This document shows positions 1 through 64,000 of a stretch of 64,000 nt of DNA, piece by piece. The position numbers were made by a program, and so were the translations under genes. Origin of the DNA: Centroscyllium fabricii (Eukaryota); the NCBI GenBank assembly GCA_051313645.2, contig JBNRSN020000003.1, positions 439,890,001 to 439,954,000 on the forward strand, read 5' to 3'. The notes beneath the pieces were generated by a model. It made no database searches and was not told where the DNA came from. It was given only the letters and a program-made list of their open reading frames with translations. How positions within the stretch are numbered: the first letter of the stretch is position 1; every line of letters starts with the position of its first letter.

Positions 1-1877
1 ACTCGAGCATTTTGCCCACTACTGATGTAAGGCTTACTGGTCTATAATTCCCTGCTTTCTCTCTGCCCCCCTTTTTAAAGAGTGGAGTAACATTAGCCAC
101 CCTCCAATCCGTGGGTACTGATCCAGAGTCTATTGAGTTCTGGAAAATGATCCTTAATGCACCCTCTATTTCCGGGGCTACCTCTTTAAGTACCCTAGGA
201 TGTAGATTATCAGGCCCTGGGGATTTGTCGGCCTTCAATCCCTTCAACTTCCCCAAAACCATCTCCCTAGAAATAAAGATATCTGTCAGCTCCTCCCTTG
301 CCTTGGACCCTATGTTCGCTGCTATCCCTGGGAGGTTGCTTGTGTCCTCCTTTGTGAAGACAGTACCAAAATATGAGTTTAGTTGGTCTGCCATTTCTTT
401 ATTCCCCATTATATATTCCCCTGAATCGGACTGCAAGGGACCGACTTGGGATTTTACCAATCTTTTCCTCTTGATGTACCTATAAAAGCTTTTGCAGTCA
501 GTTTTTATGTTTGCCGCAAGCTTACATTCATAATTTATCTTCCCCCTCCTGATTAATCCCTTTGTCTTCCTTTGCTGTATCCTGAACTGCTCCCAATCTT
601 CCGGCCTAGTACTTTTTTTGGCCAATTGATATGCCCATTTTTTGGATTTAATGTTGTCCCTTATTTCCCTTGTTATCCACGGTTGAGTCACCTTTCTAGG
701 TTTATTCTTATGCCAAACCGGTATGAACGAGTTCTGTATTTCTTCCATCCTATACTTGAATGCTTGCCATTGTCTATCCACATTCAATCCCCCCAGGAAC
801 ACTGCCCAATCTATCTTGCTTAATTCCCTTCTCATACCTTCAGAATTCCCTTTATTTAAATTCAGGACCTTAGTCTCTGAGTTGATCTTTTCACTTTCCA
901 TTTCAACTGAGAATTCGATCATATTATGATCGCTCCGACCCAAAGGGCCACGTACAACGAGATTGTTAATTAGTCCCTTCTCATTGCACAATACCCAGTC
1001 TAAGATGGCCTGATCCCGAGTTGGTTCCTCGACATATTGGTCCAGATACCCATCCCGTAGACATTCTAGGAATTCCTCCTCCTCACTATTTTTACTAACT
1101 TGGCTAGTCCAATCAATATGTAGATTAAAGTCGCCCATGACGACAGCTGTGCCCTTATCGCAAGCTTCTCTAATTTCCCTTTTTATGCCGTCCCCCACCT
1201 CCATATTACTATTTGGAGGCCTGTATATAACTCCCACTAATGTTTTCCGCCCTTTACTATTTCTTAGTTCTACCCATATAGATTCCGTATCATCTGAGTT
1301 AATATCCTTCCTTTCAATTGCATTTATCTCCTCTTTCACCAGCAATGCCACCCCACCTCCCTTTCTTTTGTGCCGATCCTTTCTGAACGTTGTATACCCC
1401 GGGATGTTGAGTTCCCAGCCTTGCCCCCCCTGCAGCCATGTTTCCGTAATTTCAATCAACTCATATTTGCTTACCTCTATTTCCACAGCTAGTTCATCCA
1501 CCTTGTTCCTAATGCTTCTTGCATTAAGATACAAAGCCTTTAGGCTTGTTTTGATCACACTATTATGAATTTGTTTGGCCCTTTGTGTTTCTCTCCCTTG
1601 TTTATTGTTTCTCACCTTCCTACCATTTGTTTCTGGCTTCCTATGACCTCCCTCTTTTCCACTACCTATCCCATCCCCCTGCCAAGTTAGTTTAAACCCT
1701 CCCCAACCATGCTAGCAAACCTCCCCGCCAGGATATTGGTCCCCTTCCGGTTAAGGTGGAGACCGTCGTCCCCATACAAGTCCCACCTTTCCCAGAAACA
1801 GGGCCAGTTATCCAGGAAACTAAAGCCCTCCCTCCTGCACCAACTCTTGAGCCACGTATTAAGCTGCTCTATCCTTC
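1..1877 (-). mobile_element. CR1 LINE: end of ORF1 (SGNH/GDSL esterase) and start of ORF2 (APE endonuclease), running off the window edge
   Basis: Minus-strand ORF1 ends ...WDLYGDDGLHLNRKG...GEGLN* (stop at 1687). ORF2 reads LYLNARSIRNKVDEL...ITETW...PGY...RKDR...GGGVALLVK from about 1545 downward. Confidence 0.9.
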
Positions 1878-1970
1878 TAGACATAGAAAATAGGAAACAT
1901 AGAAAATAGGTGCAGGAGTAGACCATTCGGCCCGTCGAGCCTGCACCGCCATTCAATACGTTCATGGCTG

Positions 1971-3860
1971 AACACAAGAACACAACACAAGGGCACAAGA
2001 ACAGAAGACACAAGAACACAGGAACACAAGAACACAAGAACCCCATAAATAGGAGCAGGACTAGGCCAATCGGGCCCCCGAGCCCGCCCCCTCACCCATC
2101 AAGATCATTGCTGATCCTACCCTAACCTTCGTACCACTATCACCCTTCTCCCACCCAAAGAACCGTGTGATCTCCTGGGAGAGGCGAAAAACCGGATAAA
2201 AACCCAGGTCCAATTTGGGAAAATAAATCCGGGAAATTCCTCTCCGACCCCAATCCAGGCGATCGAAACTTGTCCAGGAGATCACTCAGGTCTTACTATA
2301 CTAACCATAACTCAGGTCCACTTCCCTGCCCGTTCCCCGTAACCCCTAATTCCCTTGTCAGCTAAAAAACAGTCTATTTCGGTTTTAAATTTATTTAATG
2401 TTCCCGCTTCCACAGCTCCCTGAGGCAGTGAATTCCATAGATTAACCACCCTCTGGGTGAAGAAGTTTCTCCTCATCTCAGTTTTAAAAGAGCCCCCCCT
2501 TATTCTAAGACTATGCCCCCTAGTTCTAGTCTCCCCGATCATTGGAAACATCCTTGGCGCATCCACCCGATCAAGGCCCCTCACGATCTTATACGTTTCA
2601 ATAAGATCGCCTCTCATTCTTCTGAACTCTAAAGAGTAGAGTCCCAACCTACTTAACCTTTCCTCATATGTCAACCCCCTCATCGCTGGAATTAACCGTG
2701 TAAACCTTCTCTGTACTGCCTCCAGGGCAAGTACATCCTTTCTTAAGTATGGACACCAAAACTGCACACAATATTCCAAATGCGGTCTCACCAATACTGT
2801 GTACAGCTGCAGCAAGACCTCCCTGCTTTTATACTCTATCCCCCTAGCAATAAAGGCTAAGACTCCATTGGCTTTCCTAATCACTTGCTGCACCTGCATA
2901 CTAACTTTTTGCGATTCATGCACTAATACCCCCAGGTCCCTTTGCGTTGTATTACAATGCAGCTCCTCCCCATTTAGAAAATAACTTGCCCTATGATTTT
3001 TTTTTCCCAAAGTGTATAACTTCACATTTATCAGTATTAAATTTCATCTGCCAAATTGCTGCCCAATCACCTAGCTTATCTATATCCTTTTGCAGGCTTT
3101 TTCTGTCCTCCTCACTCCCTGCTTTTCCTCCCATTTTTGTGTCATCTGCAAACTTTGATATATTACACTTGGTCCCCTCCTCCAAATCATTTATATAGAT
3201 TGTAAACAGCTGGGGTCCCAGCACCGACCCCTGCGGAACACCGCTAGTCACCGATTGCCATCCCGAGTATGAACCATTTATCCCAACTCTCTGCTTCCTG
3301 TTTGAAAGCCAATCCTCTACCCATGCTAATATATTTCCCCCAATCCCATAATTTTTTATTTTAAGCAATAGTCTCTTATGTGGCACCTTGTCAAAAGCCT
3401 TTTGGAAGTCCAAGTATACCACATCCACCGGTTCCCCTTTATCCACCCGAGATGTTACTTCCTCAAAGAATTCGAGCAAATTAGTTAAACATGACTTCCC
3501 CTTCGTAAAACCATGCTGACTCTGTCCGATTAAGTTATGTTTATCCAAGTGCCCCGTCAGTGTTTCTTTAATAATGGTCTCTAACATTTTACCCACCACA
3601 GATGTTAGACTAACCGGTCTATAGTTACCAGCCTTCTGTCTACTTCCCTTTTTAAATATAGGTGTTACATTAGCCATTTTCCAATCCACCGGGACCCTTC
3701 CTGACTCCAGGGAGTTTTGGAAAATTATCACCAATGCATCCACAATCCCCACCGCTATTTCTCTCAAGACCCTAGGATGTAATCCATCAGGCCCAGGGGA
3801 TTTATCCGCCTTAAGTCCCATTAATTTACCTAATACCATCTCCTTAGTGATCTTAATAGT
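1971..3860 (-). mobile_element. 5'-truncated CR1 (HER1-like) LINE with RT domain, 3' UTR and (TTCTTGTG)n-like tail
   Basis: ORFs 2991-3839 ([33 protein letters not shown]) and 2312-3025 are split by a frameshift in a T-run near 3000. A short-repeat tail lies at 1971-2040. Confidence 0.92.
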
Positions 3861-3862
3861 GT

Positions 3863-4185
3863 TTAGCTCCTCCTATACTCACTAAATCGTGGCACAGGGA
3901 GTAATCCAGAGATTACAACCTTTGAGGTCCTGCACTTTAACTTTCTGCCTAGCTCCCTGAATTCTTGTTGCAGGACCTCATCCCTCTTTTTACGTGTGTC
4001 GTTGATTCCTATGTGTACAACGACCTCTGGCTGGTTTCCCTCCCTTTTCAGGATGTCCTGCAGCCGTTCCGTGACATCCTTGACCCTGGCACCAGGGAGG
4101 CAAAAGACCATCCTGGAGTCACGTCTACGACCACAGAAACGCCTATCTGCTCCCCTTACGATAGAGTCCCCTACCACTATTGCTT
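3863..4185 (-). mobile_element. CR1 ORF1 esterase fragment
   Basis: VGDSIVRG...CLPGARV...VVHIGIND...VVISGLLP are SGNH-hydrolase motifs typical of CR1 ORF1. Confidence 0.8.
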
Positions 4186-4187
4186 TC

Positions 4188-5610
4188 TCATGCCTTTCTA
4201 TCCACTTTATCCAGGCCCCTCATAATTTTATACACCTCAATAAGGTCTCCCCTCAGCCTCCTCTGTTCCAAGGAAAACAGACCCAGCCTATCCAGTCTTT
4301 CCTCATAGCTAAGATTCTCTACTCCCGGCAACATCCTTGTAAATCTCCTCTGTACCCTCTCTAGTGCAATCACATCTTTCCTGTAATGTGGTGACCAGAA
4401 CTGCACGCAGTACTCTAGCTGAGGCCTAACTAGTGTTTTACACAGTTGAAGCATAACCCCCCCCTGCTCTTGTATTCTATGCCACGACTAATAAAAGCAA
4501 GCATTCCGTATGCCTTCTTAACCACCTTATCTACCTGGCCTGCTACCTTCAGGGATCTGTGGACATGCACTCCAAGGTCCCTTTGTTCCTCTGCACTACT
4601 CAGTGTCCTACCATTTAATGTCTATTCCCTTTCCTTGTTAGCCCTCCCCAAATGCATTACCTCACACTTACATAGAAACATAGAAGATAGGAGCAGGAGT
4701 AGGCCATTCGGCCCTTCGAGCCTGCTCCGCCATTCAATGAGATCATGGCTGATCATCCAAACCCAGTATCCTGTCCCTGCCTTGTCCCCATATCCCTCGA
4801 TCCCTATCGAGCCTGCACCGACACATATCCCACCCTATCCCCATAACCCCACATATTTAATCCCCCTAACACTAAGGGTCAATTAATCATGGCCAATCAA
4901 CCTAACCCGCACATCTTTGGACTGTGGGAGGAAACCGGAGCACCCGGAGGAAATCCACGCAGACACGGGGAGAATGTGCAAACTCCACACAGATAGTACC
5001 AGAGGCTGGATTTGAACCCGGGCCCCTAGCGCTGTGATGCAACAGTGCTAACCACTATGCCACCGTGCCGCCCATTGATTTCTCCAGATTGAATTCCATT
5101 TGCCACTGTTCTGCCCACCTGACCAATTTATTGATATCTTCCTGCATTCTACAGCTTCCTTCTGCAGTATCAACCACACAGCCGATTTTAGTATCATCTG
5201 CAAACTTCTTAATCATACCCCCTATTTTCAAGCCTGGATCATTGATGTATACCACAAAAATCAAGGGACCTAGTACGGAGCCCTGCGGAACCCCACTGGA
5301 AACAGCCTTCCAATCACACAAACACCCATCAACCATTACCCTCGGCTTCCGGCCTCTGAGCTAGTTTTGAATCCACTTCAATTCAATTCAGTTCAATTTA
5401 TTGTCATTGCAGAGTGAACAAACACAATACAACGAAATGCATTCTTGCAAACTCCCAAGAAACAATGCAGATATTAAAATGTACACTTTGTCCTGGATCC
5501 CATGGGCTTTTAACTTTGTGACCAATATGCCATATGGAAACCTTATCAAAAGCCTTGCTAACCACATCAAACGCACTACCCTCATCTACCCTCCTTGTTA
5601 CCTCCTCAAA
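4188..5610 (-). mobile_element. Degenerate CR1 RT fragment interrupted by a SINE
   Basis: ORFs 4188-4454 (LVRPQLEYCVQFW) and 5055-5336 (QGSVLGP, FADD). Confidence 0.85.
4671..5073 (-). mobile_element. HE1-like V-SINE (tRNA head, V domain, CR1-derived tail)
   Basis: The minus strand has A box TGGCATAGTGG, B box GGTTCAAATCC, V-domain GTGTGGAGTTTGCACATTCTCCCCGTG...CCGGTTTCCTCCCAC and a (TATGTTTC)n tail. Confidence 0.9.
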
Positions 5611-5762
5611 AAAATTGGCAGCAAATAAGGAAAGGGAGGAGGAATACGAGGAATGAATCTCAAAATATAGTGATGATGATGATTAAAATAGTCTACAAAT
5701 ATATCAATAAAAAGAGAAGTGTTAAATGTGAGGTGGAACTAGCGAGGAAAGGTAGCGAGTTT

Positions 5763-6500
5763 ACATAAGAACGTAAGAAATAGGAGCAGGAGTCGGCCAA
5801 TCGGCCCCTCGAGCCCACTCCGCCATTCAACAAGATCATGGCTGATCTGATCCTAACCTCAAATCTACTTTGACTCTCCATCCCGCCCGAACCCATGTGA
5901 TCTCCCGGGAGAGGCGAAAAACCAGATAAAAACCCAGTGGCCAAATTGGAAGAAAAAATCTGGGAAATTCCTCTCCGACCCATCTAGGCGATCGAAACTC
6001 ATCCAGGAGATCACTCTGGCCCTGAATTTCCTGCAGAACCTACCTTCTGTAAGAGGGAACCAGGCCACACGGACCCCGGGCCCGCTCTGCCATCCACAGG
6101 ACCATGGCCGATCTGAACCTAGCCTCACGTCCACTTACCTGCCCGCTCACCGTAACCCCTAATTCCCTTTACTTCTAGGAAACTGTCTATCTCTGTTTTA
6201 AATTTATTCAATGTTGTAGCTTCCACAGCTCTCTGGGGCAGCAAATTCCACAGACCTACCACCCTCTGAGTGAAGAAGTTTCTCCTCATCTCAGTTTTGA
6301 AAGAGCAGCCCCTTATTTTAAGATTATGCCCCCTAGTTTTAGTTTCACCCACCATTGGGAACATCCTCACCGCATCCACCCGATCAAGCCCATTCACAAT
6401 CTTATATGTTTCAATAAGATCACCTCTCATTCTTCTGAACTCCAATGAGTAGAGGCCCAATCTACTCAACCTCTCCTCATATGTCAGCCCCCTCATCCCC
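5763..6500 (-). mobile_element. CR1 3' end (ORF2 C-terminus and 3' UTR)
   Basis: ORF 6125-6496 is nearly identical in protein to the C-terminus of 2312-3025 and has the same 3' UTR module. Confidence 0.9.
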
Positions 6501-6519
6501 GGAGTTTGTACAAAAAAAA

Positions 6520-8610
6520 CAGAAATTGGTATGAATGCTTAACATGTGCTTTGCATCAGTGGTTACAAAAGAGAAGGATACTGTGGAGGGAAATCCTGAA
6601 TTGGTTAAAAGGGAAATGAGATATTATTATAAATAAAAGGAAAGTATTAGAGAAGTTATTTGAGCTAAAGGAGGACAAAGTGCCAAGACTTGACAGGACA
6701 CATCTAAGCATCCTGAGGGATATGGGGAAAGAAATAGCAGAGGCCCTAAAAATATTTCAAGGTTCTATTGAGTGGCTGTGTGCCAGAGGACTGAAGAGCG
6801 ACCAAAGTAATACCCATTTTCAAAAAGACAGAGCTGACACAGCTAATTATAGGGCAGTAAATTTAACATTTGTAGTAGAAACATTTTTGAATTTTTAATT
6901 ACAGATGAAATTGCTAAATATTTAGGTGACAAATAATAAATAGAAGCAACCAACATAGAGAAAGGAAGATCACACTTTACAAACCTGGTACAGTGCTTTG
7001 AGGAGGTGAAGGAGGCAATGCAGTGTGTATCAACATTTACAAAGTTACACATAGGATACTTTTGGAGATAATTAAGGGGCATGAAACTAGAAGGGCAGCA
7101 AATTCGATTAAGAACTGGTTAGACAAGAGGAAATGGGGAGTAGAAGTTAAGAACAGTTTTCTCAGAATGAGTGGAAGTGGATGTTCTGGGACTGGACTGA
7201 TCCTGTTCTGGGACTGGACTGATCCCGTTCTGGGACTGGACTGATCCCGTTCTGGGACTGGACTGATCCCGTTCTGGGACTGGACTGATCCCGTTCTGGG
7301 ACTGGACTGACCCCGTTCTGGGACTGGACTGACCCCGTTCTGGGACTGGACTGACCCCGTTCTGGGACTGGACTGACCCCGTTCTGGGACTGGACTGACC
7401 CCGTTCTGGGACTCGACTGACCCCGTTCTGGGACTCGACTGACCCCGTTCTGGGACTGGACTGACCCCGTTCTGGGACTGGACTGACCCCGTTCTGGGAC
7501 TGGACTGACCCCGTTCTGGGACTGGACTGACCCCGTTCTGGGACTGGACTGACCCCGTTCTGGGACTCGACTGACCCCGTTCTGGGACTCGACTGACCCC
7601 GTTCTGGGACTCGACTGACCCCGTTCTGGGACTCGACTGACCCTGTTCTGGGACTCGACTGATCCTGTACTGGGACTGGACTGATCCTGTTCAATGTACA
7701 TCAATGATTTGTATATAGGCTGAGTGGAAGTGGTGTCCAAATTTGCAAACAATACTAAAATAGAATGTAAAGCAAATAATTCTGAGGACTAAAGGACACT
7801 GCAAGGGGAAACTGATAAGATGGTGGAACAGGCAAAAAAGTGGCAGATGGAATACATAAATTATTGCAAGGTGGTATATATTGATTTAAAAATAAAAGTA
7901 ATATTTATACTTTGAATGAGGGAAGGCTGGGTGATGTGGAACAGCACAAGGATTTGGTGGGGTGGGGGAGGAAATGGAAATTCAGGTTCACAAGATATTA
8001 AACGCATTGCCTCAAGTGGACCTAAACCTCTCTGCCTCGATCCTCCTTTAAGATGCTCCTTAAAACCTACCTTCATCTGCTCTAATATCTCTATGTGGCT
8101 TGATGTCAAATTTTATTTGATAACGCTCCTGTGAAGCACCTTGGGTGTTTCACTAAGTTAAAGGCACTATATAAATGCAAGTTGTTGTTGATGATGATGA
8201 AAAGGCCATAAAACAACTAATGGAATACTGAGTTTTACGGCACTAGGCATTGAATAGAATAGTCGAGATGTAATGGGGAATTTATGGAAAGCCTACAGTT
8301 TTGAGCTCCACGTTATAGTTAGGATGTTGAAGCAATAAAGATGGTGCTGCACAGATTCACTAGGATACTGCTCGACATGAGGGAATACAAATACAAAGGA
8401 AGACTTTAAAAATTGGTCTGTTTTGTCAGAACAGACGGGGTGATTTAACAAAGGTATTTAAATTTATGAAGCACTCAAACAGAGTAGTTAGAAACAGACA
8501 GTTTCCAGTTGTTGGGTTGAGAATGAGGGGACATATATCTTAAACATAAAAGATTTAGATCAGAGTGGAAGAAACCTTTTATTTTAAATACAGATAGTTG
8601 TGGAATTCAC
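6520..8610 (+). mobile_element. Old, highly degenerate CR1 ORF2 remnant
   Basis: Residual motifs (NYRAVNLT, YINDL, SKFANNTK-like) occur amid many stops and frameshifts. Confidence 0.65.
7183..7692 (+). repeat. 22-bp minisatellite GTTCTGGGACTGGACTGACCCC, about 23 copies
   Basis: Directly visible tandem array. The 22-aa periodicity of the overlapping ORFs equals 3 x 22 nt. Confidence 0.97.
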
Positions 8611-9139
8611 TACAGGTTGAGCACCGTTAATCCGGCACCCTCGAGACCAGACCGGTGCCGGACCACTGAAAATTACGAACCACTGAAGGTTCGGGGGGAG
8701 CGCGCGGTAGAACACTCCCCGGGAGGGAGCCCGGGGATAGAACACTTACAAACCCTTAAAAAAACAGAAACCCAAACGCCCGACGCCTTCGGAAACGGCG
8801 GCTGCTCCGCAAACTGAAGAGCGTCGGTTTCCAATCGTGCCGAACCACTGAAGCTGCTGAAACAGTAGAATTAGTGATTGCAGCAAAGATTGTGTCAACA
8901 TTTCCGAATAGGTTAGTTAGGTAGTTGAGGAAAGGAGCAATAAAACAGATGCGAAAACCGGTGGGGCACGAGATTAACACTACTGCTGGTGTGGTGAATG
9001 AACAGCAACACAGACTGGTTGGCTGAATGGCTGGTTTCCAGGTTGTAATTGCTACGTTACTATATATTAAAAGCTTAAAAGGTTTTTACCAATATTGCTC
9101 CAAAACTGGCCACTTGGACATATGCAAAACAGCTTAGAC

Positions 9140-9550
9140 CAGTGGTCCCCAACCTTTTTGCGTTCGCGACCCGTTTTGGGGTTGTCAATTTCTTCGCGGA
9201 CCGGTGGGGGGCTTCTGACGGAGATTTTTAGCCTCAGCGGGGGGGGGGGGCTGATGGAGATTTTCTAGGCTGGCGGGGTAATTAGACTGGCCGGCTGGGC
9301 TGCTGCCTTGCGTCTGTGACTCGTCTATCCTCGAAGGAAGGTTCCGAGAATCCGCGCATGCGCCGATTCACAGACCTTGTCAGCGGGCCGCGGCTGGGTC
9401 TGTGAGGCAGCGCATGCGCCGATTCACAGACCTTGTCAGCGGGCCGATCATTGGCCAACGGTCCGCGGAAAGGTCGTTCATTCGGCGCATGCGCGGCTTC
9501 TCAGAACCATCCGCGGACCGGTAAGACTGTTCCGCGGACCGGAGCCGCTG
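9140..9550. mobile_element. hAT (Charlie-like) non-autonomous element
   Basis: Starts CAGTGGTCCCCAACCTTTTT and is flanked by the 8-bp TSD GCTTAGAC (9132-9139 / 9551-9558). The right TIR is eroded. Confidence 0.85.
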
Positions 9551-11170
9551 GCTTAGACAACTCTTGATTGCATCTCATCCCCCTCCTGGAGGGAACAAGC
9601 TGCCCTCTACCAAGCACCATCCCACAGGGGCGCATCTAAAATGGAACTGAATGCATGGAAGAATGCAAATGTATCCTGCCACAACTTAACAGTGCATCAC
9701 GTTCTTAATATCATACTGCCCAACTGCTGTTTTACTTCATCTGCATTTCACTGACAACTATATACCATACGTTTTTCAGTTGGTATTTTAGTAATGGCAT
9801 TACAGTAAACTCTTGTTTAAACGGCACTTCATCATCCGGAATGCTCTAATAACCGACAAAATTGATACTCAGAAAACAACACCTCAATAACCGGAAATGG
9901 TGCCGAGTCAGAGTCAATGGGGGGGAAATTTTGCGGGTCCGTGAGGGCGGCTTTCCGGCGGGGTGGGGCCTAAAATCGTGGAACCGGGGGGGGGTTTCGA
10001 GCGGCGTATCCAGCCATCCCGAATCTTTCCCGCCCGCCACTGGCGGGGATGCTCGTTGAGGTAATTGAGGGCCCCTAATTGGACTGGATAATCCCATTTT
10101 AAGGGCCCTCACCTATTTTAAACCCCTTCCCACCCAATCCCCGCCATCCTGAAACCCCACTGGTCAAACCCAGCGGGATCACAGTGGCCTTGGTCATTTT
10201 CACCTTCAAGGCGTTGAAGGACCTAGAGCAGAATGCTTTCCAGGCCTTCAACACCCTGGAGGCGCAAGTGACTCCCTTGCCAATGGAAGGTGAAAATTGA
10301 TGTCCAGATAAGGATTATACCAGATAAAAGTTGGTCATATTATGTAAATAGCATTCAAATCTTATTTTATTTTTGTTTGTTAAAAATAGCTTCGGTAGGT
10401 ATACCTCTCCGTTATCCGGAATTTTCAATCAACTGGCACCATCCCGGGCCCGTCGGTGCCGGATACAAAAGAGTTCACTGTATTACTATCACAGGAAAAC
10501 TTGGCAAGCTACAGTTCAGAACATTTTCTATTTTTATTGAAAGGGCATAAACAAGACATAAAAAATTGGAACTCCACATGGTATACTAGTTATATCACAT
10601 CACAATGAATCTTACACTAAAAGTATTTCCAAACATAGTACAGGGTACTACAACTTTTGAGGTTTTCTATCAAAATTATAGGGGGTTGGAACTGAACAAT
10701 GCCAATGGGCAAGTGCCAATGGTACATGCCAAAAATATGCACAGAATAAAAGCTATGAATACATCTGAACAAAATCTGGAAAAGATTTGCAGTATTTCTT
10801 TGTATCACAATAGTGTGGCATAACTAACACAATATTTAACAATACAAGTCTTAAAGGCAGTAATTTACAGTATAAATATTATAATTAGCTATTCCTAAAC
10901 TTCATACTAATCTTGTAGTCAAATGATTAGACCCCCAAAAATGAACTACTGTACTGACAAGTCATTCGGCAAATTACCTGCTGCATATAACAATACTTCA
11001 TGACATACTGAATCTTTTTTAAGGAGATAGATAGATTTCTAGATACAGGTTGAACACCGTTAATCAGTTACTCGAAAAACCGGAAACTTCGAACGTCCGG
11101 CAACGATTTCCCCGACTGCCCTGCACATGCGCAAAATGGCCGCCGCGATTGATGCTTCGGCGAATGATCT

Positions 11171-12130
11171 CACATTGAACAACTTCTCTTTTGACTTCGC
11201 TCATTTCCTCCAAGTGAAAAGGTGTTGCTATGGGAACCCGCATGGGTCCTAGCTATGCCTGCCTTTTCACGGGATATGTGGAACACTCTTTGTTTCAGTC
11301 CTACTCGGGTCCCCTCCCTCACCTCTTTTTCCGGTACATTGATGACTCTATCGGTGCCGTTTCCTGCTCTCGCCCTGTACTAGAAGATTTCATTCACTTT
11401 GCTTCCAACTTCCACCCTTCCCTCACCTTCACATGGTCCATCTCCAACTCTTCCCTTCCCTTCGACTTCTCCATCTCCATCTCTGGGGATAGGTTATTGA
11501 CCAACATTCACTACAAGCCCACTGACTCCCACAGCTACCTGGACTACACTTCCTCCCACCCCGCCTCCTGTAAGGACTCTATTCCATTCTCCCAGTTTCT
11601 CCGTCTCCGCCGCATCTGCTCTGAAGATGGCACCTTCCACACCAGTGCTTCTGACATGTCTTCCTTTTTCCTCAACCGAGGATTCCCCTCTACTGTGGTT
11701 GACACGGCCCTCGAACGTGTCCGCTCTATCTCCCGCACTTCTGCCCTCGCCCCTGCCCCTCCCTCCCGGAACCACGAGAGAGTTCCCCTTGTCCTCACCT
11801 ATCACCCCACCAGCCTCCACATTCAACAGCTCATCCTCCGCCATCTGCAGCGTGATCCCACCACCAAATGAATCTTCCCCTCACCTCCCCTTTCCGCATT
11901 CCGTAGGGACCGCTCCCTCCGCGACACCCTAGTCCACTCCTCTACCACCCCCAGCACCCCTTCGCCCAGCACCTTCCCGTGCAAGCGCAGGAGATGCAAC
12001 ACCTGCCCTTATACCTCCCCCCTTCCCACTGTCCAGGGCCCCAAACACCCCTTCCAGGTGAAACAGCGATTTACATGTACTTCCTGCAATTTAGTATACT
12101 GTATTCGCTGCTCACGATGTGGTCTCCTCT
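11171..12130 (+). mobile_element. Penelope-like element fragment (RT and start of GIY-YIG region)
   Basis: AMGTRMGPSYACLF, FFRYIDD and HYKPTDSHSYLDYTSSHP, followed by CKRRRCNTC and VYCIRCSRCGLLY. Frameshifts and stops are present. Confidence 0.9.
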
Positions 12131-12132
12131 AC

Positions 12133-13740
12133 CATGCGGGACTTTGTCAAAAGCCTTACTGAAGTCCATGTAGACTACATCAACTGCACTACCCTCATCC
12201 ACGCACCTAGTCAACCCCTTGAAAAATTCAATCAAATTGGTTAGACCCGACAAAGCGATGCTGACTATCCTTGATTAATCCTTGCCTCTCCAAGTGGAGT
12301 CTAAATTCTGTCCCTCAGAATATTTTCCAATAATTTCCCCACCACTGATGTTAGGCTCACTGGCCTGTAATTCCATGGTTTATCCCTACTACCCTTCTTG
12401 AATAATGGTACAGCTCTACTACGTTAGCTGTCCTCCAGTCCTCTGGCACCTCCCCTGTGGCCAGAGAGGATCTGAAAATTTGTGTCAGAGCCCCTGCAAT
12501 CTCCTCCCTTGCCTCACACAGCAGCCAGGGATGTAGTCACTTCAAGTAATGTAGTCACAAAAGAAGTGTTTTTGTTGTAGATACCTGAATTCCGTTGCAA
12601 ATAATCCTTATACAGTAAATAAGAAATAGGAGCAAGATTAGACCATTTAGCCTGCTCCGCCATTCAATAAGATCATGGCTGATCTTCTACCTCATCTCCA
12701 CTTTCCTGCACTATCCCCATATCTCTTGATTCCCTTAATAGCCAAAAATCTATCGATCTCTGTCTTGAATATACTCAACGACTGAGCCTCCACAGCCCTC
12801 TGGGGTAGAGAATTCCAAAGGTTCATCACCCTCCGAGTGAAGATATTTCTCCTCATCTCCGTCCTAAATAGCCGACCCTTTATTCTGAGACTGTGACCGC
12901 TGGTTCTAGACTCCCCAGCCAGAGGAAACATCCTCCCTGCATCTACCCTGTCAAGCCTGTAAGAATTTTGTATGCTTCAATGAGATCACCTCTCATTCTT
13001 CTAAACTCTGGAGAATATAGGCCTAGTCTACTCAATCTCTCCTCATAGGACAATCCCCCCATCCCAGGAACTAGTCTGGTGAACCTTCGTAGCATTCCCT
13101 CTGTGGCAAGTACATCCTTCCTTAGGTAAGGAGACTAAAACTGTCCACAATACTCCAGGTGTGGGCTCACCAGGGCCCTATATAATTGCAGTAAGACCTC
13201 TTTACTCTTATACTCAAATCTTCTTGTAATAAAGGCCAACATACCATTTGCTTTCCTAATTGCTCACTATATCTGCATGTTAACTTTCAGTGATTTGTGT
13301 ACAAGGACACCCAGGTCCCTCTGAACACCAACATTTCCCAATCTCTCACCATTTAAAAAATACTCTTACTTTGTAGCGCCTGCAGGGCCTAAGAACCACG
13401 CGTGAGCCAGAGAAAACAGTTGTTTATTACATTACAGTAGCACAAGAAGAGAGTGAACCACTCGGAGCAGGCTTATTTAAACGGCCCGTCGTTGGTGAAC
13501 TCATCACGCCGGAAGTCGTGGTGACGTCATCACGTCACCCGATGGGTGGGGCTGTGCCCCGCAGAGTTTCCGAGGCGGATTCGATGTCTTGGTGGGCGTG
13601 CCGCCACAACTTCTCCATTTTTTCTACCAAAGTGAATAAGTTCACATTTCTCCACATTATATTCCATTTGCCATGTTCTTGCCCACTCACTTAGCCTGTC
13701 TATATCCCCTTGAAGCCTCTTTGCATCCTCCTCACAACAT
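12133..13740 (-). mobile_element. CR1 fragments (RT piece and 3' end)
   Basis: [13 protein letters not shown] (12071-12253) and a C-terminal ORF at 12692-12931 with a CR1 3' tail. Confidence 0.8.
13372..13608 (-). mobile_element. Solo LTR (237 bp) inserted in a CR1
   Basis: Termini TGTAGCG...CGCCACA, 4-bp TSD ACTT on both sides, and AATAAA on the minus strand near 13423. The CR1 sequence resumes across it. Confidence 0.8.
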
Positions 13741-13789
13741 ACATTCCATCCCCTCCATTTTCATTTTCCAAACCTAATTTCATTTTTAA

Positions 13790-15140
13790 ATGTTTTTTTA
13801 ATTCATTGATGGGATGTGGGCGTCGCTGGCTGGCTAGGCCTGCATTTAGTGCCCGTCCCTAATTGCCCTTGAGAAGATGGTGGTGAGCCGCCTTCTTGAA
13901 CCGCTGCAGTTGATATGGTGTAGGTACACCCACAATGTTGTTAGGAAGGGAGTTCCAGGATTTTGGCCCAGCGACAATGAAGGAGCGGCAATACAGGTCC
14001 AAGTCAGGATGGTGTGTGGCTTGGAGGGGAACTTGTAGGTGGTGCTGTTCCCATGCATCTGCTGCCCTTGTCCTTCTAAGTGGTAGAGGTCGCGGGTTTG
14101 GAAGGTGCTGTTGAAGGAGCTTTGGCGAGTTGCTGCAGGGCATCTTGTAGATGGTACACACTGCAGCCACAGTGCGCCGGAGGTGGAGGGAGTGAATGTT
14201 GAAGGTGGTGAATGGAGTGCCAATCAAGCGGCCTGCTTTATCCTGAATGGTGTCGAGTTTCTTGAGTGTTGCTGTAGCTGCACTCATCCAGGCAAGTGGA
14301 GAGTATTCCATCACACTCCTGACTTGTGCCTTGTAGATGGTGGAAAGGCTTTGGGGAGTCAGGAGGTGAGACACTCACCGCAGAATTCCCAGCCTCTGGC
14401 CTGCTCTTGTAGTCACAGTATTTATATGGCTGGTCCAGTTCAGTTTCCGATCAATGGTAACCCCCAGGATATTGATAGTGGGGGATTCAGCGATGATAAT
14501 GCCATTGAATGTCAAGGGGAGATGGTTAGAGTCTCGCTTGTTGGAGATGGTCATTGCCTGGCACTTGTGTGGTGCGAATGTTACTTGCCACTTGTCAGCC
14601 CAAGTCTGAATGTTGTCCAGGTCTTGCTGTATATGGACACAGACTGCGTCAGTATCCGACGAGTCTCGAATGGTGCTGAACAGTGTGCAATCATCGCAAA
14701 CATCCCCATTTCTGACCTTATGATGGAGGGAAGATCATTGATGAAACAGCTGAAGATGGTTGGGCCGAGGACACTGCCCTGAGGAACTCCTGCAGTGATG
14801 TCCTGTGGTTGAGATGAATGGCCTCCAACAACCACAGCCAACTTCCTTTGTGCTAGGTATGATTCCAACCAATGGAGAGTTTTCCCCTCGATTCCCATTG
14901 ACTTCAGCTTTGCCAGGGCTCCTTGATGCCACACTCAATCAAATGCTGCCTTGATGTCAAGGGCAGTCACTCTCACCTCACCTCTTGAGTTCAGCTCTTT
15001 TGTCCATGTTTGGACCAAGGCTGTAATGAGGTCAGGAGCCGAGTGGCCCTGGCGGAACCCAAACTGGGCGTCAGTTAGCAGGTTATTGCTGAGTAAGTGC
15101 CGCTTGATAGCACTGTCGACGACACCTTCCATCACTTTCT
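13790..15140 (-). mobile_element. CR1/L2-superfamily LINE (second family, YKAQVRSVMEYSPLAW type), 5'-truncated
   Basis: ALDIKAAFD, QGSVLGPTIFSCFINDL and a C-terminal ORF at 13859-14374, with an A-rich tail. Confidence 0.85.
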
Positions 15141-15379
15141 TCACTTTGTTTCTTTAGATTAACTTGTGATCTTGGCATCAAAATGAAAAATAATTCTCAG
15201 CAGCTTGGATTTCAGTCCATCAGTGTCCAATACTCAGAATGTATTCTCCAGATTTAAGAATAGTAGAAACTAGACCTTTGACCAATTAAATTTTGACCCC
15301 CTGATCTCTGCATTCCAAGATCCAACACAAATAGCGAATATTAAAACAAAATCTGGCCATGACTCCCACTTTTAGGGAG

Positions 15380-17125
15380 AATGCGAGAGTCTATTATAAA
15401 GGATGTAATAACAGGACACTTAGAAAAAAATCAATGGGATTAGACAAAGTCAACATGGATTTATGAACGGGAAATTGTGTTTGACAAACCTACTGGAGAT
15501 TTTTGAGGATGTAACTGGTAGAATAGATAAGGGAGAACCAGTGGATGTGGTGTATTTGGATTTTCAGAAGGCCTTTGATAAAGTCCCACATAAGAGGTTA
15601 GTGTGCAAAATTAAAGCACATGGGATTGGGGGTAATATACTGGCTTGGACTGAAAATTGGTTAACAGACAGAAAACAGAGAGTAGGAATAAATGGGTCTT
15701 TTTCAGGATGGCAGGCGGTGGCTAGTGGGGTACCGCAGGGATCAGTGCTTGGGCCCCAGCTATTCACAATATATCTCAATGATTTGGATGAGGGAACCAA
15801 ATGTAATATTTCCAAGTTTGCAGATGACACAAAACTAGGTGGGATTGTGAGGAGGATGCAAAGAGGCTTCAAGGCAATTTAGACAAGTTGAGTGAGTGGG
15901 CAAATACATGGCAGATGCAGTATAACGTGGATAAATGTGAAGTCATCCACTTCGGTAGAAAAAACAGAAAGGCAGAGTATTATTTAAATGGTGCTAGATT
16001 GGGACATGTTGATGTACAGAGGGACCTGGGTTCGGGCAGTCGGACGGCGTGGCGGGGCGCGGTGCTGTTCCGGCTCCGGCCTGCTGGGGTGCAGTCTCTT
16101 CGCTCTCGTTGGGGAGGTTCGGGTTCCGGTGGGCGGCATGGCCCTTCTCTCAAGGTGCTTTTTGCCGGTGTTTGGCACAAGGGAAACACTAAAGTTTGGT
16201 GTTTCCTTTGTGCCAAACGCTGGCGGGGGGCGTTTTGGGAGAGGGGTCATGCCGCCCGCCGGGGCCCGGGCCTCCCCGGTGGGAGCGGAGAGATTGTGTT
16301 TCAGTGGGCTGGAGCTGGGGCGGCGCCGCGCCCCGTCGTGCCGTCTGGCCGCCCGAGCCCCGTCAGCCCCCCTCCCCCCCACGCACCCCCGTCGGCCCCC
16401 CTCCCCCCGCCAGCAACACACACACTTCAATTCGATGTCCATCTCCCGCGTTGCTCCGCTTAGTCCAGCCTAGTGACTAAACTGAACTATTAAGCGGAGA
16501 AGCGCAAGAGATGAACACCAAACAAAAGCATATATACTGCTGGCGGCGGGGGTGCGCAATCAAGTTCAAGCCTTGCGTCTGTGCCTCGAGCGCCCTTTCT
16601 CGACGTGGGCGGTGAGGGGGAGGCACAGACGCAAGCCCTACGTCTGTGCCTCGTTAAACGGCTTCCGTCTGTGCCTCGTTGAATGAGGCACAGACGGAAA
16701 CAAGCGGTCCAGCCAGAAAAAAGCGTTATTTAAGGAGGAAGCGCAAATCGTTGCGCAGCCCGGTAAAATTGTCCCGCGGACCGGTGCCGGTCCGCGGTTG
16801 GGGACCACTGGTCTAGAACGAGGGGATCACAGTCTCAGGATACGGGGTAGGACATTTAGGACTGAAATGAGGAGAAATTTCTTCACTCAAGAGGGCGGTG
16901 AACCTGTGGAATTCTCTACCACAGAAAGCTGTGGAGGCCAAGTTACTGAATATACTTAAGAAGGAGATGGATAGATTTCTAGACACAAAAGGCATCAAGG
17001 GGTATGGGGAGAGAGCGGGAATATGGTATTGAGAGAGAGGATCAGCCATGATCATATTGAATGGCCGAGCAGGCTCGAAGGGCCGAATGGCCGACTCCTG
17101 CTCCTACGTTTCTATGTTTCTATAT
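15380..17125 (+). mobile_element. CR1 RT fragment interrupted by a hAT-type element
   Basis: ORF 15463-15882 carries RT motifs. The 3' end with a (TTTCTATG) tail lies at 16811-17125. Confidence 0.85.
16030..16810. mobile_element. GC-rich hAT-type non-autonomous element, one end lost
   Basis: The right terminus GGTTGGGGACCACTG is the reverse complement of the TIR seen at 9140 and 27465. Confidence 0.65.
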
Positions 17126-17787
17126 TTTGGTCACTATCCAGTGACAACTTTGGAAAGTGCAGGCATGCAGATTTGAAATGAAGACAGCATGGGTCTCAGC
17201 TTAGATACCCCTGTGGTGGAATAACTGGTGACACTCCATGTCTAGACACGCAGATGAAAAAAGGCCACTTCGGCAAGGTGCCAGAGGATGACTGAACGGC
17301 CAGTGAGAAATCAATGACTTCAGGAGAGGAGGGAAGGGGCATGAAAAATTGGTAGAAAAAATTATAAAGCCCTTATAAAAATAGAAGAATGTGTCAAAAT
17401 GGGAACCCAACATATTTATATACAGATAAAAACAGACAGTGGATTGCACAGTATTTTCAAAAATTAGAGTCTTGCATATCCCCCAAAAATATTCGGCACA
17501 TAAGTACAGCAGCTAATTTCTCAGATTTAAAAATTCATGAATTGCCAGTCTGAAACTAGACCAATACCAGTATATTTAGGAATGGACAAGTCAATGCATC
17601 AGAATACCAATACAGCTTTACTGAGAATCGAGAGTTATAAAAAAAGTGGACAAATTCACTATAAGGAGGAGGGAATGTAATTTTTAAAACTAGAAGAAAA
17701 ACTTGCTTTCGTCCTTCCTGATTTTAATTTTTAACAATGTGCCTCACCCCAACCTCAGAAGAGTGCCTCCTGCTGCACCAACATAAC

Positions 17788-18483
17788 GGCCCAGAAATTC
17801 CAATGGCCCCGGGGCCCAACGCGTGAGTACGGATGGTATACTCACGCGTCAGGCTATCGGAATTGCCGGTTTCCGGCATACACCGCGCATGCGCGCGAAA
17901 CCGGCAATTCCGATCCCCTGTCCGACTTTCTTCCAAGTTTTTTATCTGTGTAAGTATCGGGAAAGTTACGGATGAAAAAATCAGCCGTAACAACCCCTTT
18001 TCATCAGGTAAGTCTTTATTTTATTCAACGTAGACATTTTTTCCACAGGTTTTTCATTTTTAAATAATTTAAACAAAGGCGAGTTGTTTTCAGACTGGTT
18101 AAACAGAATTATTTTATTTTTTAATTTTATTTTTGGTTTAAAATAGCTAATTTATGTTATAGCTAGTAATTTTTTTTAAATGTGTGGTTTTTAAAAAAAA
18201 TTATTTTAATGTTTCGTGTGGTTTTGAGGCTCATACGTTTGACAGATCTTTGTCAAACTTATGAATGGAGCATTCTTTGCTCTGATTGGCTCCCCGCGGA
18301 TCACGTGATCCCGCGGGAAGCTTCGCACCAACAACGCCGTTCAGATGCGGCAGCGCGGGGGGCTTGCAGCTCGACCAGAAATCGGGATTTCAAATCCCAG
18401 AAGAGGAGAAACTTCTGTGCGCTCCGTAAGTGTGGGTTGGAGGCTGGCGCTCGCGGGAAGCCTCCAACCCGAATTTCTGGGCC
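17788..18483. mobile_element. PIF/Harbinger-type MITE
   Basis: 13-bp TIR GGCCCAGAAATTC / GAATTTCTGGGCC and 3-bp TSD AAC on both sides. Confidence 0.8.
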
Positions 18484-20327
18484 AACATTTTATCCATCCT
18501 TTGAACCGTCCAAGTAACATTGACAGTTAGTGCCCAATTAGGGGCAACTTTGTGCTGTAGGTCAATATCCACTAGAAAATGGACTGACACTGCACTGCAC
18601 ATTCCAGTGTTGTGCAATAGAAATTGCTGACACGCCATAGGTGTGGCTACGGCAACAATTTTGCCACATGCATTAATTTTAATGGAAAACGCCTTACACA
18701 CAATACAGGTATTGCGCCACGTCTATATTTACTTAGCATGCATCTACCACCATTCGCTGTGAAGCTTGCAATCTTTCTCTTTCACCAAGGTTTTTATCCA
18801 GCTGTTGCGAGCAGTACTTTGACTTCATCAGTGATTGCGGAGAAAGTTGACTCGCACAAGGAGACAGGCCAGACCCTCCCCGCCCGCCACCTGGAACAAG
18901 CTTAGAGGCTGCTTGTCCTCATTGGTGGCCGTCCCTTCAGCTTCTGAGACCCTAGGCTCTGAGATTCCCTCCCCAAGCCCTCCAGTCTCTCCAAATCCCT
19001 CCACTTCTGTAAGACCCACAATTTTGACCAAGCTCTTAGTCACCCTTGCTAAGAATTTTTTTTCTTTGTCTCGGTGTCTATTGTTTTTGGAATTAAGCCT
19101 CTGATGCGCCTTATGGCATTTTTCTACATTAATTGCTGTATAAATGCAAGCTGTTGTTATTGTACAACTTTTTAACCTCAGTGGCTGGGATGTATCTTTT
19201 TTTAAGATATCAAAGACTGAACATGCGATGTGTTACATTTAAACTGTACAAGTTAAAATATGTAAATACGATACTTTGGATAACTTCATCACGTGGTTAT
19301 GGAACATTTTAATGAGTTATAATTGTAATGAAACTACCCTAGTGTACATGTTTTAAACAGGAGATTTGTGTGAACATTTTCACAACAATTAAAATACTTC
19401 ACAGCAAACAGGAGATTCAGCCAGTAGACCTTACACTGTGCATGGATGATGTACAAGCAGATTTTTGAAGTGTATGTTATTTGTCCAGCACCAGTAGAAG
19501 TGTTTGATGTTGGCTATTGTCTTTATATTTGACAAGATCCTGACAGGCTCCAAGCAGATAATAATGATGCATGGTATCTTGTTAATATAAAAAATGTAGC
19601 CAACATTAATATACAATATTTAATATGTATCCAACATTATATACAATATATAATATAGTTAGATATTGTGTTACATTTACTTTAGTGATCCCAACTTATG
19701 CACTTCTTCATTTGACCAGGGCACTGGAGAATTACAACTGTTAATAACAAGAAGTCAACTAGTACACAGAGGATGGTACTGGCATCTAGTGTCAAAATCC
19801 AAACAAACAATGAACCGTCCCAGGATTGCTGAATTCTCCTTCCACCATCATCATCATACCTCTCAATAGATACAGCATAAACCATTTTAAATAAGTTTGC
19901 ATTATTGCAGCTTTATTCACAGATCAATTAAGAGTCCATTTTTTTACTCAGATTTGATTTTAGATCGTCATCAGCTTGATTTCAGATCGCCATCAGCTTG
20001 AATTCACTCATGTGGCATGGATTTAACATCCAAATATAGTGGGGGGGAAATTGCGGTTGGAGACTTGCCACAGGTGAACCCCTCCGAACCGCAAGAAAAC
20101 TCTGCACCTATCCGATTCGTCTCGACCTTTGAACATTTGCGCTCCTGGGCCTGCAGGCATACGCTCGCGTAAAGACCCACGTATCCCAGGGACGCATGAC
20201 GTTCGCAAGCATCCCTGGGATCACATGGGCCAGCCCAACCAATGACAAAGGGGGATTCGTATTATGCTTATGGGGTTTCCATTTACATATGGAATCCCAA
20301 TAAGCTCAAGTTCAAGTTTCCTTTATT

Positions 20328-21360
20328 TGTCACATACCTCATTATCCATGTACAAAGTGCAGTGAAATGCTTAGTCGCAAGCTCCATGTCTGTGCTCTCT
20401 GGATAACAATAAATACAAATACAGGTTCAGCACCGGTAATCCGTTTCCCGGAAAGCCGGCAGCTTCAGTTTCACGGCATAAATTGCCCCAAATGCCATGT
20501 GCATGCGCAAAATGGCCACTGCGATCGAGGCTTCGGCGAATGATCTGCGCATGCACAGATCATTCAAAACGGCCGCTGGACGAGCCGGGCCTTCCGTGGC
20601 GTCAGGGCGTGGCGGCTCGCGCCGCGTTTTGAATGTGCGACTCCCGAGCGCCCGCCATAGTGAAGCGCGCGGTTCCCCGGAGCAGCCTGCTGGCCATCAT
20701 CAGGAGGCACAAACCGCAGCTGAGACTCCGCAAGGACGTTCGGCGGCCATTTCCAATGTTGTGCGCATGCGCGCAGCCATTTTGAATGGTGCGCGCATGC
20801 GCACTGACCGACTTCATTCTGCCGGTTTTTTCACTTTCCCGGCACGGGCCTGGTCCCGCCCGTGCCGGATTTCCGGTGCTCAACCTGTAATAATTACAAG
20901 AAGAAAAAGGCATTCAATCGTCAGGGAGCAGTATACCGACCCTTGGCAGCGTCTTCATTTAGGATCCGGATGGCTTGGGGATAAAAGCTCCTCCTAAGCC
21001 TCTCTGTGTTGGTCTTCATGCTGTGGTAACGTTTTCCTGACCGCAGCAGTGAGAAGAGGCCGTTGTTCGGGTGACTAGGATCCTTAATGACCTTCTTAGC
21101 CTTAGACATGCATCGCCTGCTGTAGATATCCGGCAGGTTAGGGAGTGCACCCCCGGTGGTACGTTCTGCCGACCGTACTACCATCTGCAGGGCCCTACGG
21201 TCTTGTTTAATGCTGTTACCATACCAGGCGGTGATGCTCCCAGACAGGATACTCTCAATAGTACATTTATAAAAGTTGTTTAGTATTTGGGGGTACATTC
21301 TAAATTTCCTCAGGCTTCTGAGATGGTAAAGACGCTGCCGCGCCTTCTTCACCAAGGTGT
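20328..21360 (-). mobile_element. Rex1/Babar LINE 3' fragment
   Basis: ORF 20921-21355 (KKARQRLYHLRSLRKF...FYKCTIESIL...WYGN...SFYPQAIRILN) is the Rex-type C-terminus, with a (TTGAAC)n-like tail. Confidence 0.85.
20422..20887. mobile_element. Tc1/mariner (Tigger-like) MITE
   Basis: TIRs CAGGTTCAGCACCGG / CCGGTGCTCAACCTG flanked by TA. Partial relatives start at about 8613 and 11047. Confidence 0.85.
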
Positions 21361-21809
21361 CTTAATAGCAAGCCCCGAAAAAATACATTTTCACAATACT
21401 GAACTAAAAATAAATCATCACCAGGTTAAAAATTAATTAAAATACCATTGAAATTTTTTTTTTATGAAGTAAATTTAAACATTTTTAAATGGGACAAAAA
21501 TAACCTAAAATTAATTTTAAATGGAAGGGAATGTTTAAATGATTTTTTAAATTTTAACATTCATGTAAACCCTTACACCTGCTTTTACCAGGCGTAAGGG
21601 TTTGGTGGGTATTCGCGAGGCAACTCTGCGCCAGCGAATGTCAATTTCCAGCAGTTGCATACGATCGATCGGTCAAGCAGAAATTTGACAGATCGTAAGT
21701 TCCGGGTTTTCGCACATGCATATCCCATGCAGAAGCCTAGAACTTGCGGGGCACTTACGGCGTTGTGCGTATGCCATCAGAGGCCCCGTAAAATCCGGCC
21801 AGTAATTAC

Positions 21810-22185
21810 ACAGAAACACACAGAAGATAGGAGCAGGAGTCGGCCATTCGGCCCTTCGAGCCTGCTCCGCCATTGTGATGAGATCATGGCTGATCATCCA
21901 AACCCAGCACCCCCCTCCTACCCTCTCCCCATATCCCCCGACACCCCCAACTCTAAGAACTATATCTCACACACATACTCATGGGCATTTTTTTTTTATT
22001 ATTATCTCCAGTTCACCTAACCTGCATGTCTTTGGGTGGTGGGAGGAAACCGGAGTACCCGGAGGAAACCCACACGAACACGGGGAGAACATGCAAACTC
22101 CACGCACAGAGGTCCCGGGCCAAGCAGGATTCGAACCCAGGAGCTCCTTATTGCGAGGCAGCAGTGCTAACCACTGCGCCACCGT
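21810..22185 (-). mobile_element. V-SINE (variant subfamily)
   Basis: tRNA head (GGTGGCGCAGTGG...GGTTCGAATCC), V domain and CR1-like tail. Confidence 0.85.
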
Positions 22186-22339
22186 GTCGTCCTATTAATC
22201 TAATCATCTCTGCATTACCACTCACCCCCTGCCCCTAAATAAAATACTCAAGCAATTGACCATATCCAAAATCAAGTATACATTTGTTTCCAACACTCTT
22301 GCACTCCCCCACCCCACTACTCCATAATGATAAATGTAC

Positions 22340-22600
22340 GAAGTCACACAACACCAGGTTATAGTCCAACAGCTTTATTTGAAGTCACAAGCTATCAGAG
22401 CGCTGCTCCTTCGACAGGTGAAGTGAAGAGATGCATATAGGCACAGCATAGCTATTTGCCTATATGCATCTCTTCACTTCACCTGACGAAGGAGCAGTGC
22501 TCCGAAAGCTTGTGATTTCGAATAAAGCTGTTGGACTATAACCTGGTGTTATGTGACTTCTTACAATTGTCCACCCCAGTCCAACACCGGCACCTCCACA
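22340..22600. mobile_element. Penelope-derived terminal repeat in inverted (fold-back) duplication
   Basis: Arms of about 100 bp (22340-22444 vs 22457-22560) are near-perfect reverse complements and contain a hammerhead core. Confidence 0.75.
22479..22514 (+). ncRNA. Minimal type I hammerhead ribozyme motif
   Basis: TCAC-CTGACGA-A-GGAGC-AGT-GCTCC-GAA-AGCT-T-GTGA gives stem I TCAC/GTGA, cores CUGANGA and GAAA, and palindromic stem III AGCU. Confidence 0.75.
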
Positions 22601-23552
22601 CCATAATAAGATAAGATATGAGCAGCTAAGCAGCAGAGTTTTGGATCAGCTGAAGTTTAGAGGGGGGAAGGATGGGATGCCAGCATTGGAATAGTAGAGC
22701 CTGGAGGTGACAAAGGGAGGGTTTTAGCAGCAGATGGGTGAAGGTGGGCAATGTTCTGGAGGCCTTTGTGATGAAGAGGACATGGGGGCGCGTTATTCAA
22801 AGGTGCGTACAAGTCAGCTGTTGATAAAAGGCACAACGTTTTCAGACAACTTGCAGGAGACAGTTCGAGACCGCGTAATTTTTCCACGTGTAAAAATCAC
22901 AATCAGAAATTTGTCTCAAGAACTGAAGACATTTTGTAAGTTGGATCACTGACCAATACTAAACTAGCATTGTACTAAATCACTGATAACACAGGTTTAA
23001 TTATAAAATCGGATAGAATTCTATATTTACTCTGGCTTGAAAAGAACAGCTGAGTGTAGACGACAGTATACGTCAAAACATAAAATCAGAATAAGTCCTC
23101 AATGAATAAAGTTTAGTGAACAAAGGTTCACTTTAGACATTACTGCAATAAATATTCCATTATATTATTACTCATTAGAACTTCTGGTGTTCTTAGAGCA
23201 GGGGCATTCTCCCCAGTGGCCTGACCAATAGTCATCACTCACCCAGCACCTCATAAACAGATTATCTGGTCATTATCTCATTGCTGTTTGTGGGACCTTG
23301 CTATGCGCAAATTGGCTGCCGTGTTTCCTACATTACAAGAGTAACTACACTTCAAAAGTACTTCATTGGCTGTAAAGCACTTTGGGATGTCCAGAGGTCG
23401 TGAAAGGCGCTATATAAATGAAAGTTCTTGCTTTCTATTCTGCTCATTTCCTCTCCTGTTCTAGACAATTTGGCACAGAACAAATAGACTTCTTGCATTT
23501 TCTAGAAAATGTAACAATTCTTAACAGTTACATTTCTGGTAATACTAAAAAA

Positions 23553-23963
23553 AAAGAAAAAGACTTACATTTATATAGTACCTTCCACGACCTCGGGACG
23601 TCCCAAAGCGTTTTACAGCCAATTAAGTACACTTTTTTTTGAAGAGTAGTCACCAGTTTTAATGTAGGAAATGTGGCAGCACATCAAAGTTCCACAGACA
23701 GAAATGCGATACTGACCAGATAATCTGTTTGTTTATGTGTTGGGTGAGGGATCAATATTGGCCAGGACACCGGGGAAATTTCCGCTGCTCTTCTTCGAAA
23801 TAATGCCATGGATCTTTTACATCCACCCGAGAGTGAAGACAGGCCTCGGTTTAATGTCTCATTCGAAAGACCAGGCGGACACTCCCTCAGTACTGCACTG
23901 GGCGAGTCAGCATGGATTATCTGCCCAAGGCTATAGAGTGGGGACTTGAGCCCACTCCTACTA

Positions 23964-23994
<31 letters not shown>

Positions 23995-23995
23995 G
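23553..23995 (-). mobile_element. DeuSINE (SacSINE1/AmnSINE1-like)
   Basis: tRNA-like head GGCTCAGTGGGTAGCACTCTTGCC, Deu/Nin-like core TTAAACCGAGGCC...TAAAAGATCCATGGCATTATTTCGAAGAAGAGCAG, and L2-like tail. A second copy lies at about 60040-60265. Confidence 0.7.
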
Positions 23996-24186
23996 CAGCA
24001 GACACCGTGCTGCTTTTGGGTTTTTAAAGGTGCCACGTCTACGTTCCAAACATAAATTCTCACATTAAGTTTCAGATTTAAACGTAATCTACCAGAAATC
24101 TCTCATTGTTTATAATCTGCAACAAGAATAGACGAAAAACTGTCAACGACACTTCAAATCACTGAAACAGCAATTGGTTGGCAAAA

Positions 24187-24582
24187 GGGCGGCACGGTGG
24201 CACACTGGTTAGCACTGTTGTCTCACAGCACTGGAGACCCGGGTTCAAATCCAGCCTCGGGTACTATCTGTGTGGAGTTTGCACATTCTCCCCGTGTCTG
24301 CGTGGGTTTCCTCCGGGTGCTCCGGTTTCCTCCCACAGTCCAAAGATGTGCGGGTTAGGTTGATTGGCCAGGATAAATTGACCCTTAGTGTTAGGGGGAT
24401 TAAATATGTGGGGTTACGGGGATAGGGTGGGATATGTGTTGATGCAGGCTCAATAGGGATATGGGGAGAGGGCAGGGGCGGGATACTGGGTTTGGATGAT
24501 CAGCCATGATCTCATTGAATGGCAGAGCAGGCTCGAAGGGCCGAATGGCCTACTCCTGCTCCTAGTTTCTATGTTTCTATGT
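24187..24582 (+). mobile_element. HE1-like V-SINE
   Basis: Full head, V domain and tail; near-identical to 4671-5073. Confidence 0.9.
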
Positions 24583-26149
24583 TTGTTAAACAGTGCAAAT
24601 CAACTGTTCTGAAAAAAGGTCTTCGACCTGAAACGTCAACTATGTTTCTCTCCACCGTTGCTGCCTGGCCTGTTGAGTTTCTCCAGCGTTTTCTGTTGTT
24701 ATTTCGGATTTCCAGCATCCGCAGTATTTTGCGATCGTATATAGTGCAAATCAACTGTTTATCCAGAATGGATTTAACATACAAAGATCTCAGCAACAGT
24801 ATTCCATATCTCACAAAGTAGATCTACATCAGATTAATGAATATTAAATCATTTATAATTTGCCTCATACTCTATTCTATTAGATCTAGGCCATTATTAA
24901 AGAAGTTATTTCCATTGCTGATCTCAATCAGGGTGGGAGTGCTATAATTGGCCTCAATGATCCTGGCTTAGGAAGGGGATAAACAGACATTCTGTGACCC
25001 CCTGATGGAAAGCCATGTATGCTGACACAAGCAAGAATAGGGTCAGGCTTGGATGTTATACCCCCCACCCCCCGGCCTAGGTTGAATAACTAGAGTCAAC
25101 ATCTTTAGAGAACAAAAAAAATCATTGTCGCATCGATGGTGCAAGTCAATGTCCTGCACTATAGCACAGGAGAAATGGGTTCAAATCTCAGGTTCAGTTA
25201 CATTTGCACTTCAACTTCACCCAATGAACTGCCGATTTCAGACAAACTGTCAGGTAAAGCAGTGAGTGGCAGCAAAATGCTTAGTCAAGCAAGGAAGGGG
25301 AAGAACATAGATAATACGGCAGGGGTTCCACTAGGGAAAGAGCAGTACTGCCCTACAAGCTTTCAAGGCTGCAGTATTAATGAAGGTATAGTGGTTAATC
25401 ACTATCCTCTCAGCCATGCGCCTGGTCCAGAGAATGCCATTAAGGAAGCACAGATTGAAGCAACTATTTGAGTAATATCTTTTTTTCTTATATTCCATAA
25501 TTTTTATCATTTTAGTTGGTACATTTATTGTTGTATCCAGAATACACAGCAAAGCAAAACAACCATTTCTAAAATGTCTGTTGACAACTAATACAAATGG
25601 CACCAGTTTTGAAAACATAACCTAACAGGCATTGCTTATACCCAGTTTACTTTTGTAATAGATATTTTACACAACAGGCTGGAGGAATTGACATTCCTGG
25701 TCCAAAACTTAAAACTTGCAGTCACCTGCACCAAGTTTGTTTCACAGATCTTTCAAAGCTAATCACCAGCAAGAATTCTTTCAACACATATAATATTATA
25801 CCTGTAGTGGAATTCTCCAAATAAATAAAAGTGCTGCAATAAGATAGCTCCGTCTGCAAATCAAAAATGTTCACACTAATAAATTAGCGACCCCTTTATC
25901 CAGTACAATGCCAATACTGCAGTGACTCCATCACATTTTTGAGGGATCTAGGAAACCAGGAATGGTAGATTTTTTATTTGTTCTTGGGATTTGGTGGACA
26001 TGGACAGTAATTATTAGCCACCCCCAAGTACCCTAAAGGCATTAAGATTCAATCACAGCATGGTGCTGGAGTCATACGTGGGCGAGACCAGACAGCAATG
26101 GCAGGTTCCCTTCCTCATTGTTATCTCTCTCTATATATGCTATGTTTAA

Positions 26150-26367
26150 ATGAAACACTTAAAATATGTTAATAAGCCTTTGTGTGTCTATCTCTGCTGA
26201 GGTGAGATGTGGGAGATATCGGATTTCTCCCATCGTCCCATATGTGCGTTCTTTAAGTCAGTCTCTCTCTTTCACCGGACGAAGGGGCAAAAGCTCCGAA
26301 AGCTTGTGATTTAAAATAAAACTGTTGGACTATAATCTGGTGTTGTGTGACTTCTCGCATTTGTCCC
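26150..26367 (+). mobile_element. Penelope-derived terminal repeat with mutated hammerhead core (CGGACGA)
   Basis: Homologous to 61990-62240. Confidence 0.65.
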
Positions 26368-26539
26368 TGAAGAACATTAACAAACCAGTTGGATTTTAAC
26401 AACAAATTGGCAGCTTTTCACTCATTTCTTTCTGGTGCCAGTTCACAAAGTACCAGATTTATTGAATTCCATTTCACAACTTCCGCATCCACGCTAAAAG
26501 AAACAAGGGTAGAGATAGCAAAGGTGCGATTATATTATC

Positions 26540-26843
26540 AAAGCCTCCTTGAAAAAGTGCAACATCCCCACCGACACCTGGGAATCCCTGGCCCAAGACT
26601 GTCCAAAGTGGAGGGGAAGCATCCGGGAAGGCGCCGAACACCTCGAGTCTCTTCGCCGGGAGCAAGCGGAAGCCAAGCGCAGGCAGCGCAAGGAGCGCAC
26701 GTCAACCCAAGCACCCCACCCACCCGCCCCTTCAACCACCATCTGCCCCACCTGTGAGAGACTGTAGGTCCCGCATTGGACTCATCAGTCACCGGAGAAC
26801 TCATTTTTAATCCTCGGTTCAGAGGGACTGCCTAAGAAGAAGA
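26540..26843 (+). mobile_element. RTE (BovB-like) LINE 3' end
   Basis: KASLKKCNIPTDTWESLAQD.PKWR...CPTC...SRIGLISH, with an (AAG)n tail. Confidence 0.8.
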
Positions 26844-26884
26844 CTATTACATAAATATATTTAAAAAATCATTCAAAAAAAGAG

Positions 26885-29225
26885 AGTAGTGCCAGGAGAC
26901 TGGCAGACAGTGAATGTTATTCCTCTATTTAAAAAGGGATACAGAACAAGTCCAGGGAACTATACACTAATTAGCATAACGACAGTGGTAAGAAAGATAA
27001 TGCAATCTTTTCTCAAAGATGTAATAGAAAAACATCTAGAGACCAAAAATGGAATAAAGACTAGTCAGCACGGATTCCAGAAAAGAAAGTCATGCCTGAC
27101 CAACCTTATTGAATTTTTTGAGGGAGTAACAGAAAGAGTAGATAAAGGTAATGCAATAGATGTAACATACATGGATTTTCAAAGGGCCTTTGATAAGGTA
27201 GATAGCAGACTCATGACAAGTCAGAGCATATGGAGTCAAGGGACAAGTAGCAGAATGGATAGCAAGCTGGCTACAATACAGAAAGTAGTGTTTAAAGGTA
27301 CTCAGACTGGCGTGAGGTGGGAGGTGCTGTTCCACAAGGATCGGTGCTGGGACCACTGCTGTTCACCAATTACATAAACGATTTGGACTTGGGAATCGGA
27401 ATCACAATTTCAAAATTTGCAGATGGCACAAAATTGAGGGGTATAGCCTTTCCACCATCTACAACAGTGGTCCCCAACCGCCGGTCCGCGGGACAGTTTT
27501 ACCAGTCCGCGGAAGGTTCTGTGAATCGGCGCATGCGCAGATCAATTGCCGACAGGCCGCGGCAGGGTCTGTGAATCGGCACAGACGGAAGACAGCACCC
27601 CCGCCGGTCAGTCAAAAAAACTCCGCCAGCACTCCCCCCCCGGTCAGTCAAAAAATCTCCGCCAGCACCCCGCTACCCCCGGTCCGCGAAAAAATTGACA
27701 AGCCCAAAATGGGCCGCCGTCGCAAAAAGGTTGGGGACCCCTGATCTACAAGGCACAAGCAAGGAGTGTGATGGAATATTCCCCACTTGCCTGGATGAGT
27801 GCAGCTCCAACAACGCTCGAGAAGCTCAACATCACCCAGGACAAAGCAGGCCGCTTGATTGGCACCCCATTCACCACCTTAAACATTCACTCCTTCCACC
27901 ACCGGCGCACCGTGGCTGCAGTGTGTACCATCTACAAGATGCACTGCAGCAACGCGTCAAGGCTTCTTTGGCAAAACCTCCCATGACCTCTACCAGCTAG
28001 AAGGGCAAGGGAAGCAGGCGCATGGGAACACCACCGCCTCCATGTCACACACCATCCTGACTTGAGAGTATGTCTTGGAAGACAATAAAATTGAATTGAA
28101 TCGAATCACTGTTTCAAAATCCTGGAACTCCTTCCCAAACAGCACTGTGGGAGCACCTTCACCACACGGACTGCAGCAGTTCAAGAAGGCGGCTCACCAC
28201 CACCTTCTCAAGGGCAATTAGGGATGGGCAATAAATGCTGGCCTTGCCAGTGACGCAGAAATCCCATGAACGAATAAAAAAAAGTTAGTACTTTGAAGAC
28301 TGTGACAAAATAAAAGAAGTCATTAATGAACTTGAAGAATGGGTGTGTAAATAGTAAATGAATTTCAATATAGACAAGTGTGATGTGGTACATTTTGGTT
28401 GGAGGAATAAGGAGGCTACATACTCCTTGGAAAATAAGAGTCTAAATGGGGTCGAGGCGCAAAGGGATCGGGGGGGTACAGATTCCCAAATCATTAAAAG
28501 TTGCAATGCAGGTTAACAAGGCCAAAAAATTCAAATAAAGCACCAGAATTCACTAACAGAAGAATAAAATTGAAGAGCAGAGAAGTTATGTTAAACATAT
28601 ACAGGACCCTGGCTAGACCCCACTTATACTGTGCACAATTCTGATCACCATGTCATGAAAAGGATATAGAGGCATTGGTGAAGGTGCAAAATGGATTTCC
28701 AATAATGATACCAGAATTGAGAGGTTATAACTATCAGGGTTGAACAGGCTGAGACTCTTTTCTCTGGAAACTAGTAGGCTAAGGGGCGACATATTAGAGG
28801 TCTTTAAAATTAGGAAGAGGTGCGATAGGGTAGATGTAAAGAGGTTTCCACTTATTGGGGGGTCCAAAACTAGGGGTCCAAAGATGTGCGGGTTAGGTTG
28901 ATTGGCCAGGATAAATTGACCCTTAGTGTTAGGGGGATTGAATATGTGGGGTTACGGGGATAGGGTGGGATATGTGTCAGTGCAGGCTCGAAAGGGATCG
29001 AGGGATATGGGGAGAGGGCAGGGGTGGGGTACTGGGTTTGGATGATCAGCCGTGATCTCATTGAATGGCAGAGCAGGCTCGAAGGGCCGAATGGCCTACT
29101 CCTACTCCTAGTTTCTATGTTTTGGGGTTATAAACACAGTCAGTAAAAAATCCAATAAGGAATTCAGGAAAAATGCCTTTACCCAGGAAGTGGTTAGAAT
29201 GTGGAACTTGCTACCATATGGAGTA
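26885..29225 (+). mobile_element. Degenerate CR1 with nested LINE (about 27445-28285), hAT MITE and truncated V-SINE (about 28877-29121)
   Basis: RT motifs occur in ORFs 26889-27377 and 27317-27574, and the CR1 resumes after 28290. Confidence 0.75.
27465..27743. mobile_element. hAT MITE
   Basis: TIRs CAGTGGTCCCCAACC / GGTTGGGGACCCCTG and 8-bp TSD ATCTACAA. Confidence 0.92.
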
Positions 29226-29229
29226 CTCT

Positions 29230-29640
29230 GCTGTCCATATCCAAATTCGCATCAGGTCCTGTTCACCCATCACCCTTCTGTTCACTGACCTACACTGCTC
29301 TGGGAACACCTCGATTTAAAAATTCTCATCCTTCTTTTCAAATCCCTCCAAGGCCTCGCCCCTCCCCATCTTTGTAACCTCCTCCAGCACTACAAACCTC
29401 ACAGATCTCTGCGCTCCTCCACCTCTGGGCTCTTGCCCATCCCCGATTTCCTTCGCTCCACCATTGGCGGCCGTGCCTTTAGCTGCCCGGTTCCTGGGCT
29501 CTGGAATTCACTCCCTAAACCGCTCTGCCTCTCATCCCTCCTTCAAGACGCTCCTTAAAACCTGCCTTAATTGTCAGTTGACAGCACTCCTGTGGAGCAC
29601 CTTGGGAAATGCGCTACATAAATAAAAGTTGTTGTTGAGG
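29230..29640 (+). mobile_element. L2-type LINE 3' end
   Basis: GGRAF...P.LWNSLP-like remnant followed by GCGCTACATAAATAAAAGTTGTTGTTG. Similar tails occur at about 8000-8195 and 18830-19160. Confidence 0.65.
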
Positions 29641-29659
29641 CGAATAGCAGAGATGCATT

Positions 29660-30870
29660 GAGGGAACCACCGACCAATTATCATAGACGGGACACCGGTG
29701 GAAGTCGTCAGTTGCTTCCGATTCCTGGGTCTGCAGATCTCCGATGACCTGACCTGGAACTACAACACTGAGGCAATGCTGAAGAAGGCACACCAGCGCC
29801 TCTACCCTCTACGGTGCCTGAGGAAATGCGGCATAAGCACACTTGTGAACTTTTACCACGGCACCATAGAGAGCGTCCTGACGGGTGGCATCACTGTGTG
29901 GTATGGTAACACCACTGCACAGGACAGGAAAGCCATCCAGAGGGTCGTGAGGTATAGAAGTATAGTTCTATACTTACAACTAGGGGGATCAGGGGATATG
30001 GCGAGAAAGCAGGAACGGGGTACTGATGTAGCATGTTCAGCCATGAACGTATTGAATGGCGGTGCAGGCTTGAAGGGCCGAATGGTCTACTCCTGCACCT
30101 ATTTTCTATGTTTCTAGGACGGCAGAAAAGATCGGGTGTGCACTTCCGTCTATCGAGGAGATCATCCAGACCAGGTGTCAGAACAAGGCCCGCGCCATCA
30201 TCCAGGACCCCAATCACCCGGCACGGTGGCATAGTGGTTAGCACTGTTGCCTTACAGCACTAGAGACCGGTTCAAATCCAGCCTCGGGTACTATCTGTGT
30301 GGAGTTTGCACATTCTCCCCGTGTCTGCGCGGGTTTCCTCCGGGTGCTCCGGTTTCCTCCCACAGTCCAAAGATGTGCGGGTTAGGTTGATTGGCCATGA
30401 TAAATTGACGCTTAGTGTTAGGGGGATTGAATGTGTGGGGTTACGGGGATAGGGTGTCGGTGCAGGCTCGATGGGGATCGCGGGATATGGGGACAAGGCA
30501 GGGACGGGGTACTGGGTTTGGATGATCAGCCATGATCTCATTGGATGGCAGAGCAGGCTCGAAGGGCCGAATGGCCTACTCTGCTCCTATCTTCTATGTT
30601 TCTATGTTTCACCCTGGGCACGATCTGTTCTCCCTCCTGCGGTCCGGCTGTCGGTACCGCAGCATCCGAACAAGGACCAGCAGGTTCAAGAACAGTTTCT
30701 ACCCACAGGCAGTGCGCCTACTGAACTGCTAACCGCAATTGTTTGCTTATTTGTTTATTTGCTGCTTATTTTTTATATTTATACTTGTTTTTACTTTTGC
30801 TTTTTATACTTATATTGTGGGAGTGACTGGGGAGTAAGCATTCCAGTTACATATGGCAATAAAATAATCT
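29660..30870 (+). mobile_element. Rex1/Babar LINE fragment with nested CR1 tail and V-SINE (30218-30610)
   Basis: FRFLGLQISDDLTW...KKAHQRLY...WYGN, then SFYPQAVRLLN after the SINE. Confidence 0.85.
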
Positions 30871-31966
30871 TGAATTTAAGGGAAAGTTACATGAGGGAGA
30901 AAGGAATAGAAAGATATGCGGATAGGATGAGATGAAGTTGGATGGAAGGAAGCTCCTCGGGAGCATAAACAGACCAGCTGGGCGGAATGTCCTGTTTCTG
31001 TGCTGTAAATTGCCATAGTGGAATTTGAACTACGACCTCTAGGTTGCGAGTCAAGTATAACCGCTAGGTTGCATAAACAAAATCTAGTTTGGGGTTTATA
31101 TATGCATGCTTTTCCTGTGTGAAAAGATCAAAGTCAGATCAGCTGTCATCTCATTTGTTACACAATTCCCTACTGCCTAACGCCACACAGCATCTAAATA
31201 TTTCACATTTTTCCAGACATTCCTCACGTCCAAACTGGAGGATTTGTGGAGAATACTTTTGGCGTCTGCCTTTTCTTACCCAGGCTTTAAATCTCTCACC
31301 AGACACTGAACATTCCGCTTTCAAACACACCTATCTGACCAAATCATTACCAGAACCGCGTCAATAAACAGATCGCAAAAAACAAACCAGTGCGTTTACG
31401 AAATGTCCGATTACTGTCGATTAAAATTCTAGTAGAAGGCTTACCAAGTACTGCAATTAAGTGTTCCACGAAATCAAAAATCAAGTTGGTTTTAAATCAA
31501 AACATCTAAGACGATTCATAAGGACACAAGCCCTGAAAATAATCCCCAAATTCTAGCGCTATTACCTAAATGTTGAAAGGGATCCATTCACACTTCCTGC
31601 TATTTTGAATTGGCCCATTTACAGTTCCTCTTCAACGTCGTGATTTTTTTTTTAAACGAAAGCATTTGTCCAAAAGACACGCCAACTGCATAATTCATTG
31701 TAGTCCTCCAGAGCAAATTTAAACATGCAAAAAAAAATCAGCAACTTAACTATTTATTCATGTCTTGCCAAATGCAGGAACTTGGCTTTTCAAAATTGAG
31801 GGGAAAAAAATCTTTTGTGCCTGATTTTAGCAGAGTGCTTGCTACAATGATCATTTCTGCAAAGAGGCGAGCATGATATTGCGAGAACCTTAAATGAAAT
31901 AGACAGATATTAAAATTAATAGAGAGATATTTGGTGGTCAAACAATGTGCACATTTTCAGACTTAC

Positions 31967-32144
31967 CGATGCCATAGGCTTTGGAAAAGATCCAGGCCAG
32001 ATTGGCGGCGATTTTGGCCCTGGATGAATCGTAAAGCTCCAGAGGGGCAATCTCCGCGCAGTCAGAGTCACTGGGCTCCAGCATCCTCCTGCCGCCGCCA
32101 CCCTCTCCAGATACACCGCAGCCACTAAAATCCACATCCACCAT
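31967..32144 (-). CDS. CAMSAP1: First coding exon of calmodulin-regulated spectrin-associated protein 1
   Basis: MVDVDFSG...EIAPLELYDSSRAKIAANLAWIFSKAYGI matches the CAMSAP1 N-terminus (human ...LVPLDRYDAARAKIAANLQWICAKAYG). It ends at a canonical phase-1 donor G|GTAAGT at 31966 and sits next to a CpG island. No exon 2 was recognised in 1-31966. Confidence 0.9.
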
Positions 32145-32259
32145 CTCCAAAAATAAAGGTGCTAAAAAAACAGAGAACCGAATATCCACCCACCCCCCTC
32201 CTCTCTCCCACCCCAAGAAAAATAAAATATCCACGGAGATGTTCTTGCCACAGAAAAAG

Positions 32260-33135
32260 GTCCGTCTCCACCGCCACCATTCAGTAGAATCTCTCCAAAC
32301 GCCGCATTAATTTAACGATAGCATCAATTTAGCTCGACGGACGGACGCCTCCCCCTGGCAGGCGCGGCCTAGCACCGGGACACTCCAATGAATGGGAGTA
32401 AAATAAAAACCACTCGGTAAAATGGCCGGCTTTGCCAGCTCCCACCCCACCCGGGGATAGGAAGGTCCAGAGGACTAAAGTCACTCAGTCAGTCATGATG
32501 GCTGGGCTGGAGGCGCGTCCTTTGTGGCGCTGACAGCCCCCGCCGACTCTTGCTCCTTGCTTTCCGTCTCTCGCTGACAGGCGGCACCGCGGCGGCCGTT
32601 AGAAGTTCCCCTCCCCCTCCACCCAACTGCGCACGCGTCAACCGCCAAACTCGCCTCTACCGCGCGCACGCGCTTCGGCAGCCTACTGACGCGCGCCAAA
32701 CGATTGACTCTTTTCCCTATCCGCCCTTCAGTGCGCATGCGCGCCAACCGATTCATTTTTCCCTGTCCGTCAGTGCGCACGATTGATTTTTTCGCCCTTC
32801 AGTGCGCACGCGCGCCAATCGATTCATCCCCGTCCTTCAGTGCGCACGCCAATCGATTGATTTTTCCGCCCTTCGGTGCGCACGCGCGCGCCAACCGATT
32901 GTTTTTTTCTCTCTCGCCCTTCAGTGCGCACGCGTGCGACAACCGCTTGATTTCCCCCCCCCTTCGCCCTTCAGTGCGCACGCGTGCCAACCGATTGGTT
33001 TTGTCCCTTTTCGCCCCCCCGCCCCCAGTGCACACGCGCGCGCGCCAACCGACAGGCGCGTCCCCCCCGCCCTCCGCCTGACGTCGCTGTCTGCTCACGA
33101 GCGCGCGCCCGCCCCGTCACCAAGGAAACGGTGAC
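32260..33135 (-). promoter_or_regulatory. CpG-island promoter/5' region of CAMSAP1
   Basis: High GC and CpG density directly upstream of the exon, with NRF1-type GCGCAYGCGC motifs, a CRE-like TGACGTC (33079) and an X-box-like GTCACCAAGGAAAC (33116-33129). Confidence 0.8.
32690..33060. repeat. Degenerate ~40-50-bp tandem repeat, core CTTCAGTGCGCACGCGCGCCAACCGATT, about 8 copies
   Basis: Visible repeated units separated by pyrimidine spacers. Confidence 0.85.
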
Positions 33136-33611
33136 AGCTGTGGAGGGAGATTCAAATTGGAAAAGCTGGAGGGAACTTTCTCTTCTGAATATCTGCTGTT
33201 TTAACTTTTTTTAAACTTTCTATTTTTATATATATATTATATATATATATTTGTAGTTGATGGTGGCAGGGCAGGTTGAGAAAGCGGTTAAAAAAAGCAT
33301 AGGGAGGCATAGAGCACAAAAGCAAGGAAGTGATGATGAAACATGCTGATAGGGGAATAAGGGGTTACGGGGAGCGGGCAGGGAAGTGGACGTGAGTCTA
33401 AGTTCAGATCAGCCATGATCCTATTGAATGGCGGAGCAGGCCCGAGGGGCCGCATGGCCGACTCCTGCTCCTACTTCTTATTTTCTTATGGGTTAGGCCT
33501 TAGTTGGATTATTGTGTCCAATTCTGGGCCTTAGGAAGGATGCGAAGGCCTTCGGTGCAGAAAAGAGTTACAAGAATGGTTCCAGCGATGAGGAACTTCA
33601 GTTATGTGGAT

Positions 33612-35387
33612 ATAGAAACATAGAAGATAGGAGCAGGAGTCGGTCATTCGGCCCCGTGAGCCTGCTCCGCCATTCAATGCGATCATGGCTGATCATCCAA
33701 GTTCAGTACCCTGTCCATGCCTTCTCCCCATATCCCTGGATCGCTTTAGCCTTAAGAAATATATCCAACTCCTTCTTAAATATATTTAATTAATTGGCCT
33801 ATACGGCCTTCTGTGGTAGAGAATTCTACAGGTTCACCACTCTCTGGGTGAAGAAATTCCTCCTCATCCCTGTCCTAAATGGCTTACACCTTATCCTCAG
33901 ACTGTGACTCCTGGTTCTGGACTCCCCGGCCATCGGGAACATCCTTCCTGCATCTAGTCTGTCTAGTCCTTTTAGAATTTTATAAGTCTCAATGAGATCC
34001 CCTCTCATTCTTCTAAACTTCAGTGAGTACAAGCCCAATCGACCCAATCTCTCCTCATACGTTATTCCTGCCATAGAAACTAGGAGCAGGAGTAGGCCAT
34101 TCGGCCCTTCGAGCCTGCTCCGCCATTCAATGAGATCATGGCTGATCATCCAAACTCAGCACCCCGCCCCCGCCTTGTCCCCATATCCCCTGATCCACAT
34201 CGAGCCTGCATCGACACATATCCCACCCTATCCCCGTAACCCCACCTATTCAATCCCCCTAACACTAAGGGTCAATTTAGCATGGCCAATCAACCTAACC
34301 CGCACATCTTTGGATTGTGGGAGGAAACCGGAGCACCCGGAGGAAACCCACGCAGACACGGGGAGAATGTGCAAACTCCACACAGATAGTACCCGAGGCT
34401 GGATTTGAACCCGGGTCTCCAGTGCTGTGAGACAACAATGCTAACCACTGTGCCACCGTGCCGCCCCAGGTATCAGTCTGGTGAATCTTCGCTGCACTCC
34501 CTCCATGGCAAGAACATCCTTCCTCAGAAAGGCGACCAAAACTGCACACAGTACTCAAGATGTGGTCTCACCAAGGCCCTGTACAACTACAGCAAGACAT
34601 CCTTGTTCCTGTACTCAAACCCTCTCGCTACGAAGGCCAACATACCATTTGCCTTCTTAACCGCCTGCTGCACCTGCATGCTTACCTTCAGCGGCTGGTG
34701 CACAAGGATGCCCACAGGTCTCGTTGCCCTTCCCCTTTTCCCAATCTATTGCCATTCAGATAATAATCTGCCTTCCTGTTTTTGACACCAAAGTGGATAA
34801 CCTCGCATTTATCCATGTTATATTGCCATGCCTCTGTCCAATCACCCAACCTGTCCAAATCATACTGGAGTTTCCTCTGCATCCTCCTCACAGCACACAC
34901 GTCCACCCAGCTTTGTGTCATCTGCAAACTTGGAGATATTACATCTAGTTCCCTCGTCTAGATCATATATATATATTGTGAATAGCTGGGGTCCAAGGAC
35001 CGATCCCTGCGGTACCCCACTAGTCACTGCCTGCCACTCGGAAAAAGATCTGTTTATTCCAACTCTTTGCTTTCTGTCTGCCAACCAGTTCTCTATCCAA
35101 GTCAATACCTTGCCCCCAATCCCATGTGTCTTAGGTTTACATGCTAATCTCGTATGTGGGACCTTATCGAATGCCTTTTGAAAGTCCAAATACACCACAT
35201 CCACTGGTTCTCCCTTATCTATTTTACCAGTTACATCCTCAAAAAATTCCAGTAGATTAGTCAAGCATGATTTACCCTTTGTAAATCCATGATGACTTTG
35301 TCTGATCCGGTCACTGTTTTCCAAGTGCTCTGTTATTACATCTTTTATAATGGACTCTAGCATTTTCCCCACTACCAATGTCAGGCT
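33612..35387 (-). mobile_element. CR1 LINE that is the target of the LTR insertion (resumes at about 46192-46270), with nested V-SINE 34072-34467
   Basis: RT ORF 34860-35378. The CR1 sequence ...TGTCAGGCT|TACCAGTCTGTAATTCCCC is restored when the LTR element is removed. Confidence 0.88.
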
Positions 35388-37077
35388 TGTAAGGAGCGTG
35401 CGCCGTATATTTTATTGTACGACTTGGGGTCCGTTACTGCCTTGCGCTAGCAGTCCGATAGGCCTCGCGCAATAACCTCCTCCCCCGCGAGCGGTTCGAA
35501 TCGCTCACCCTTACGGTTCTAGACGTTGGACTTAGGTGCAGGAGAAGAGAGAGAGACGAGATGGATACCGATTGGACTCAGATTTAGACTCGAATAAAAG
35601 TTTGCAAAGTTGGAAGATTTTATTACACCACAGGATATATTTACAGCAGTTAGGTTGTATTTCATCAGAACGACACAGTATGATACACCAACAATTGTTT
35701 CCCAAACAGATATATATATATATATACATACACAGGTAACTTATAGGATGGGGAACGCACGGCACATCGTAAATCGGGCAATGACTCTATAAATACACCC
35801 CAAATAAACCACCCTTCCCTCTATTGCCTAGCTATGTCCAGGTGTGTAGGATCGAGGCACATGCTCACCACTCGGTAATACTCGGGGTCTGCTACGAAGT
35901 TCCTCGTTTCCTCGGCTGCAGCGTCGGTCGTCACGTGGCTGTGGAAGATTCGGGAGTCCACTTGTTGTCTTCTCCCTTTGGGCGGCGGTCGCTCCTGCTC
36001 GGGCTGGTCCCGGACGGGTTCCTCGAGGCTGCTCTATCTCCTCGCACCAACCGCACCGTCTCCCTGGCTGAACCGGACCCTGGGGTATGCCGATCCTGCC
36101 CTCTCAAGCCGAACTGTAACGGGCTGCTAGCCTACTTGCTTTCCCACTCTTCGAACGCTAGCTTAATCGCCGTGTTCAACAAGATGCTTCACTGATGGGG
36201 CCCAACAACCAACTACCTCACCAGCAATGGTTTTCCGATGCGATACTGCCCTGACCCAACTCGACCGCTCTGCCAGAACCTTCACCCTGCTTGCCCTGCA
36301 CCCAGAAAGCTGAACTGGAGTCTTCGAAACGGAGAGCCCACCCAAAGTTACTGCTAACGCTCAAAAGTTCTTTTCCGAGACCTCACCGCTTCAAGAGGTC
36401 GATTCCACGAGTCAAGAGAGAGAAATCCAAACCCCCCTCCTCCAGGGAGTCCGAGATGAAGAGAGATTTTCAAGAGAGACCTTTCCAAGAGCTAAAGAGC
36501 TAAGCGAGAGAGCGAATTGTAGAAATGTGCTGCCAGTTATACCCCAAATGTTGAATGCCTAATGTCTTTCCCATTAGGGCCGGTATTTGTGTTTGGGAAA
36601 CGGTTATTGCATCCTTTTGTCCAGCCAAGCCTGCTGGTAATAGTTTTGATGGTGGCTCTAACTTCTCCGGTTAGAGTCCCATTGTTTTCAAGGGTGCTAA
36701 TCACTTTATGCTCGAAGGGTATACAATTTCTGTAGCTGGCTAAACAGGCCAGCTGCTTCGTATTTGCAGCTGTTTTGGGTGCTTATTTAACTGGGTGCAT
36801 TTCTTTGTGGGGCTAAGCGGTTTCTGAGGGGCAGGCTACTTATTTACAGGTTTAACAGCGCCTTCATGTCTGGTTTCTTCGCGGGCTTTTCGAATTGAGT
36901 TTTGGTTTCATTTTACACTATGCCATGTGGTCCGGCGGCCATTTTGGAGGCCCCTTTTCTCTGATCAGGCCGCAGCCTGTCCTGTCTGCCATTGTACAAT
37001 AAAAAAACATGTATACTCCATCCCTTCGTTTCTGGTCTTTGTAAATCCGTTTTGACTTGGAATATTGCGACCTTACA
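35388..37077 (-). repeat. 3' LTR (1690 bp)
   Basis: Direct repeat of 44500-46191. By eye it differs by about 4 substitutions and one 2-bp indel at a (TA)n tract. Confidence 0.97.
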
Positions 37078-37090
37078 GTCCCTCCTGTTG
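37078..37090 (-). other. Polypurine tract
   Basis: The minus strand reads AACAGGAGGGAC immediately before the 3' LTR TGT. Confidence 0.65.
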
Positions 37091-37933
37091 ATTAGCATAA
37101 CCCTGCTTAGCGAATCAATTAAGAAAGGTTGAGCAAGATTCCCGATCCTCCACACCTCAACTCTCCTGGTTACCTAAGTTAACTCTTGCCCCATGACACA
37201 TGCGGTTCCCATTCCCTTTGATCAACCTCGCATTGCCTTTACCCTGGGCAACGTATATTTACACAACCACGTCTTACACCTCCTGGTTCCTTCCACGTCT
37301 GCCAGGCCGATGCCTTCGTCTCCACCTGTTTATATCATTTATTAACTTGAAAGAGACATCACACAACCATCCGGAAAATATAAACACACACATCTCCCCT
37401 CATCAATCCCCCCATTTGTCCCAAAGTTTTTACAGTGTTCTGGCGGTCTTCTGCAGCCACCACCATCGGCTCGCTGGGATCTTCCTATCCCTCAACGGAA
37501 GTAAGTCCTTCTACCGATGATAGCGCCGGTCCTGGGTGCGATGGTCTCGATCCGGGGCACAGAAAACCAAGTCTCTCCACAAGCGGATTCCGACGTGCTG
37601 GGATGCTCCATTGGGTCCGTTCCCAGCCGTCCTTACTCCCCGGTGTGGCCCCGACTGGCCAGTCCATCTTTGATGGCCGCAAGCGTCATCAGAATCCCCG
37701 CCTCTCTGGGTTCTGTAATTAAACAAAGGGGTTGCCGGCCTCCCAAGAGCGCCTGGCTGTGGTGAGATGTGCACGCCTCCTGGACAGATCCCATATTACC
37801 TAAACACTCCCCTTCACCTTTATGCTTAACGTCACACTTTTAACAAAATTCAGAAATTAATTCGGGCTACTCCCTTGACACTACCAAACTTATTTCTCAT
37901 TATATACAGTGCCGCCTCTCCCGGGCGGCCTAC

Positions 37934-40900
37934 CTATCCCCTGTCAGGGTCGTAGCGGGCCGCTCCCCGTGGCGGTGCATTGCTGACCCTTCCCTTTGGT
38001 TCCCCGCAGCCTGTCGCTGCTTTTGATTCTCCGCAGCCTGGTGCTGCTTGTCGGGGGTGGATAATTATCCTTTTGCGGGGGCTTTTCCTGTACCTGAGGG
38101 CATATGACGGTTCTGGCCAAGCTTTCCTGGGCGGGGGTACCCTTTCCGATCGACGGAGGGTGCCTTTAGGTACTGCTCCCTGGGCCGACGAACTGAGGAC
38201 CGAGCCAGGTTGTGCTGCAGCCTGTGACTCCCTCACAGCTGCCAGCACCAACCCCTCTCCCTCCAGCTTCGCTTCCCTGGGACCGAGAGCCCCCTGGGCC
38301 GACGACCTGAGGACCGGGCCAGGTCGTGCTACAGCCTGTGACCCCGTCACATCTGTCAGCATCGACGCTCCCTCCTCTCGCCTCGTCGACGAACTGAAGG
38401 CCGGGCCGGATCGTGCTGCAGCCTGTGACTCCTTCACAGCTGCCAGCACCGACCCTCCCTCCTTCAGCTTCGCTTCCCCGGGACTGGGATCTCTTGCGGC
38501 TTCTGACCTCACCTCACCTATCTCCTCAGGTGGTGAGTCTCCGCCCGCTATCCCTACCTCTTCGGCATTCGAGTCGAGAACGGAACCCCCGTCCTCCGAC
38601 CCCTCCTGCTCCCCTGTGATTGACTCTAGCACTGGGTCGCGTAGGTCAATCAGGTCCAACCCTTGGTCGGGTTGGCCAATCGGGTCCAACACTTGGTCGT
38701 GTTGGTCCATCGGATCCAACACTTGGTCGGATTGGTCCGGCTCCTCCCCATCTGAATCCCACACAGCACGAGAGACCCTCCTCTCCTCCATCGGGGCCTC
38801 TCCTTTCACGCAGGCTACTTTACCTGCCTGCGCGACCTGTGGTCCTGCACTTGGCTGGGCGTTCCCACTCACAGGGCTTGCCCCTGTGGTCGACCCCTGC
38901 GTGCCCGACTTATACATTTTACATTGGTTTATATGAAACCACTTTGTGCGTCGGGGCACCTTCACCGCATAAACCATGGGGCTTGCCTTATCTACAATGC
39001 TGTAGGGCCCCATGTACAGTGGCTCTAAACTCCCGACCCGGGCATAGTTCCTCACCATGACCAGGTCTCCCACTTCCCATTCTTGCGTTCTTCGGGGCTC
39101 CAGCAACAGCTTGTTCCCCTGATGCTGTCTGCCCATGTTCCCTGCTGCCTGCTCGTGTACTCGCTTTAGGTGCTCGAACAGATTTTGGGCAAACCTGTCC
39201 TTCTTTACCTCCTCGAGCTGTCCTTCCGTGAGCACCGGAGCTAGTACATGAGTGGGGGTACGCATGGCCCTTCCAGTCATTAGCTCGTGCGGGGAATATC
39301 CCGTACTTTTCGACTGGCTGGCCCTGATCCCCATGAGGATTAAAGGCAGGATCTCCGCCCATTTCTGGGGCGAGCCCATCGCCTCTTTCCTCAACCGTTC
39401 CTTAAGGGTACGGTTCATGCGTTCCACAATTCCTGATGACTGGGGGTTGTGCGCTACGTGCCATTTCCCTTCAATGCCTAAGAGCATGAGGGTGTTCTGC
39501 ATGACCTGGCCGGTGAAGTGACTCCCCTGGTCGGACTCCACAAAACGGGGAAGTCCCCACCGTGAGAACACCTCCCGGACCAAAATCCTGGCAGTACCTA
39601 AAGCCGTAGCCGTCCTACAGGGGAAAGCTTCTACCCATTTGGAGAACACGTCCACCAGGACGAGACAATATTTATAGCCTCCCTGGGCGGTGGGTAGGGG
39701 CCCTATATAGTCGACTTGTATCGACTGCCACGGTCCCTCCACCCTCCTGACGTGCCCCATCTGCGCTTTCCTCCTTTGGGGGTCTGGGTTGTTCGCAGCG
39801 CACACCAGGCAGCTGGCGCAGAACTCGCGGGCATCTTCCCTGACTCCCGGCCACCACCCTGCCTGCTCCACCCGTTGCCACGTAACCTCTGGCCCGGGGT
39901 GCCCTGCTCCTGGACCCTCGTGGGCCAATTGGAGAAATTCCCTCCTGTGCTGCTGCGGCACAACCCACTGTTCCTCCCTGAACAACATTCCTTCCTTAAC
40001 GGAGAGGGTCGCCCTATTGTATGGGCCCTCTACCTGCTTGTCCTCACTAATAGCTTTGAGGACAGCTTTTAAAACGGGATCCTGGTTTTGGACCGCTTTG
40101 AGATCCAAAGGCAGGGGAACCCTGGGGCGGTTCCCCTCCTTATCCCGGATCGCTGCCACAGGTCCGGACCCGTAGGGGTCCCAGAAAGTGCCTTCACGAG
40201 CACCCTCCTTGGCCAGCGCATCCGCCCGCTGATTGCCTCCCCCACGTGGTTCCGTGGAAGAGTGAGCCTTCACCTTGTGGATGAAGATCTCCCCTTCTTC
40301 CCCTACTGCCGCTAGGATCTTCTCCAACAAGGGCTTTACTGTTAATGGCCGCCCGTCCACGGAAGTGTACCCGCGACGTGACCATATGGCCAGATACTCC
40401 GTGCACGAGTTGCACGTAAACATACTATCTGAACAAATTGTGTACGGGGTTGGGAAGGTCTCGGGGTGGGTTACCACGTACGCCACCGCCGACAGCTCGG
40501 CCTGCTGCGCGCTCATGGTGCGGGGAAGCTTAACCGCCAAGGCAATGTCTGCCGTAGGGTCAAAAATCCCGCAGCCCGTGAGTCGTTCGCCAGCCACCAC
40601 CGTGCTGGAACCATCAACATAGATCTCGCGGCCCGTGGGATGTATCCCGGCTCGCAGACCTATGTTCACCTCCCATACCCCCTCCACGGAACACCGATGG
40701 GTCGTTCCGGGGTACATCAAATTTGCTGCGAGCTTAGGCTCGCACAAACCCTCCACTTTTAAATCCATTTGGGACAACAGAAGAGTCCAGCGCGCAATTC
40801 TCGCGCTGCTCACGGTCCCATCCTTTATCCTCCCATCCAGGAGCATCCTGGTGGGCGTGTGGTGGGTGAGGAGAGTAATGGGAGAGGTTCCCGTGAAGAT

Positions 40901-42574
40901 TAATGATCTCTTCACGGCCCAATGCGTGGCTAAAAGATGCCGTTCGCAGTTGGAGAACCCCCTCTCTACCTCCGTGAGTACCCTTGAGGAATACACCACC
41001 GGTCGCAGCTTGCCGTGCCGCTCTTGGAGCAACACCGCGCTCAAGCTGTCCTCGCCGGCTGCTACCTCCAGGGAAAACTCCTTCCCCTCCTCTATGGCCC
41101 CCAGGGCTGGCGCGGTTTGCAAGTCCCTCTTCAACTTTTCAAACGCCGCCTGGCAGCCCTCATCCCATGACCACCCAACTCCCTTATGTAAGAGTCGGAG
41201 CAGCGGAGCTGCTGTGGCTGCATAGTCCTCTATGAAGTCTCTGCAATACCCGGTCAATTCCAAAAAGGACCTCACACCCTTTACGGTGGTCGGGATCGGT
41301 AGCTCCTGTACCGACTCCCTCCTGGCATTATCTATGGCCCTTTCCCCCGCGCGGATGGTCAGACCCAGAAACTTTACTTCTGTCTGGCCAATCCGTGCCT
41401 TCTTCGGGTTTATTTTAAAACCCTTCCTAGCCAGTAATTCCAGCAGCTCGCCTAGCAATGGCAAGTGCTCATCCCTCGTGTCCGTGAACAGGAGTAAGTC
41501 GTCCACGTACTGCACTATTTGATTGGGCTGACTAAACTCCTTTAAACTCCCTGCCATACACTGGTGGAAAATACTGGGGCTGTTGTGGAAGCCTTGCGGC
41601 AAACAATTCCACGTGTACTGCTGCCCTTTAAACGTAAAGGCAAACTTGTACTGATCCTCCCTCCGCAGCGGGATGGACCAAAACCCGTTGGAGATATCCA
41701 ACACCGTAAACACCGTGGCGGAAGCGGGAATACTCCCGATCAGGTCGGCAACTGCTGCCACCGTGGGCGCGCAGGCGGGGATGTTACTGTTGAGGACTCG
41801 ATAATCCACCGTGGCTCTCCATGAGTTGTCCGGCTTCTTTACTGGCCACAACGGAGAGTTCACATGGGTGGCTATCGGCCTCAACACGCCCTGCCGCACC
41901 AGTGAAGACATCGCTGTCTCCAGATCGGACTCCGCTTCCTTAGGGAAGTTATACTGTTTCTGGGGTCGGGACATGGGATCCCCCTGTACGCCATCCTCAA
42001 ACCCTAAGACCCTCCCGCAATCGTGCTTGTGGGTCGCAAAGGCGTTTATATTCCACGTTACGGCCGCCTGCATGTCGGCCGGAACCCCCTTGGACAAACT
42101 ATCGAGGTCGTAACCTCCGGACGGCTTCATGGTGCATAGGGTCCCCTTCTCTTCTTCCTCCCCTATGACCACAACTTCACCTCTTCCACTTTCGGCTGCC
42201 CATAAACAGTGGTTCCTTAGGTCGATCATGATCCCGTGTGCTCCCAGAAAATCTGCTCCTACTATACCTCTGCCACCTCCTTCTTCCCATTTCAGTAGGA
42301 TGCACTCCCAAGTGGTGTGGAGCGCTCCTAACTGAATGGAGAGTGGCCTAGAGCGCGCGCCCCCCTGTTCCTTGCCCGCAAACCCTGCTAATGCAAAAGG
42401 GACTCCGGTGGACATTGGGGAATTAAACGGCTTCTCTGTATGGATCACGGTGCATGAGGCCCCCGTATCCAACAGATAATTCCCCTCCTGTCTCTCCACC
42501 TCCATTTCCACCAGAGGTCTCCTCCATGCATCATAACGGAGCGGACACAGGTAAATGGGCAGCGCGGGTCTTAG
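37934..42574 (-). CDS. pol: Pol: protease, RT, tether (degenerate RNase H), RNase H, integrase and long low-complexity tail; in frame with gag
   Basis: YLLDTGAS; SPLWPVKKPDNSWR; LPQGFHNSP; YVDD (41498-41509); tether; IYVDGSS..SAQQAEL..SDS..VKAH..GNQRADALAK; HHCC; VDYIGPLP..SDQG..VERMN; GPY. The frame is open from the gag stop. Confidence 0.95.
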   Translation of the reverse strand, partial: LRPALPIYLCPLRYDAWRRPLVEMEVERQEGNYLLDTGASCTVIHTEKPFNSPMSTGVPFALAGFAGKEQGGARSRPLSIQLGALHTTWECILLKWEEGGGRGIVGADFLGAHGIMIDLRNHCLWAAESGRGEVVVIGEEEEKGTLCTMKPSGGYDLDSLSKGVPADMQAAVTWNINAFATHKHDCGRVLGFEDGVQGDPMSRPQKQYNFPKEAESDLETAMSSLVRQGVLRPIATHVNSPLWPVKKPDNSWRATVDYRVLNSNIPACAPTVAAVADLIGSIPASATVFTVLDISNGFWSIPLRREDQYKFAFTFKGQQYTWNCLPQGFHNSPSIFHQCMAGSLKEFSQPNQIVQYVDDLLLFTDTRDEHLPLLGELLELLARKGFKINPKKARIGQTEVKFLGLTIRAGERAIDNARRESVQELPIPTTVKGVRSFLELTGYCRDFIEDYAATAAPLLRLLHKGVGWSWDEGCQAAFEKLKRDLQTAPALGAIEEGKEFSLEVAAGEDSLSAVLLQERHGKLRPVVYSSRVLTEVERGFSNCERHLLATHWAVKRSLIFTGTSPITLLTHHTPTRMLLDGRIKDGTVSSARIARWTLLLSQMDLKVEGLCEPKLAANLMYPGTTHRCSVEGVWEVNIGLRAGIHPTGREIYVDGSSTVVAGERLTGCGIFDPTADIALAVKLPRTMSAQQAELSAVAYVVTHPETFPTPYTICSDSMFTCNSCTEYLAIWSRRGYTSVDGRPLTVKPLLEKILAAVGEEGEIFIHKVKAHSSTEPRGGGNQRADALAKEGAREGTFWDPYGSGPVAAIRDKEGNRPRVPLPLDLKAVQNQDPVLKAVLKAISEDKQVEGPYNRATLSVKEGMLFREEQWVVPQQHRREFLQLAHEGPGAGHPGPEVTWQRVEQAGWWPGVREDAREFCASCLVCAANNPDPQRRKAQMGHVRRVEGPWQSIQVDYIGPLPTAQGGYKYCLVLVDVFSKWVEAFPCRTATALGTARILVREVFSRWGLPRFVESDQGSHFTGQVMQNTLMLLGIEGKWHVAHNPQSSGIVERMNRTLKERLRKEAMGSPQKWAEILPLILMGIRASQSKSTGYSPHELMTGRAMRTPTHVLAPVLTEGQLEEVKKDRFAQNLFEHLKRVHEQAAGNMGRQHQGNKLLLEPRRTQEWEVGDLVMVRNYARVGSLEPLYMGPYSIVDKASPMVYAVKVPRRTKWFHINQCKMYKSGTQGSTTGASPVSGNAQPSAGPQVAQAGKVACVKGEAPMEERRVSRAVWDSDGEEPDQSDQVLDPMDQHDQVLDPIGQPDQGLDLIDLRDPVLESITGEQEGSEDGGSVLDSNAEEVGIAGGDSPPEEIGEVRSEAARDPSPGEAKLKEGGSVLAAVKESQAAARSGPAFSSSTRREEGASMLTDVTGSQAVARPGPVLRSSAQGALGPREAKLEGEGLVLAAVRESQAAAQPGSVLSSSAQGAVPKGTLRRSERVPPPRKAWPEPSYALRYRKSPRKRIIIHPRQAAPGCGESKAATGCGEPKGRVSNAPPRGAARYDPDRG

Positions 42575-44497
42575 TCATTGGGTTTCCACGTGAGGGGCTG
42601 CGGTGCCTGCGGAACCGGTGGCCACCGCTGCCTTCCCCTGGGAAGCCATATACAACTTCATGGCCCCCAGCGTGGACTCAATCGTCTCGGGACTTAAAGT
42701 CGCCCCGGCACCTCCTGTGGGAGCGGGTGCTCGGGTTGGGGCTACCTTCCCCTGGGAAGTCATATAAAACTTCATGGCTTCCAGCATGGACTCAATTGTT
42801 TCGGGACTTAGAGTGGCGCCGGCACCTCCTGTGGGAGTGGGTGCTCGGGCTGGGGCTGCGGGAGCTCTTTCCTTGACCTCCCTCCACGGGGCTCTACAGT
42901 CTCTGCGCCAGTGGCCTGCCTTCCCGCATCTATGACATGTAGACTGCCCCGGGTTGCCCCCCTCCTGATACCACTCTCTCTGCGCTGGGGCGTCTGCGTT
43001 AGTCGCATACACCTTCCCCTTATCGCAGTGCATCACCGAACTCCTCGTGTTTTTGTACCCAACCGTGAGTCGGTTGAGGACCGTCTCCTCTGTGGTTTGA
43101 GCATCGGTGGGGTCAAACCACACCTTAGCCTGCTCTCCAACGGCGGGTAGGCTGTTGGCAACGATACACCGGAGCCACTGGGCTCTCCCGGCGTCGCGCA
43201 AAACAGCCCATGCAGGTACATCTGGGCAGCTGCGCTGATACACAGGCCACAGCCTCCCGGCGAAAACCCGTGGGGGTTCTCCCTCCATCTGCACGGTCCT
43301 ACCCAGCCTTACAAACGGACCTTCATCGTCCATTCCCAGCACTTCTAAGACCTCATCCCGTAGGTCGTCATAGCCCTTATTCCCCCTCTTGCTCTCGTCG
43401 GAGAGACACTGAAGGATAGAGCTATCTAAAGAGAAAAGCAACATCCTGGCTTGCTCTCCTTCGTCACAGCCGTTTACCGCTGCTGCCTGTTCGACCTCCC
43501 TAAAATGCAGGGACGGATCGCCTGCTGCGGACAGCTTCCTAAAATGCCCTATCATGCTCCTTATTTGTTGCGAGCTATGGGGCACTATGACCTCATTCAA
43601 GATGGGCCCGGGATCCCCAGCCGCAGTGTCGGGACCCCGCCTCGTTTCTCGAACCGGACACATGGGTGCCGGGTCTGGATCCCCCATTTTGGGAACCTTC
43701 GCCGCCACCTCCTCTCTGTCCCCTTTCTCCCATGCTTGCGTATAGTGGGGTGATCGCGCGGGGAGCGCGGGGGCTGGTGCCTCCGGCGCCCTCCTCCTTA
43801 GCTTTGGCTTCGGGGGTTCCTTAACCACCTTTACCTCACCCACCGATGGGTCGATGAGGCACACCAGACCATTTGACCTGTTCAGGGCCTCCCTGAGGTC
43901 CTGAATCTCCTTTAAACAAGCGCCATGATCGGCGTCCTCATATTTGGTCTCAAGGGACATTTTGTACGCTGCCCTCATCCCCAGTAAATCCTCCTCCTGT
44001 GCCTTTAATTGGCCACTTAGGCGGACGCACCTTTCCCTGAGCTTCCCTTCACTTGACATGGCCTCTACTACTTGTCTTTCTAGGAGCTCGACCCTGGCCT
44101 CATGGCGGTTGGTCTTCACCTGGCGCTCATTATTCAGAGCCTCTAGCGCGGTGATTAACCGCTGCCCCCCTGAGACCTTTTCCTCCACTTCTAGGACTAA
44201 CCCCTTGATCTGCGCGGTCTGCGCCGCAATCACCTGGTCCGAAAGCTGGACCTGCTTTTTATAGCACATTAACCATACTGCTTTTTCTACTGCTTTTTTA
44301 TGCCCCTTGCTACCCGTCCAACGGATAGCTGCATCCAGTGGGCGTTTGTCTGCCAACAGGTCCCCAATCCACTGCTTTGTTAAATTCACTTTGCTGAACA
44401 CATAACCAGCAATCCTTTCCTCCATTACGCTTCTTTTATTCAAGGCTGAGTCCAATATATCTCTCTCCTGCTGCCAACGTCCTGCCGCGGTCGCCAT
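42575..44497 (-). CDS. gag: Gag (640 aa): N-terminal coiled-coil-like region, capsid-like region, one CCHC zinc knuckle
   Basis: CHRCGKAGHWRRDC knuckle and position between the PBS and pol. Confidence 0.92.
   Translation of the reverse strand: MATAAGRWQQERDILDSALNKRSVMEERIAGYVFSKVNLTKQWIGDLLADKRPLDAAIRWTGSKGHKKAVEKAVWLMCYKKQVQLSDQVIAAQTAQIKGLVLEVEEKVSGGQRLITALEALNNERQVKTNRHEARVELLERQVVEAMSSEGKLRERCVRLSGQLKAQEEDLLGMRAAYKMSLETKYEDADHGACLKEIQDLREALNRSNGLVCLIDPSVGEVKVVKEPPKPKLRRRAPEAPAPALPARSPHYTQAWEKGDREEVAAKVPKMGDPDPAPMCPVRETRRGPDTAAGDPGPILNEVIVPHSSQQIRSMIGHFRKLSAAGDPSLHFREVEQAAAVNGCDEGEQARMLLFSLDSSILQCLSDESKRGNKGYDDLRDEVLEVLGMDDEGPFVRLGRTVQMEGEPPRVFAGRLWPVYQRSCPDVPAWAVLRDAGRAQWLRCIVANSLPAVGEQAKVWFDPTDAQTTEETVLNRLTVGYKNTRSSVMHCDKGKVYATNADAPAQREWYQEGGNPGQSTCHRCGKAGHWRRDCRAPWREVKERAPAAPARAPTPTGGAGATLSPETIESMLEAMKFYMTSQGKVAPTRAPAPTGGAGATLSPETIESTLGAMKLYMASQGKAAVATGSAGTAAPHVETQ
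44479..44496 (-). other. Primer-binding site for tRNA-Arg(TCG)
   Basis: TGGCGACCGCGGCAGGAC lies 3 nt from the 5' LTR and is complementary to the vertebrate tRNA-Arg-TCG 3' end ...GTCCTGCCGCGGTCG-CCA (tRNA sequence recalled, not searched). Confidence 0.85.
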
Positions 44498-44499
44498 TC

Positions 44500-46191
44500 T
44501 GTAAGGAGCGTGCGCCGTATATTTTATTGTACGACTTGGGGTCCGTTACTGCCTTGCGCTAGCAGTCCGCTAGGCCTCGTGCAATAACCTCCTCCCCCGC
44601 GAGCGGTTCGAATCGCTCACCCTTACGGTTCTAGACGTTGGACTTAGGTGCAGGAGAAGAGAGAGAGACGAGATGGATACCGATTGGACTCAGATTTAGA
44701 CTCGAATAAAAGTTTGCAAAGTTGGAAGATTTTATTACACCACAGGATATATTTACAGCAGTTAGGTTGTATTTCATCAGAACGACACAGTATGATACAC
44801 CAACAATTGTTTCCCAAACAGATATATATATATATATACACATACACAGGTAACTTATAGGATGGGGAACGCACGGCACATCGTAAATCGGGCAATGACT
44901 CTATAAATACACCCCAAATAAACCACCCTTCCCTCTATTGCCTAGCTATGTCCAGGTGTGTAGGATCGAGGCACATGCTCACCACTCGGTAATACTCGGG
45001 GTCTGCTACGAAGTTCCTCATTTCCTCGGCTGCAGCGTCGGTCGTCACGTGGCTGTGGAAGATTCGGGAGTCCACTTGTTGTCTTCTCCCTTTGGGCGGC
45101 GGTCGCTCCTGCTCGGGCTGGTCCCGGACGGGTTCCTCGAGGCTGCTCTATCTCCTCGCACCAACCGCACCGTCTCCCTGGCTGAACCGGACCCTGGGGT
45201 ATGCCGATCCTGCCCTCTCAAGCCGAACTGTAACGGGCTGCTAGCCTACTTGCTTTCCCACTCTTCGAACGCTAGCTTAATCGCCGTGTTCAACAAGATG
45301 CTTCACTGATGGGGCCCAACAACCAACTACCTCACCAGCAATGGTTTTCCGATGCGATACTGCCCTGACCCAACTCGACCGCTCTGCCAGAACCTTCACC
45401 CTGCTTGCCCTGCACCCAGAAAGCTGAACTGGAGTCTTCGAAACGGAGAGCCCACCCAAAGTTACTGCTAACGCTCAAAAGTTCTTTTCCGAGACCTCAC
45501 CGCTTCAAGAGGTCGATTCCACGAGTCAAGAGAGAGAAATCCAAACCCCCCTCCTCCAGGGAGTCCGAGATGAAGAGAGATTTTCAAGAGAGACCTTTCC
45601 AAGAGCTAAAGAGCTAAGCGAGAGAGCGAATTGTAGAAATGTGCTGCCAGTTATACCCCAAATGTTGAATGCCTAATGTCTTTCCCATTAGGGCCGGTAT
45701 TTGTGTTTGGGAAACGGTTATTGCATCCTTTTGTCCAGCCAAGCCTGCTGGTAATAGTTTTGATGGTGGCTCTAACTTCTCCGGTTAGAGTCCCATTGTT
45801 TTCAAGGGTGCTAATCACTTTATGCTCGAAGGGTATACAATTTCTGTAGCTGGCTAAACAGGCCAGCTGCTTCGTATTTGCAGCTGTTTTGGGTGCTTAT
45901 TTAACTGGGTGCATTTCTTTGTGGGGCTAAGCGGTTTCTGAGGGGCAGGCTACTTATTTACAGGTTTAACAGCGCCTTCATGTCTGGTTTCTTCGCGGGC
46001 TTTTCGAATTGAGTTTTGGTTTCATTTTACACTATGCCATGTGGTCCGGTGGCCATTTTGGAGGCCCCTTTTCTCTGATCAGGCCGCAGCCTGTCCTGTC
46101 TGCCATTGTACAATAAAAAAACATGTATACTCCATCCCTTCGTTTCTGGTCTTTGTAAATCCGTTTTGACTTGGAATATTGCGACCTTACA
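44500..46191 (-). repeat. 5' LTR (1692 bp)
   Basis: Direct repeat of 35388-37077. Candidate TATAA at 45651-45655 (minus) and AATAAA about 25 nt before the LTR end. Confidence 0.97.
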
Positions 46192-46269
46192 GGCTTACCA
46201 GTCTGTAATTCCCCATTTTCTCTCGACCACCTTTTTTGAATAGTGGGGTTACATTAGCTACCCTCCAAT

Positions 46270-46685
46270 CCATAGACTAGAGAAGCTGGGGTTGTTCTCC
46301 TTAGAGCAGAGAAGGGTGAGAGGAGATTTGATAGAGGTGTTCAAAATCATGAGGGGTCTGGACAGAGTAGATAGAGAGAAACTGTTCCCATTGGCGGAAG
46401 GGTCGAGAACCAGAGGACACAGATTCAAGGTGATTGGCAAAAGAACATGAGGGGAAAAAAATTACGCAGTGAGTGGTTAGGATCTGGAATGCGCTGCCCA
46501 AAAGGGTGGTGGAGGCAGACTCAATCATGGCTTTCAAAAGGGAATTGGATAAGTGCCTGAAGGAAAAAAATTGCAGGTCTATGGGGAAAGAGTGGGGGAG
46601 TGGGACCAGCTGAGGTGCTCTTGCAGAGAGCCGGCACGGGCCGAATGGCCTCCTTCTGTGCTGTAACCATTCTATGATTCTATGT
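46270..46685 (+). mobile_element. CR1 3' end
   Basis: LEKLGLFSLEQRR.RGDLIEVFKI-type sequence with an (ATTCTATG) tail. Confidence 0.8.
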
Positions 46686-47152
46686 TAAAAGTGTCATTTT
46701 TCTTTGAGGGAAAAATTTTGAAATATCTCTAGTTTATGTTTTTGTTCATAACTTCTCACAACCAATTATTGGGTTTAAATATTAAAACGAAAATCTTTGC
46801 TGATTCTCAATGTTGTCTTGCTGGTGTTTTATAAGAAGTTGCATTTAGAGTGAGTTATACAGCACAGAAAGAGGCCCATCGTCTCCACGCCGGCCATCAA
46901 ACCCTTTCTATTCTAATCCCATTTTCCAGCACTTGGTCCGTAGCCTTGTATGCTGTGGCATTTCAAGTGCTCATCTAAATGCTTCTTGAATGTTGTAAGA
47001 AGTCACACAACACCAAGTTATAGTCCAACAGTTTTATTTGAAATCACAAGCTTTTGGAGCGTTGCTCCTTCATCAGGTGTAAGAGAGATGAATTTAAACA
47101 CAGCATATATAGACGGAGAACAATGTAATCTTTCCAACTGCCCTACATCACA

Positions 47153-47535
47153 CTTGTCTCACAGCACTGGAGACCCGGGTTCAAATCCAGCCTCGGGTAC
47201 TATCTGTGTGGAGTTTGCACATTCTCCCCATGTCTGCGTGGGTTTTCTCCGGGTGCTCCGGTTTCCTCCCACAGTCCAAAGATGTGCAGGTTAGGTTGAT
47301 TGGCCAGGATAAATTGACCCTTAGTGTTAGGGGGATTAAATATGTGGGGTTACGGGGATAGGGTGGGGTATGTGTCGATGCAGGCTCGATAGGGATCGAG
47401 GGATATGGGGAGAGGGCAGGGGCGGGGTACTGGGTTTGGATGATCAGCCATGATCTCATTGAATGGCGGAGCAGGCTCGAAGGGCCGAATGGCCTACTCC
47501 TGCTCCTAGTCTCTATGTTTCTCTATGTTTCTATG
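47153..47535 (+). mobile_element. HE1-like V-SINE, slightly 5'-truncated
   Basis: B box, V domain and tail as in the other copies. Confidence 0.88.
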
Positions 47536-47690
47536 TATATACTGTATGTTGACTATGACTAGAAACACACCATTTGTGAATTTGTTGGTAAAAAAGATTG
47601 TGTCCCTCCCACTCCATGGTGTAGTGTCTTGTACACAAATGGTTCGGGCCATCAGCCTGCATTAAAGCAGACAATGTCAGGGTCTGGGTT

Positions 47691-47789
47691 TAAAGCTTGT
47701 GATTTAAAATAAAACGTTGGACTTTAAACCTGGTGTTGTGTGACTTTTTGCATTTGTCCACCCCAGTCCAACACCGGCACCTCCGCATT
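47691..47789 (+). mobile_element. Short Penelope-derived insertion
   Basis: 12-bp TSD AGGGTCTGGGTT; identical to part of 48201-48353. Confidence 0.8.
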
Positions 47790-48200
47790 AGGGTCTGGGT
47801 TGTCATTGTCAAAATCCCAAAACACTGATGAAATAAACCAGCATTGTACGGGAGCCCTCTGCAGTTGTACAAAAGGTAATTGAAAGATAAGTTTCCGTGA
47901 AACATTGAAGAAAATAGATTGTTGAAATACATTCAGCATTAGCCTCACACAAGTATTTCACACGTACTTGGGGTTGGATTGTTTGAGCTTTCATTTTTTT
48001 AGGTCTTTTTTCACAGTCATGATTGCAGTGAAGATATTCTCTAGGTTCTTCTTGTTTGTGAACTTTGTGAAACCTTTCACAACCACAACATCAGGCCACA
48101 CAGCAAATAACTCGCTTGCAAATTCAAAGAATCACAACATAGAGAGTGTTTGCTTTGTTGCAGACACTTAAAAAGTCAACAGTCCCTTTGTTAGGAGTTA

Positions 48201-48353
48201 TCTTTGATCTTTGAGTTCAGTTTCTCTTTGCCTGACGAAGGGGCAAAAGCTCCGAAAGCTTGTGATTTAAAATAAAACGTTGGACTTTAAACCTGGTGTT
48301 GTGTGACTTTTTGCATTTGTCCACCCCAGTCCAACACCGGCACCTCCGCATTA
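48201..48353 (+). mobile_element. Short Penelope-derived insertion with hammerhead core
   Basis: 13-bp TSD TTGTTAGGAGTTA and CTGACGA-A-GGGGC-AAAA-GCTCC-GAAAGCTTGTG. Confidence 0.8.
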
Positions 48354-48523
48354 TTGTTAGGAGTTAAAGGTGTTTACTCAGATTGGTGGAAGGTGGGAAG
48401 TGGTGCTGGGACCACTGCTGTTCACTATTTACATAAACGCTTTTGACTTAGAAATCGGAAGTACAAATTCAAAATTTGCACACCACACCAAATTGATGTA
48501 TGATTAATACTGAGGAAGACTCC

Positions 48524-48700
48524 GAGTTCCCTTTATCGAGACCCGAAACAGCCGAGAGGGATAGCAGAGGGCTGTTCTCTCAGCTATCCTTCTCGGCTGT
48601 TTCATCAGTCTCGAGAAAGGGAACTCCCCGAAACGTTGACTCTGTGTTTCTCTCTACCGATGCTGCCTGAACTGCTGAGTTTTTCCAGCATTTTCTGTTG
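48524..48700. mobile_element. Fold-back repeat of a second Penelope-type family
   Basis: Inverted arms 48524-48565 / 48582-48626, followed by CCCGAAACGTTGACT...GCTGCCTG..CTGCTGAG. Related to about 24607-24725. Confidence 0.55.
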
Positions 48701-48764
48701 TTGTTTTCAATATAGACAAGTGTGAGGTGCTGCATATTGGTTGGAGGAATAAGGAGGCTTCATA

Positions 48765-49850
48765 CGAAGTAGTGGGATGGATTGAGAACTGGCTGGCTCA
48801 GAGGAAGCAGAGGGTAGTGGTAGAGGGCCAATACTCGGGTTGGAGACCGGTCACCAGTGGGGTGCCACAGGGGTCGGTGTTGGGGCCACTACTATTTGTA
48901 ATCTTTATCAATGACTTGGAGGAGGGGACTGAGGGGTGGGTCAGCAAATTTGCAGATGACACAAAGATTGGGGGAGTAGTGGATGAGGAGGAAGGAAGTA
49001 GAAAGATTCAGAGGGATATAGATAGGATGCAGAGCTGGGCTGAAGAATGGCAAATGGAGTTCAACACGGGGAAATGCGAGGTGATGCACTTCGGTAGGGC
49101 AAATAGGAAGAGGGAATATAGGGTCAACGGCAGGATCCTGAGCGAAGCAGAGGAGCAAAGGGATCTGGGAGTATATGTACACAGATCATTGAAGGCTGCC
49201 ACCCAGGTGGACAAGGCAGTAAAAAAGGCCTATGGTGTATTGGCCTTCATCAACAGGGGAATAGAGTTTAAGAACCGGGAGGTCATGCTACAGCTGTACA
49301 GGTCACTGGTGAGACCACACTTGGAGTACTGTGTGCAGTTCTGGGCACCGTACTACAGGAGGGATGTGGAGGCGTTGGAGAGGGTACAGAGGAGATTCAC
49401 CAGGATGCTGCCGGGAATGGGGGGGAAAGTCGTACGAGGAGAGGTTGAGGGAGCTGGGACTCTTCTCCCTGGAACGGAGAAGGAAGAGGGGGGACTTAAT
49501 AGAGATGTTTAAAATGATGAAGGGGATCGATAGAGTAAACGTGCAGAGACTGTTTCCCCGGGTGGGAAGAACGACAACAAGAGGGCACGAGCACAAGATT
49601 CAAGGAGGAAGATTCAGAAGGGATGGCAGGGACAAGTTCTTTACACAGAGAGTGGTCGGGGAGTGGAATAGGCTACCATCTGAAATTGTGGATGTGGACA
49701 GTCTGGGTGCTTTTAAAAGGATGATAGATAGGTACATGGAGGGGAAGGAAGAGTAGGGGGGACAGGAAAAATCAGAGACGGACTAAGCGCGGCACTACAT
49801 TGAGGGCCCAAGGGCCTGTACAGTGCTGTATGTTCTATGTTCTATGTTCT
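48765..49850 (+). mobile_element. Young 5'-truncated CR1 inserted in an older CR1 (about 48390-50897)
   Basis: ORFs 48727-49512 and 49331-49756 are joined by one frameshift, with a (TTCTATG)n tail. Confidence 0.9.
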
Positions 49851-51190
49851 ATACTCTTTGGAAAATAAGAGTCTAAATAGGGTAGAGGAGTAAAGGGATC
49901 TAGGGGTACAGATTCACAAATCATTAAAAGTAGCAACGCAGGTTAACAATGCAATAAAAATGCAAAAATAAACATTGGAGTTCATTTCTAGAGGAATAGA
50001 ATTGAAAAGCAGAGAAGTTATGTTAAACTTATATAGAACCTTGGTTAGACCATACTTAGAGTACTGTGCACAGTTCTAGTCTCCATATTACAAAATGGAT
50101 ATCAAGGCACTGGAGAAGGTGCAAAAAAGATTGACAAGGACGATACCAGAACTGAGAGGTTACAACTGTCAGGAAAGACTGAACAGGCTGGGGCTCTTTT
50201 CTCTAGAAAAGAGAAGACTGAGGGGGTGACCTGATCGAGGTCTTTAAGATTATGAAGGGTTTCGATAGGGTAGACGTAGAGAAGATGTGTCCACTTGTGG
50301 GGGAGTCCAAAACCAGAGGCCATCAACATAAGTTAGCGACTAATAAATCCAATAAGGAATTCAGGAGAAACTTCTTTACCCAGAGAGCAGTTAGAATGTG
50401 GAATTAGCTACCACAAGGAGTAATTGAGTCGAATGTGTAGCTACAGCTAGACAAAGCCCTGGTTAGACCACACCTGGAGCACTGGGAGCAGTTCTGGGCA
50501 CCACACCTTAGGAAGGATGTATTGGCCTCGGAGGGAGTGCAGCCGAGGTTTACCAGAATGATACCTGGACTTCAAGGGTTAAATTATGAGGAAAGATTAC
50601 ACAAACTAGGGTTGTATTCCCTGGAATTTAGAAGTTTAAGGGGTATTTGATCAAAGTTTTCAAAATAATAAGGGGAACTGGTAGGGTAGATCGAGAGAAA
50701 ATATTTCCACTGGTTGTGGATTCTAGGATTAGGGGCATAATCTAAAAATTAGAGCCAGGCCTTTCAGGAATGAAGTTAGGAAACACTTCTACATGCAAGG
50801 GGTGGTGGAAGTTTGGAACTCTCTTCCGCAAACAGCAATTGATGCTCGGTCAATTGTTAATTTTAAATCTGAGATTGAAGCTTTTAATTAACCAAAGTGT
50901 GAAGCCTCAAATCAAAGTCGACAGCTTGTTCTTAACAAGTGGCTTTTATTCACAAGAAACAGAACCGTGTCCCCGATGAGCCCGCCCGGAATGAGAGATA
51001 AGTGGGCGGAGCATTCTCCTTTATACTAGTACCCAGAGGCGGGGTCAGCCGGTACAGGTCCTTACAGAGATGTACAGATATTAACAGATATATTAACCCA
51101 AACTATATACAATAATCGTACAGTGTGAACCACACTAAAAGGTTCATCACATTCACCCCTTCCTTAAAAACAAGTCCCGCGGGGCGAATA

Positions 51191-54100
51191 TCAGCACTGT
51201 GTTATCAGTCTTTGTGGGGGTTTAACAGTCCGAGTAGATCTGCGAGGCAGTGTCGGTTCTGGCGAAGAATCGGGAGCAGTCGTAATCGGAAAAGACGCTG
51301 ACGGGGCTCCCGACGTGAACAGGGACTCCACCGGTGGAAGAGGTACCTCAGACACAGGAAGATCTGGTGGAGGTGTAGCAGCCGCCGGAAGAGTAGGCTG
51401 AGCAACATGATGAGCTCCGTCGTGCATTGTGAGTGACGAGGGCCCCGATGTAGTGTGCGCAGGTGAATGAAAAGATGGCCCCTGTTGTGAAAATGTGACC
51501 TGGGAGGGCAAGGGCTCCGCCAACGACTCTAAGTGAACGTCTCCAGCGGGCGCAAGGTTTCTAATCGAGACGGTATCCTCACGCCCATCTGGGTACTCCA
51601 CGTAGGCATACTGAGGGTTGGCATGCAGCAGGCGCACACGTTCAACAAGAGGGTCCGTCTTGTGTCCACGGACATGCCTTCTAAGCAGAACCGGCCCCGG
51701 GTTGGTGAGCCACGTCGGCAGAGACGTCCCCGAAGTCGATTTCCTAGGGAAAGAAGAGTTTCTCGTGAGGCGTGCAACCGGTGGCTGTACACAAGAGGGA
51801 ACGGGTAGTGTGGAGCACATCCTGGAGGACCTCCTGCCAGTGGGAGGTTGGAAGGCCTTTGTATCGAAGGGCCAGGGTGATGGCCTTCCAGATGGTCCCA
51901 TTATAACGTTCTACCTGACCGTTCCCCCGGGGGTTGTAACTGGTCGTTCTGCTCGAGGCAACCCCTCTCACGAGCAGAAAATGACGCAATTCGTCACTCA
52001 TAAATGAGGACCCCCCGGTCGCTGTGTATGAAGCCGGGAAGGCCGAAAATGGGGAATAGCGTGATAAAATGCTTTATCACTGTTGCACTCGTCATATCTG
52101 GGCATGGAAATGCAAAAGGGAAACGGGAGAACTCGTCGACCACAGTGAGAATGTACGAGTTACGGTTGGTAGAGGGGAGGGAACCTTTGAAGTCCACACT
52201 CAGGCGCTCGAATGGTCGGGTGGCCTTGATGAGGTGCGCCCTGTCAGGCCTGTAAAACTGGGGCTTGCACTCAGCACAGACAGGGCATTCCTGCGTCATC
52301 GCCTTGATCTCCGCAATGGAATAAGGGAGATTGCGTGATTTGACGAAGTGAGCGAGCCTGGTGACCCCCGGGTGGCAGAGATTAGCGTGGAGGGTGTTCA
52401 GACTACCCGACTGGGCGCTGGCACACGTTCCTCGGGACAGGGCGTCCGGGGGATCGTTAAGCTTCCCTGGCCGGTACAGAATGTTGTACTCAAAAGCGGA
52501 GAGTTCGATCCGCCACCTGAGGATCTTGTCATTCTTGATTTTACCCCTCTGTTTATTGTGGAACATAAACGCTACTGACTGCTGGTCAGTAAGAAGGGTA
52601 AATCGTTTACCGGCCAAATAGTGGCGCCAGTGGCGCACTGCTTCCACGATTGCTTGGGCCTCCTTTTCCACTGAAGAGTGGCGGACTTCAGGGCCCTGTA
52701 GGGTACGGGAGAAGAAAGCGATGGGCCTGCCTACCTAGTTGAGGGTGGCGGCCAGGGATAAGTCTGAGGCATCGCTTTCGACCTGGAAGGGGAGAGACTC
52801 ATCAATGGCGTGCATGGTCGCCTTGATGACGTCTTGCTTGATATGCAAAAAGGCAATTTGGGCCTCTAACGGGAGCGGGAAGGAGGTAGCCCTGAGGAGA
52901 GGCCAGGCCTTATCAGCATAATGGGGCACCCATTGTGCATAGTAAGAGAAAAACCCCAGGCATCTCCTCAAAGATTTGGGGGAGTGCGGTAGGAGCAGCT
53001 CCTGAAGGGGGCGCATACGTTCGGGATCGGGGCCGAGGACCCCGTTCTCAATTACGTAGCCAAGAATAGCCAACCGGTTAGTGTTGAAAACGCACTTATC
53101 CTCATTGTAAGTGAGGTTCAGACGCTGGGCCGTACGGAGAAACCTGTCCAAATTGGAATCATGATCTTGCTGGTCATGGCCGCAGATCGTGACATTGTCC
53201 AAATACGGGAATGTGGCCTGCAAATGATACTAGTCAACCATTCGGTCCATCTCCCGTTGGAAGACCGAAACTCCGTTGGTAACCCCAAAGGGGACCCGGA
53301 GGAAGTGAAAAAGGCGCCCATTTGCCTCGAAGGCAGTGTATTTACGGTCCTCAGCTCTGATGGGGAGCTGGTGATAGGCCGACTTAAGGTCGATGGTGGA
53401 GAAGACCTTATACTGGGCAATCTGATTGACCATGTCATTTATCCTAGGAGATAAGCGTCGAGCCCAGTGTAGCGGTTTATGGTCTGACTATAGTCGATGG
53501 TCTGACTATAGTCAATGACCATGCGCTGTTTGTCGCCAGACTTAACCACTACCACCTGGGCCCGCCACGGGCTGTTACTGGCCTCGATGATGCCCTCCCG
53601 TAACAACCGAGCACCCTCTGCCTTGATAAAGGTGCGGTCCCCCGCGCTGTATCGCCGACTCTTGGTTGCAATGGGCTTGCAGTCAGGGTCAAGGTTGGCG
53701 AACAGCGAGGGGGTGTCTATCTTCAAGGTAGACAGACCGCAAGAGGAGTCTGGTTGTGAGGCAGGGCAGTCGCGGCTGCTGACCGTGAGAGGAGGCAGGG
53801 GACCGCCGTACGCCATCGTCACGCTCTGCAGATGGTACTGGAAGTCCAGGCCAAGCAACACAGGGGCGCAGAGCTGTGGGAGGACGTACAGTGGAAAGTT
53901 GCGGTATGTCGTCCCCTTCACAGTAATAGTGACTGTACAGCAGCCGATGACGTCCACAGTCTGGGACTCGGAGGCGAAGGAGATTTTATGATGTGTGGGC
54001 CTAACCCTGAGGGAATAACGGTGCACCGTATCAGGGTGTATGAAGCTCTCCATACTCCCAGTGTCGAACAGACATCGGGTGAGGTGCCCCTCTACCCGGA

Positions 54101-54311
54101 TGGGCATCATTGATAACGAGAGACTGGTTGAGGGCCGTAGAGGCAAGTGTGGTGTGCGCGCTGGGGCCCTTGTGCCATGCAGGGTCCGCGGGTGATGGCG
54201 GCGCCCGTGATTCACACGCGGCGGGCCGCGGTGGCGTTTCGGACCGTTGGGAGGACCGCTGGGTGAGTCACCGAGAAAGCCATTGGGAGGACCGAAGGGC
54301 TCGTGGCGCAC
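51191..54311 (-). pseudogene. pol: Gypsy pol (protease, RT, RNase H, integrase) with stops and frameshifts
   Basis: LFDTGS; IDLKSAYHQ; VPFGVTN; YLDN; SDAS..EKEAQA..LTDQ; HHCC; SVDFKG..HSDRG..VERYN. Confidence 0.9.
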
Positions 54312-55676
54312 AAGCGCCAGAATGCTGAATTGCCCTGGAGTTGCCTGTTGCTGCTGCCAGGATCATTGTAGTTTCTTCTAAGCTGCCTGTTGCTGCTGCA
54401 GCCTGTGTTGGTAAGTTTGCCCTACACAAAGATGGTGGCATCACGTGATGGGGCGGGGCCGCTGCCGCCGGGATGCGCGTTGTCCTATACAAAGATGGCG
54501 GCATCACGTGATGGGGCAGGGCCGCTTCTGCCGCGATGCGAGTTGTCCTATACAAAGATGGCGGCGTCACGTGATGGGGCGGGTCGCTGCTGCCGGGATG
54601 CAGGAAGATGGCGGCGTTACGTGATGGGGCGGGGCCTCTACTGCCGGGATGCGAGTTGCCCGCATCAAAGATGGCGGCGCCCTGTGCTGGGACGCTGCCG
54701 CTGCTGCTAGGAGGCCCGACGAAGAAGAAGATGCCCGCACCCCCAAAGATGGCGGAGCACGGGAAACGACGTTGGCAGGCCGCATCCGAGGCAAGGTAGG
54801 TAGCAATCGTTCTGGGGGCTGCTGTTGGGGGGCGCCAGGTACCTGAGGCCACTCTGTGGCGTGGACATCGCAGGCTGCTGCCGTTTTCCTTGCTGATTCC
54901 GGGGCCGATCGGCAGACCTTCGCAAAATGGCCCTTCTTGCCACATTTGGAGCAGGAAGACGCCTTTGCTGGACAGAAGCTTCGTGGATGGTGTTTCTGGC
55001 CACAAAAAAAGCATTTCAGAGGCGCTGGCTGTCCAGATGGCGCCATGGCCGCCACGGTCGCCGTCATCGAACACGAGTCCCAAGGCCCAGGGGAAACCAC
55101 ATGGGAGCCGTGCCCCGTGTACGAATCCAGGCTCCGGAGGGCCCCATCCACCACGTTGGAAAGCTTCACCGCCTCATTCAGGGACAAATTATCCTGCTCG
55201 AGCAGGCGGGTGCGAGCTGGGGCCGATCTGATGCCTGCCACGTAGGCATTATGGACGAGGAGGTCCATGTGCTCCTGGGCGTTAACAGGAGCGCATCCGC
55301 AGCGCAGAATGAGAGCTTGAAGAGCCTCCAGGTACTCCTCATTCGACTCACCATGCTGTTGCCTCCGCGTGGCGAGTAGATGGCGAGCATAGACGGCTTT
55401 GACTGGCTGGAGGAATTGAGCCTTCAGTAGCTCCATCGCTGCATCGTATTCCGTGGCGCTCTTGATGATGGAATACACCCTGCCACTCACGCAGGAGACC
55501 AGGACTCGTCTCTTGTGCGCGTCGCTGACTCCGGCCACAACAAGGAACGATTCAAAACAGCTCAGCCAGTGTTCGAAATCATTTGACGCGTTCGGTGCCT
55601 GGGGGTTGAGGTCGAGAGTTTTGGGTTTTAGGTCTGTCTTCCAAATCTCAGAAGTTGCTGGCTGTTGCTGGTTCAT
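54268..55676 (-). pseudogene. gag: Gypsy gag with tandem zinc knuckles
   Basis: FEHWLSCFESF; CFFCGQKHHPRSFC and CSKCGKKGHFAKVC form a double knuckle, as in the Mag clade. Frameshifted in the repeat region. Confidence 0.85.
54421..54680. repeat. ~63-bp GC-rich minisatellite (about 4 copies) between the gag knuckles and protease
   Basis: Unit CCTATACAAAGATGGCGGCATCACGTGATGGGGCGGGGCCGCTGCCGCCGGGATGCGAGTTGT. Confidence 0.9.
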
Positions 55677-55733
55677 TTTAAAAATTCTTGTGAATAAAAT
55701 TGTGAAGCCTCAAATCAAAGTCGACAGCTTGTT

Positions 55734-58164
55734 TTTTTGTTTTTTTTAATTCATTGATGGGATGTGGGCGTCGCTGGCTGGCTAGGCCTGCATTTAGTGC
55801 CCATCCCTAATTGCCCTTGAGAAGATGGTGGTGAGCCACCTTCTTGAACCGCTGCAGTCCATATGGTGTAGGTACACCCACAATGTTGTTAGGAAGGGAG
55901 TTCCAGGATTTTGGCCCAGCGACAGTGAAGGAGCGGCGATACAGGTCCAAGTCAGGATGGTGTGTGGCTTGGAGGGGAACTTGTAGGTGGTGCTGTTCCC
56001 ATGCGTCTGCTGCCCTTGTCCTTCTAAGTGGTAGAGGTCGCGGGTTTGGAAGGTGCTGTTGAAGGAGTTTTGGCGAGTTGCTGCAGTGCATCCTGTAGAT
56101 GGTACACACTGCAGCCACAGTGCGCCGGTGGTGGAGGGAGTGAATGTTGAAGGTGGTGGATGGAGTGCCAATCAAGCGGCCTGTTTTATCCTGAATGGTG
56201 TCGAGCTTCTTGAGTGTTGTTGGAGCTGCACTCATCCAGGCAAGTGGAGAGTATTCCATCACACTCCTGACTTGTGCCTTGTAAATGGTGGAAAGGCTTT
56301 GGGGAGTCAGGAGGTGAGACACTCGCCGCAGAATTCCCAGCCTCTGGCCTGCTCTTGTAGCCACAGTATTTATATGGCTGGTCCAGTTCCGTTTCCGATC
56401 AATGGTAACCCCCAGGATGTTGATAGAAACATAGAAACATAGAAGATAGGAGCAGGAGTAGGCCATTCGGCCCTTCGAGCCTGCTCCGCCATTCAATGAG
56501 ATCATGGCTGATCATCCAAACCCAGTACCCTGTCCCTACTTTGTCCCCCATATCCCTCTCGAGCCTGCACCGACACATATCCCACCCTATCCCCGTAACC
56601 CCACATATTCTAATCCCCCTAACACTAAGGGTCAATTTATCATGGCCAATCAACCTAACCCGCACATCTTTGGACTGTGGGAGGAAACCGGAGCACCCGG
56701 AGGAAACCCACGCAGACACGGGGAGAATGTGCAAACTCCACACAGATAGTACCCGAGGCTGGATTTGAACCCGGGTCTCCAGTGCTGTGAGACAACAGTG
56801 CTAAGCACTGTGCCACTGTGCCAACAGTGCTAAGCACTGTGCCACCGTGCCCCCAATAGTGGGGGATTCAGCGATGATAATGTTGTCCAGGTCTTGCTGC
56901 ATATGGACACGGACTGCGTCAGTATCTGACGAGTCTCAAATGGTGCTGAACAGTGTGCAATCATCAGCGAACATCCCCACTTCTGACCTTATGATGGAGG
57001 GAAGGTCATTGATGAAACAGCTGAAGATGGTTGGGCTGAGGACACTGCCCTGAGGAACTCCTGCAGTGATGTCCTGTGGTTGAGATGAATGACTTCCAAC
57101 AACCACAGCCAACTTTCTTTGTGCTAGGTATGATTCCAACCAATGCAGAGTTTTCCCCTTGATTCCCATTGACTTCAGCTTTGCCAGGGTTCCTTGATGC
57201 CACACTCGATCAAATGCTGCCTTGATGTCAAGGGCAGTCACTCTCACCTCACCTCTTGAGTTCAGCTCTTTTGTCCATGTTTGGACCAAGGCTGTAATGA
57301 GGTCAGGAGCCGAGTGGCCCTGGCGGAACCCAAACTGGGCGTCAGTTAGCAGGTTATTGCTGAGTAAGTGCCGCTTGATAGCACTGTCGACGACACCTTC
57401 CATCACTTTGCTGATGATTGAGAGTAGACTGATGGGATGGTAATTGGCCGGGTCAGATTTGTCCTGGTTTTTGTAGACAGGACATACTTGGGCAATTTTC
57501 CACATTGCTGGGTAGATGCCAGTGTTGTAGCTGTACTGGAACAGCTTGGCTAGGGGCGCAGCTAGTTCTGGAGCACAAGTCTTCAGTACTATTGCCGGAA
57601 TGTTGTCAGGGCCCATAGCCTTTGCAGTATCCAGTGTCTTCAGCCGTTTCTTGACATCACGTGGAGTGAATTGAATGGGCTGAAGACTGGCATCTGTGAT
57701 GCTGGGGACCTCAGGAGGAGGCCGAGATGGATCATCCACTCGGCATTTCTGGCTGAAGATAGTTGCAAATGCTTCAGCCTTGTCTTTTGCACTCATGTGC
57801 TGGGCTCCACCATTGTTGAGGATGGGGATATTTTTGGAGCCTCCTCCTCCTGTTAACTGTTTAATAGTCCACTACCACTCATGACTGGATGTGGCAGGAC
57901 GGCAGAGCTTTGATTTGATCCGATGGTTGTGAGATCGCTTAGCTCTGTCTATCGCATGTTGCTTCTGTTGTTTGGCATGCAAGTAGTCCTGTGTTGTCGC
58001 CTCGCCAGGTTGACACCTCATTTTTCGGTATGCCTGGTACTGTTCCCGGCATGCTCTCCTGCACTCTTCGTTAAACCAGGGTTGATCTCCCGGCTTGATG
58101 GTAATGGTAGAGTGAGGGATATGCCAGGCCATGAGGTCACAGATTGTGGTTGAATACAATTCTG
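55734..58164 (-). mobile_element. CR1/L2-superfamily LINE inserted in the Gypsy 5' LTR, with nested V-SINE 56423-56852
   Basis: RT ORF 56936-57796 (GPDN, QFGFR, QGSVLSP, FADD), poly(A)-like tail, and 9-bp TSD CAGCTTGTT (55725-55733 / 58165-58173). Confidence 0.92.
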
Positions 58165-58722
58165 CAGCTTGTTCTTAACAAGTGGCTTTTATTCACAAGA
58201 AACTGAACCGTGTCCCCGATGAGCCTGCCTGGAATGAGAGATAAGTGGGCGGAGCTTTCTCCTTTATACTAGCACCCAGAGGCGGGGTCAGCCGGTACAG
58301 GTCCTTCCAGAAATGTACAGATATTAACAGATATATTAACCCAAACTATGTACAATAATCGTACAGTGTGAACCACACTAAAAGGTTCATCACACAAAGG
58401 TATTAAGGGATATAGGCCAAAGGCGGGTGTACGGAATTAGGTCACAGATTAGCCATGATCTCATTGAGTGGCGGAGCAGGCTCGAAGGGGCTGAATGGTC
58501 TAATTTTTCAATGTTAACACGTTATCTGCATCAAACCCTCCAAAATCAAGTACAACTGAAGTCAAATGCAAAGTAAAATCTCTCTATTTTGCTTAAACTT
58601 TCAATCTTATGTACCAGTATAAGTTAACCATTTGCTGGCTGGCCATCCAATGTAAATGTCATTTGTCCAACTTTTATATTGATGCAATCTGGTTATCAGT
58701 TTGTAGCGGATGTAAAAACAGA

Positions 58723-59559
58723 GGCCGAAAAATTGGCGCTCTAACGCCGACCGATTAGCGCCCGAAAATGGGCGCTAGAGGTTTTAGCGCCGGGCGCTAA
58801 AAATTTTGCACCGCGCCCAAAATTCACCAGGCGATTAGCGCTGGTGCTAACTGTTAGCGTGCGCTACTTGGCGCACCTGAATCCTTGCTGATATCCTGGT
58901 GCAATGCCCGCCCCCAGGGCTGCACCCGAAATTGATGAGCGGCCGCCTAACTAACGCCCAGCGCTGCCCGCCCCAGGTTTCACAAACGCAGCGGAGGCGA
59001 TGTGGGGCCGCTGGGGCATTCTTTAAAGGGACACACTTCCTCCCTTTCATGCGGTGGCCATTTTGTGGGAGATCGGAGACAGACAGAGGGAGGTTAGGAG
59101 AGTTCAGAGAGAGACAGAGGGAGGTGAGGGGAGATCGGAGACAGACACAGGGAGGTTAGGGGAGTTACAGAGAGAGACAGTGGGAGGTTAGGAGAGATAC
59201 AGAGAGAGAGAGAGAGGGAGGTGAAGAGAGATACAGAGAGAGAGAGAAGGAGGTGAGGAGAGATACGGAGGGAGGTGAGGAGACATCATTCACTGTTTCC
59301 CCTCCCCCTTTAAGAGCTGACCGGTGCTGGCGTTGCTGGGAAGGCCAGGAGTGACAGATGGAGCGCTGCTCCCGCGCTTGCCACTTAGCGCCTGAATATT
59401 GGCCGTTGCACCCGTGCAACACTTGATTTAGCGCTGCAATCTGCAAGGCCGGCGCTAAAGCGAATATCGGGGGCTCCGGCACTAATTTGCACCCGGTGCT
59501 AATTTTAGCGCTGCGCCGAGGTTAGCGCCACAATCTGTGCGCTGACCAATTTTTCGGCC
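58723..59559. mobile_element. Harbinger-like MITE with many TTAGCGC subterminal motifs and an internal AG-rich tract
   Basis: 14-bp TIR GGCCGAAAAATTGG / CCAATTTTTCGGCC. The TSD is imperfect (AGA/ATA). Confidence 0.72.
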
Positions 59560-59937
59560 ATAGAAACATAGAAGATAGGAGCAGGAGTAGGCCGTTCGGC
59601 CCTGCGAGCCTGCTCCGCCATTCAATGAGATCATGGCTGATCATCCAAACTCAGTACCCTGTCCGTGCTTTCTCCCCATATCCCTTGATCCCTTTAGCCT
59701 TAAGAAATATATCTAACTCCTTCTTGAATATATTTAATGAACTGGCCTCAACTGCCTTCTGTGGTAGAGAATTCCACAGGTTCACCACTCTCTGGGTGAA
59801 GAAATTACTCCTCATCTCTGTCCTAAATGGCTTACCCTTTATCCTTAGACTGTGACCCCTGGTTCTGGACTCCCCCACCGTCGGGAACATCCTTCCTGCA
59901 TCGAGTCTGTCTAGTCCTGTTAGAATTTTATAAGTTT
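59560..59937 (-). mobile_element. CR1 3' end
   Basis: ORF 59651-59962 has CR1 C-terminal motifs and is followed by the tail. Confidence 0.85.
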
Positions 59938-60334
59938 CAATGTCAAATACTGTGGTTGGCAAGGTTAAATCTGCAGATTAGTGGGTTTAGTATCTTTCTA
60001 TGTTATTTTTAAAGCAGGCTAGATTCATACTGTTTTAGGTGTTGTTGAGGGACAAATGTTGCTCTTCTCCGAATAATGCCACAGGATCTTTTAAGGCCAC
60101 CTGAGAGGGAAGACAGGGCCTCGGTTTAACGTCTCATCTGAAAGATGGCACCTCCGACAGTGCAGCGCTGGAGTATCAACCGAGATTATGTGCTTAAGTC
60201 TCTCGAGTGCGACTTGAACCCACAACCTGCAGACTCAGAGACAAGAGTGCTACCCACTGAGCCACAGCTGCGACCTGAAGTATAATTACGACGTGAAGTA
60301 GCAGAGGACTCCTGGCACTCAGGCCATTATAGGA

Positions 60335-61146
60335 CAATCGGCGCTAATGGGCCGGCGCCGAATTAGCACCAAAATTAGCGCCAGGCACTAAATTGGCATA
60401 GTGATTAGCGCCGGTGCTAAACGTTAGCGCGCACTAATTAGTGATCAGCAATCCTCGTGGAAATGTGTGTGCAACGCCCGCCGGGCTGCGCCCGAAATTG
60501 ACCTTTGCGCCAGTCCACCCCGCCCCGCACTGGCAGCTTCGGCAAGTGCTGCAGCGGGTTTGAGTGGCCGCTGCAGCGCTGCTAAAAGGGCCACCCTCCC
60601 TCTTCAGTCCGAGCGGCCAGCTGATGGGGGGAGTCGGCCCGAGCGGCCAATTGATGAGAGAGCGGGGAGGGGGGCCGCCCGACCTCCCTCCCCGCTCTCT
60701 GATCAGTTGCCGCTCGGGGGCCACCCGACCCCCCCTCGCCACTCTCTGATCAGTTGCCGCTCGGGGGCCACCTGACCCCCCCTCGCCACTCTCTGATCAG
60801 TTGCCGATCGGGGGTCGGGTGACCCCCGATCCAGCAACTGATCAGAGAGCGGGGAGGGGGGTCTGGCAGCCCCTGAACGGCCAATTGATGAGAGAGCGGG
60901 GAGGAAAAGATGCTGCTCTGTTTCCCCTTTAAGACCTATTCAGCTGCAGAGGTCATGAGGAAGCAAGCAGTTGGTGAGGGAGCGCTGCGCCCGGGAACGG
61001 CAATTAGCGGCAAACAATTGGCCGCCTGGAAGCCGTGCAAGACCTGAATTAGCGCCAAAATCTGCAAGGCCGACGCTAACGCCAATATCGGGCACCTCGG
61101 CGTTCATTTTAGCGCCAGAAATCATGCGCTGACGAATTTAGCCCCC
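60335..61146. mobile_element. MITE related to 58723-59559, with internal direct and inverted repeats
   Basis: Shared subterminal blocks (TTAGCGCC; GCTAAxGCxAATATCGGG; TGCGCTGAC). Confidence 0.6.
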
Positions 61147-61547
61147 AATGCCTTCAAGAGAGTATCACGCGCATTATTTAAAAATATATTTTGCTTACTG
61201 TTGGCACAGTTGCACAACACAGACAGCACATATTCCTCCCAGCACGTTTGTTCTGATTATGTCATCAACATTGAACGCATGTGCAAAATAGAAAAATCAA
61301 AAGCATCTCAAAGGTTTTTTTCTCCCCCTGCCTATCTCTCCTGCAGGTGTTGGCTCTGTGCTCAATCTCCCCCCATCTCCATGTACAGTCTGGGGGTGAG
61401 GGGGATGGTAGTGTAAGATTCGGATCAAGGAGAAACTCTCCAACTGTAAGATTTGGATACGGAGAAACTCTAGGCAGAAACAGAATTGAATATAAAGTAA
61501 AAGTTTTAATGGGCCAGAAATTGCAGTCTGTGCATATCAGGTTTAAG

Positions 61548-61990
61548 CTCTGGTGCGACTTTCAGGGTGGAGAGGCCGCAAGCCGGGCTCCGCTTTGGGA
61601 AGGGATTGTCCCGGCTACTGACGGTGAGGGGGGCCAGGGTCCCGCCGAACTCCATTGTCACTCTCTTAAGGTGGCACTGGAAATCCAGTCCCAGTAGGAC
61701 TGGGGCGCACAACTGCTTGAGTAAGTACCGTTTAAAATTATGGTACGCGCCGCCCTTAACCGTGAGCGTGACGGAGCAGTAGCCGGTGACGTCCGCGGTG
61801 TGGGACTGTGAAGCAAGGGAGACTTGGTAGCGCGTGGGCAGGATCTGCAGTCCGTAGCGTTGCGCTGTAGTGGGGTGGATGAAGCTCTCTGTGCTTCCGG
61901 TGTCGAACAGGCAGTTAGTGGCATGGCCGTTGACTTTAATCCCCATCATGGAATTTGATAGGGTGTGCGGCCTAGCCTGATCGACTTTCA
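61548..61990 (-). pseudogene. Isolated Gypsy protease fragment of the same family as 53439-54311
   Basis: CLFDTGSTESFIHP...QLCAPVLLGLDFQ.HL...CGLSTLK aligns by eye with the Mag-like pol. Confidence 0.88.
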
Positions 61991-62240
61991 TACTGATGTG
62001 TTAAAATATGTTAATATGCCTTTTTGTGCTCTGTCTATCTCTGCTAAGGTGAGATGTGGGAGCGATCGGATTTCTCCCTTCCTCCCATATGTGCGTTCTT
62101 TAAGTCAGTCTCTCTTTCACCTGACGAAGGGGCAGAAGCTCCGAAAGCTTGTGATTTCAAATAAAACTGTTGGACTATAACCTGGTGTTGTGTGACTTCT
62201 TGCAATTGTCCACCCCAGTCCAACACCGGCACCTCCACAT
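61990..62240 (+). mobile_element. Penelope-derived terminal repeat with intact hammerhead core (62117-62153)
   Basis: TCAC-CTGACGA-A-GGGGC-AGAA-GCTCC-GAAAGCT-T-GTGA. Confidence 0.75.
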
Positions 62241-62479
62241 CATAGCTAAGTCAACACAGACCAGGGATTAAACTTTGGACCTTCCTGGTAAGTGTGGTTT
62301 GGATAAATCTGCAGAGCCACAGGGTGAGTCTAAGTATGCCATGGATAACCACGTTATGTTTAACGTATAATTTTTAAGTTCGATCCTGATGATGAAACTT
62401 CCTGCTTAAGTAATATTAAATACCCAAGCAATTTAAATGCAGGAAACTTTCACTACTAAATTCTACATTCTTAGGGATT

Positions 62480-63180
62480 TTTAAAAATTCATTCACGGGA
62501 TGTGGATGTCGCTGACAAGGCCAGCATTTATTGCCCATCCCTAGTCGCCCTTGAGAAGGTGGTGGTGAGCTGCCTTCTTGAACCGCTGCAGTCCGTGTGG
62601 TGAAGGTGCCCCCACAGCGCTGTTAGGGAGGGTATTCCAGGATTATGACCCAGCGACGATGAAGGATCGGCCGACATATTTCCAAGTCAGGATGGTGTGT
62701 GACTTGGAGGGGAACTTGGAGGTGGTGGTGTTTCCATGCGCCTGCTGCCCTTGTCCTTCTAGGTGGAAGAGGTTGCCGGTTTGGAAGGTGCTGTCGGAGA
62801 AGCCTTGGCGAGTTGCTGCAATGCATCTTGTAGATGGTACACACAGCAGCTGCGGTGTGCCAGCGATGAAGGACTGAATATTTAAGGTGTTGGATGGGGT
62901 GCCAATCAAGCGGGCTGCTTTGTCTTGGATGGTGTTGAGCTTCTTGAGTGTTGTTGGAGCTGCACTCATCCAGGCAAGTGGAGAGTATTCCCTCACACTC
63001 CTGACTTGTGCCTTGTAGATGGTGGAAAGGCTTTGGGGAATCAGGAGGCGAGACACTTGCCGCAGAATTCCCAGCCTCTGGCCTGCTCTTGTAACCACAA
63101 TATTTTTTGTGGCTGGTCCAGTTAAATTTCTGGTCAATGGTGACCCCCAGGATGTTGATGGTGGGAGACTCGGCAATCAT
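62480..63180 (-). mobile_element. CR1/L2-superfamily LINE 3' fragment
   Basis: YKAQVRSVREYSPLAW motif; homologous to 13790-14470. Confidence 0.85.
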
Positions 63181-64000
63181 ATGAAATTTTTGTCTTTGCT
63201 AATTTCAGCAAAAAATAATAGGAGAGTAAAAGGCAATGGCATAGCACTTTATGTTCACTACTACTTTTTCACACAAATTAGCAAAGGCAGGAATTTCAGC
63301 CTCTTAATGGACTAACAATGTTAAATAAATTACATGCATTACTGGCCCAAGTTTTCTGAGCTGTATAAATTTCTGCCACCTTATATAACAGGCCTTTTAG
63401 TCAGCAACAGTGATATATCTCCTTTAAAAACACACTGGCTTATTTCTGCAATTGCGCGTAGCTGGTTAAGCTTAAAAACACACATTGGTGCAAAAGAACT
63501 ACCCGCTGATATTGCTGGTTGCCACGGAAACGGGCACCATATGGCCATAGCCATTTTCAGAGGTTGCCAGAGGTAGCGGAAACAGTGAAGTGAAAAGAGA
63601 AGCATTAACGAATAATGGCACAGAGGAAATGGCACAGAAAGTTATGTACACAACACTGCACCGGAAATTATGTTAACATCAGCCCACCTCCCCGCATAGT
63701 CACAGATGCCAAACAATATAGCATCACAACCAAGTCCAGTCCTATTTGATAATCCGCACCAATCCTGGAAGCACTGGTTTGTTCTCAATGAAGAAGTCTG
63801 AGTAAGCTCACATCGCTCTGGGCCTTACAGTCAATCCCAATTGAACTGATGACAATTCTTTTCCCAGAATGCTTTTGTATTAGTAAAATTTTTAAAAAAC
63901 CAACTTGCATTTATATGCATTTACACCATACACCAGGTACATGGTACATACTCATGTAACTCGACCAATTTGTCTACCTCATACGTTGCAGGAAAGGATG

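Follow-up and report, generated by a model that had tools for sequence, protein, structure and literature searches.

Structure and coding capacity of the provirus

The window analysed here, a stretch of 64,000 nucleotides from Centroscyllium fabricii, contains a provirus of 10.8 kb on the minus strand (35388-46191), whose LTRs are 99.8% identical. The 5' LTR (44500-46191, 1692 nt) and the 3' LTR (35388-37077, 1690 nt), both read on the minus strand, have the termini TGTAAG...CTTACA, with four substitutions and a single 2-nt indel between them (K2P 0.24%). The target-site duplication GGCT is present at both flanks (plus strand, 35384-35387 and 46192-46195), in agreement with the original prediction of near-identical LTRs (about 99.7% by eye) and a 4-bp duplication. 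The insertion site is a LINE reverse transcriptase frame, broken cleanly at the four duplicated bases. Transcription would start from the 5' LTR, and the likely poly(A) signal is an AATAAA (35619-35624, minus strand; 5' LTR counterpart 44731-44736) about 237 nt from the LTR end, which would place U5 at about 215 nt. This AATAAA is kept in all 43 of the 3' LTRs compared, and the LTR of a sister family described below has one at 233 nt; an alternative AATAAA near the LTR end is present in only 20 of the 43. The primer-binding site (44479-44496, minus strand) is complementary to the 3' end of a genomic tRNA-Arg(TCG) gene, so that tRNA-Arg is the probable primer of reverse transcription; the exact 18-mer occurs in 34 of 49 copies of the family. 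The polypurine tract (37078-37089, minus strand) is common to the sister family. Assembled contigs of four runs from three organisms cover the element, an observation that is silent on transcription and on empty sites.

The gag gene (42575-44497, minus strand; 640 aa) begins at an ATG (44497) located 3 nt past the LTR, and its codons 1-7 overlap the primer-binding site; Gag would be translated from this ATG. The protein has no Gly2, a coiled-coil-like region at its N-terminus and one CCHC knuckle at aa 521-534. The one homologue found comes from a skate (59% identity) and also starts with MAT; its source makes a shark or ray the likely host, in agreement with the probable shark genome first proposed. 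The AlphaFold model of Gag, made from the single sequence (pLDDT 44), was used for long helices alone, and no capsid fold was demonstrated in it. The pol gene (1546 codons) follows in the same frame behind a TGA-CTA (42572-42577, minus strand), a predicted readthrough site, at which all 36 copies compared have the sequence CAATGACTAAGA. In the available text of PMC13517186 UGA-CUA is given as a type II readthrough context, and a minority of ribosomes would pass it to make Gag-Pol; no stable RNA structure was found 3' of the stop (z about 0 to -1.4).

Pol encodes, all on the minus strand, an aspartic protease (LLDTGA; 42242-42526, Pfam), a reverse transcriptase (RT) with the motifs LDISNGFW, LPQGFHNSP and QYVDD (41165-41962, Pfam and trees), a tether with an RNase H fold minus the catalytic acids (40769-41083), a complete second RNase H (40199-40627), an integrase (IN) with HHCC, a D-D-E core and an SH3-like end (38912-39961; Pfam zinc finger and core), and a low-complexity tail of 316 aa with internal repeats (37937-38884), which is under relaxed selection. 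The proposal of a degenerate RNase H followed by a complete one is borne out by Pfam (RNase-H-like at aa 498-602, E 1e-16; RNase H at aa 650-792, E 1e-18) and by an AlphaFold model of the two domains (pLDDT 87, 38-row alignment), in which there are two RNase-H-type sheets, one of them the tether, and whose top matches are the RTs of foamy virus and MLV. The second RNase H would be the one that cuts, with the tether serving a structural role, and the integrase presumably inserts with the 4-bp duplication.

Placement among the retroviruses

By sequence, the RTs of MLV, XMRV-type and foamy viruses all outscore that of Ty3. We built an RT tree of 37 rows and an RT plus tether tree of 32 rows, from retrieved sequences labelled via motifs in published alignments, the labels 'eps' and 'GYP' being motif-based guesses. 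The rows include the genome of snakehead retrovirus (SnRV; L001), loki-type proteins, foamy and gamma genomes and Ovex1-like proteins recognized by the motifs of PMC2717909; the careful trees are without Odin, ERV-L, lenti-, alpha- and betaretrovirus rows, four betaretrovirus rows having scored too low to be kept in the RT tree. Lokiretroviruses form a clade without the provirus in both trees (100/99 for RT, 100/100 for RT plus tether), and the provirus falls with the canonical retroviruses (99/98 and 100/99 respectively). Together with the tether and RNase H, this upholds the prediction of a retrovirus rather than a Gypsy element. Membership of Ty3/Gypsy was rejected, given the two RNase H domains and an RT within the Retroviridae. 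From these trees we conclude that the provirus RT belongs with the canonical retroviruses, outside the lokiretroviruses.

The more specific suggestion of a loki-like lineage thus did not survive. A lokiretrovirus of cartilaginous fishes whose env has been lost, or a sister lineage to loki and Odin with the same loss, would account for the dual RNase H, and loki is a better match than SnRV to both tether and IN (IN 202-215 bits vs 127 bits for SnRV). A clade of provirus and lokiretroviruses is not rejected by RT alone (AU p=0.174), but it is rejected by RT plus tether (p=0.0035). The tether and second RNase H are not diagnostic of loki, since they are common to all retroviruses, and the same IN type is found in frog, coelacanth and Ovex1-like elements: in the IN tree, which has no CGIN1 row, the provirus, loki, Ovex1-like and frog rows form one group (87/93) whose internal order is undivided. 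Loki and Odin RT rows share S-[RG/H]-W-P and P-F-G-Y-x-N-S in the available supplementary alignments of PMC7947760 and PMC9040795, and these signatures are absent from the provirus RT, which is unlike all the loki and Odin rows examined. PMC7947760 (Fig. S1) shows loki in none of six chondrichthyan genomes. We consider a loki affiliation very improbable, even with the envelope homology considered in the last section. Lokiretroviruses (PMC7947760) and Odin (PMC9040795), as far as the available texts describe them, resemble the provirus in dual RNase H, IN and tether; lokiretroviruses differ in their RT clade, and Odin, while also env-less, differs in that env loss in the provirus family is secondary. 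Odin membership was rejected because the RT signatures differ by eye from Odin rows and an env stub is present.

Foamy viruses have pol in a separate frame from gag and a Gag that is not known to carry a CCHC. Membership of the Spumaretrovirinae was rejected, as the RT lies outside the foamy clade, gag and pol share a frame and Gag has one CCHC.

Within the canonical retroviruses the provirus lies in a basal grade with SnRV and Ovex1-like, frog, Xenopus and coelacanth elements. A single clade of provirus, SnRV, Ovex1-like and frog rows was neither recovered nor rejected (AU p=0.235), and SnRV is not the nearest row. The RT signatures PTVA, LDISNGFWSI, LPQGFHxSP, QYVDD and KINPKK match SnRV, and a placement near SnRV is likely. 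In SnRV, too, pol continues the gag frame behind a stop codon, the arrangement for which readthrough is predicted in the provirus, and the SnRV primer-binding site is of the tRNA-Arg type, which we take to be tRNA-Arg itself. SnRV and clade Huo ERVs are like the provirus in RT motifs and in tether plus RNase H (PMC6001957, PMC4977317, PMC12193657, in the text available), the SnRV genome being 10,688 nt long (PMC12193657, likewise). Both Gag proteins have a non-myristoylated coiled-coil start and one CCHC, features described in the accessible part of PMC2717909, albeit with weak pairwise similarity (E 0.001-0.002). The gag stop is UAG-GGC in SnRV, UGA-CUA in the provirus and UGA-CAA in the sister family, and the LTRs are 518 nt in SnRV but 1.6-1.9 kb here. 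The provirus is further unlike SnRV in having the gag ATG inside the primer-binding site, no leader after that site and no env or accessory ORFs, and while RT plus tether is moderately similar, a supported joint clade was not recovered.

The best named matches are Pol proteins of frog, Xenopus and coelacanth ('NYNRIN-like' or 'Gypsy integrase-like'; 44-45% over RT to RNase H), which, with bird Ovex1 (PMC2717909, in part), share the basal grade and IN type with no supported sister relation; Ovex1 is described there as a single domesticated locus, unlike the high-copy family of the provirus. No NYNRIN orthologue was recovered to set beside these proteins. Clade Huo is recorded from all vertebrate groups in the sources available. 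An affiliation with a family already known from elasmobranchs, against which the original prediction was framed, is nearly what was found: SnRV-like ERVs are described from elephant shark in the available text of PMC4422223, although an RT clade with SnRV was not recovered. The elephant shark lineage, CmiERV lineage I, is like the provirus an SnRV-related ERV of a cartilaginous fish. It has one complete copy with LTRs 3.3% apart, as against thousands of env-less copies with LTRs 0-1% apart here, a distinction drawn by description only.

An env-less family and its env-bearing sister

An 801-nt RT probe yielded 1,292 candidates in the assembly, and all 40 that were scored matched at 99-100%. Exact-pattern counts gave 4,965 LTR/PBS junctions and 16,821 LTR ends (controls 0); the former is a floor for the number of proviruses, because variants of the primer-binding site escape the junction count, and a copy count of this kind is inflated if the assembly holds both haplotypes. 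The family occupies roughly 0.6-0.9% of the 7.2-Gb assembly, compared with an ERV content of about 0.007% given for elephant shark in the available text of PMC4977317. We read 49 copies, comprising 36 of the first 40 junction matches on one contig and 13 variant copies. Twenty-five are full-length, nine of them with both frames open, and 24 carry in-frame deletions; these derivatives are recurrent and retain gag, and for those missing RT, IN or both, full-length members probably do the copying in trans. For variants present in at least two copies, dN/dS (simple counting vs the window copy, without transition correction) is 0.03-0.18 in gag, protease, RT, tether, RNase H and IN and 0.65 in the Pol tail; for singletons it is 0.35-0.66 in gag and the enzymes. 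The gag and pol genes of the family are under purifying selection.

The family is also young. Of 20 LTR pairs, three were dropped where a boundary was not located; the other 17 are 0-1.0% apart (median 0.34%, one pair identical), with perfect target-site duplications in 15 of the 17 copies. The two rates quoted in PMC4422223, in the part available, give ages of 0.5 or 5 million years for the window copy and 0.8 or 8 million years for the median. Open gag and pol frames and an LTR divergence of 0.24% accord with the early description of a young, intact element. Insertional polymorphism among individuals is the criterion for a currently invading ERV in the available text of PMC10435555.

Env was absent from the copies read: it was found in none of the 28 with a measurable 3' region (out of 36, eight being without an anchor), the longest frame there being 117 aa and the distance from pol to the polypurine tract 828-887 nt in all 28. 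Three long LTR-to-LTR spacings contained no env either, their contents being other insertions or a tandem copy. In the provirus itself the pol stop and the 3' LTR are 856 nt apart and no env ORF lies between them, so the element was correctly called env-less, but this region is not empty. It holds a decayed env stub (37178-37930, minus strand), with no long frame, corresponding to approximately the first 270 codons of the env ORF of a sister family.

This sister family was reached in the same genome via the nearest outside protein, in line with the proposed search for env-bearing relatives. It is 90% identical to the provirus in RT plus tether (joint clade support 100), and matches the env-less family in polypurine tract, LTR ends and length of target-site duplication. 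Its third ORF, an env of 841 codons, is present, entire or fragmented, in all five copies read; the encoded protein has a TM segment near its C-terminus and, further, a basic cleavage site. The 3' region of the provirus is collinear with the first 870 nt past the sister pol (score 242, where none of 200 shuffles exceeded 187). A third element, also related, links the two: it is 72% identical to the provirus 3' region over 510 columns, and its matching region translates to env aa 77-224 (E 2e-18). These alignments identify the provirus 3' region as a decayed remnant of the 5' part of a sister-type env.

Since there is both a sister family with env and a stub at the start of env, the loss of env is secondary, and of the two possibilities first raised, that the lineage lacks env or lost it, the latter applies. 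A lineage that never had env, transitional between retrotransposons and retroviruses in the manner of Odin and with a sister that gained env later, would fit the want of an env ORF and the basal position; this reading has to contend with a stub placed exactly at the start of the sister env and with the env carried by the related SnRV-grade elements L001 (the SnRV genome) and L177, and we regard it as scarcely credible.

We put at roughly four in five the probability that the provirus belongs to a young and numerous family of canonical ERVs, likely of the SnRV/Ovex1-like (clade Huo) grade, which has lost most of env and likely multiplied by intracellular retrotransposition in the germ line. The same loss of env could have been followed instead by spread mainly through reinfection, with Env supplied in trans by the sister. 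The sister is equally young (LTR pairs 99.3-99.4% identical), so that its Env could have helped; its env matches are about 99% identical in 110 of 110 scored, many with an open frame, and shared variants suggest some constraint (dN/dS 0.3, based on only 16 variants), while the Gag N-termini of both families are alike, without an obvious retargeting change. Set against this, the env-less family encodes all that it needs in cis, under selection, and its copies outnumber the helper about 18-fold (at least 4,965 vs 269 exact junctions, a rough ratio as the junction patterns are unequal in length, 33 vs 23 nt). Reinfection as the main route is therefore unlikely, and germ-line retrotransposition remains our preferred account.

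Env-less superspreader ERVs of mammals include IAP, MusD and ERV-L, and work by Magiorkinis in 2012 reportedly described env loss in such elements. The present family resembles them in env loss, far higher copy number and non-autonomous derivatives, and differs in clade and host class: env loss followed by a burst in copy number is known mainly in mammals, and it is seen here in a deep-branching retrovirus group of a cartilaginous fish, with the direction of change readable because the env-bearing sister and the env stub are both present. What is new is this env-loss burst, in a high-copy env-less variant of a known deep retrovirus grade, alongside an env-bearing sister. Our literature search returned no account of the env-less family, and none of SnRV-like ERVs with an F-like Env; Repbase/Dfam and the supplements of PMC6001957 and PMC10435555 were outside its scope and may list the family. 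The CmiERV screen demanded env downstream, according to the available text of PMC4422223, and screens of that kind would miss a family that is env-less.

The envelope of the sister family

The sister Env has a weak match to Pfam Fusion_gly (E 0.048), and F-type clusters are returned for it in the ESM Atlas at 0.94-0.96, which is under the recognition mark. In its TM half it can be aligned, cysteines included, to the Env proteins of two loki elements on metagenome contigs (24% over 277 columns), and full Smith-Waterman comparison gives Gumbel p values of 2.5e-8 and 3.7e-6 against window shuffles; there was no match between sister and loki Env by BLASTP or two-sequence HMM. Taking these comparisons together, we conclude that the sister family has an Env of the F type, with homology to that of lokiretroviruses. 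Whole-genome searches with Pfam Fusion_gly and SnRV Env queries gave no matches, and are uninformative because an F-type env does occur there.

F-type clusters were also returned for SnRV Env, which thus looks F-type as in the sister family, a point against reading the sister Env as a sign of loki affinity; the pairwise comparison of sister and SnRV Env is not significant (p 0.02). While an F-like Env is still counted as a loki trait in a 2026 text, as far as that text is available, its homologue in the sister family accompanies a canonical RT, and F-type Env is consequently not a loki hallmark. Foamy Env is structurally F-like in the available text of PMC11468914, and that of PMC7947760 states that loki Env does not resemble retroviral Env overall and keeps four scenarios of origin under consideration. 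The pairing of a canonical RT with an Env homologous to that of loki is directly relevant to this question: F-type Env would be either ancestral or exchanged between lineages. We tentatively suggest, at somewhat less than even odds, that the F-type Env of loki, the shark lineage, SnRV and foamy viruses is the envelope of the ancestor of all retroviruses, and that this genome holds both a retrovirus with such an Env and its env-less descendant, which would have become a retrotransposon active in the germ line and making up close to 1% of the assembly. As a minor observation, the sister Env and MLV Env gave p 1.6e-3, within a proline-rich stretch.

Env-bearing relatives and their Env

The sister family of the env-less provirus, present in the same genome (for example copies L143/L144, L153 and L154), carries an env ORF of 841 codons in addition to a Pol ORF of 1442 aa, with TGA-CAA at its junction and LTR pairs that are 99.3-99.4% identical. 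Its Env has a furin-type RQKR site at aa 382 and a transmembrane segment at approximately aa 785-810. The Gag of this family and a skate protein share 73-75% identity, a level of similarity that would reflect either a slow rate of evolution or transfer from one elasmobranch lineage to another. The Env of SnRV (snakehead retrovirus, L001:7601-9250) likewise retrieves F-type clusters from the ESM Atlas, at 0.94-0.95 and with a low recognition value. Among metagenome contigs, L167 and L168 hold near-complete lokiretroviruses and L177 holds an SnRV-grade element, the env piece of which matches the sister-family Env weakly (p 2.5e-4).

The gag start and the primer-binding site

In both families the gag ATG overlaps the PBS (window 44479-44497; L143 and L147), and the same overlap apparently occurs in the skate protein. 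The PBS sequence differs between the window and sister families, so that Gag residues 4-6 are altered, and each version matches genomic tRNA-Arg(TCG) genes; a third PBS variant is present in one sister-family copy. The assembly also has a dense tandem cluster of tRNA genes, spaced approximately 1.9 kb apart, at 22.4-25.4 Mb of contig C811.

Deletion derivatives of the env-less family, and intermediate subfamilies

LTR length varies from 1632 to 1917 nt among copies L094-L113, in which LTR identity to the window element is often just 83-92% as against 94-98% for the coding regions, a disparity which points to multiple source lineages with a rapidly changing U3. Intermediate subfamilies (L115, L117, L118, L122, L123 and L151) are 85-93% identical to the window element; env status was read, indirectly, for those beside L068 and L055. 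Head-to-tail tandem proviruses with a common LTR lie on contig C1 near 5.33 Mb and at 34.91-34.93 Mb.

Deletion derivatives account for 24 of 49 copies (L054-L089 and L128-L140), and their breakpoints are in frame and recurrent; IN is missing from 11, RT-RNase H from three and both from 10. Gag and the fused frame are open in nine of the 10 double deletions, as against both frames in nine of 25 full-length copies.

Other repeats in the window

A second, broken LTR retroelement on the reverse strand (53439-55709), with a PNMA-type Gag, CCHC motif and aspartic protease, is likely to be Gypsy. A LINE-like repeat occurs in several copies (13793-15138, 27744-28283, 55741-57409 and 62478-63181), two of them 97% identical, and there is a tandem array of a 22-nt unit at 7073-7780. 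The window also has numerous further fragments of LINE RT and SINE-like type.

Follow-up and report, generated by a model that had tools for sequence, protein, structure and literature searches.

In the endogenous retrovirus (ERV) carried by a 64,000-nt stretch of Centroscyllium fabricii DNA (hereafter, the window), Gag-Pol is probably made by readthrough of an in-frame UGA between gag and pol, which best explains the junction and those of its relatives. The full-length ERV RNA would be translated from the gag ATG, with most ribosomes stopping at the UGA and releasing Gag. A few per cent would decode the UGA via a near-cognate tRNA because C (here CUA A) follows, and would continue to a 2187-aa Gag-Pro-Pol. 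The outcome would be a high Gag to Pol ratio, with the enzymes tied to the particle. Judging from published reporters with a bare UGA-CUA, the readthrough level may be 1-2%, and the driver is likely to be local context, not 3' structure.

Structure and classification of the element

One copy of the element was found within the 64-kb window (Table 1), and a search for tRNA genes found none. Its LTRs align over 1693 columns with 99.65% identity (4 mismatches, 1 gap), indicating that the ERV is young. The primer-binding site is presumably of the tRNA-Arg type. The 855 nt between pol and the 3' LTR contain no ATG-started ORF longer than 70 codons, and thus no env. Loss of env is common among ERVs, and lineage I of the elephant-shark CmiERV elements (CmiERV-I) has one.

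Table 1 Features of the element, with positions in the window
Feature	Coordinates	Strand	Description
5' LTR	44500..46191	-	~1.69 kb, termini TGT...ACA
Primer-binding site	44479..44496	-	begins 3 nt past the LTR end; overlaps the first gag codons
gag	42578..44497	-	640 aa, one CCHC knuckle, C-terminal 38-aa duplication
In-frame TGA between gag and pro-pol	42575..42577	-	retained in relatives
CTA right after the stop	42572..42574	-	type II readthrough context; CAT in two related junction types
23 sense codons upstream of the first ATG	42506..42574	-	encode the protease start, W-R-R-P-L-V motif
pro-pol frame, 1546 codons	37934..42574	-	protease, RT (YVDD), tether, RNase H, integrase, SH3-like, low-complexity tail
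3' untranslated stretch with polypurine tract	37079..37933	-	no env-sized ORF
3' LTR	35388..37078	-	followed by 4-bp target-site duplication AGCC inside a LINE-like repeat

The sequence places the element among the spuma-related (class III-like) ERVs, or clade Huo in the wide sense. It is young and has no env, and its relatives are found in skates, sharks, frogs and coelacanth. The LTR-gag-pro-pol layout with a tether and a second RNase H, by which canonical Retroviridae are recognised, is present (Pfam matches and LTRs). In an RT tree of 30 sequences chosen from the matches, with loki and Gypsy labels given by motif or source name, the element falls with the retroviruses, separately from the loki-like and Gypsy sequences (split supported 100/99). 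RT similarity, which is not a phylogeny, gave 171 bits for foamy virus, 150 for MLV, 113 for Ty3, 66 for HIV-2 and 64 for HERV-K. One clade with SnRV was not recovered in the tree (constraint p-AU 0.04, for a group named after seeing the tree). The LTR ends TGT...ACA are a class III feature (PMC8278194).

Three assignments did not fit. ERV-L elements have YIDD, no Cys-His box, a dUTPase and a 5-bp target duplication (PMC8278194), whereas this element has YVDD, a CCHC, no dUTPase in the Pfam scan and a 4-bp duplication. Against a lokiretrovirus (Odin), its motif is L-P-Q-G-F vs the published Loki C/M-P-F-G-Y, and joining it to the motif-defined loki-like sequences was rejected (p-AU 0.007). In Spumaretrovirinae, Pol comes from a spliced RNA, has a start of its own and lies in another frame, and there is no CCHC, whereas here gag and pol share a frame and a CCHC is present. 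Searches of viral and metagenome contigs with a single protein found no related loci; an alignment search found none in viral contigs and four in metagenomes, which at 28-29% were too distant and were not used.

Conservation of the gag–pol junction

On the minus strand, the last gag codon CAA (42580-42578) is followed by TGA (42577-42575), CTA (42574-42572) and AGA (42571-42569). Gag starts at ATG 44497 (minus strand) and has 640 aa, and the frame after the TGA is open for 1546 codons, to a TAG at 37936-37934 (minus strand), so that the fusion comprises 640+1+1546 = 2187 codons with the TGA as the single stop within. An earlier note on this DNA, which left the strand unstated, had described the same CAA-TGA-CTA-AGA junction with pol continuing in frame and a fusion of about 2187 aa, and both descriptions were borne out. 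Its count of 21 sense codons before an "annotated" pol ATG needs correction, as there are 23 between the TGA and the first pol ATG (42505), and the element is without any annotation. By themselves, 23 open codons carry no signal (p ~0.39), gag and pol would share a frame by chance in 1 of 3 cases, and TGA-CTA, given a stop, is expected at ~0.4% from base composition. The weight of the case comes from conservation, not from these chance odds.

Six junction types were compared, from this copy, diverged contigs in three sequencing runs, and CmiERV-I. TGA followed by C was kept in all six and the neighbouring codons varied; CUA follows the stop in this copy and three related types, and CAU in two (the X20 subfamily and CmiERV-I). 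The earlier note had looked to conservation of TGACTA in other copies, which held for TGA and the C and failed for the CTA (CAT in 2/6), indicating that the kept signal is UGA-C and that CUA itself is not invariant. A sense codon in most copies, which the note took as the mark of a copy-specific mutation, was seen in none of the six types, and we conclude that the TGA is not copy-specific. In addition, three of four skate Gag proteins (~60% identical) end at the same column. Since these comparisons cover 40 of the 113 variant rows and 16 of the 52 loose-end rows, a sense codon may yet occur in a minority form. Among the 40 variant rows looked at, 28 were synonymous, suggesting that both the gag and pol frames are under selection. 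No RNA run was listed as carrying the element. In the X19 sequencing data the junction lay outside coverage, and that of CmiERV scaffold 324, which could not be followed by eye in a single frame, is not among the six. TGACTA occurs at 106 places in the Loki supplement, and the two inspected were uninformative.

Conservation also bears on whether the TGA arose by nonsense mutation within a gag-pol frame that had been continuous, and then spread through a defective lineage borrowing Pol in trans. ERVs do collect stops, and the window holds one copy, but this origin is highly improbable and is largely refuted by the stop's recurrence at the same position in subfamilies with differing last gag codons, in the skate Gags and in CmiERV-I. 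Moreover, pol is intact with mostly synonymous variation, and no fused Gag-Pol relative was found among 7998 candidates, which is weak evidence.

The protease start and the RNA around the stop

The RPxV motif that the earlier note pointed out upstream of the pol ATG is present as R-P-L-V, in a segment that aligns ungapped to HIV-1 protease residues 5-35. This alignment is weak alone (best E 0.013 vs monomer chains and 1.9e-6 vs tethered dimers) and places the first pol ATG near HIV protease residue 13, which makes the codons upstream of it part of the protease. A Pfam RVP match, which at E 0.0025 falls short of the curated cut-off, begins upstream of the ATG. An AlphaFold protease model has a strand at residues 7-11 and is confident over residues 11-23 (block pLDDT 83-92); its match to HIV PR extends over 98 columns of 99 residues. 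Both variant rows listed in the 23-codon stretch are synonymous. The alignment and the model thus agree with the note that this ATG is unlikely to be the true start. In four frog relatives the annotated protein begins at a Met three residues ahead of the catalytic Asp, so the ATG at 42505 is not shared; in databases, the annotated Pol proteins of this ERV group have truncated proteases.

Pol could instead be a separate product of an RNA that is spliced or started internally, either one that begins at ATG 42505, in the style of foamy viruses or the Tca2 promoter, or one from which the stop is spliced out. This ATG has a good to strong Kozak context, a Met occupies its column in the relative P0003 and, by eye, in CmiERV-I, two donor-like sites lie early in gag, and the RT is closest among solved structures to that of foamy virus (171 bits vs 150 for MLV), which makes Pol from a spliced RNA. 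We consider separate production unlikely, however, as a start here would remove ~12 protease residues, including the conserved W-R-P-L-V segment, the frog relatives lack that Met, and the kept UGA-C and the shared frame would be left unexplained. No good splice acceptor was found: with 7-12 pyrimidines in 20, none of the AGs lying up to 80 nt from the stop is among the 20 of 941 AGs with at least 14, and the AG after the stop is absent in CmiERV-I. No splice joints were found in the 701 nt covered by contigs, a short stretch and a weak test.

For readthrough, a stimulatory structure 3' of the stop, as raised in the earlier note, was looked for by folding and none was supported (z +0.3 to -1.7 for folds of 60-180 nt). 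A 248-nt hairpin, good alone (z -2.6), was rejected, as it ranks 10th of 38 windows and the variants at 9 of 11 paired sites disrupt the pairing. Further into pol, several windows give folds more stable than those of shuffled sequence. These, the missing local structure and the CAU variants, which are not a classic type II context, would suit a bypass of the stop on full-length RNA by editing, selenocysteine insertion or a distant or protein-dependent signal. The precedent is Tca2, for which such a bypass was argued and whose gag-UGA-pol junction reportedly directed no readthrough in yeast reporters (PMC2194720), so that such a junction need not act as a simple leaky stop. Even so, a non-standard bypass is quite improbable, given that the 11 kb element has no Rfam match (SECIS included) with an E of 1 or less, that no letter at the stop is changed in the rows looked at (16/52 loose-end and 40/113 variant), including a run presumed to be RNA, and that UGA-C is enough for low readthrough in published assays.

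Comparison with known readthrough systems

UGA-CUA alone gave 1.5% readthrough in a reporter (PMC4132726) and the Sindbis UGA with 3 nt of context 0.4-2% (PMC3159437), confirming the leaky context that the earlier note described; in alphaviruses readthrough rises 3- to 14-fold with 3' structure (PMC3159437). The proposal of Gag-Pol via UGA-CUA readthrough stands as the best explanation with a kept stop, narrowed to UGA-C as the kept signal. Sindbis has the identical seven letters UGA CUA A, and VEEV shares the CAA before the stop but has UGA-CGG (PMC13517186). Compared with these type II signals and cellular UGA-CUAG genes, the element belongs to an unrelated family and has no supported extended stem-loop and no G at +7, the G of the strong vertebrate CUAG motif. 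The type II feature, UGA with CUA or CGG, is found in this copy and three related junction types, and CAU in the two others.

One close parallel is CmiERV-I (PMC4422223, scaffold 2), which the RT tree does not include. By eye from the supplement, it has the same layout, with a gag knuckle that runs in frame to CAA-TGA-C and then ~31 sense codons, with L-C-x-P and R-P-F-I-S-M, ahead of the protease active site, and its RT motifs are similar. It differs in the CAT after the stop, in having env, and in being old and damaged further on; the main text of PMC4422223 makes no mention of the stop, readthrough or gag. The snakehead retrovirus (SnRV) and the clade Huo (class III) ERVs share with the element PR-RT-tether-RH-IN, YVDD, one CCHC knuckle and gag and pol in one frame. 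The element's RT core has 45% identity to P0052, and the RT of P0052 in turn matches the SnRV row in print. However, SnRV has UAG-GGC at the stop, env and accessory ORFs, and is not sister to the element's group on the tree.

SnRV, gamma- and epsilonretroviruses and XtERV-S are all described as suppressing an in-frame stop. The earlier note's contrast with gamma- and epsilonretroviruses reading through UAG was too strong, as UGA junctions, presumed read through, are published for SSSV, ZFERV and cane-toad RMERV, described as epsilon-related, and for the ERV-L-related XtERV-S. Their contexts are UGA-AGA, UGA-CGA and UGA-AGU, none being listed with CUA, so that novelty seems confined to finding the alphavirus-like UGA-CUA in a retrovirus, and the general picture is unchanged.

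Among retroviral readthrough signals, the gammaretroviral UAG with a pseudoknot is the only one to have been worked out, and a 2026 review calls those of fish and frog retroviruses unverified and undefined (PMC13517186, section 4.1.2). The MLV type III signal has the same purpose and layout, with one stop between gag and pro, and differs in its UAG-G, 8-nt spacer and pseudoknot (PMC13517186). It is possible, if somewhat short of probable, that throughout a spuma-related lineage in cartilaginous fishes the Gag to Pol ratio is set by an alphavirus-like UGA-C without 3' structure, the level being tuned by natural CUA and CAU variants; this would be the first UGA-CUA retroviral signal, old and shared by chimaera and shark/skate elements. 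The young intact element and its natural CUA and CAU variants make a context-only type II signal testable in a retrovirus by a short reporter.

The gag-pol junction and its reading frames

The 640-codon gag of this young endogenous retrovirus (ERV) ends at an in-frame TGA followed by 1546 codons without a stop, so the fusion would be 2187 aa, the length of about 2187 aa given in the earlier note. The first downstream in-frame ATG lies 23 sense codons after the TGA, where that note had counted 21. Base composition alone gives p about 0.39 for 23 open codons and about 0.4% for TGA-CTA once a stop is present; the junction in a single copy is therefore suggestive only.

Features of the ERV and of its surroundings
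Feature	Position	Strand	Basis or remark
Whole element	46191-35388	-	LTR comparison
5' LTR	44500-46191	-	pair of about 1.69 kb LTRs
3' LTR	35388-37078	-	pair of about 1.69 kb LTRs
Splice-acceptor-like sites, strongest in the element	44642, 45605	-	in LTR
AATAAA	44736, 44528	-	44528 is 28 nt from LTR end, just 5' of gag
Primer-binding site (PBS)	44496-44479	-
gag ATG	44497	-	2 nt past 5' LTR, overlapping PBS
Tandem 114-nt duplication, gag 3' end	42627-42857	-	38 aa, 89% alike
Last gag codon CAA	42580-42578	-	sequence
In-frame stop TGA, then CTA AGA	42577-42575	-	sequence
First in-frame ATG 3' of stop	42505	-
Stable 248-nt windows in pol	39,400-41,100; 38,400-38,800	-	z -3.1 to -4.8
Pol tail after SH3-like domain	37937-38900	-	acidic, repetitive
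Internal DNA repeats, Pol tail region	38175-38738
Broken Ty3/Gypsy-like element	51200-55700	-	pieces in several frames
Tandem array	7073-7780		22-nt unit, about 30 copies

The junction is most likely a readthrough site. On full-length RNA, ribosomes would mostly halt at the UGA and yield Gag, and a few per cent would read past it owing to the following C(UA); we consider this putative route to Gag-Pro-Pol probable. Reported readthrough is 1.5% for the bare UGA-CUA context (PMC4132726) and 0.4-2% for Sindbis (PMC3159437).

The junction is a variation on a known stop-readthrough strategy. The contrast previously drawn with UAG in gamma- and epsilonretroviruses is overstated, since PMC13517186, which describes epsilonretroviral readthrough as unverified, prints UGA for SSSV, ZFERV and a toad ERV, although followed by AGA, CGA and AGU, respectively, rather than CUA. 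Snakehead retrovirus (SnRV) has UAG-GGC in the same text, in contrast to UGA-CUA here. XtERV-S is also described with TGA at this position and Tca2 with gag-UGA-pol, so a UGA junction is not new. The Tca2 flanks failed to direct readthrough in yeast reporters (PMC2194720); for the element, bypass of the UGA by a non-standard route seems quite improbable. Neither a UGA-CUA junction in any retrovirus nor the junction of this family was found described in the literature searched, which was mostly without subscription papers, Repbase, figures and supplements.

Conservation and structure around the stop

Contigs from four of the 24 listed sequencing runs (2196, 18, 3 and 13 contigs) were compared over 42200-42900; the comparison took in 40 of its 113 variant rows, 16 of its 52 loose-end rows and 27 of its 2230 pieces. 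One contig of run X16 crosses the junction without any difference, those of X19 do not cover it, and none of the listed rows falls in 42569-42578, with a minority variant possible in the remaining rows. Other junction forms were read by hand, in register.

Junction forms other than that of this copy
Form	Source	Junction	Basis
a	X20, contig 22, about 95% alike	gag ends in ACA; TGA and CTA retained	deduced from the absence of rows; 25 of its 29 differences could be traced
b	X1 (6 contigs), X16 (1)	last gag codons differ, ending AAG	match ends exactly at stop, from which the stop is deduced
c	X1 (1 contig)	AAG-TGA-CTA-AAG	seen directly
d	X20 (2 contigs)	CAA-TGA-CAT-CAG	seen directly
CmiERV-I	elephant shark	CAA-TGA-CAT-GTT	by eye, PMC4422223 supplement

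Including this copy, all six junction types have TGA followed by C, four have CTA and none has a sense codon; being related, they are not six independent events. Conservation of TGACTA, a check proposed in the earlier note, extends in these types fully to TGA-C and partly to CTA. By eye, CmiERV lineage I (CmiERV-I) keeps one frame from its Gag knuckle to the TGA and, past it, over about 31 codons as far as R-P-F-I-S-M and the active site of the protease. The same end column occurs in three of four skate Gag proteins (compared at the protein level), the fourth being short with a different tail. Synonymous changes make up 28 of the 40 listed variants, including both of those between stop and ATG. 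The junction stop is real and conserved, and it is very unlikely that the TGA is an inherited nonsense mutation.

The stimulatory 3' structure envisaged earlier was not borne out by folding. Folds of the 60-180 nt that follow the stop had z of +0.3 to -1.7. A 248-nt fold (z -2.6) came only 10th when 38 windows of that size were compared across gag-pol, where z averages -1.9; it lost a pair at 9 of 11 paired variant sites, none compensated, and was rejected as a junction structure. Several windows in pol are far more stable than shuffled sequence and surpass the junction; they are possibly packaging or other cis signals. Rfam gave no match in the element.

The start of the protease

Post-stop residues 16-46 align ungapped, with weak scores, to HIV-1 protease 5-35, and both proteins have W-x-R-P-L-V and L-L-D-T-G-A; this places the first Met level with HIV residue 13. 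AlphaFold modelling of post-stop residues 1-325 (mean pLDDT 75, from an alignment of 29 rows) gave a strand at residues 7-11, block pLDDT of 83-92 for residues 11-30, and a match to HIV protease that covers 98 columns (TM 0.72-0.74 by target). In each of the four frog relatives examined, the annotated protein starts at a Met only three residues ahead of the catalytic Asp, so they do not share the window's ATG. By alignment and model, the codons between stop and ATG belong to the protease, as the earlier note held; the strong Kozak context of the ATG and a Met in its column in the related protein P0003 and, by eye, in CmiERV-I count against this.

Production of pol from a separate RNA or an internal start is unlikely. 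By a crude score, the pyrimidine count is 7-12 in 20 for the AG sites that lie up to 80 nt from the stop, and the 20 sites (of 941 AGs) that reach 14 or more include none of them; no splice joints were listed in the contigs over 42200-42900, a weak test.

Many frog proteins labelled 'NYNRIN-like' (P0004-P0007, P0214-P0226) are intact Pols from the same ERV group whose annotation begins at a Met close to the active site of the protease, on its N-terminal side, so their true start must be upstream.

Anatomy and relatives of the element

Gag carries a CCHC knuckle and Pol a protease, RT, tether, second RNase H, integrase and SH3-like domain (Pfam); the element has no env-sized ORF. No leader separates PBS and gag, and through the overlap the PBS encodes the opening residues of Gag, M-A-T-A-A-G here and M-A-T-T-K-G in skate Gag. 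The two PBS forms presumably match different tRNA-Arg(UCG) isodecoders. Skate Gag is without the tandem duplication. Pol of the frog relatives stops right after the SH3-like part, whereas here it adds a tail of roughly 320 aa.

The unusually long LTRs have the termini TGT...ACA and, aligned over 1693 columns, show 4 mismatches and 1 gap; a 4-bp duplication (AGCC) flanks the element inside a LINE-like repeat. Four substitutions in about 1690 nt suggest that the insertion is recent; at the shark rate assumed in PMC4422223 its age would be about 5 million years. Summed contig depth in X1, which is no copy number, points to a large family.

Identity was 59-61% to the skate Gag relative, 66% to a sevengill-shark RT piece and 42-53% to frog and coelacanth Pols across the RT core, which makes a cartilaginous fish the probable host. 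Foamy virus has the closest RT among solved structures. A tree of 30 RT-tether rows, chosen from the matches of this analysis, placed the element among canonical retroviruses (support 100/99), joined to frog and coelacanth ERVs (89/92). We classify it as a spuma-related (class III-like) ERV that lacks env and resembles SnRV in a wide sense only. The element stood apart from the loki-motif rows, and a lokiretrovirus grouping was rejected (p-AU 0.007). P0052, whose RT matches the published SnRV row, shares 45% identity with the element across the RT core but was not recovered as its sister group (p-AU 0.04 for the constraint, with the group named after the tree was seen). Elsewhere in the window, the pieces of the Ty3/Gypsy-like element include a PNMA-type gag, CCHC, protease, RT, RNase H and integrase.
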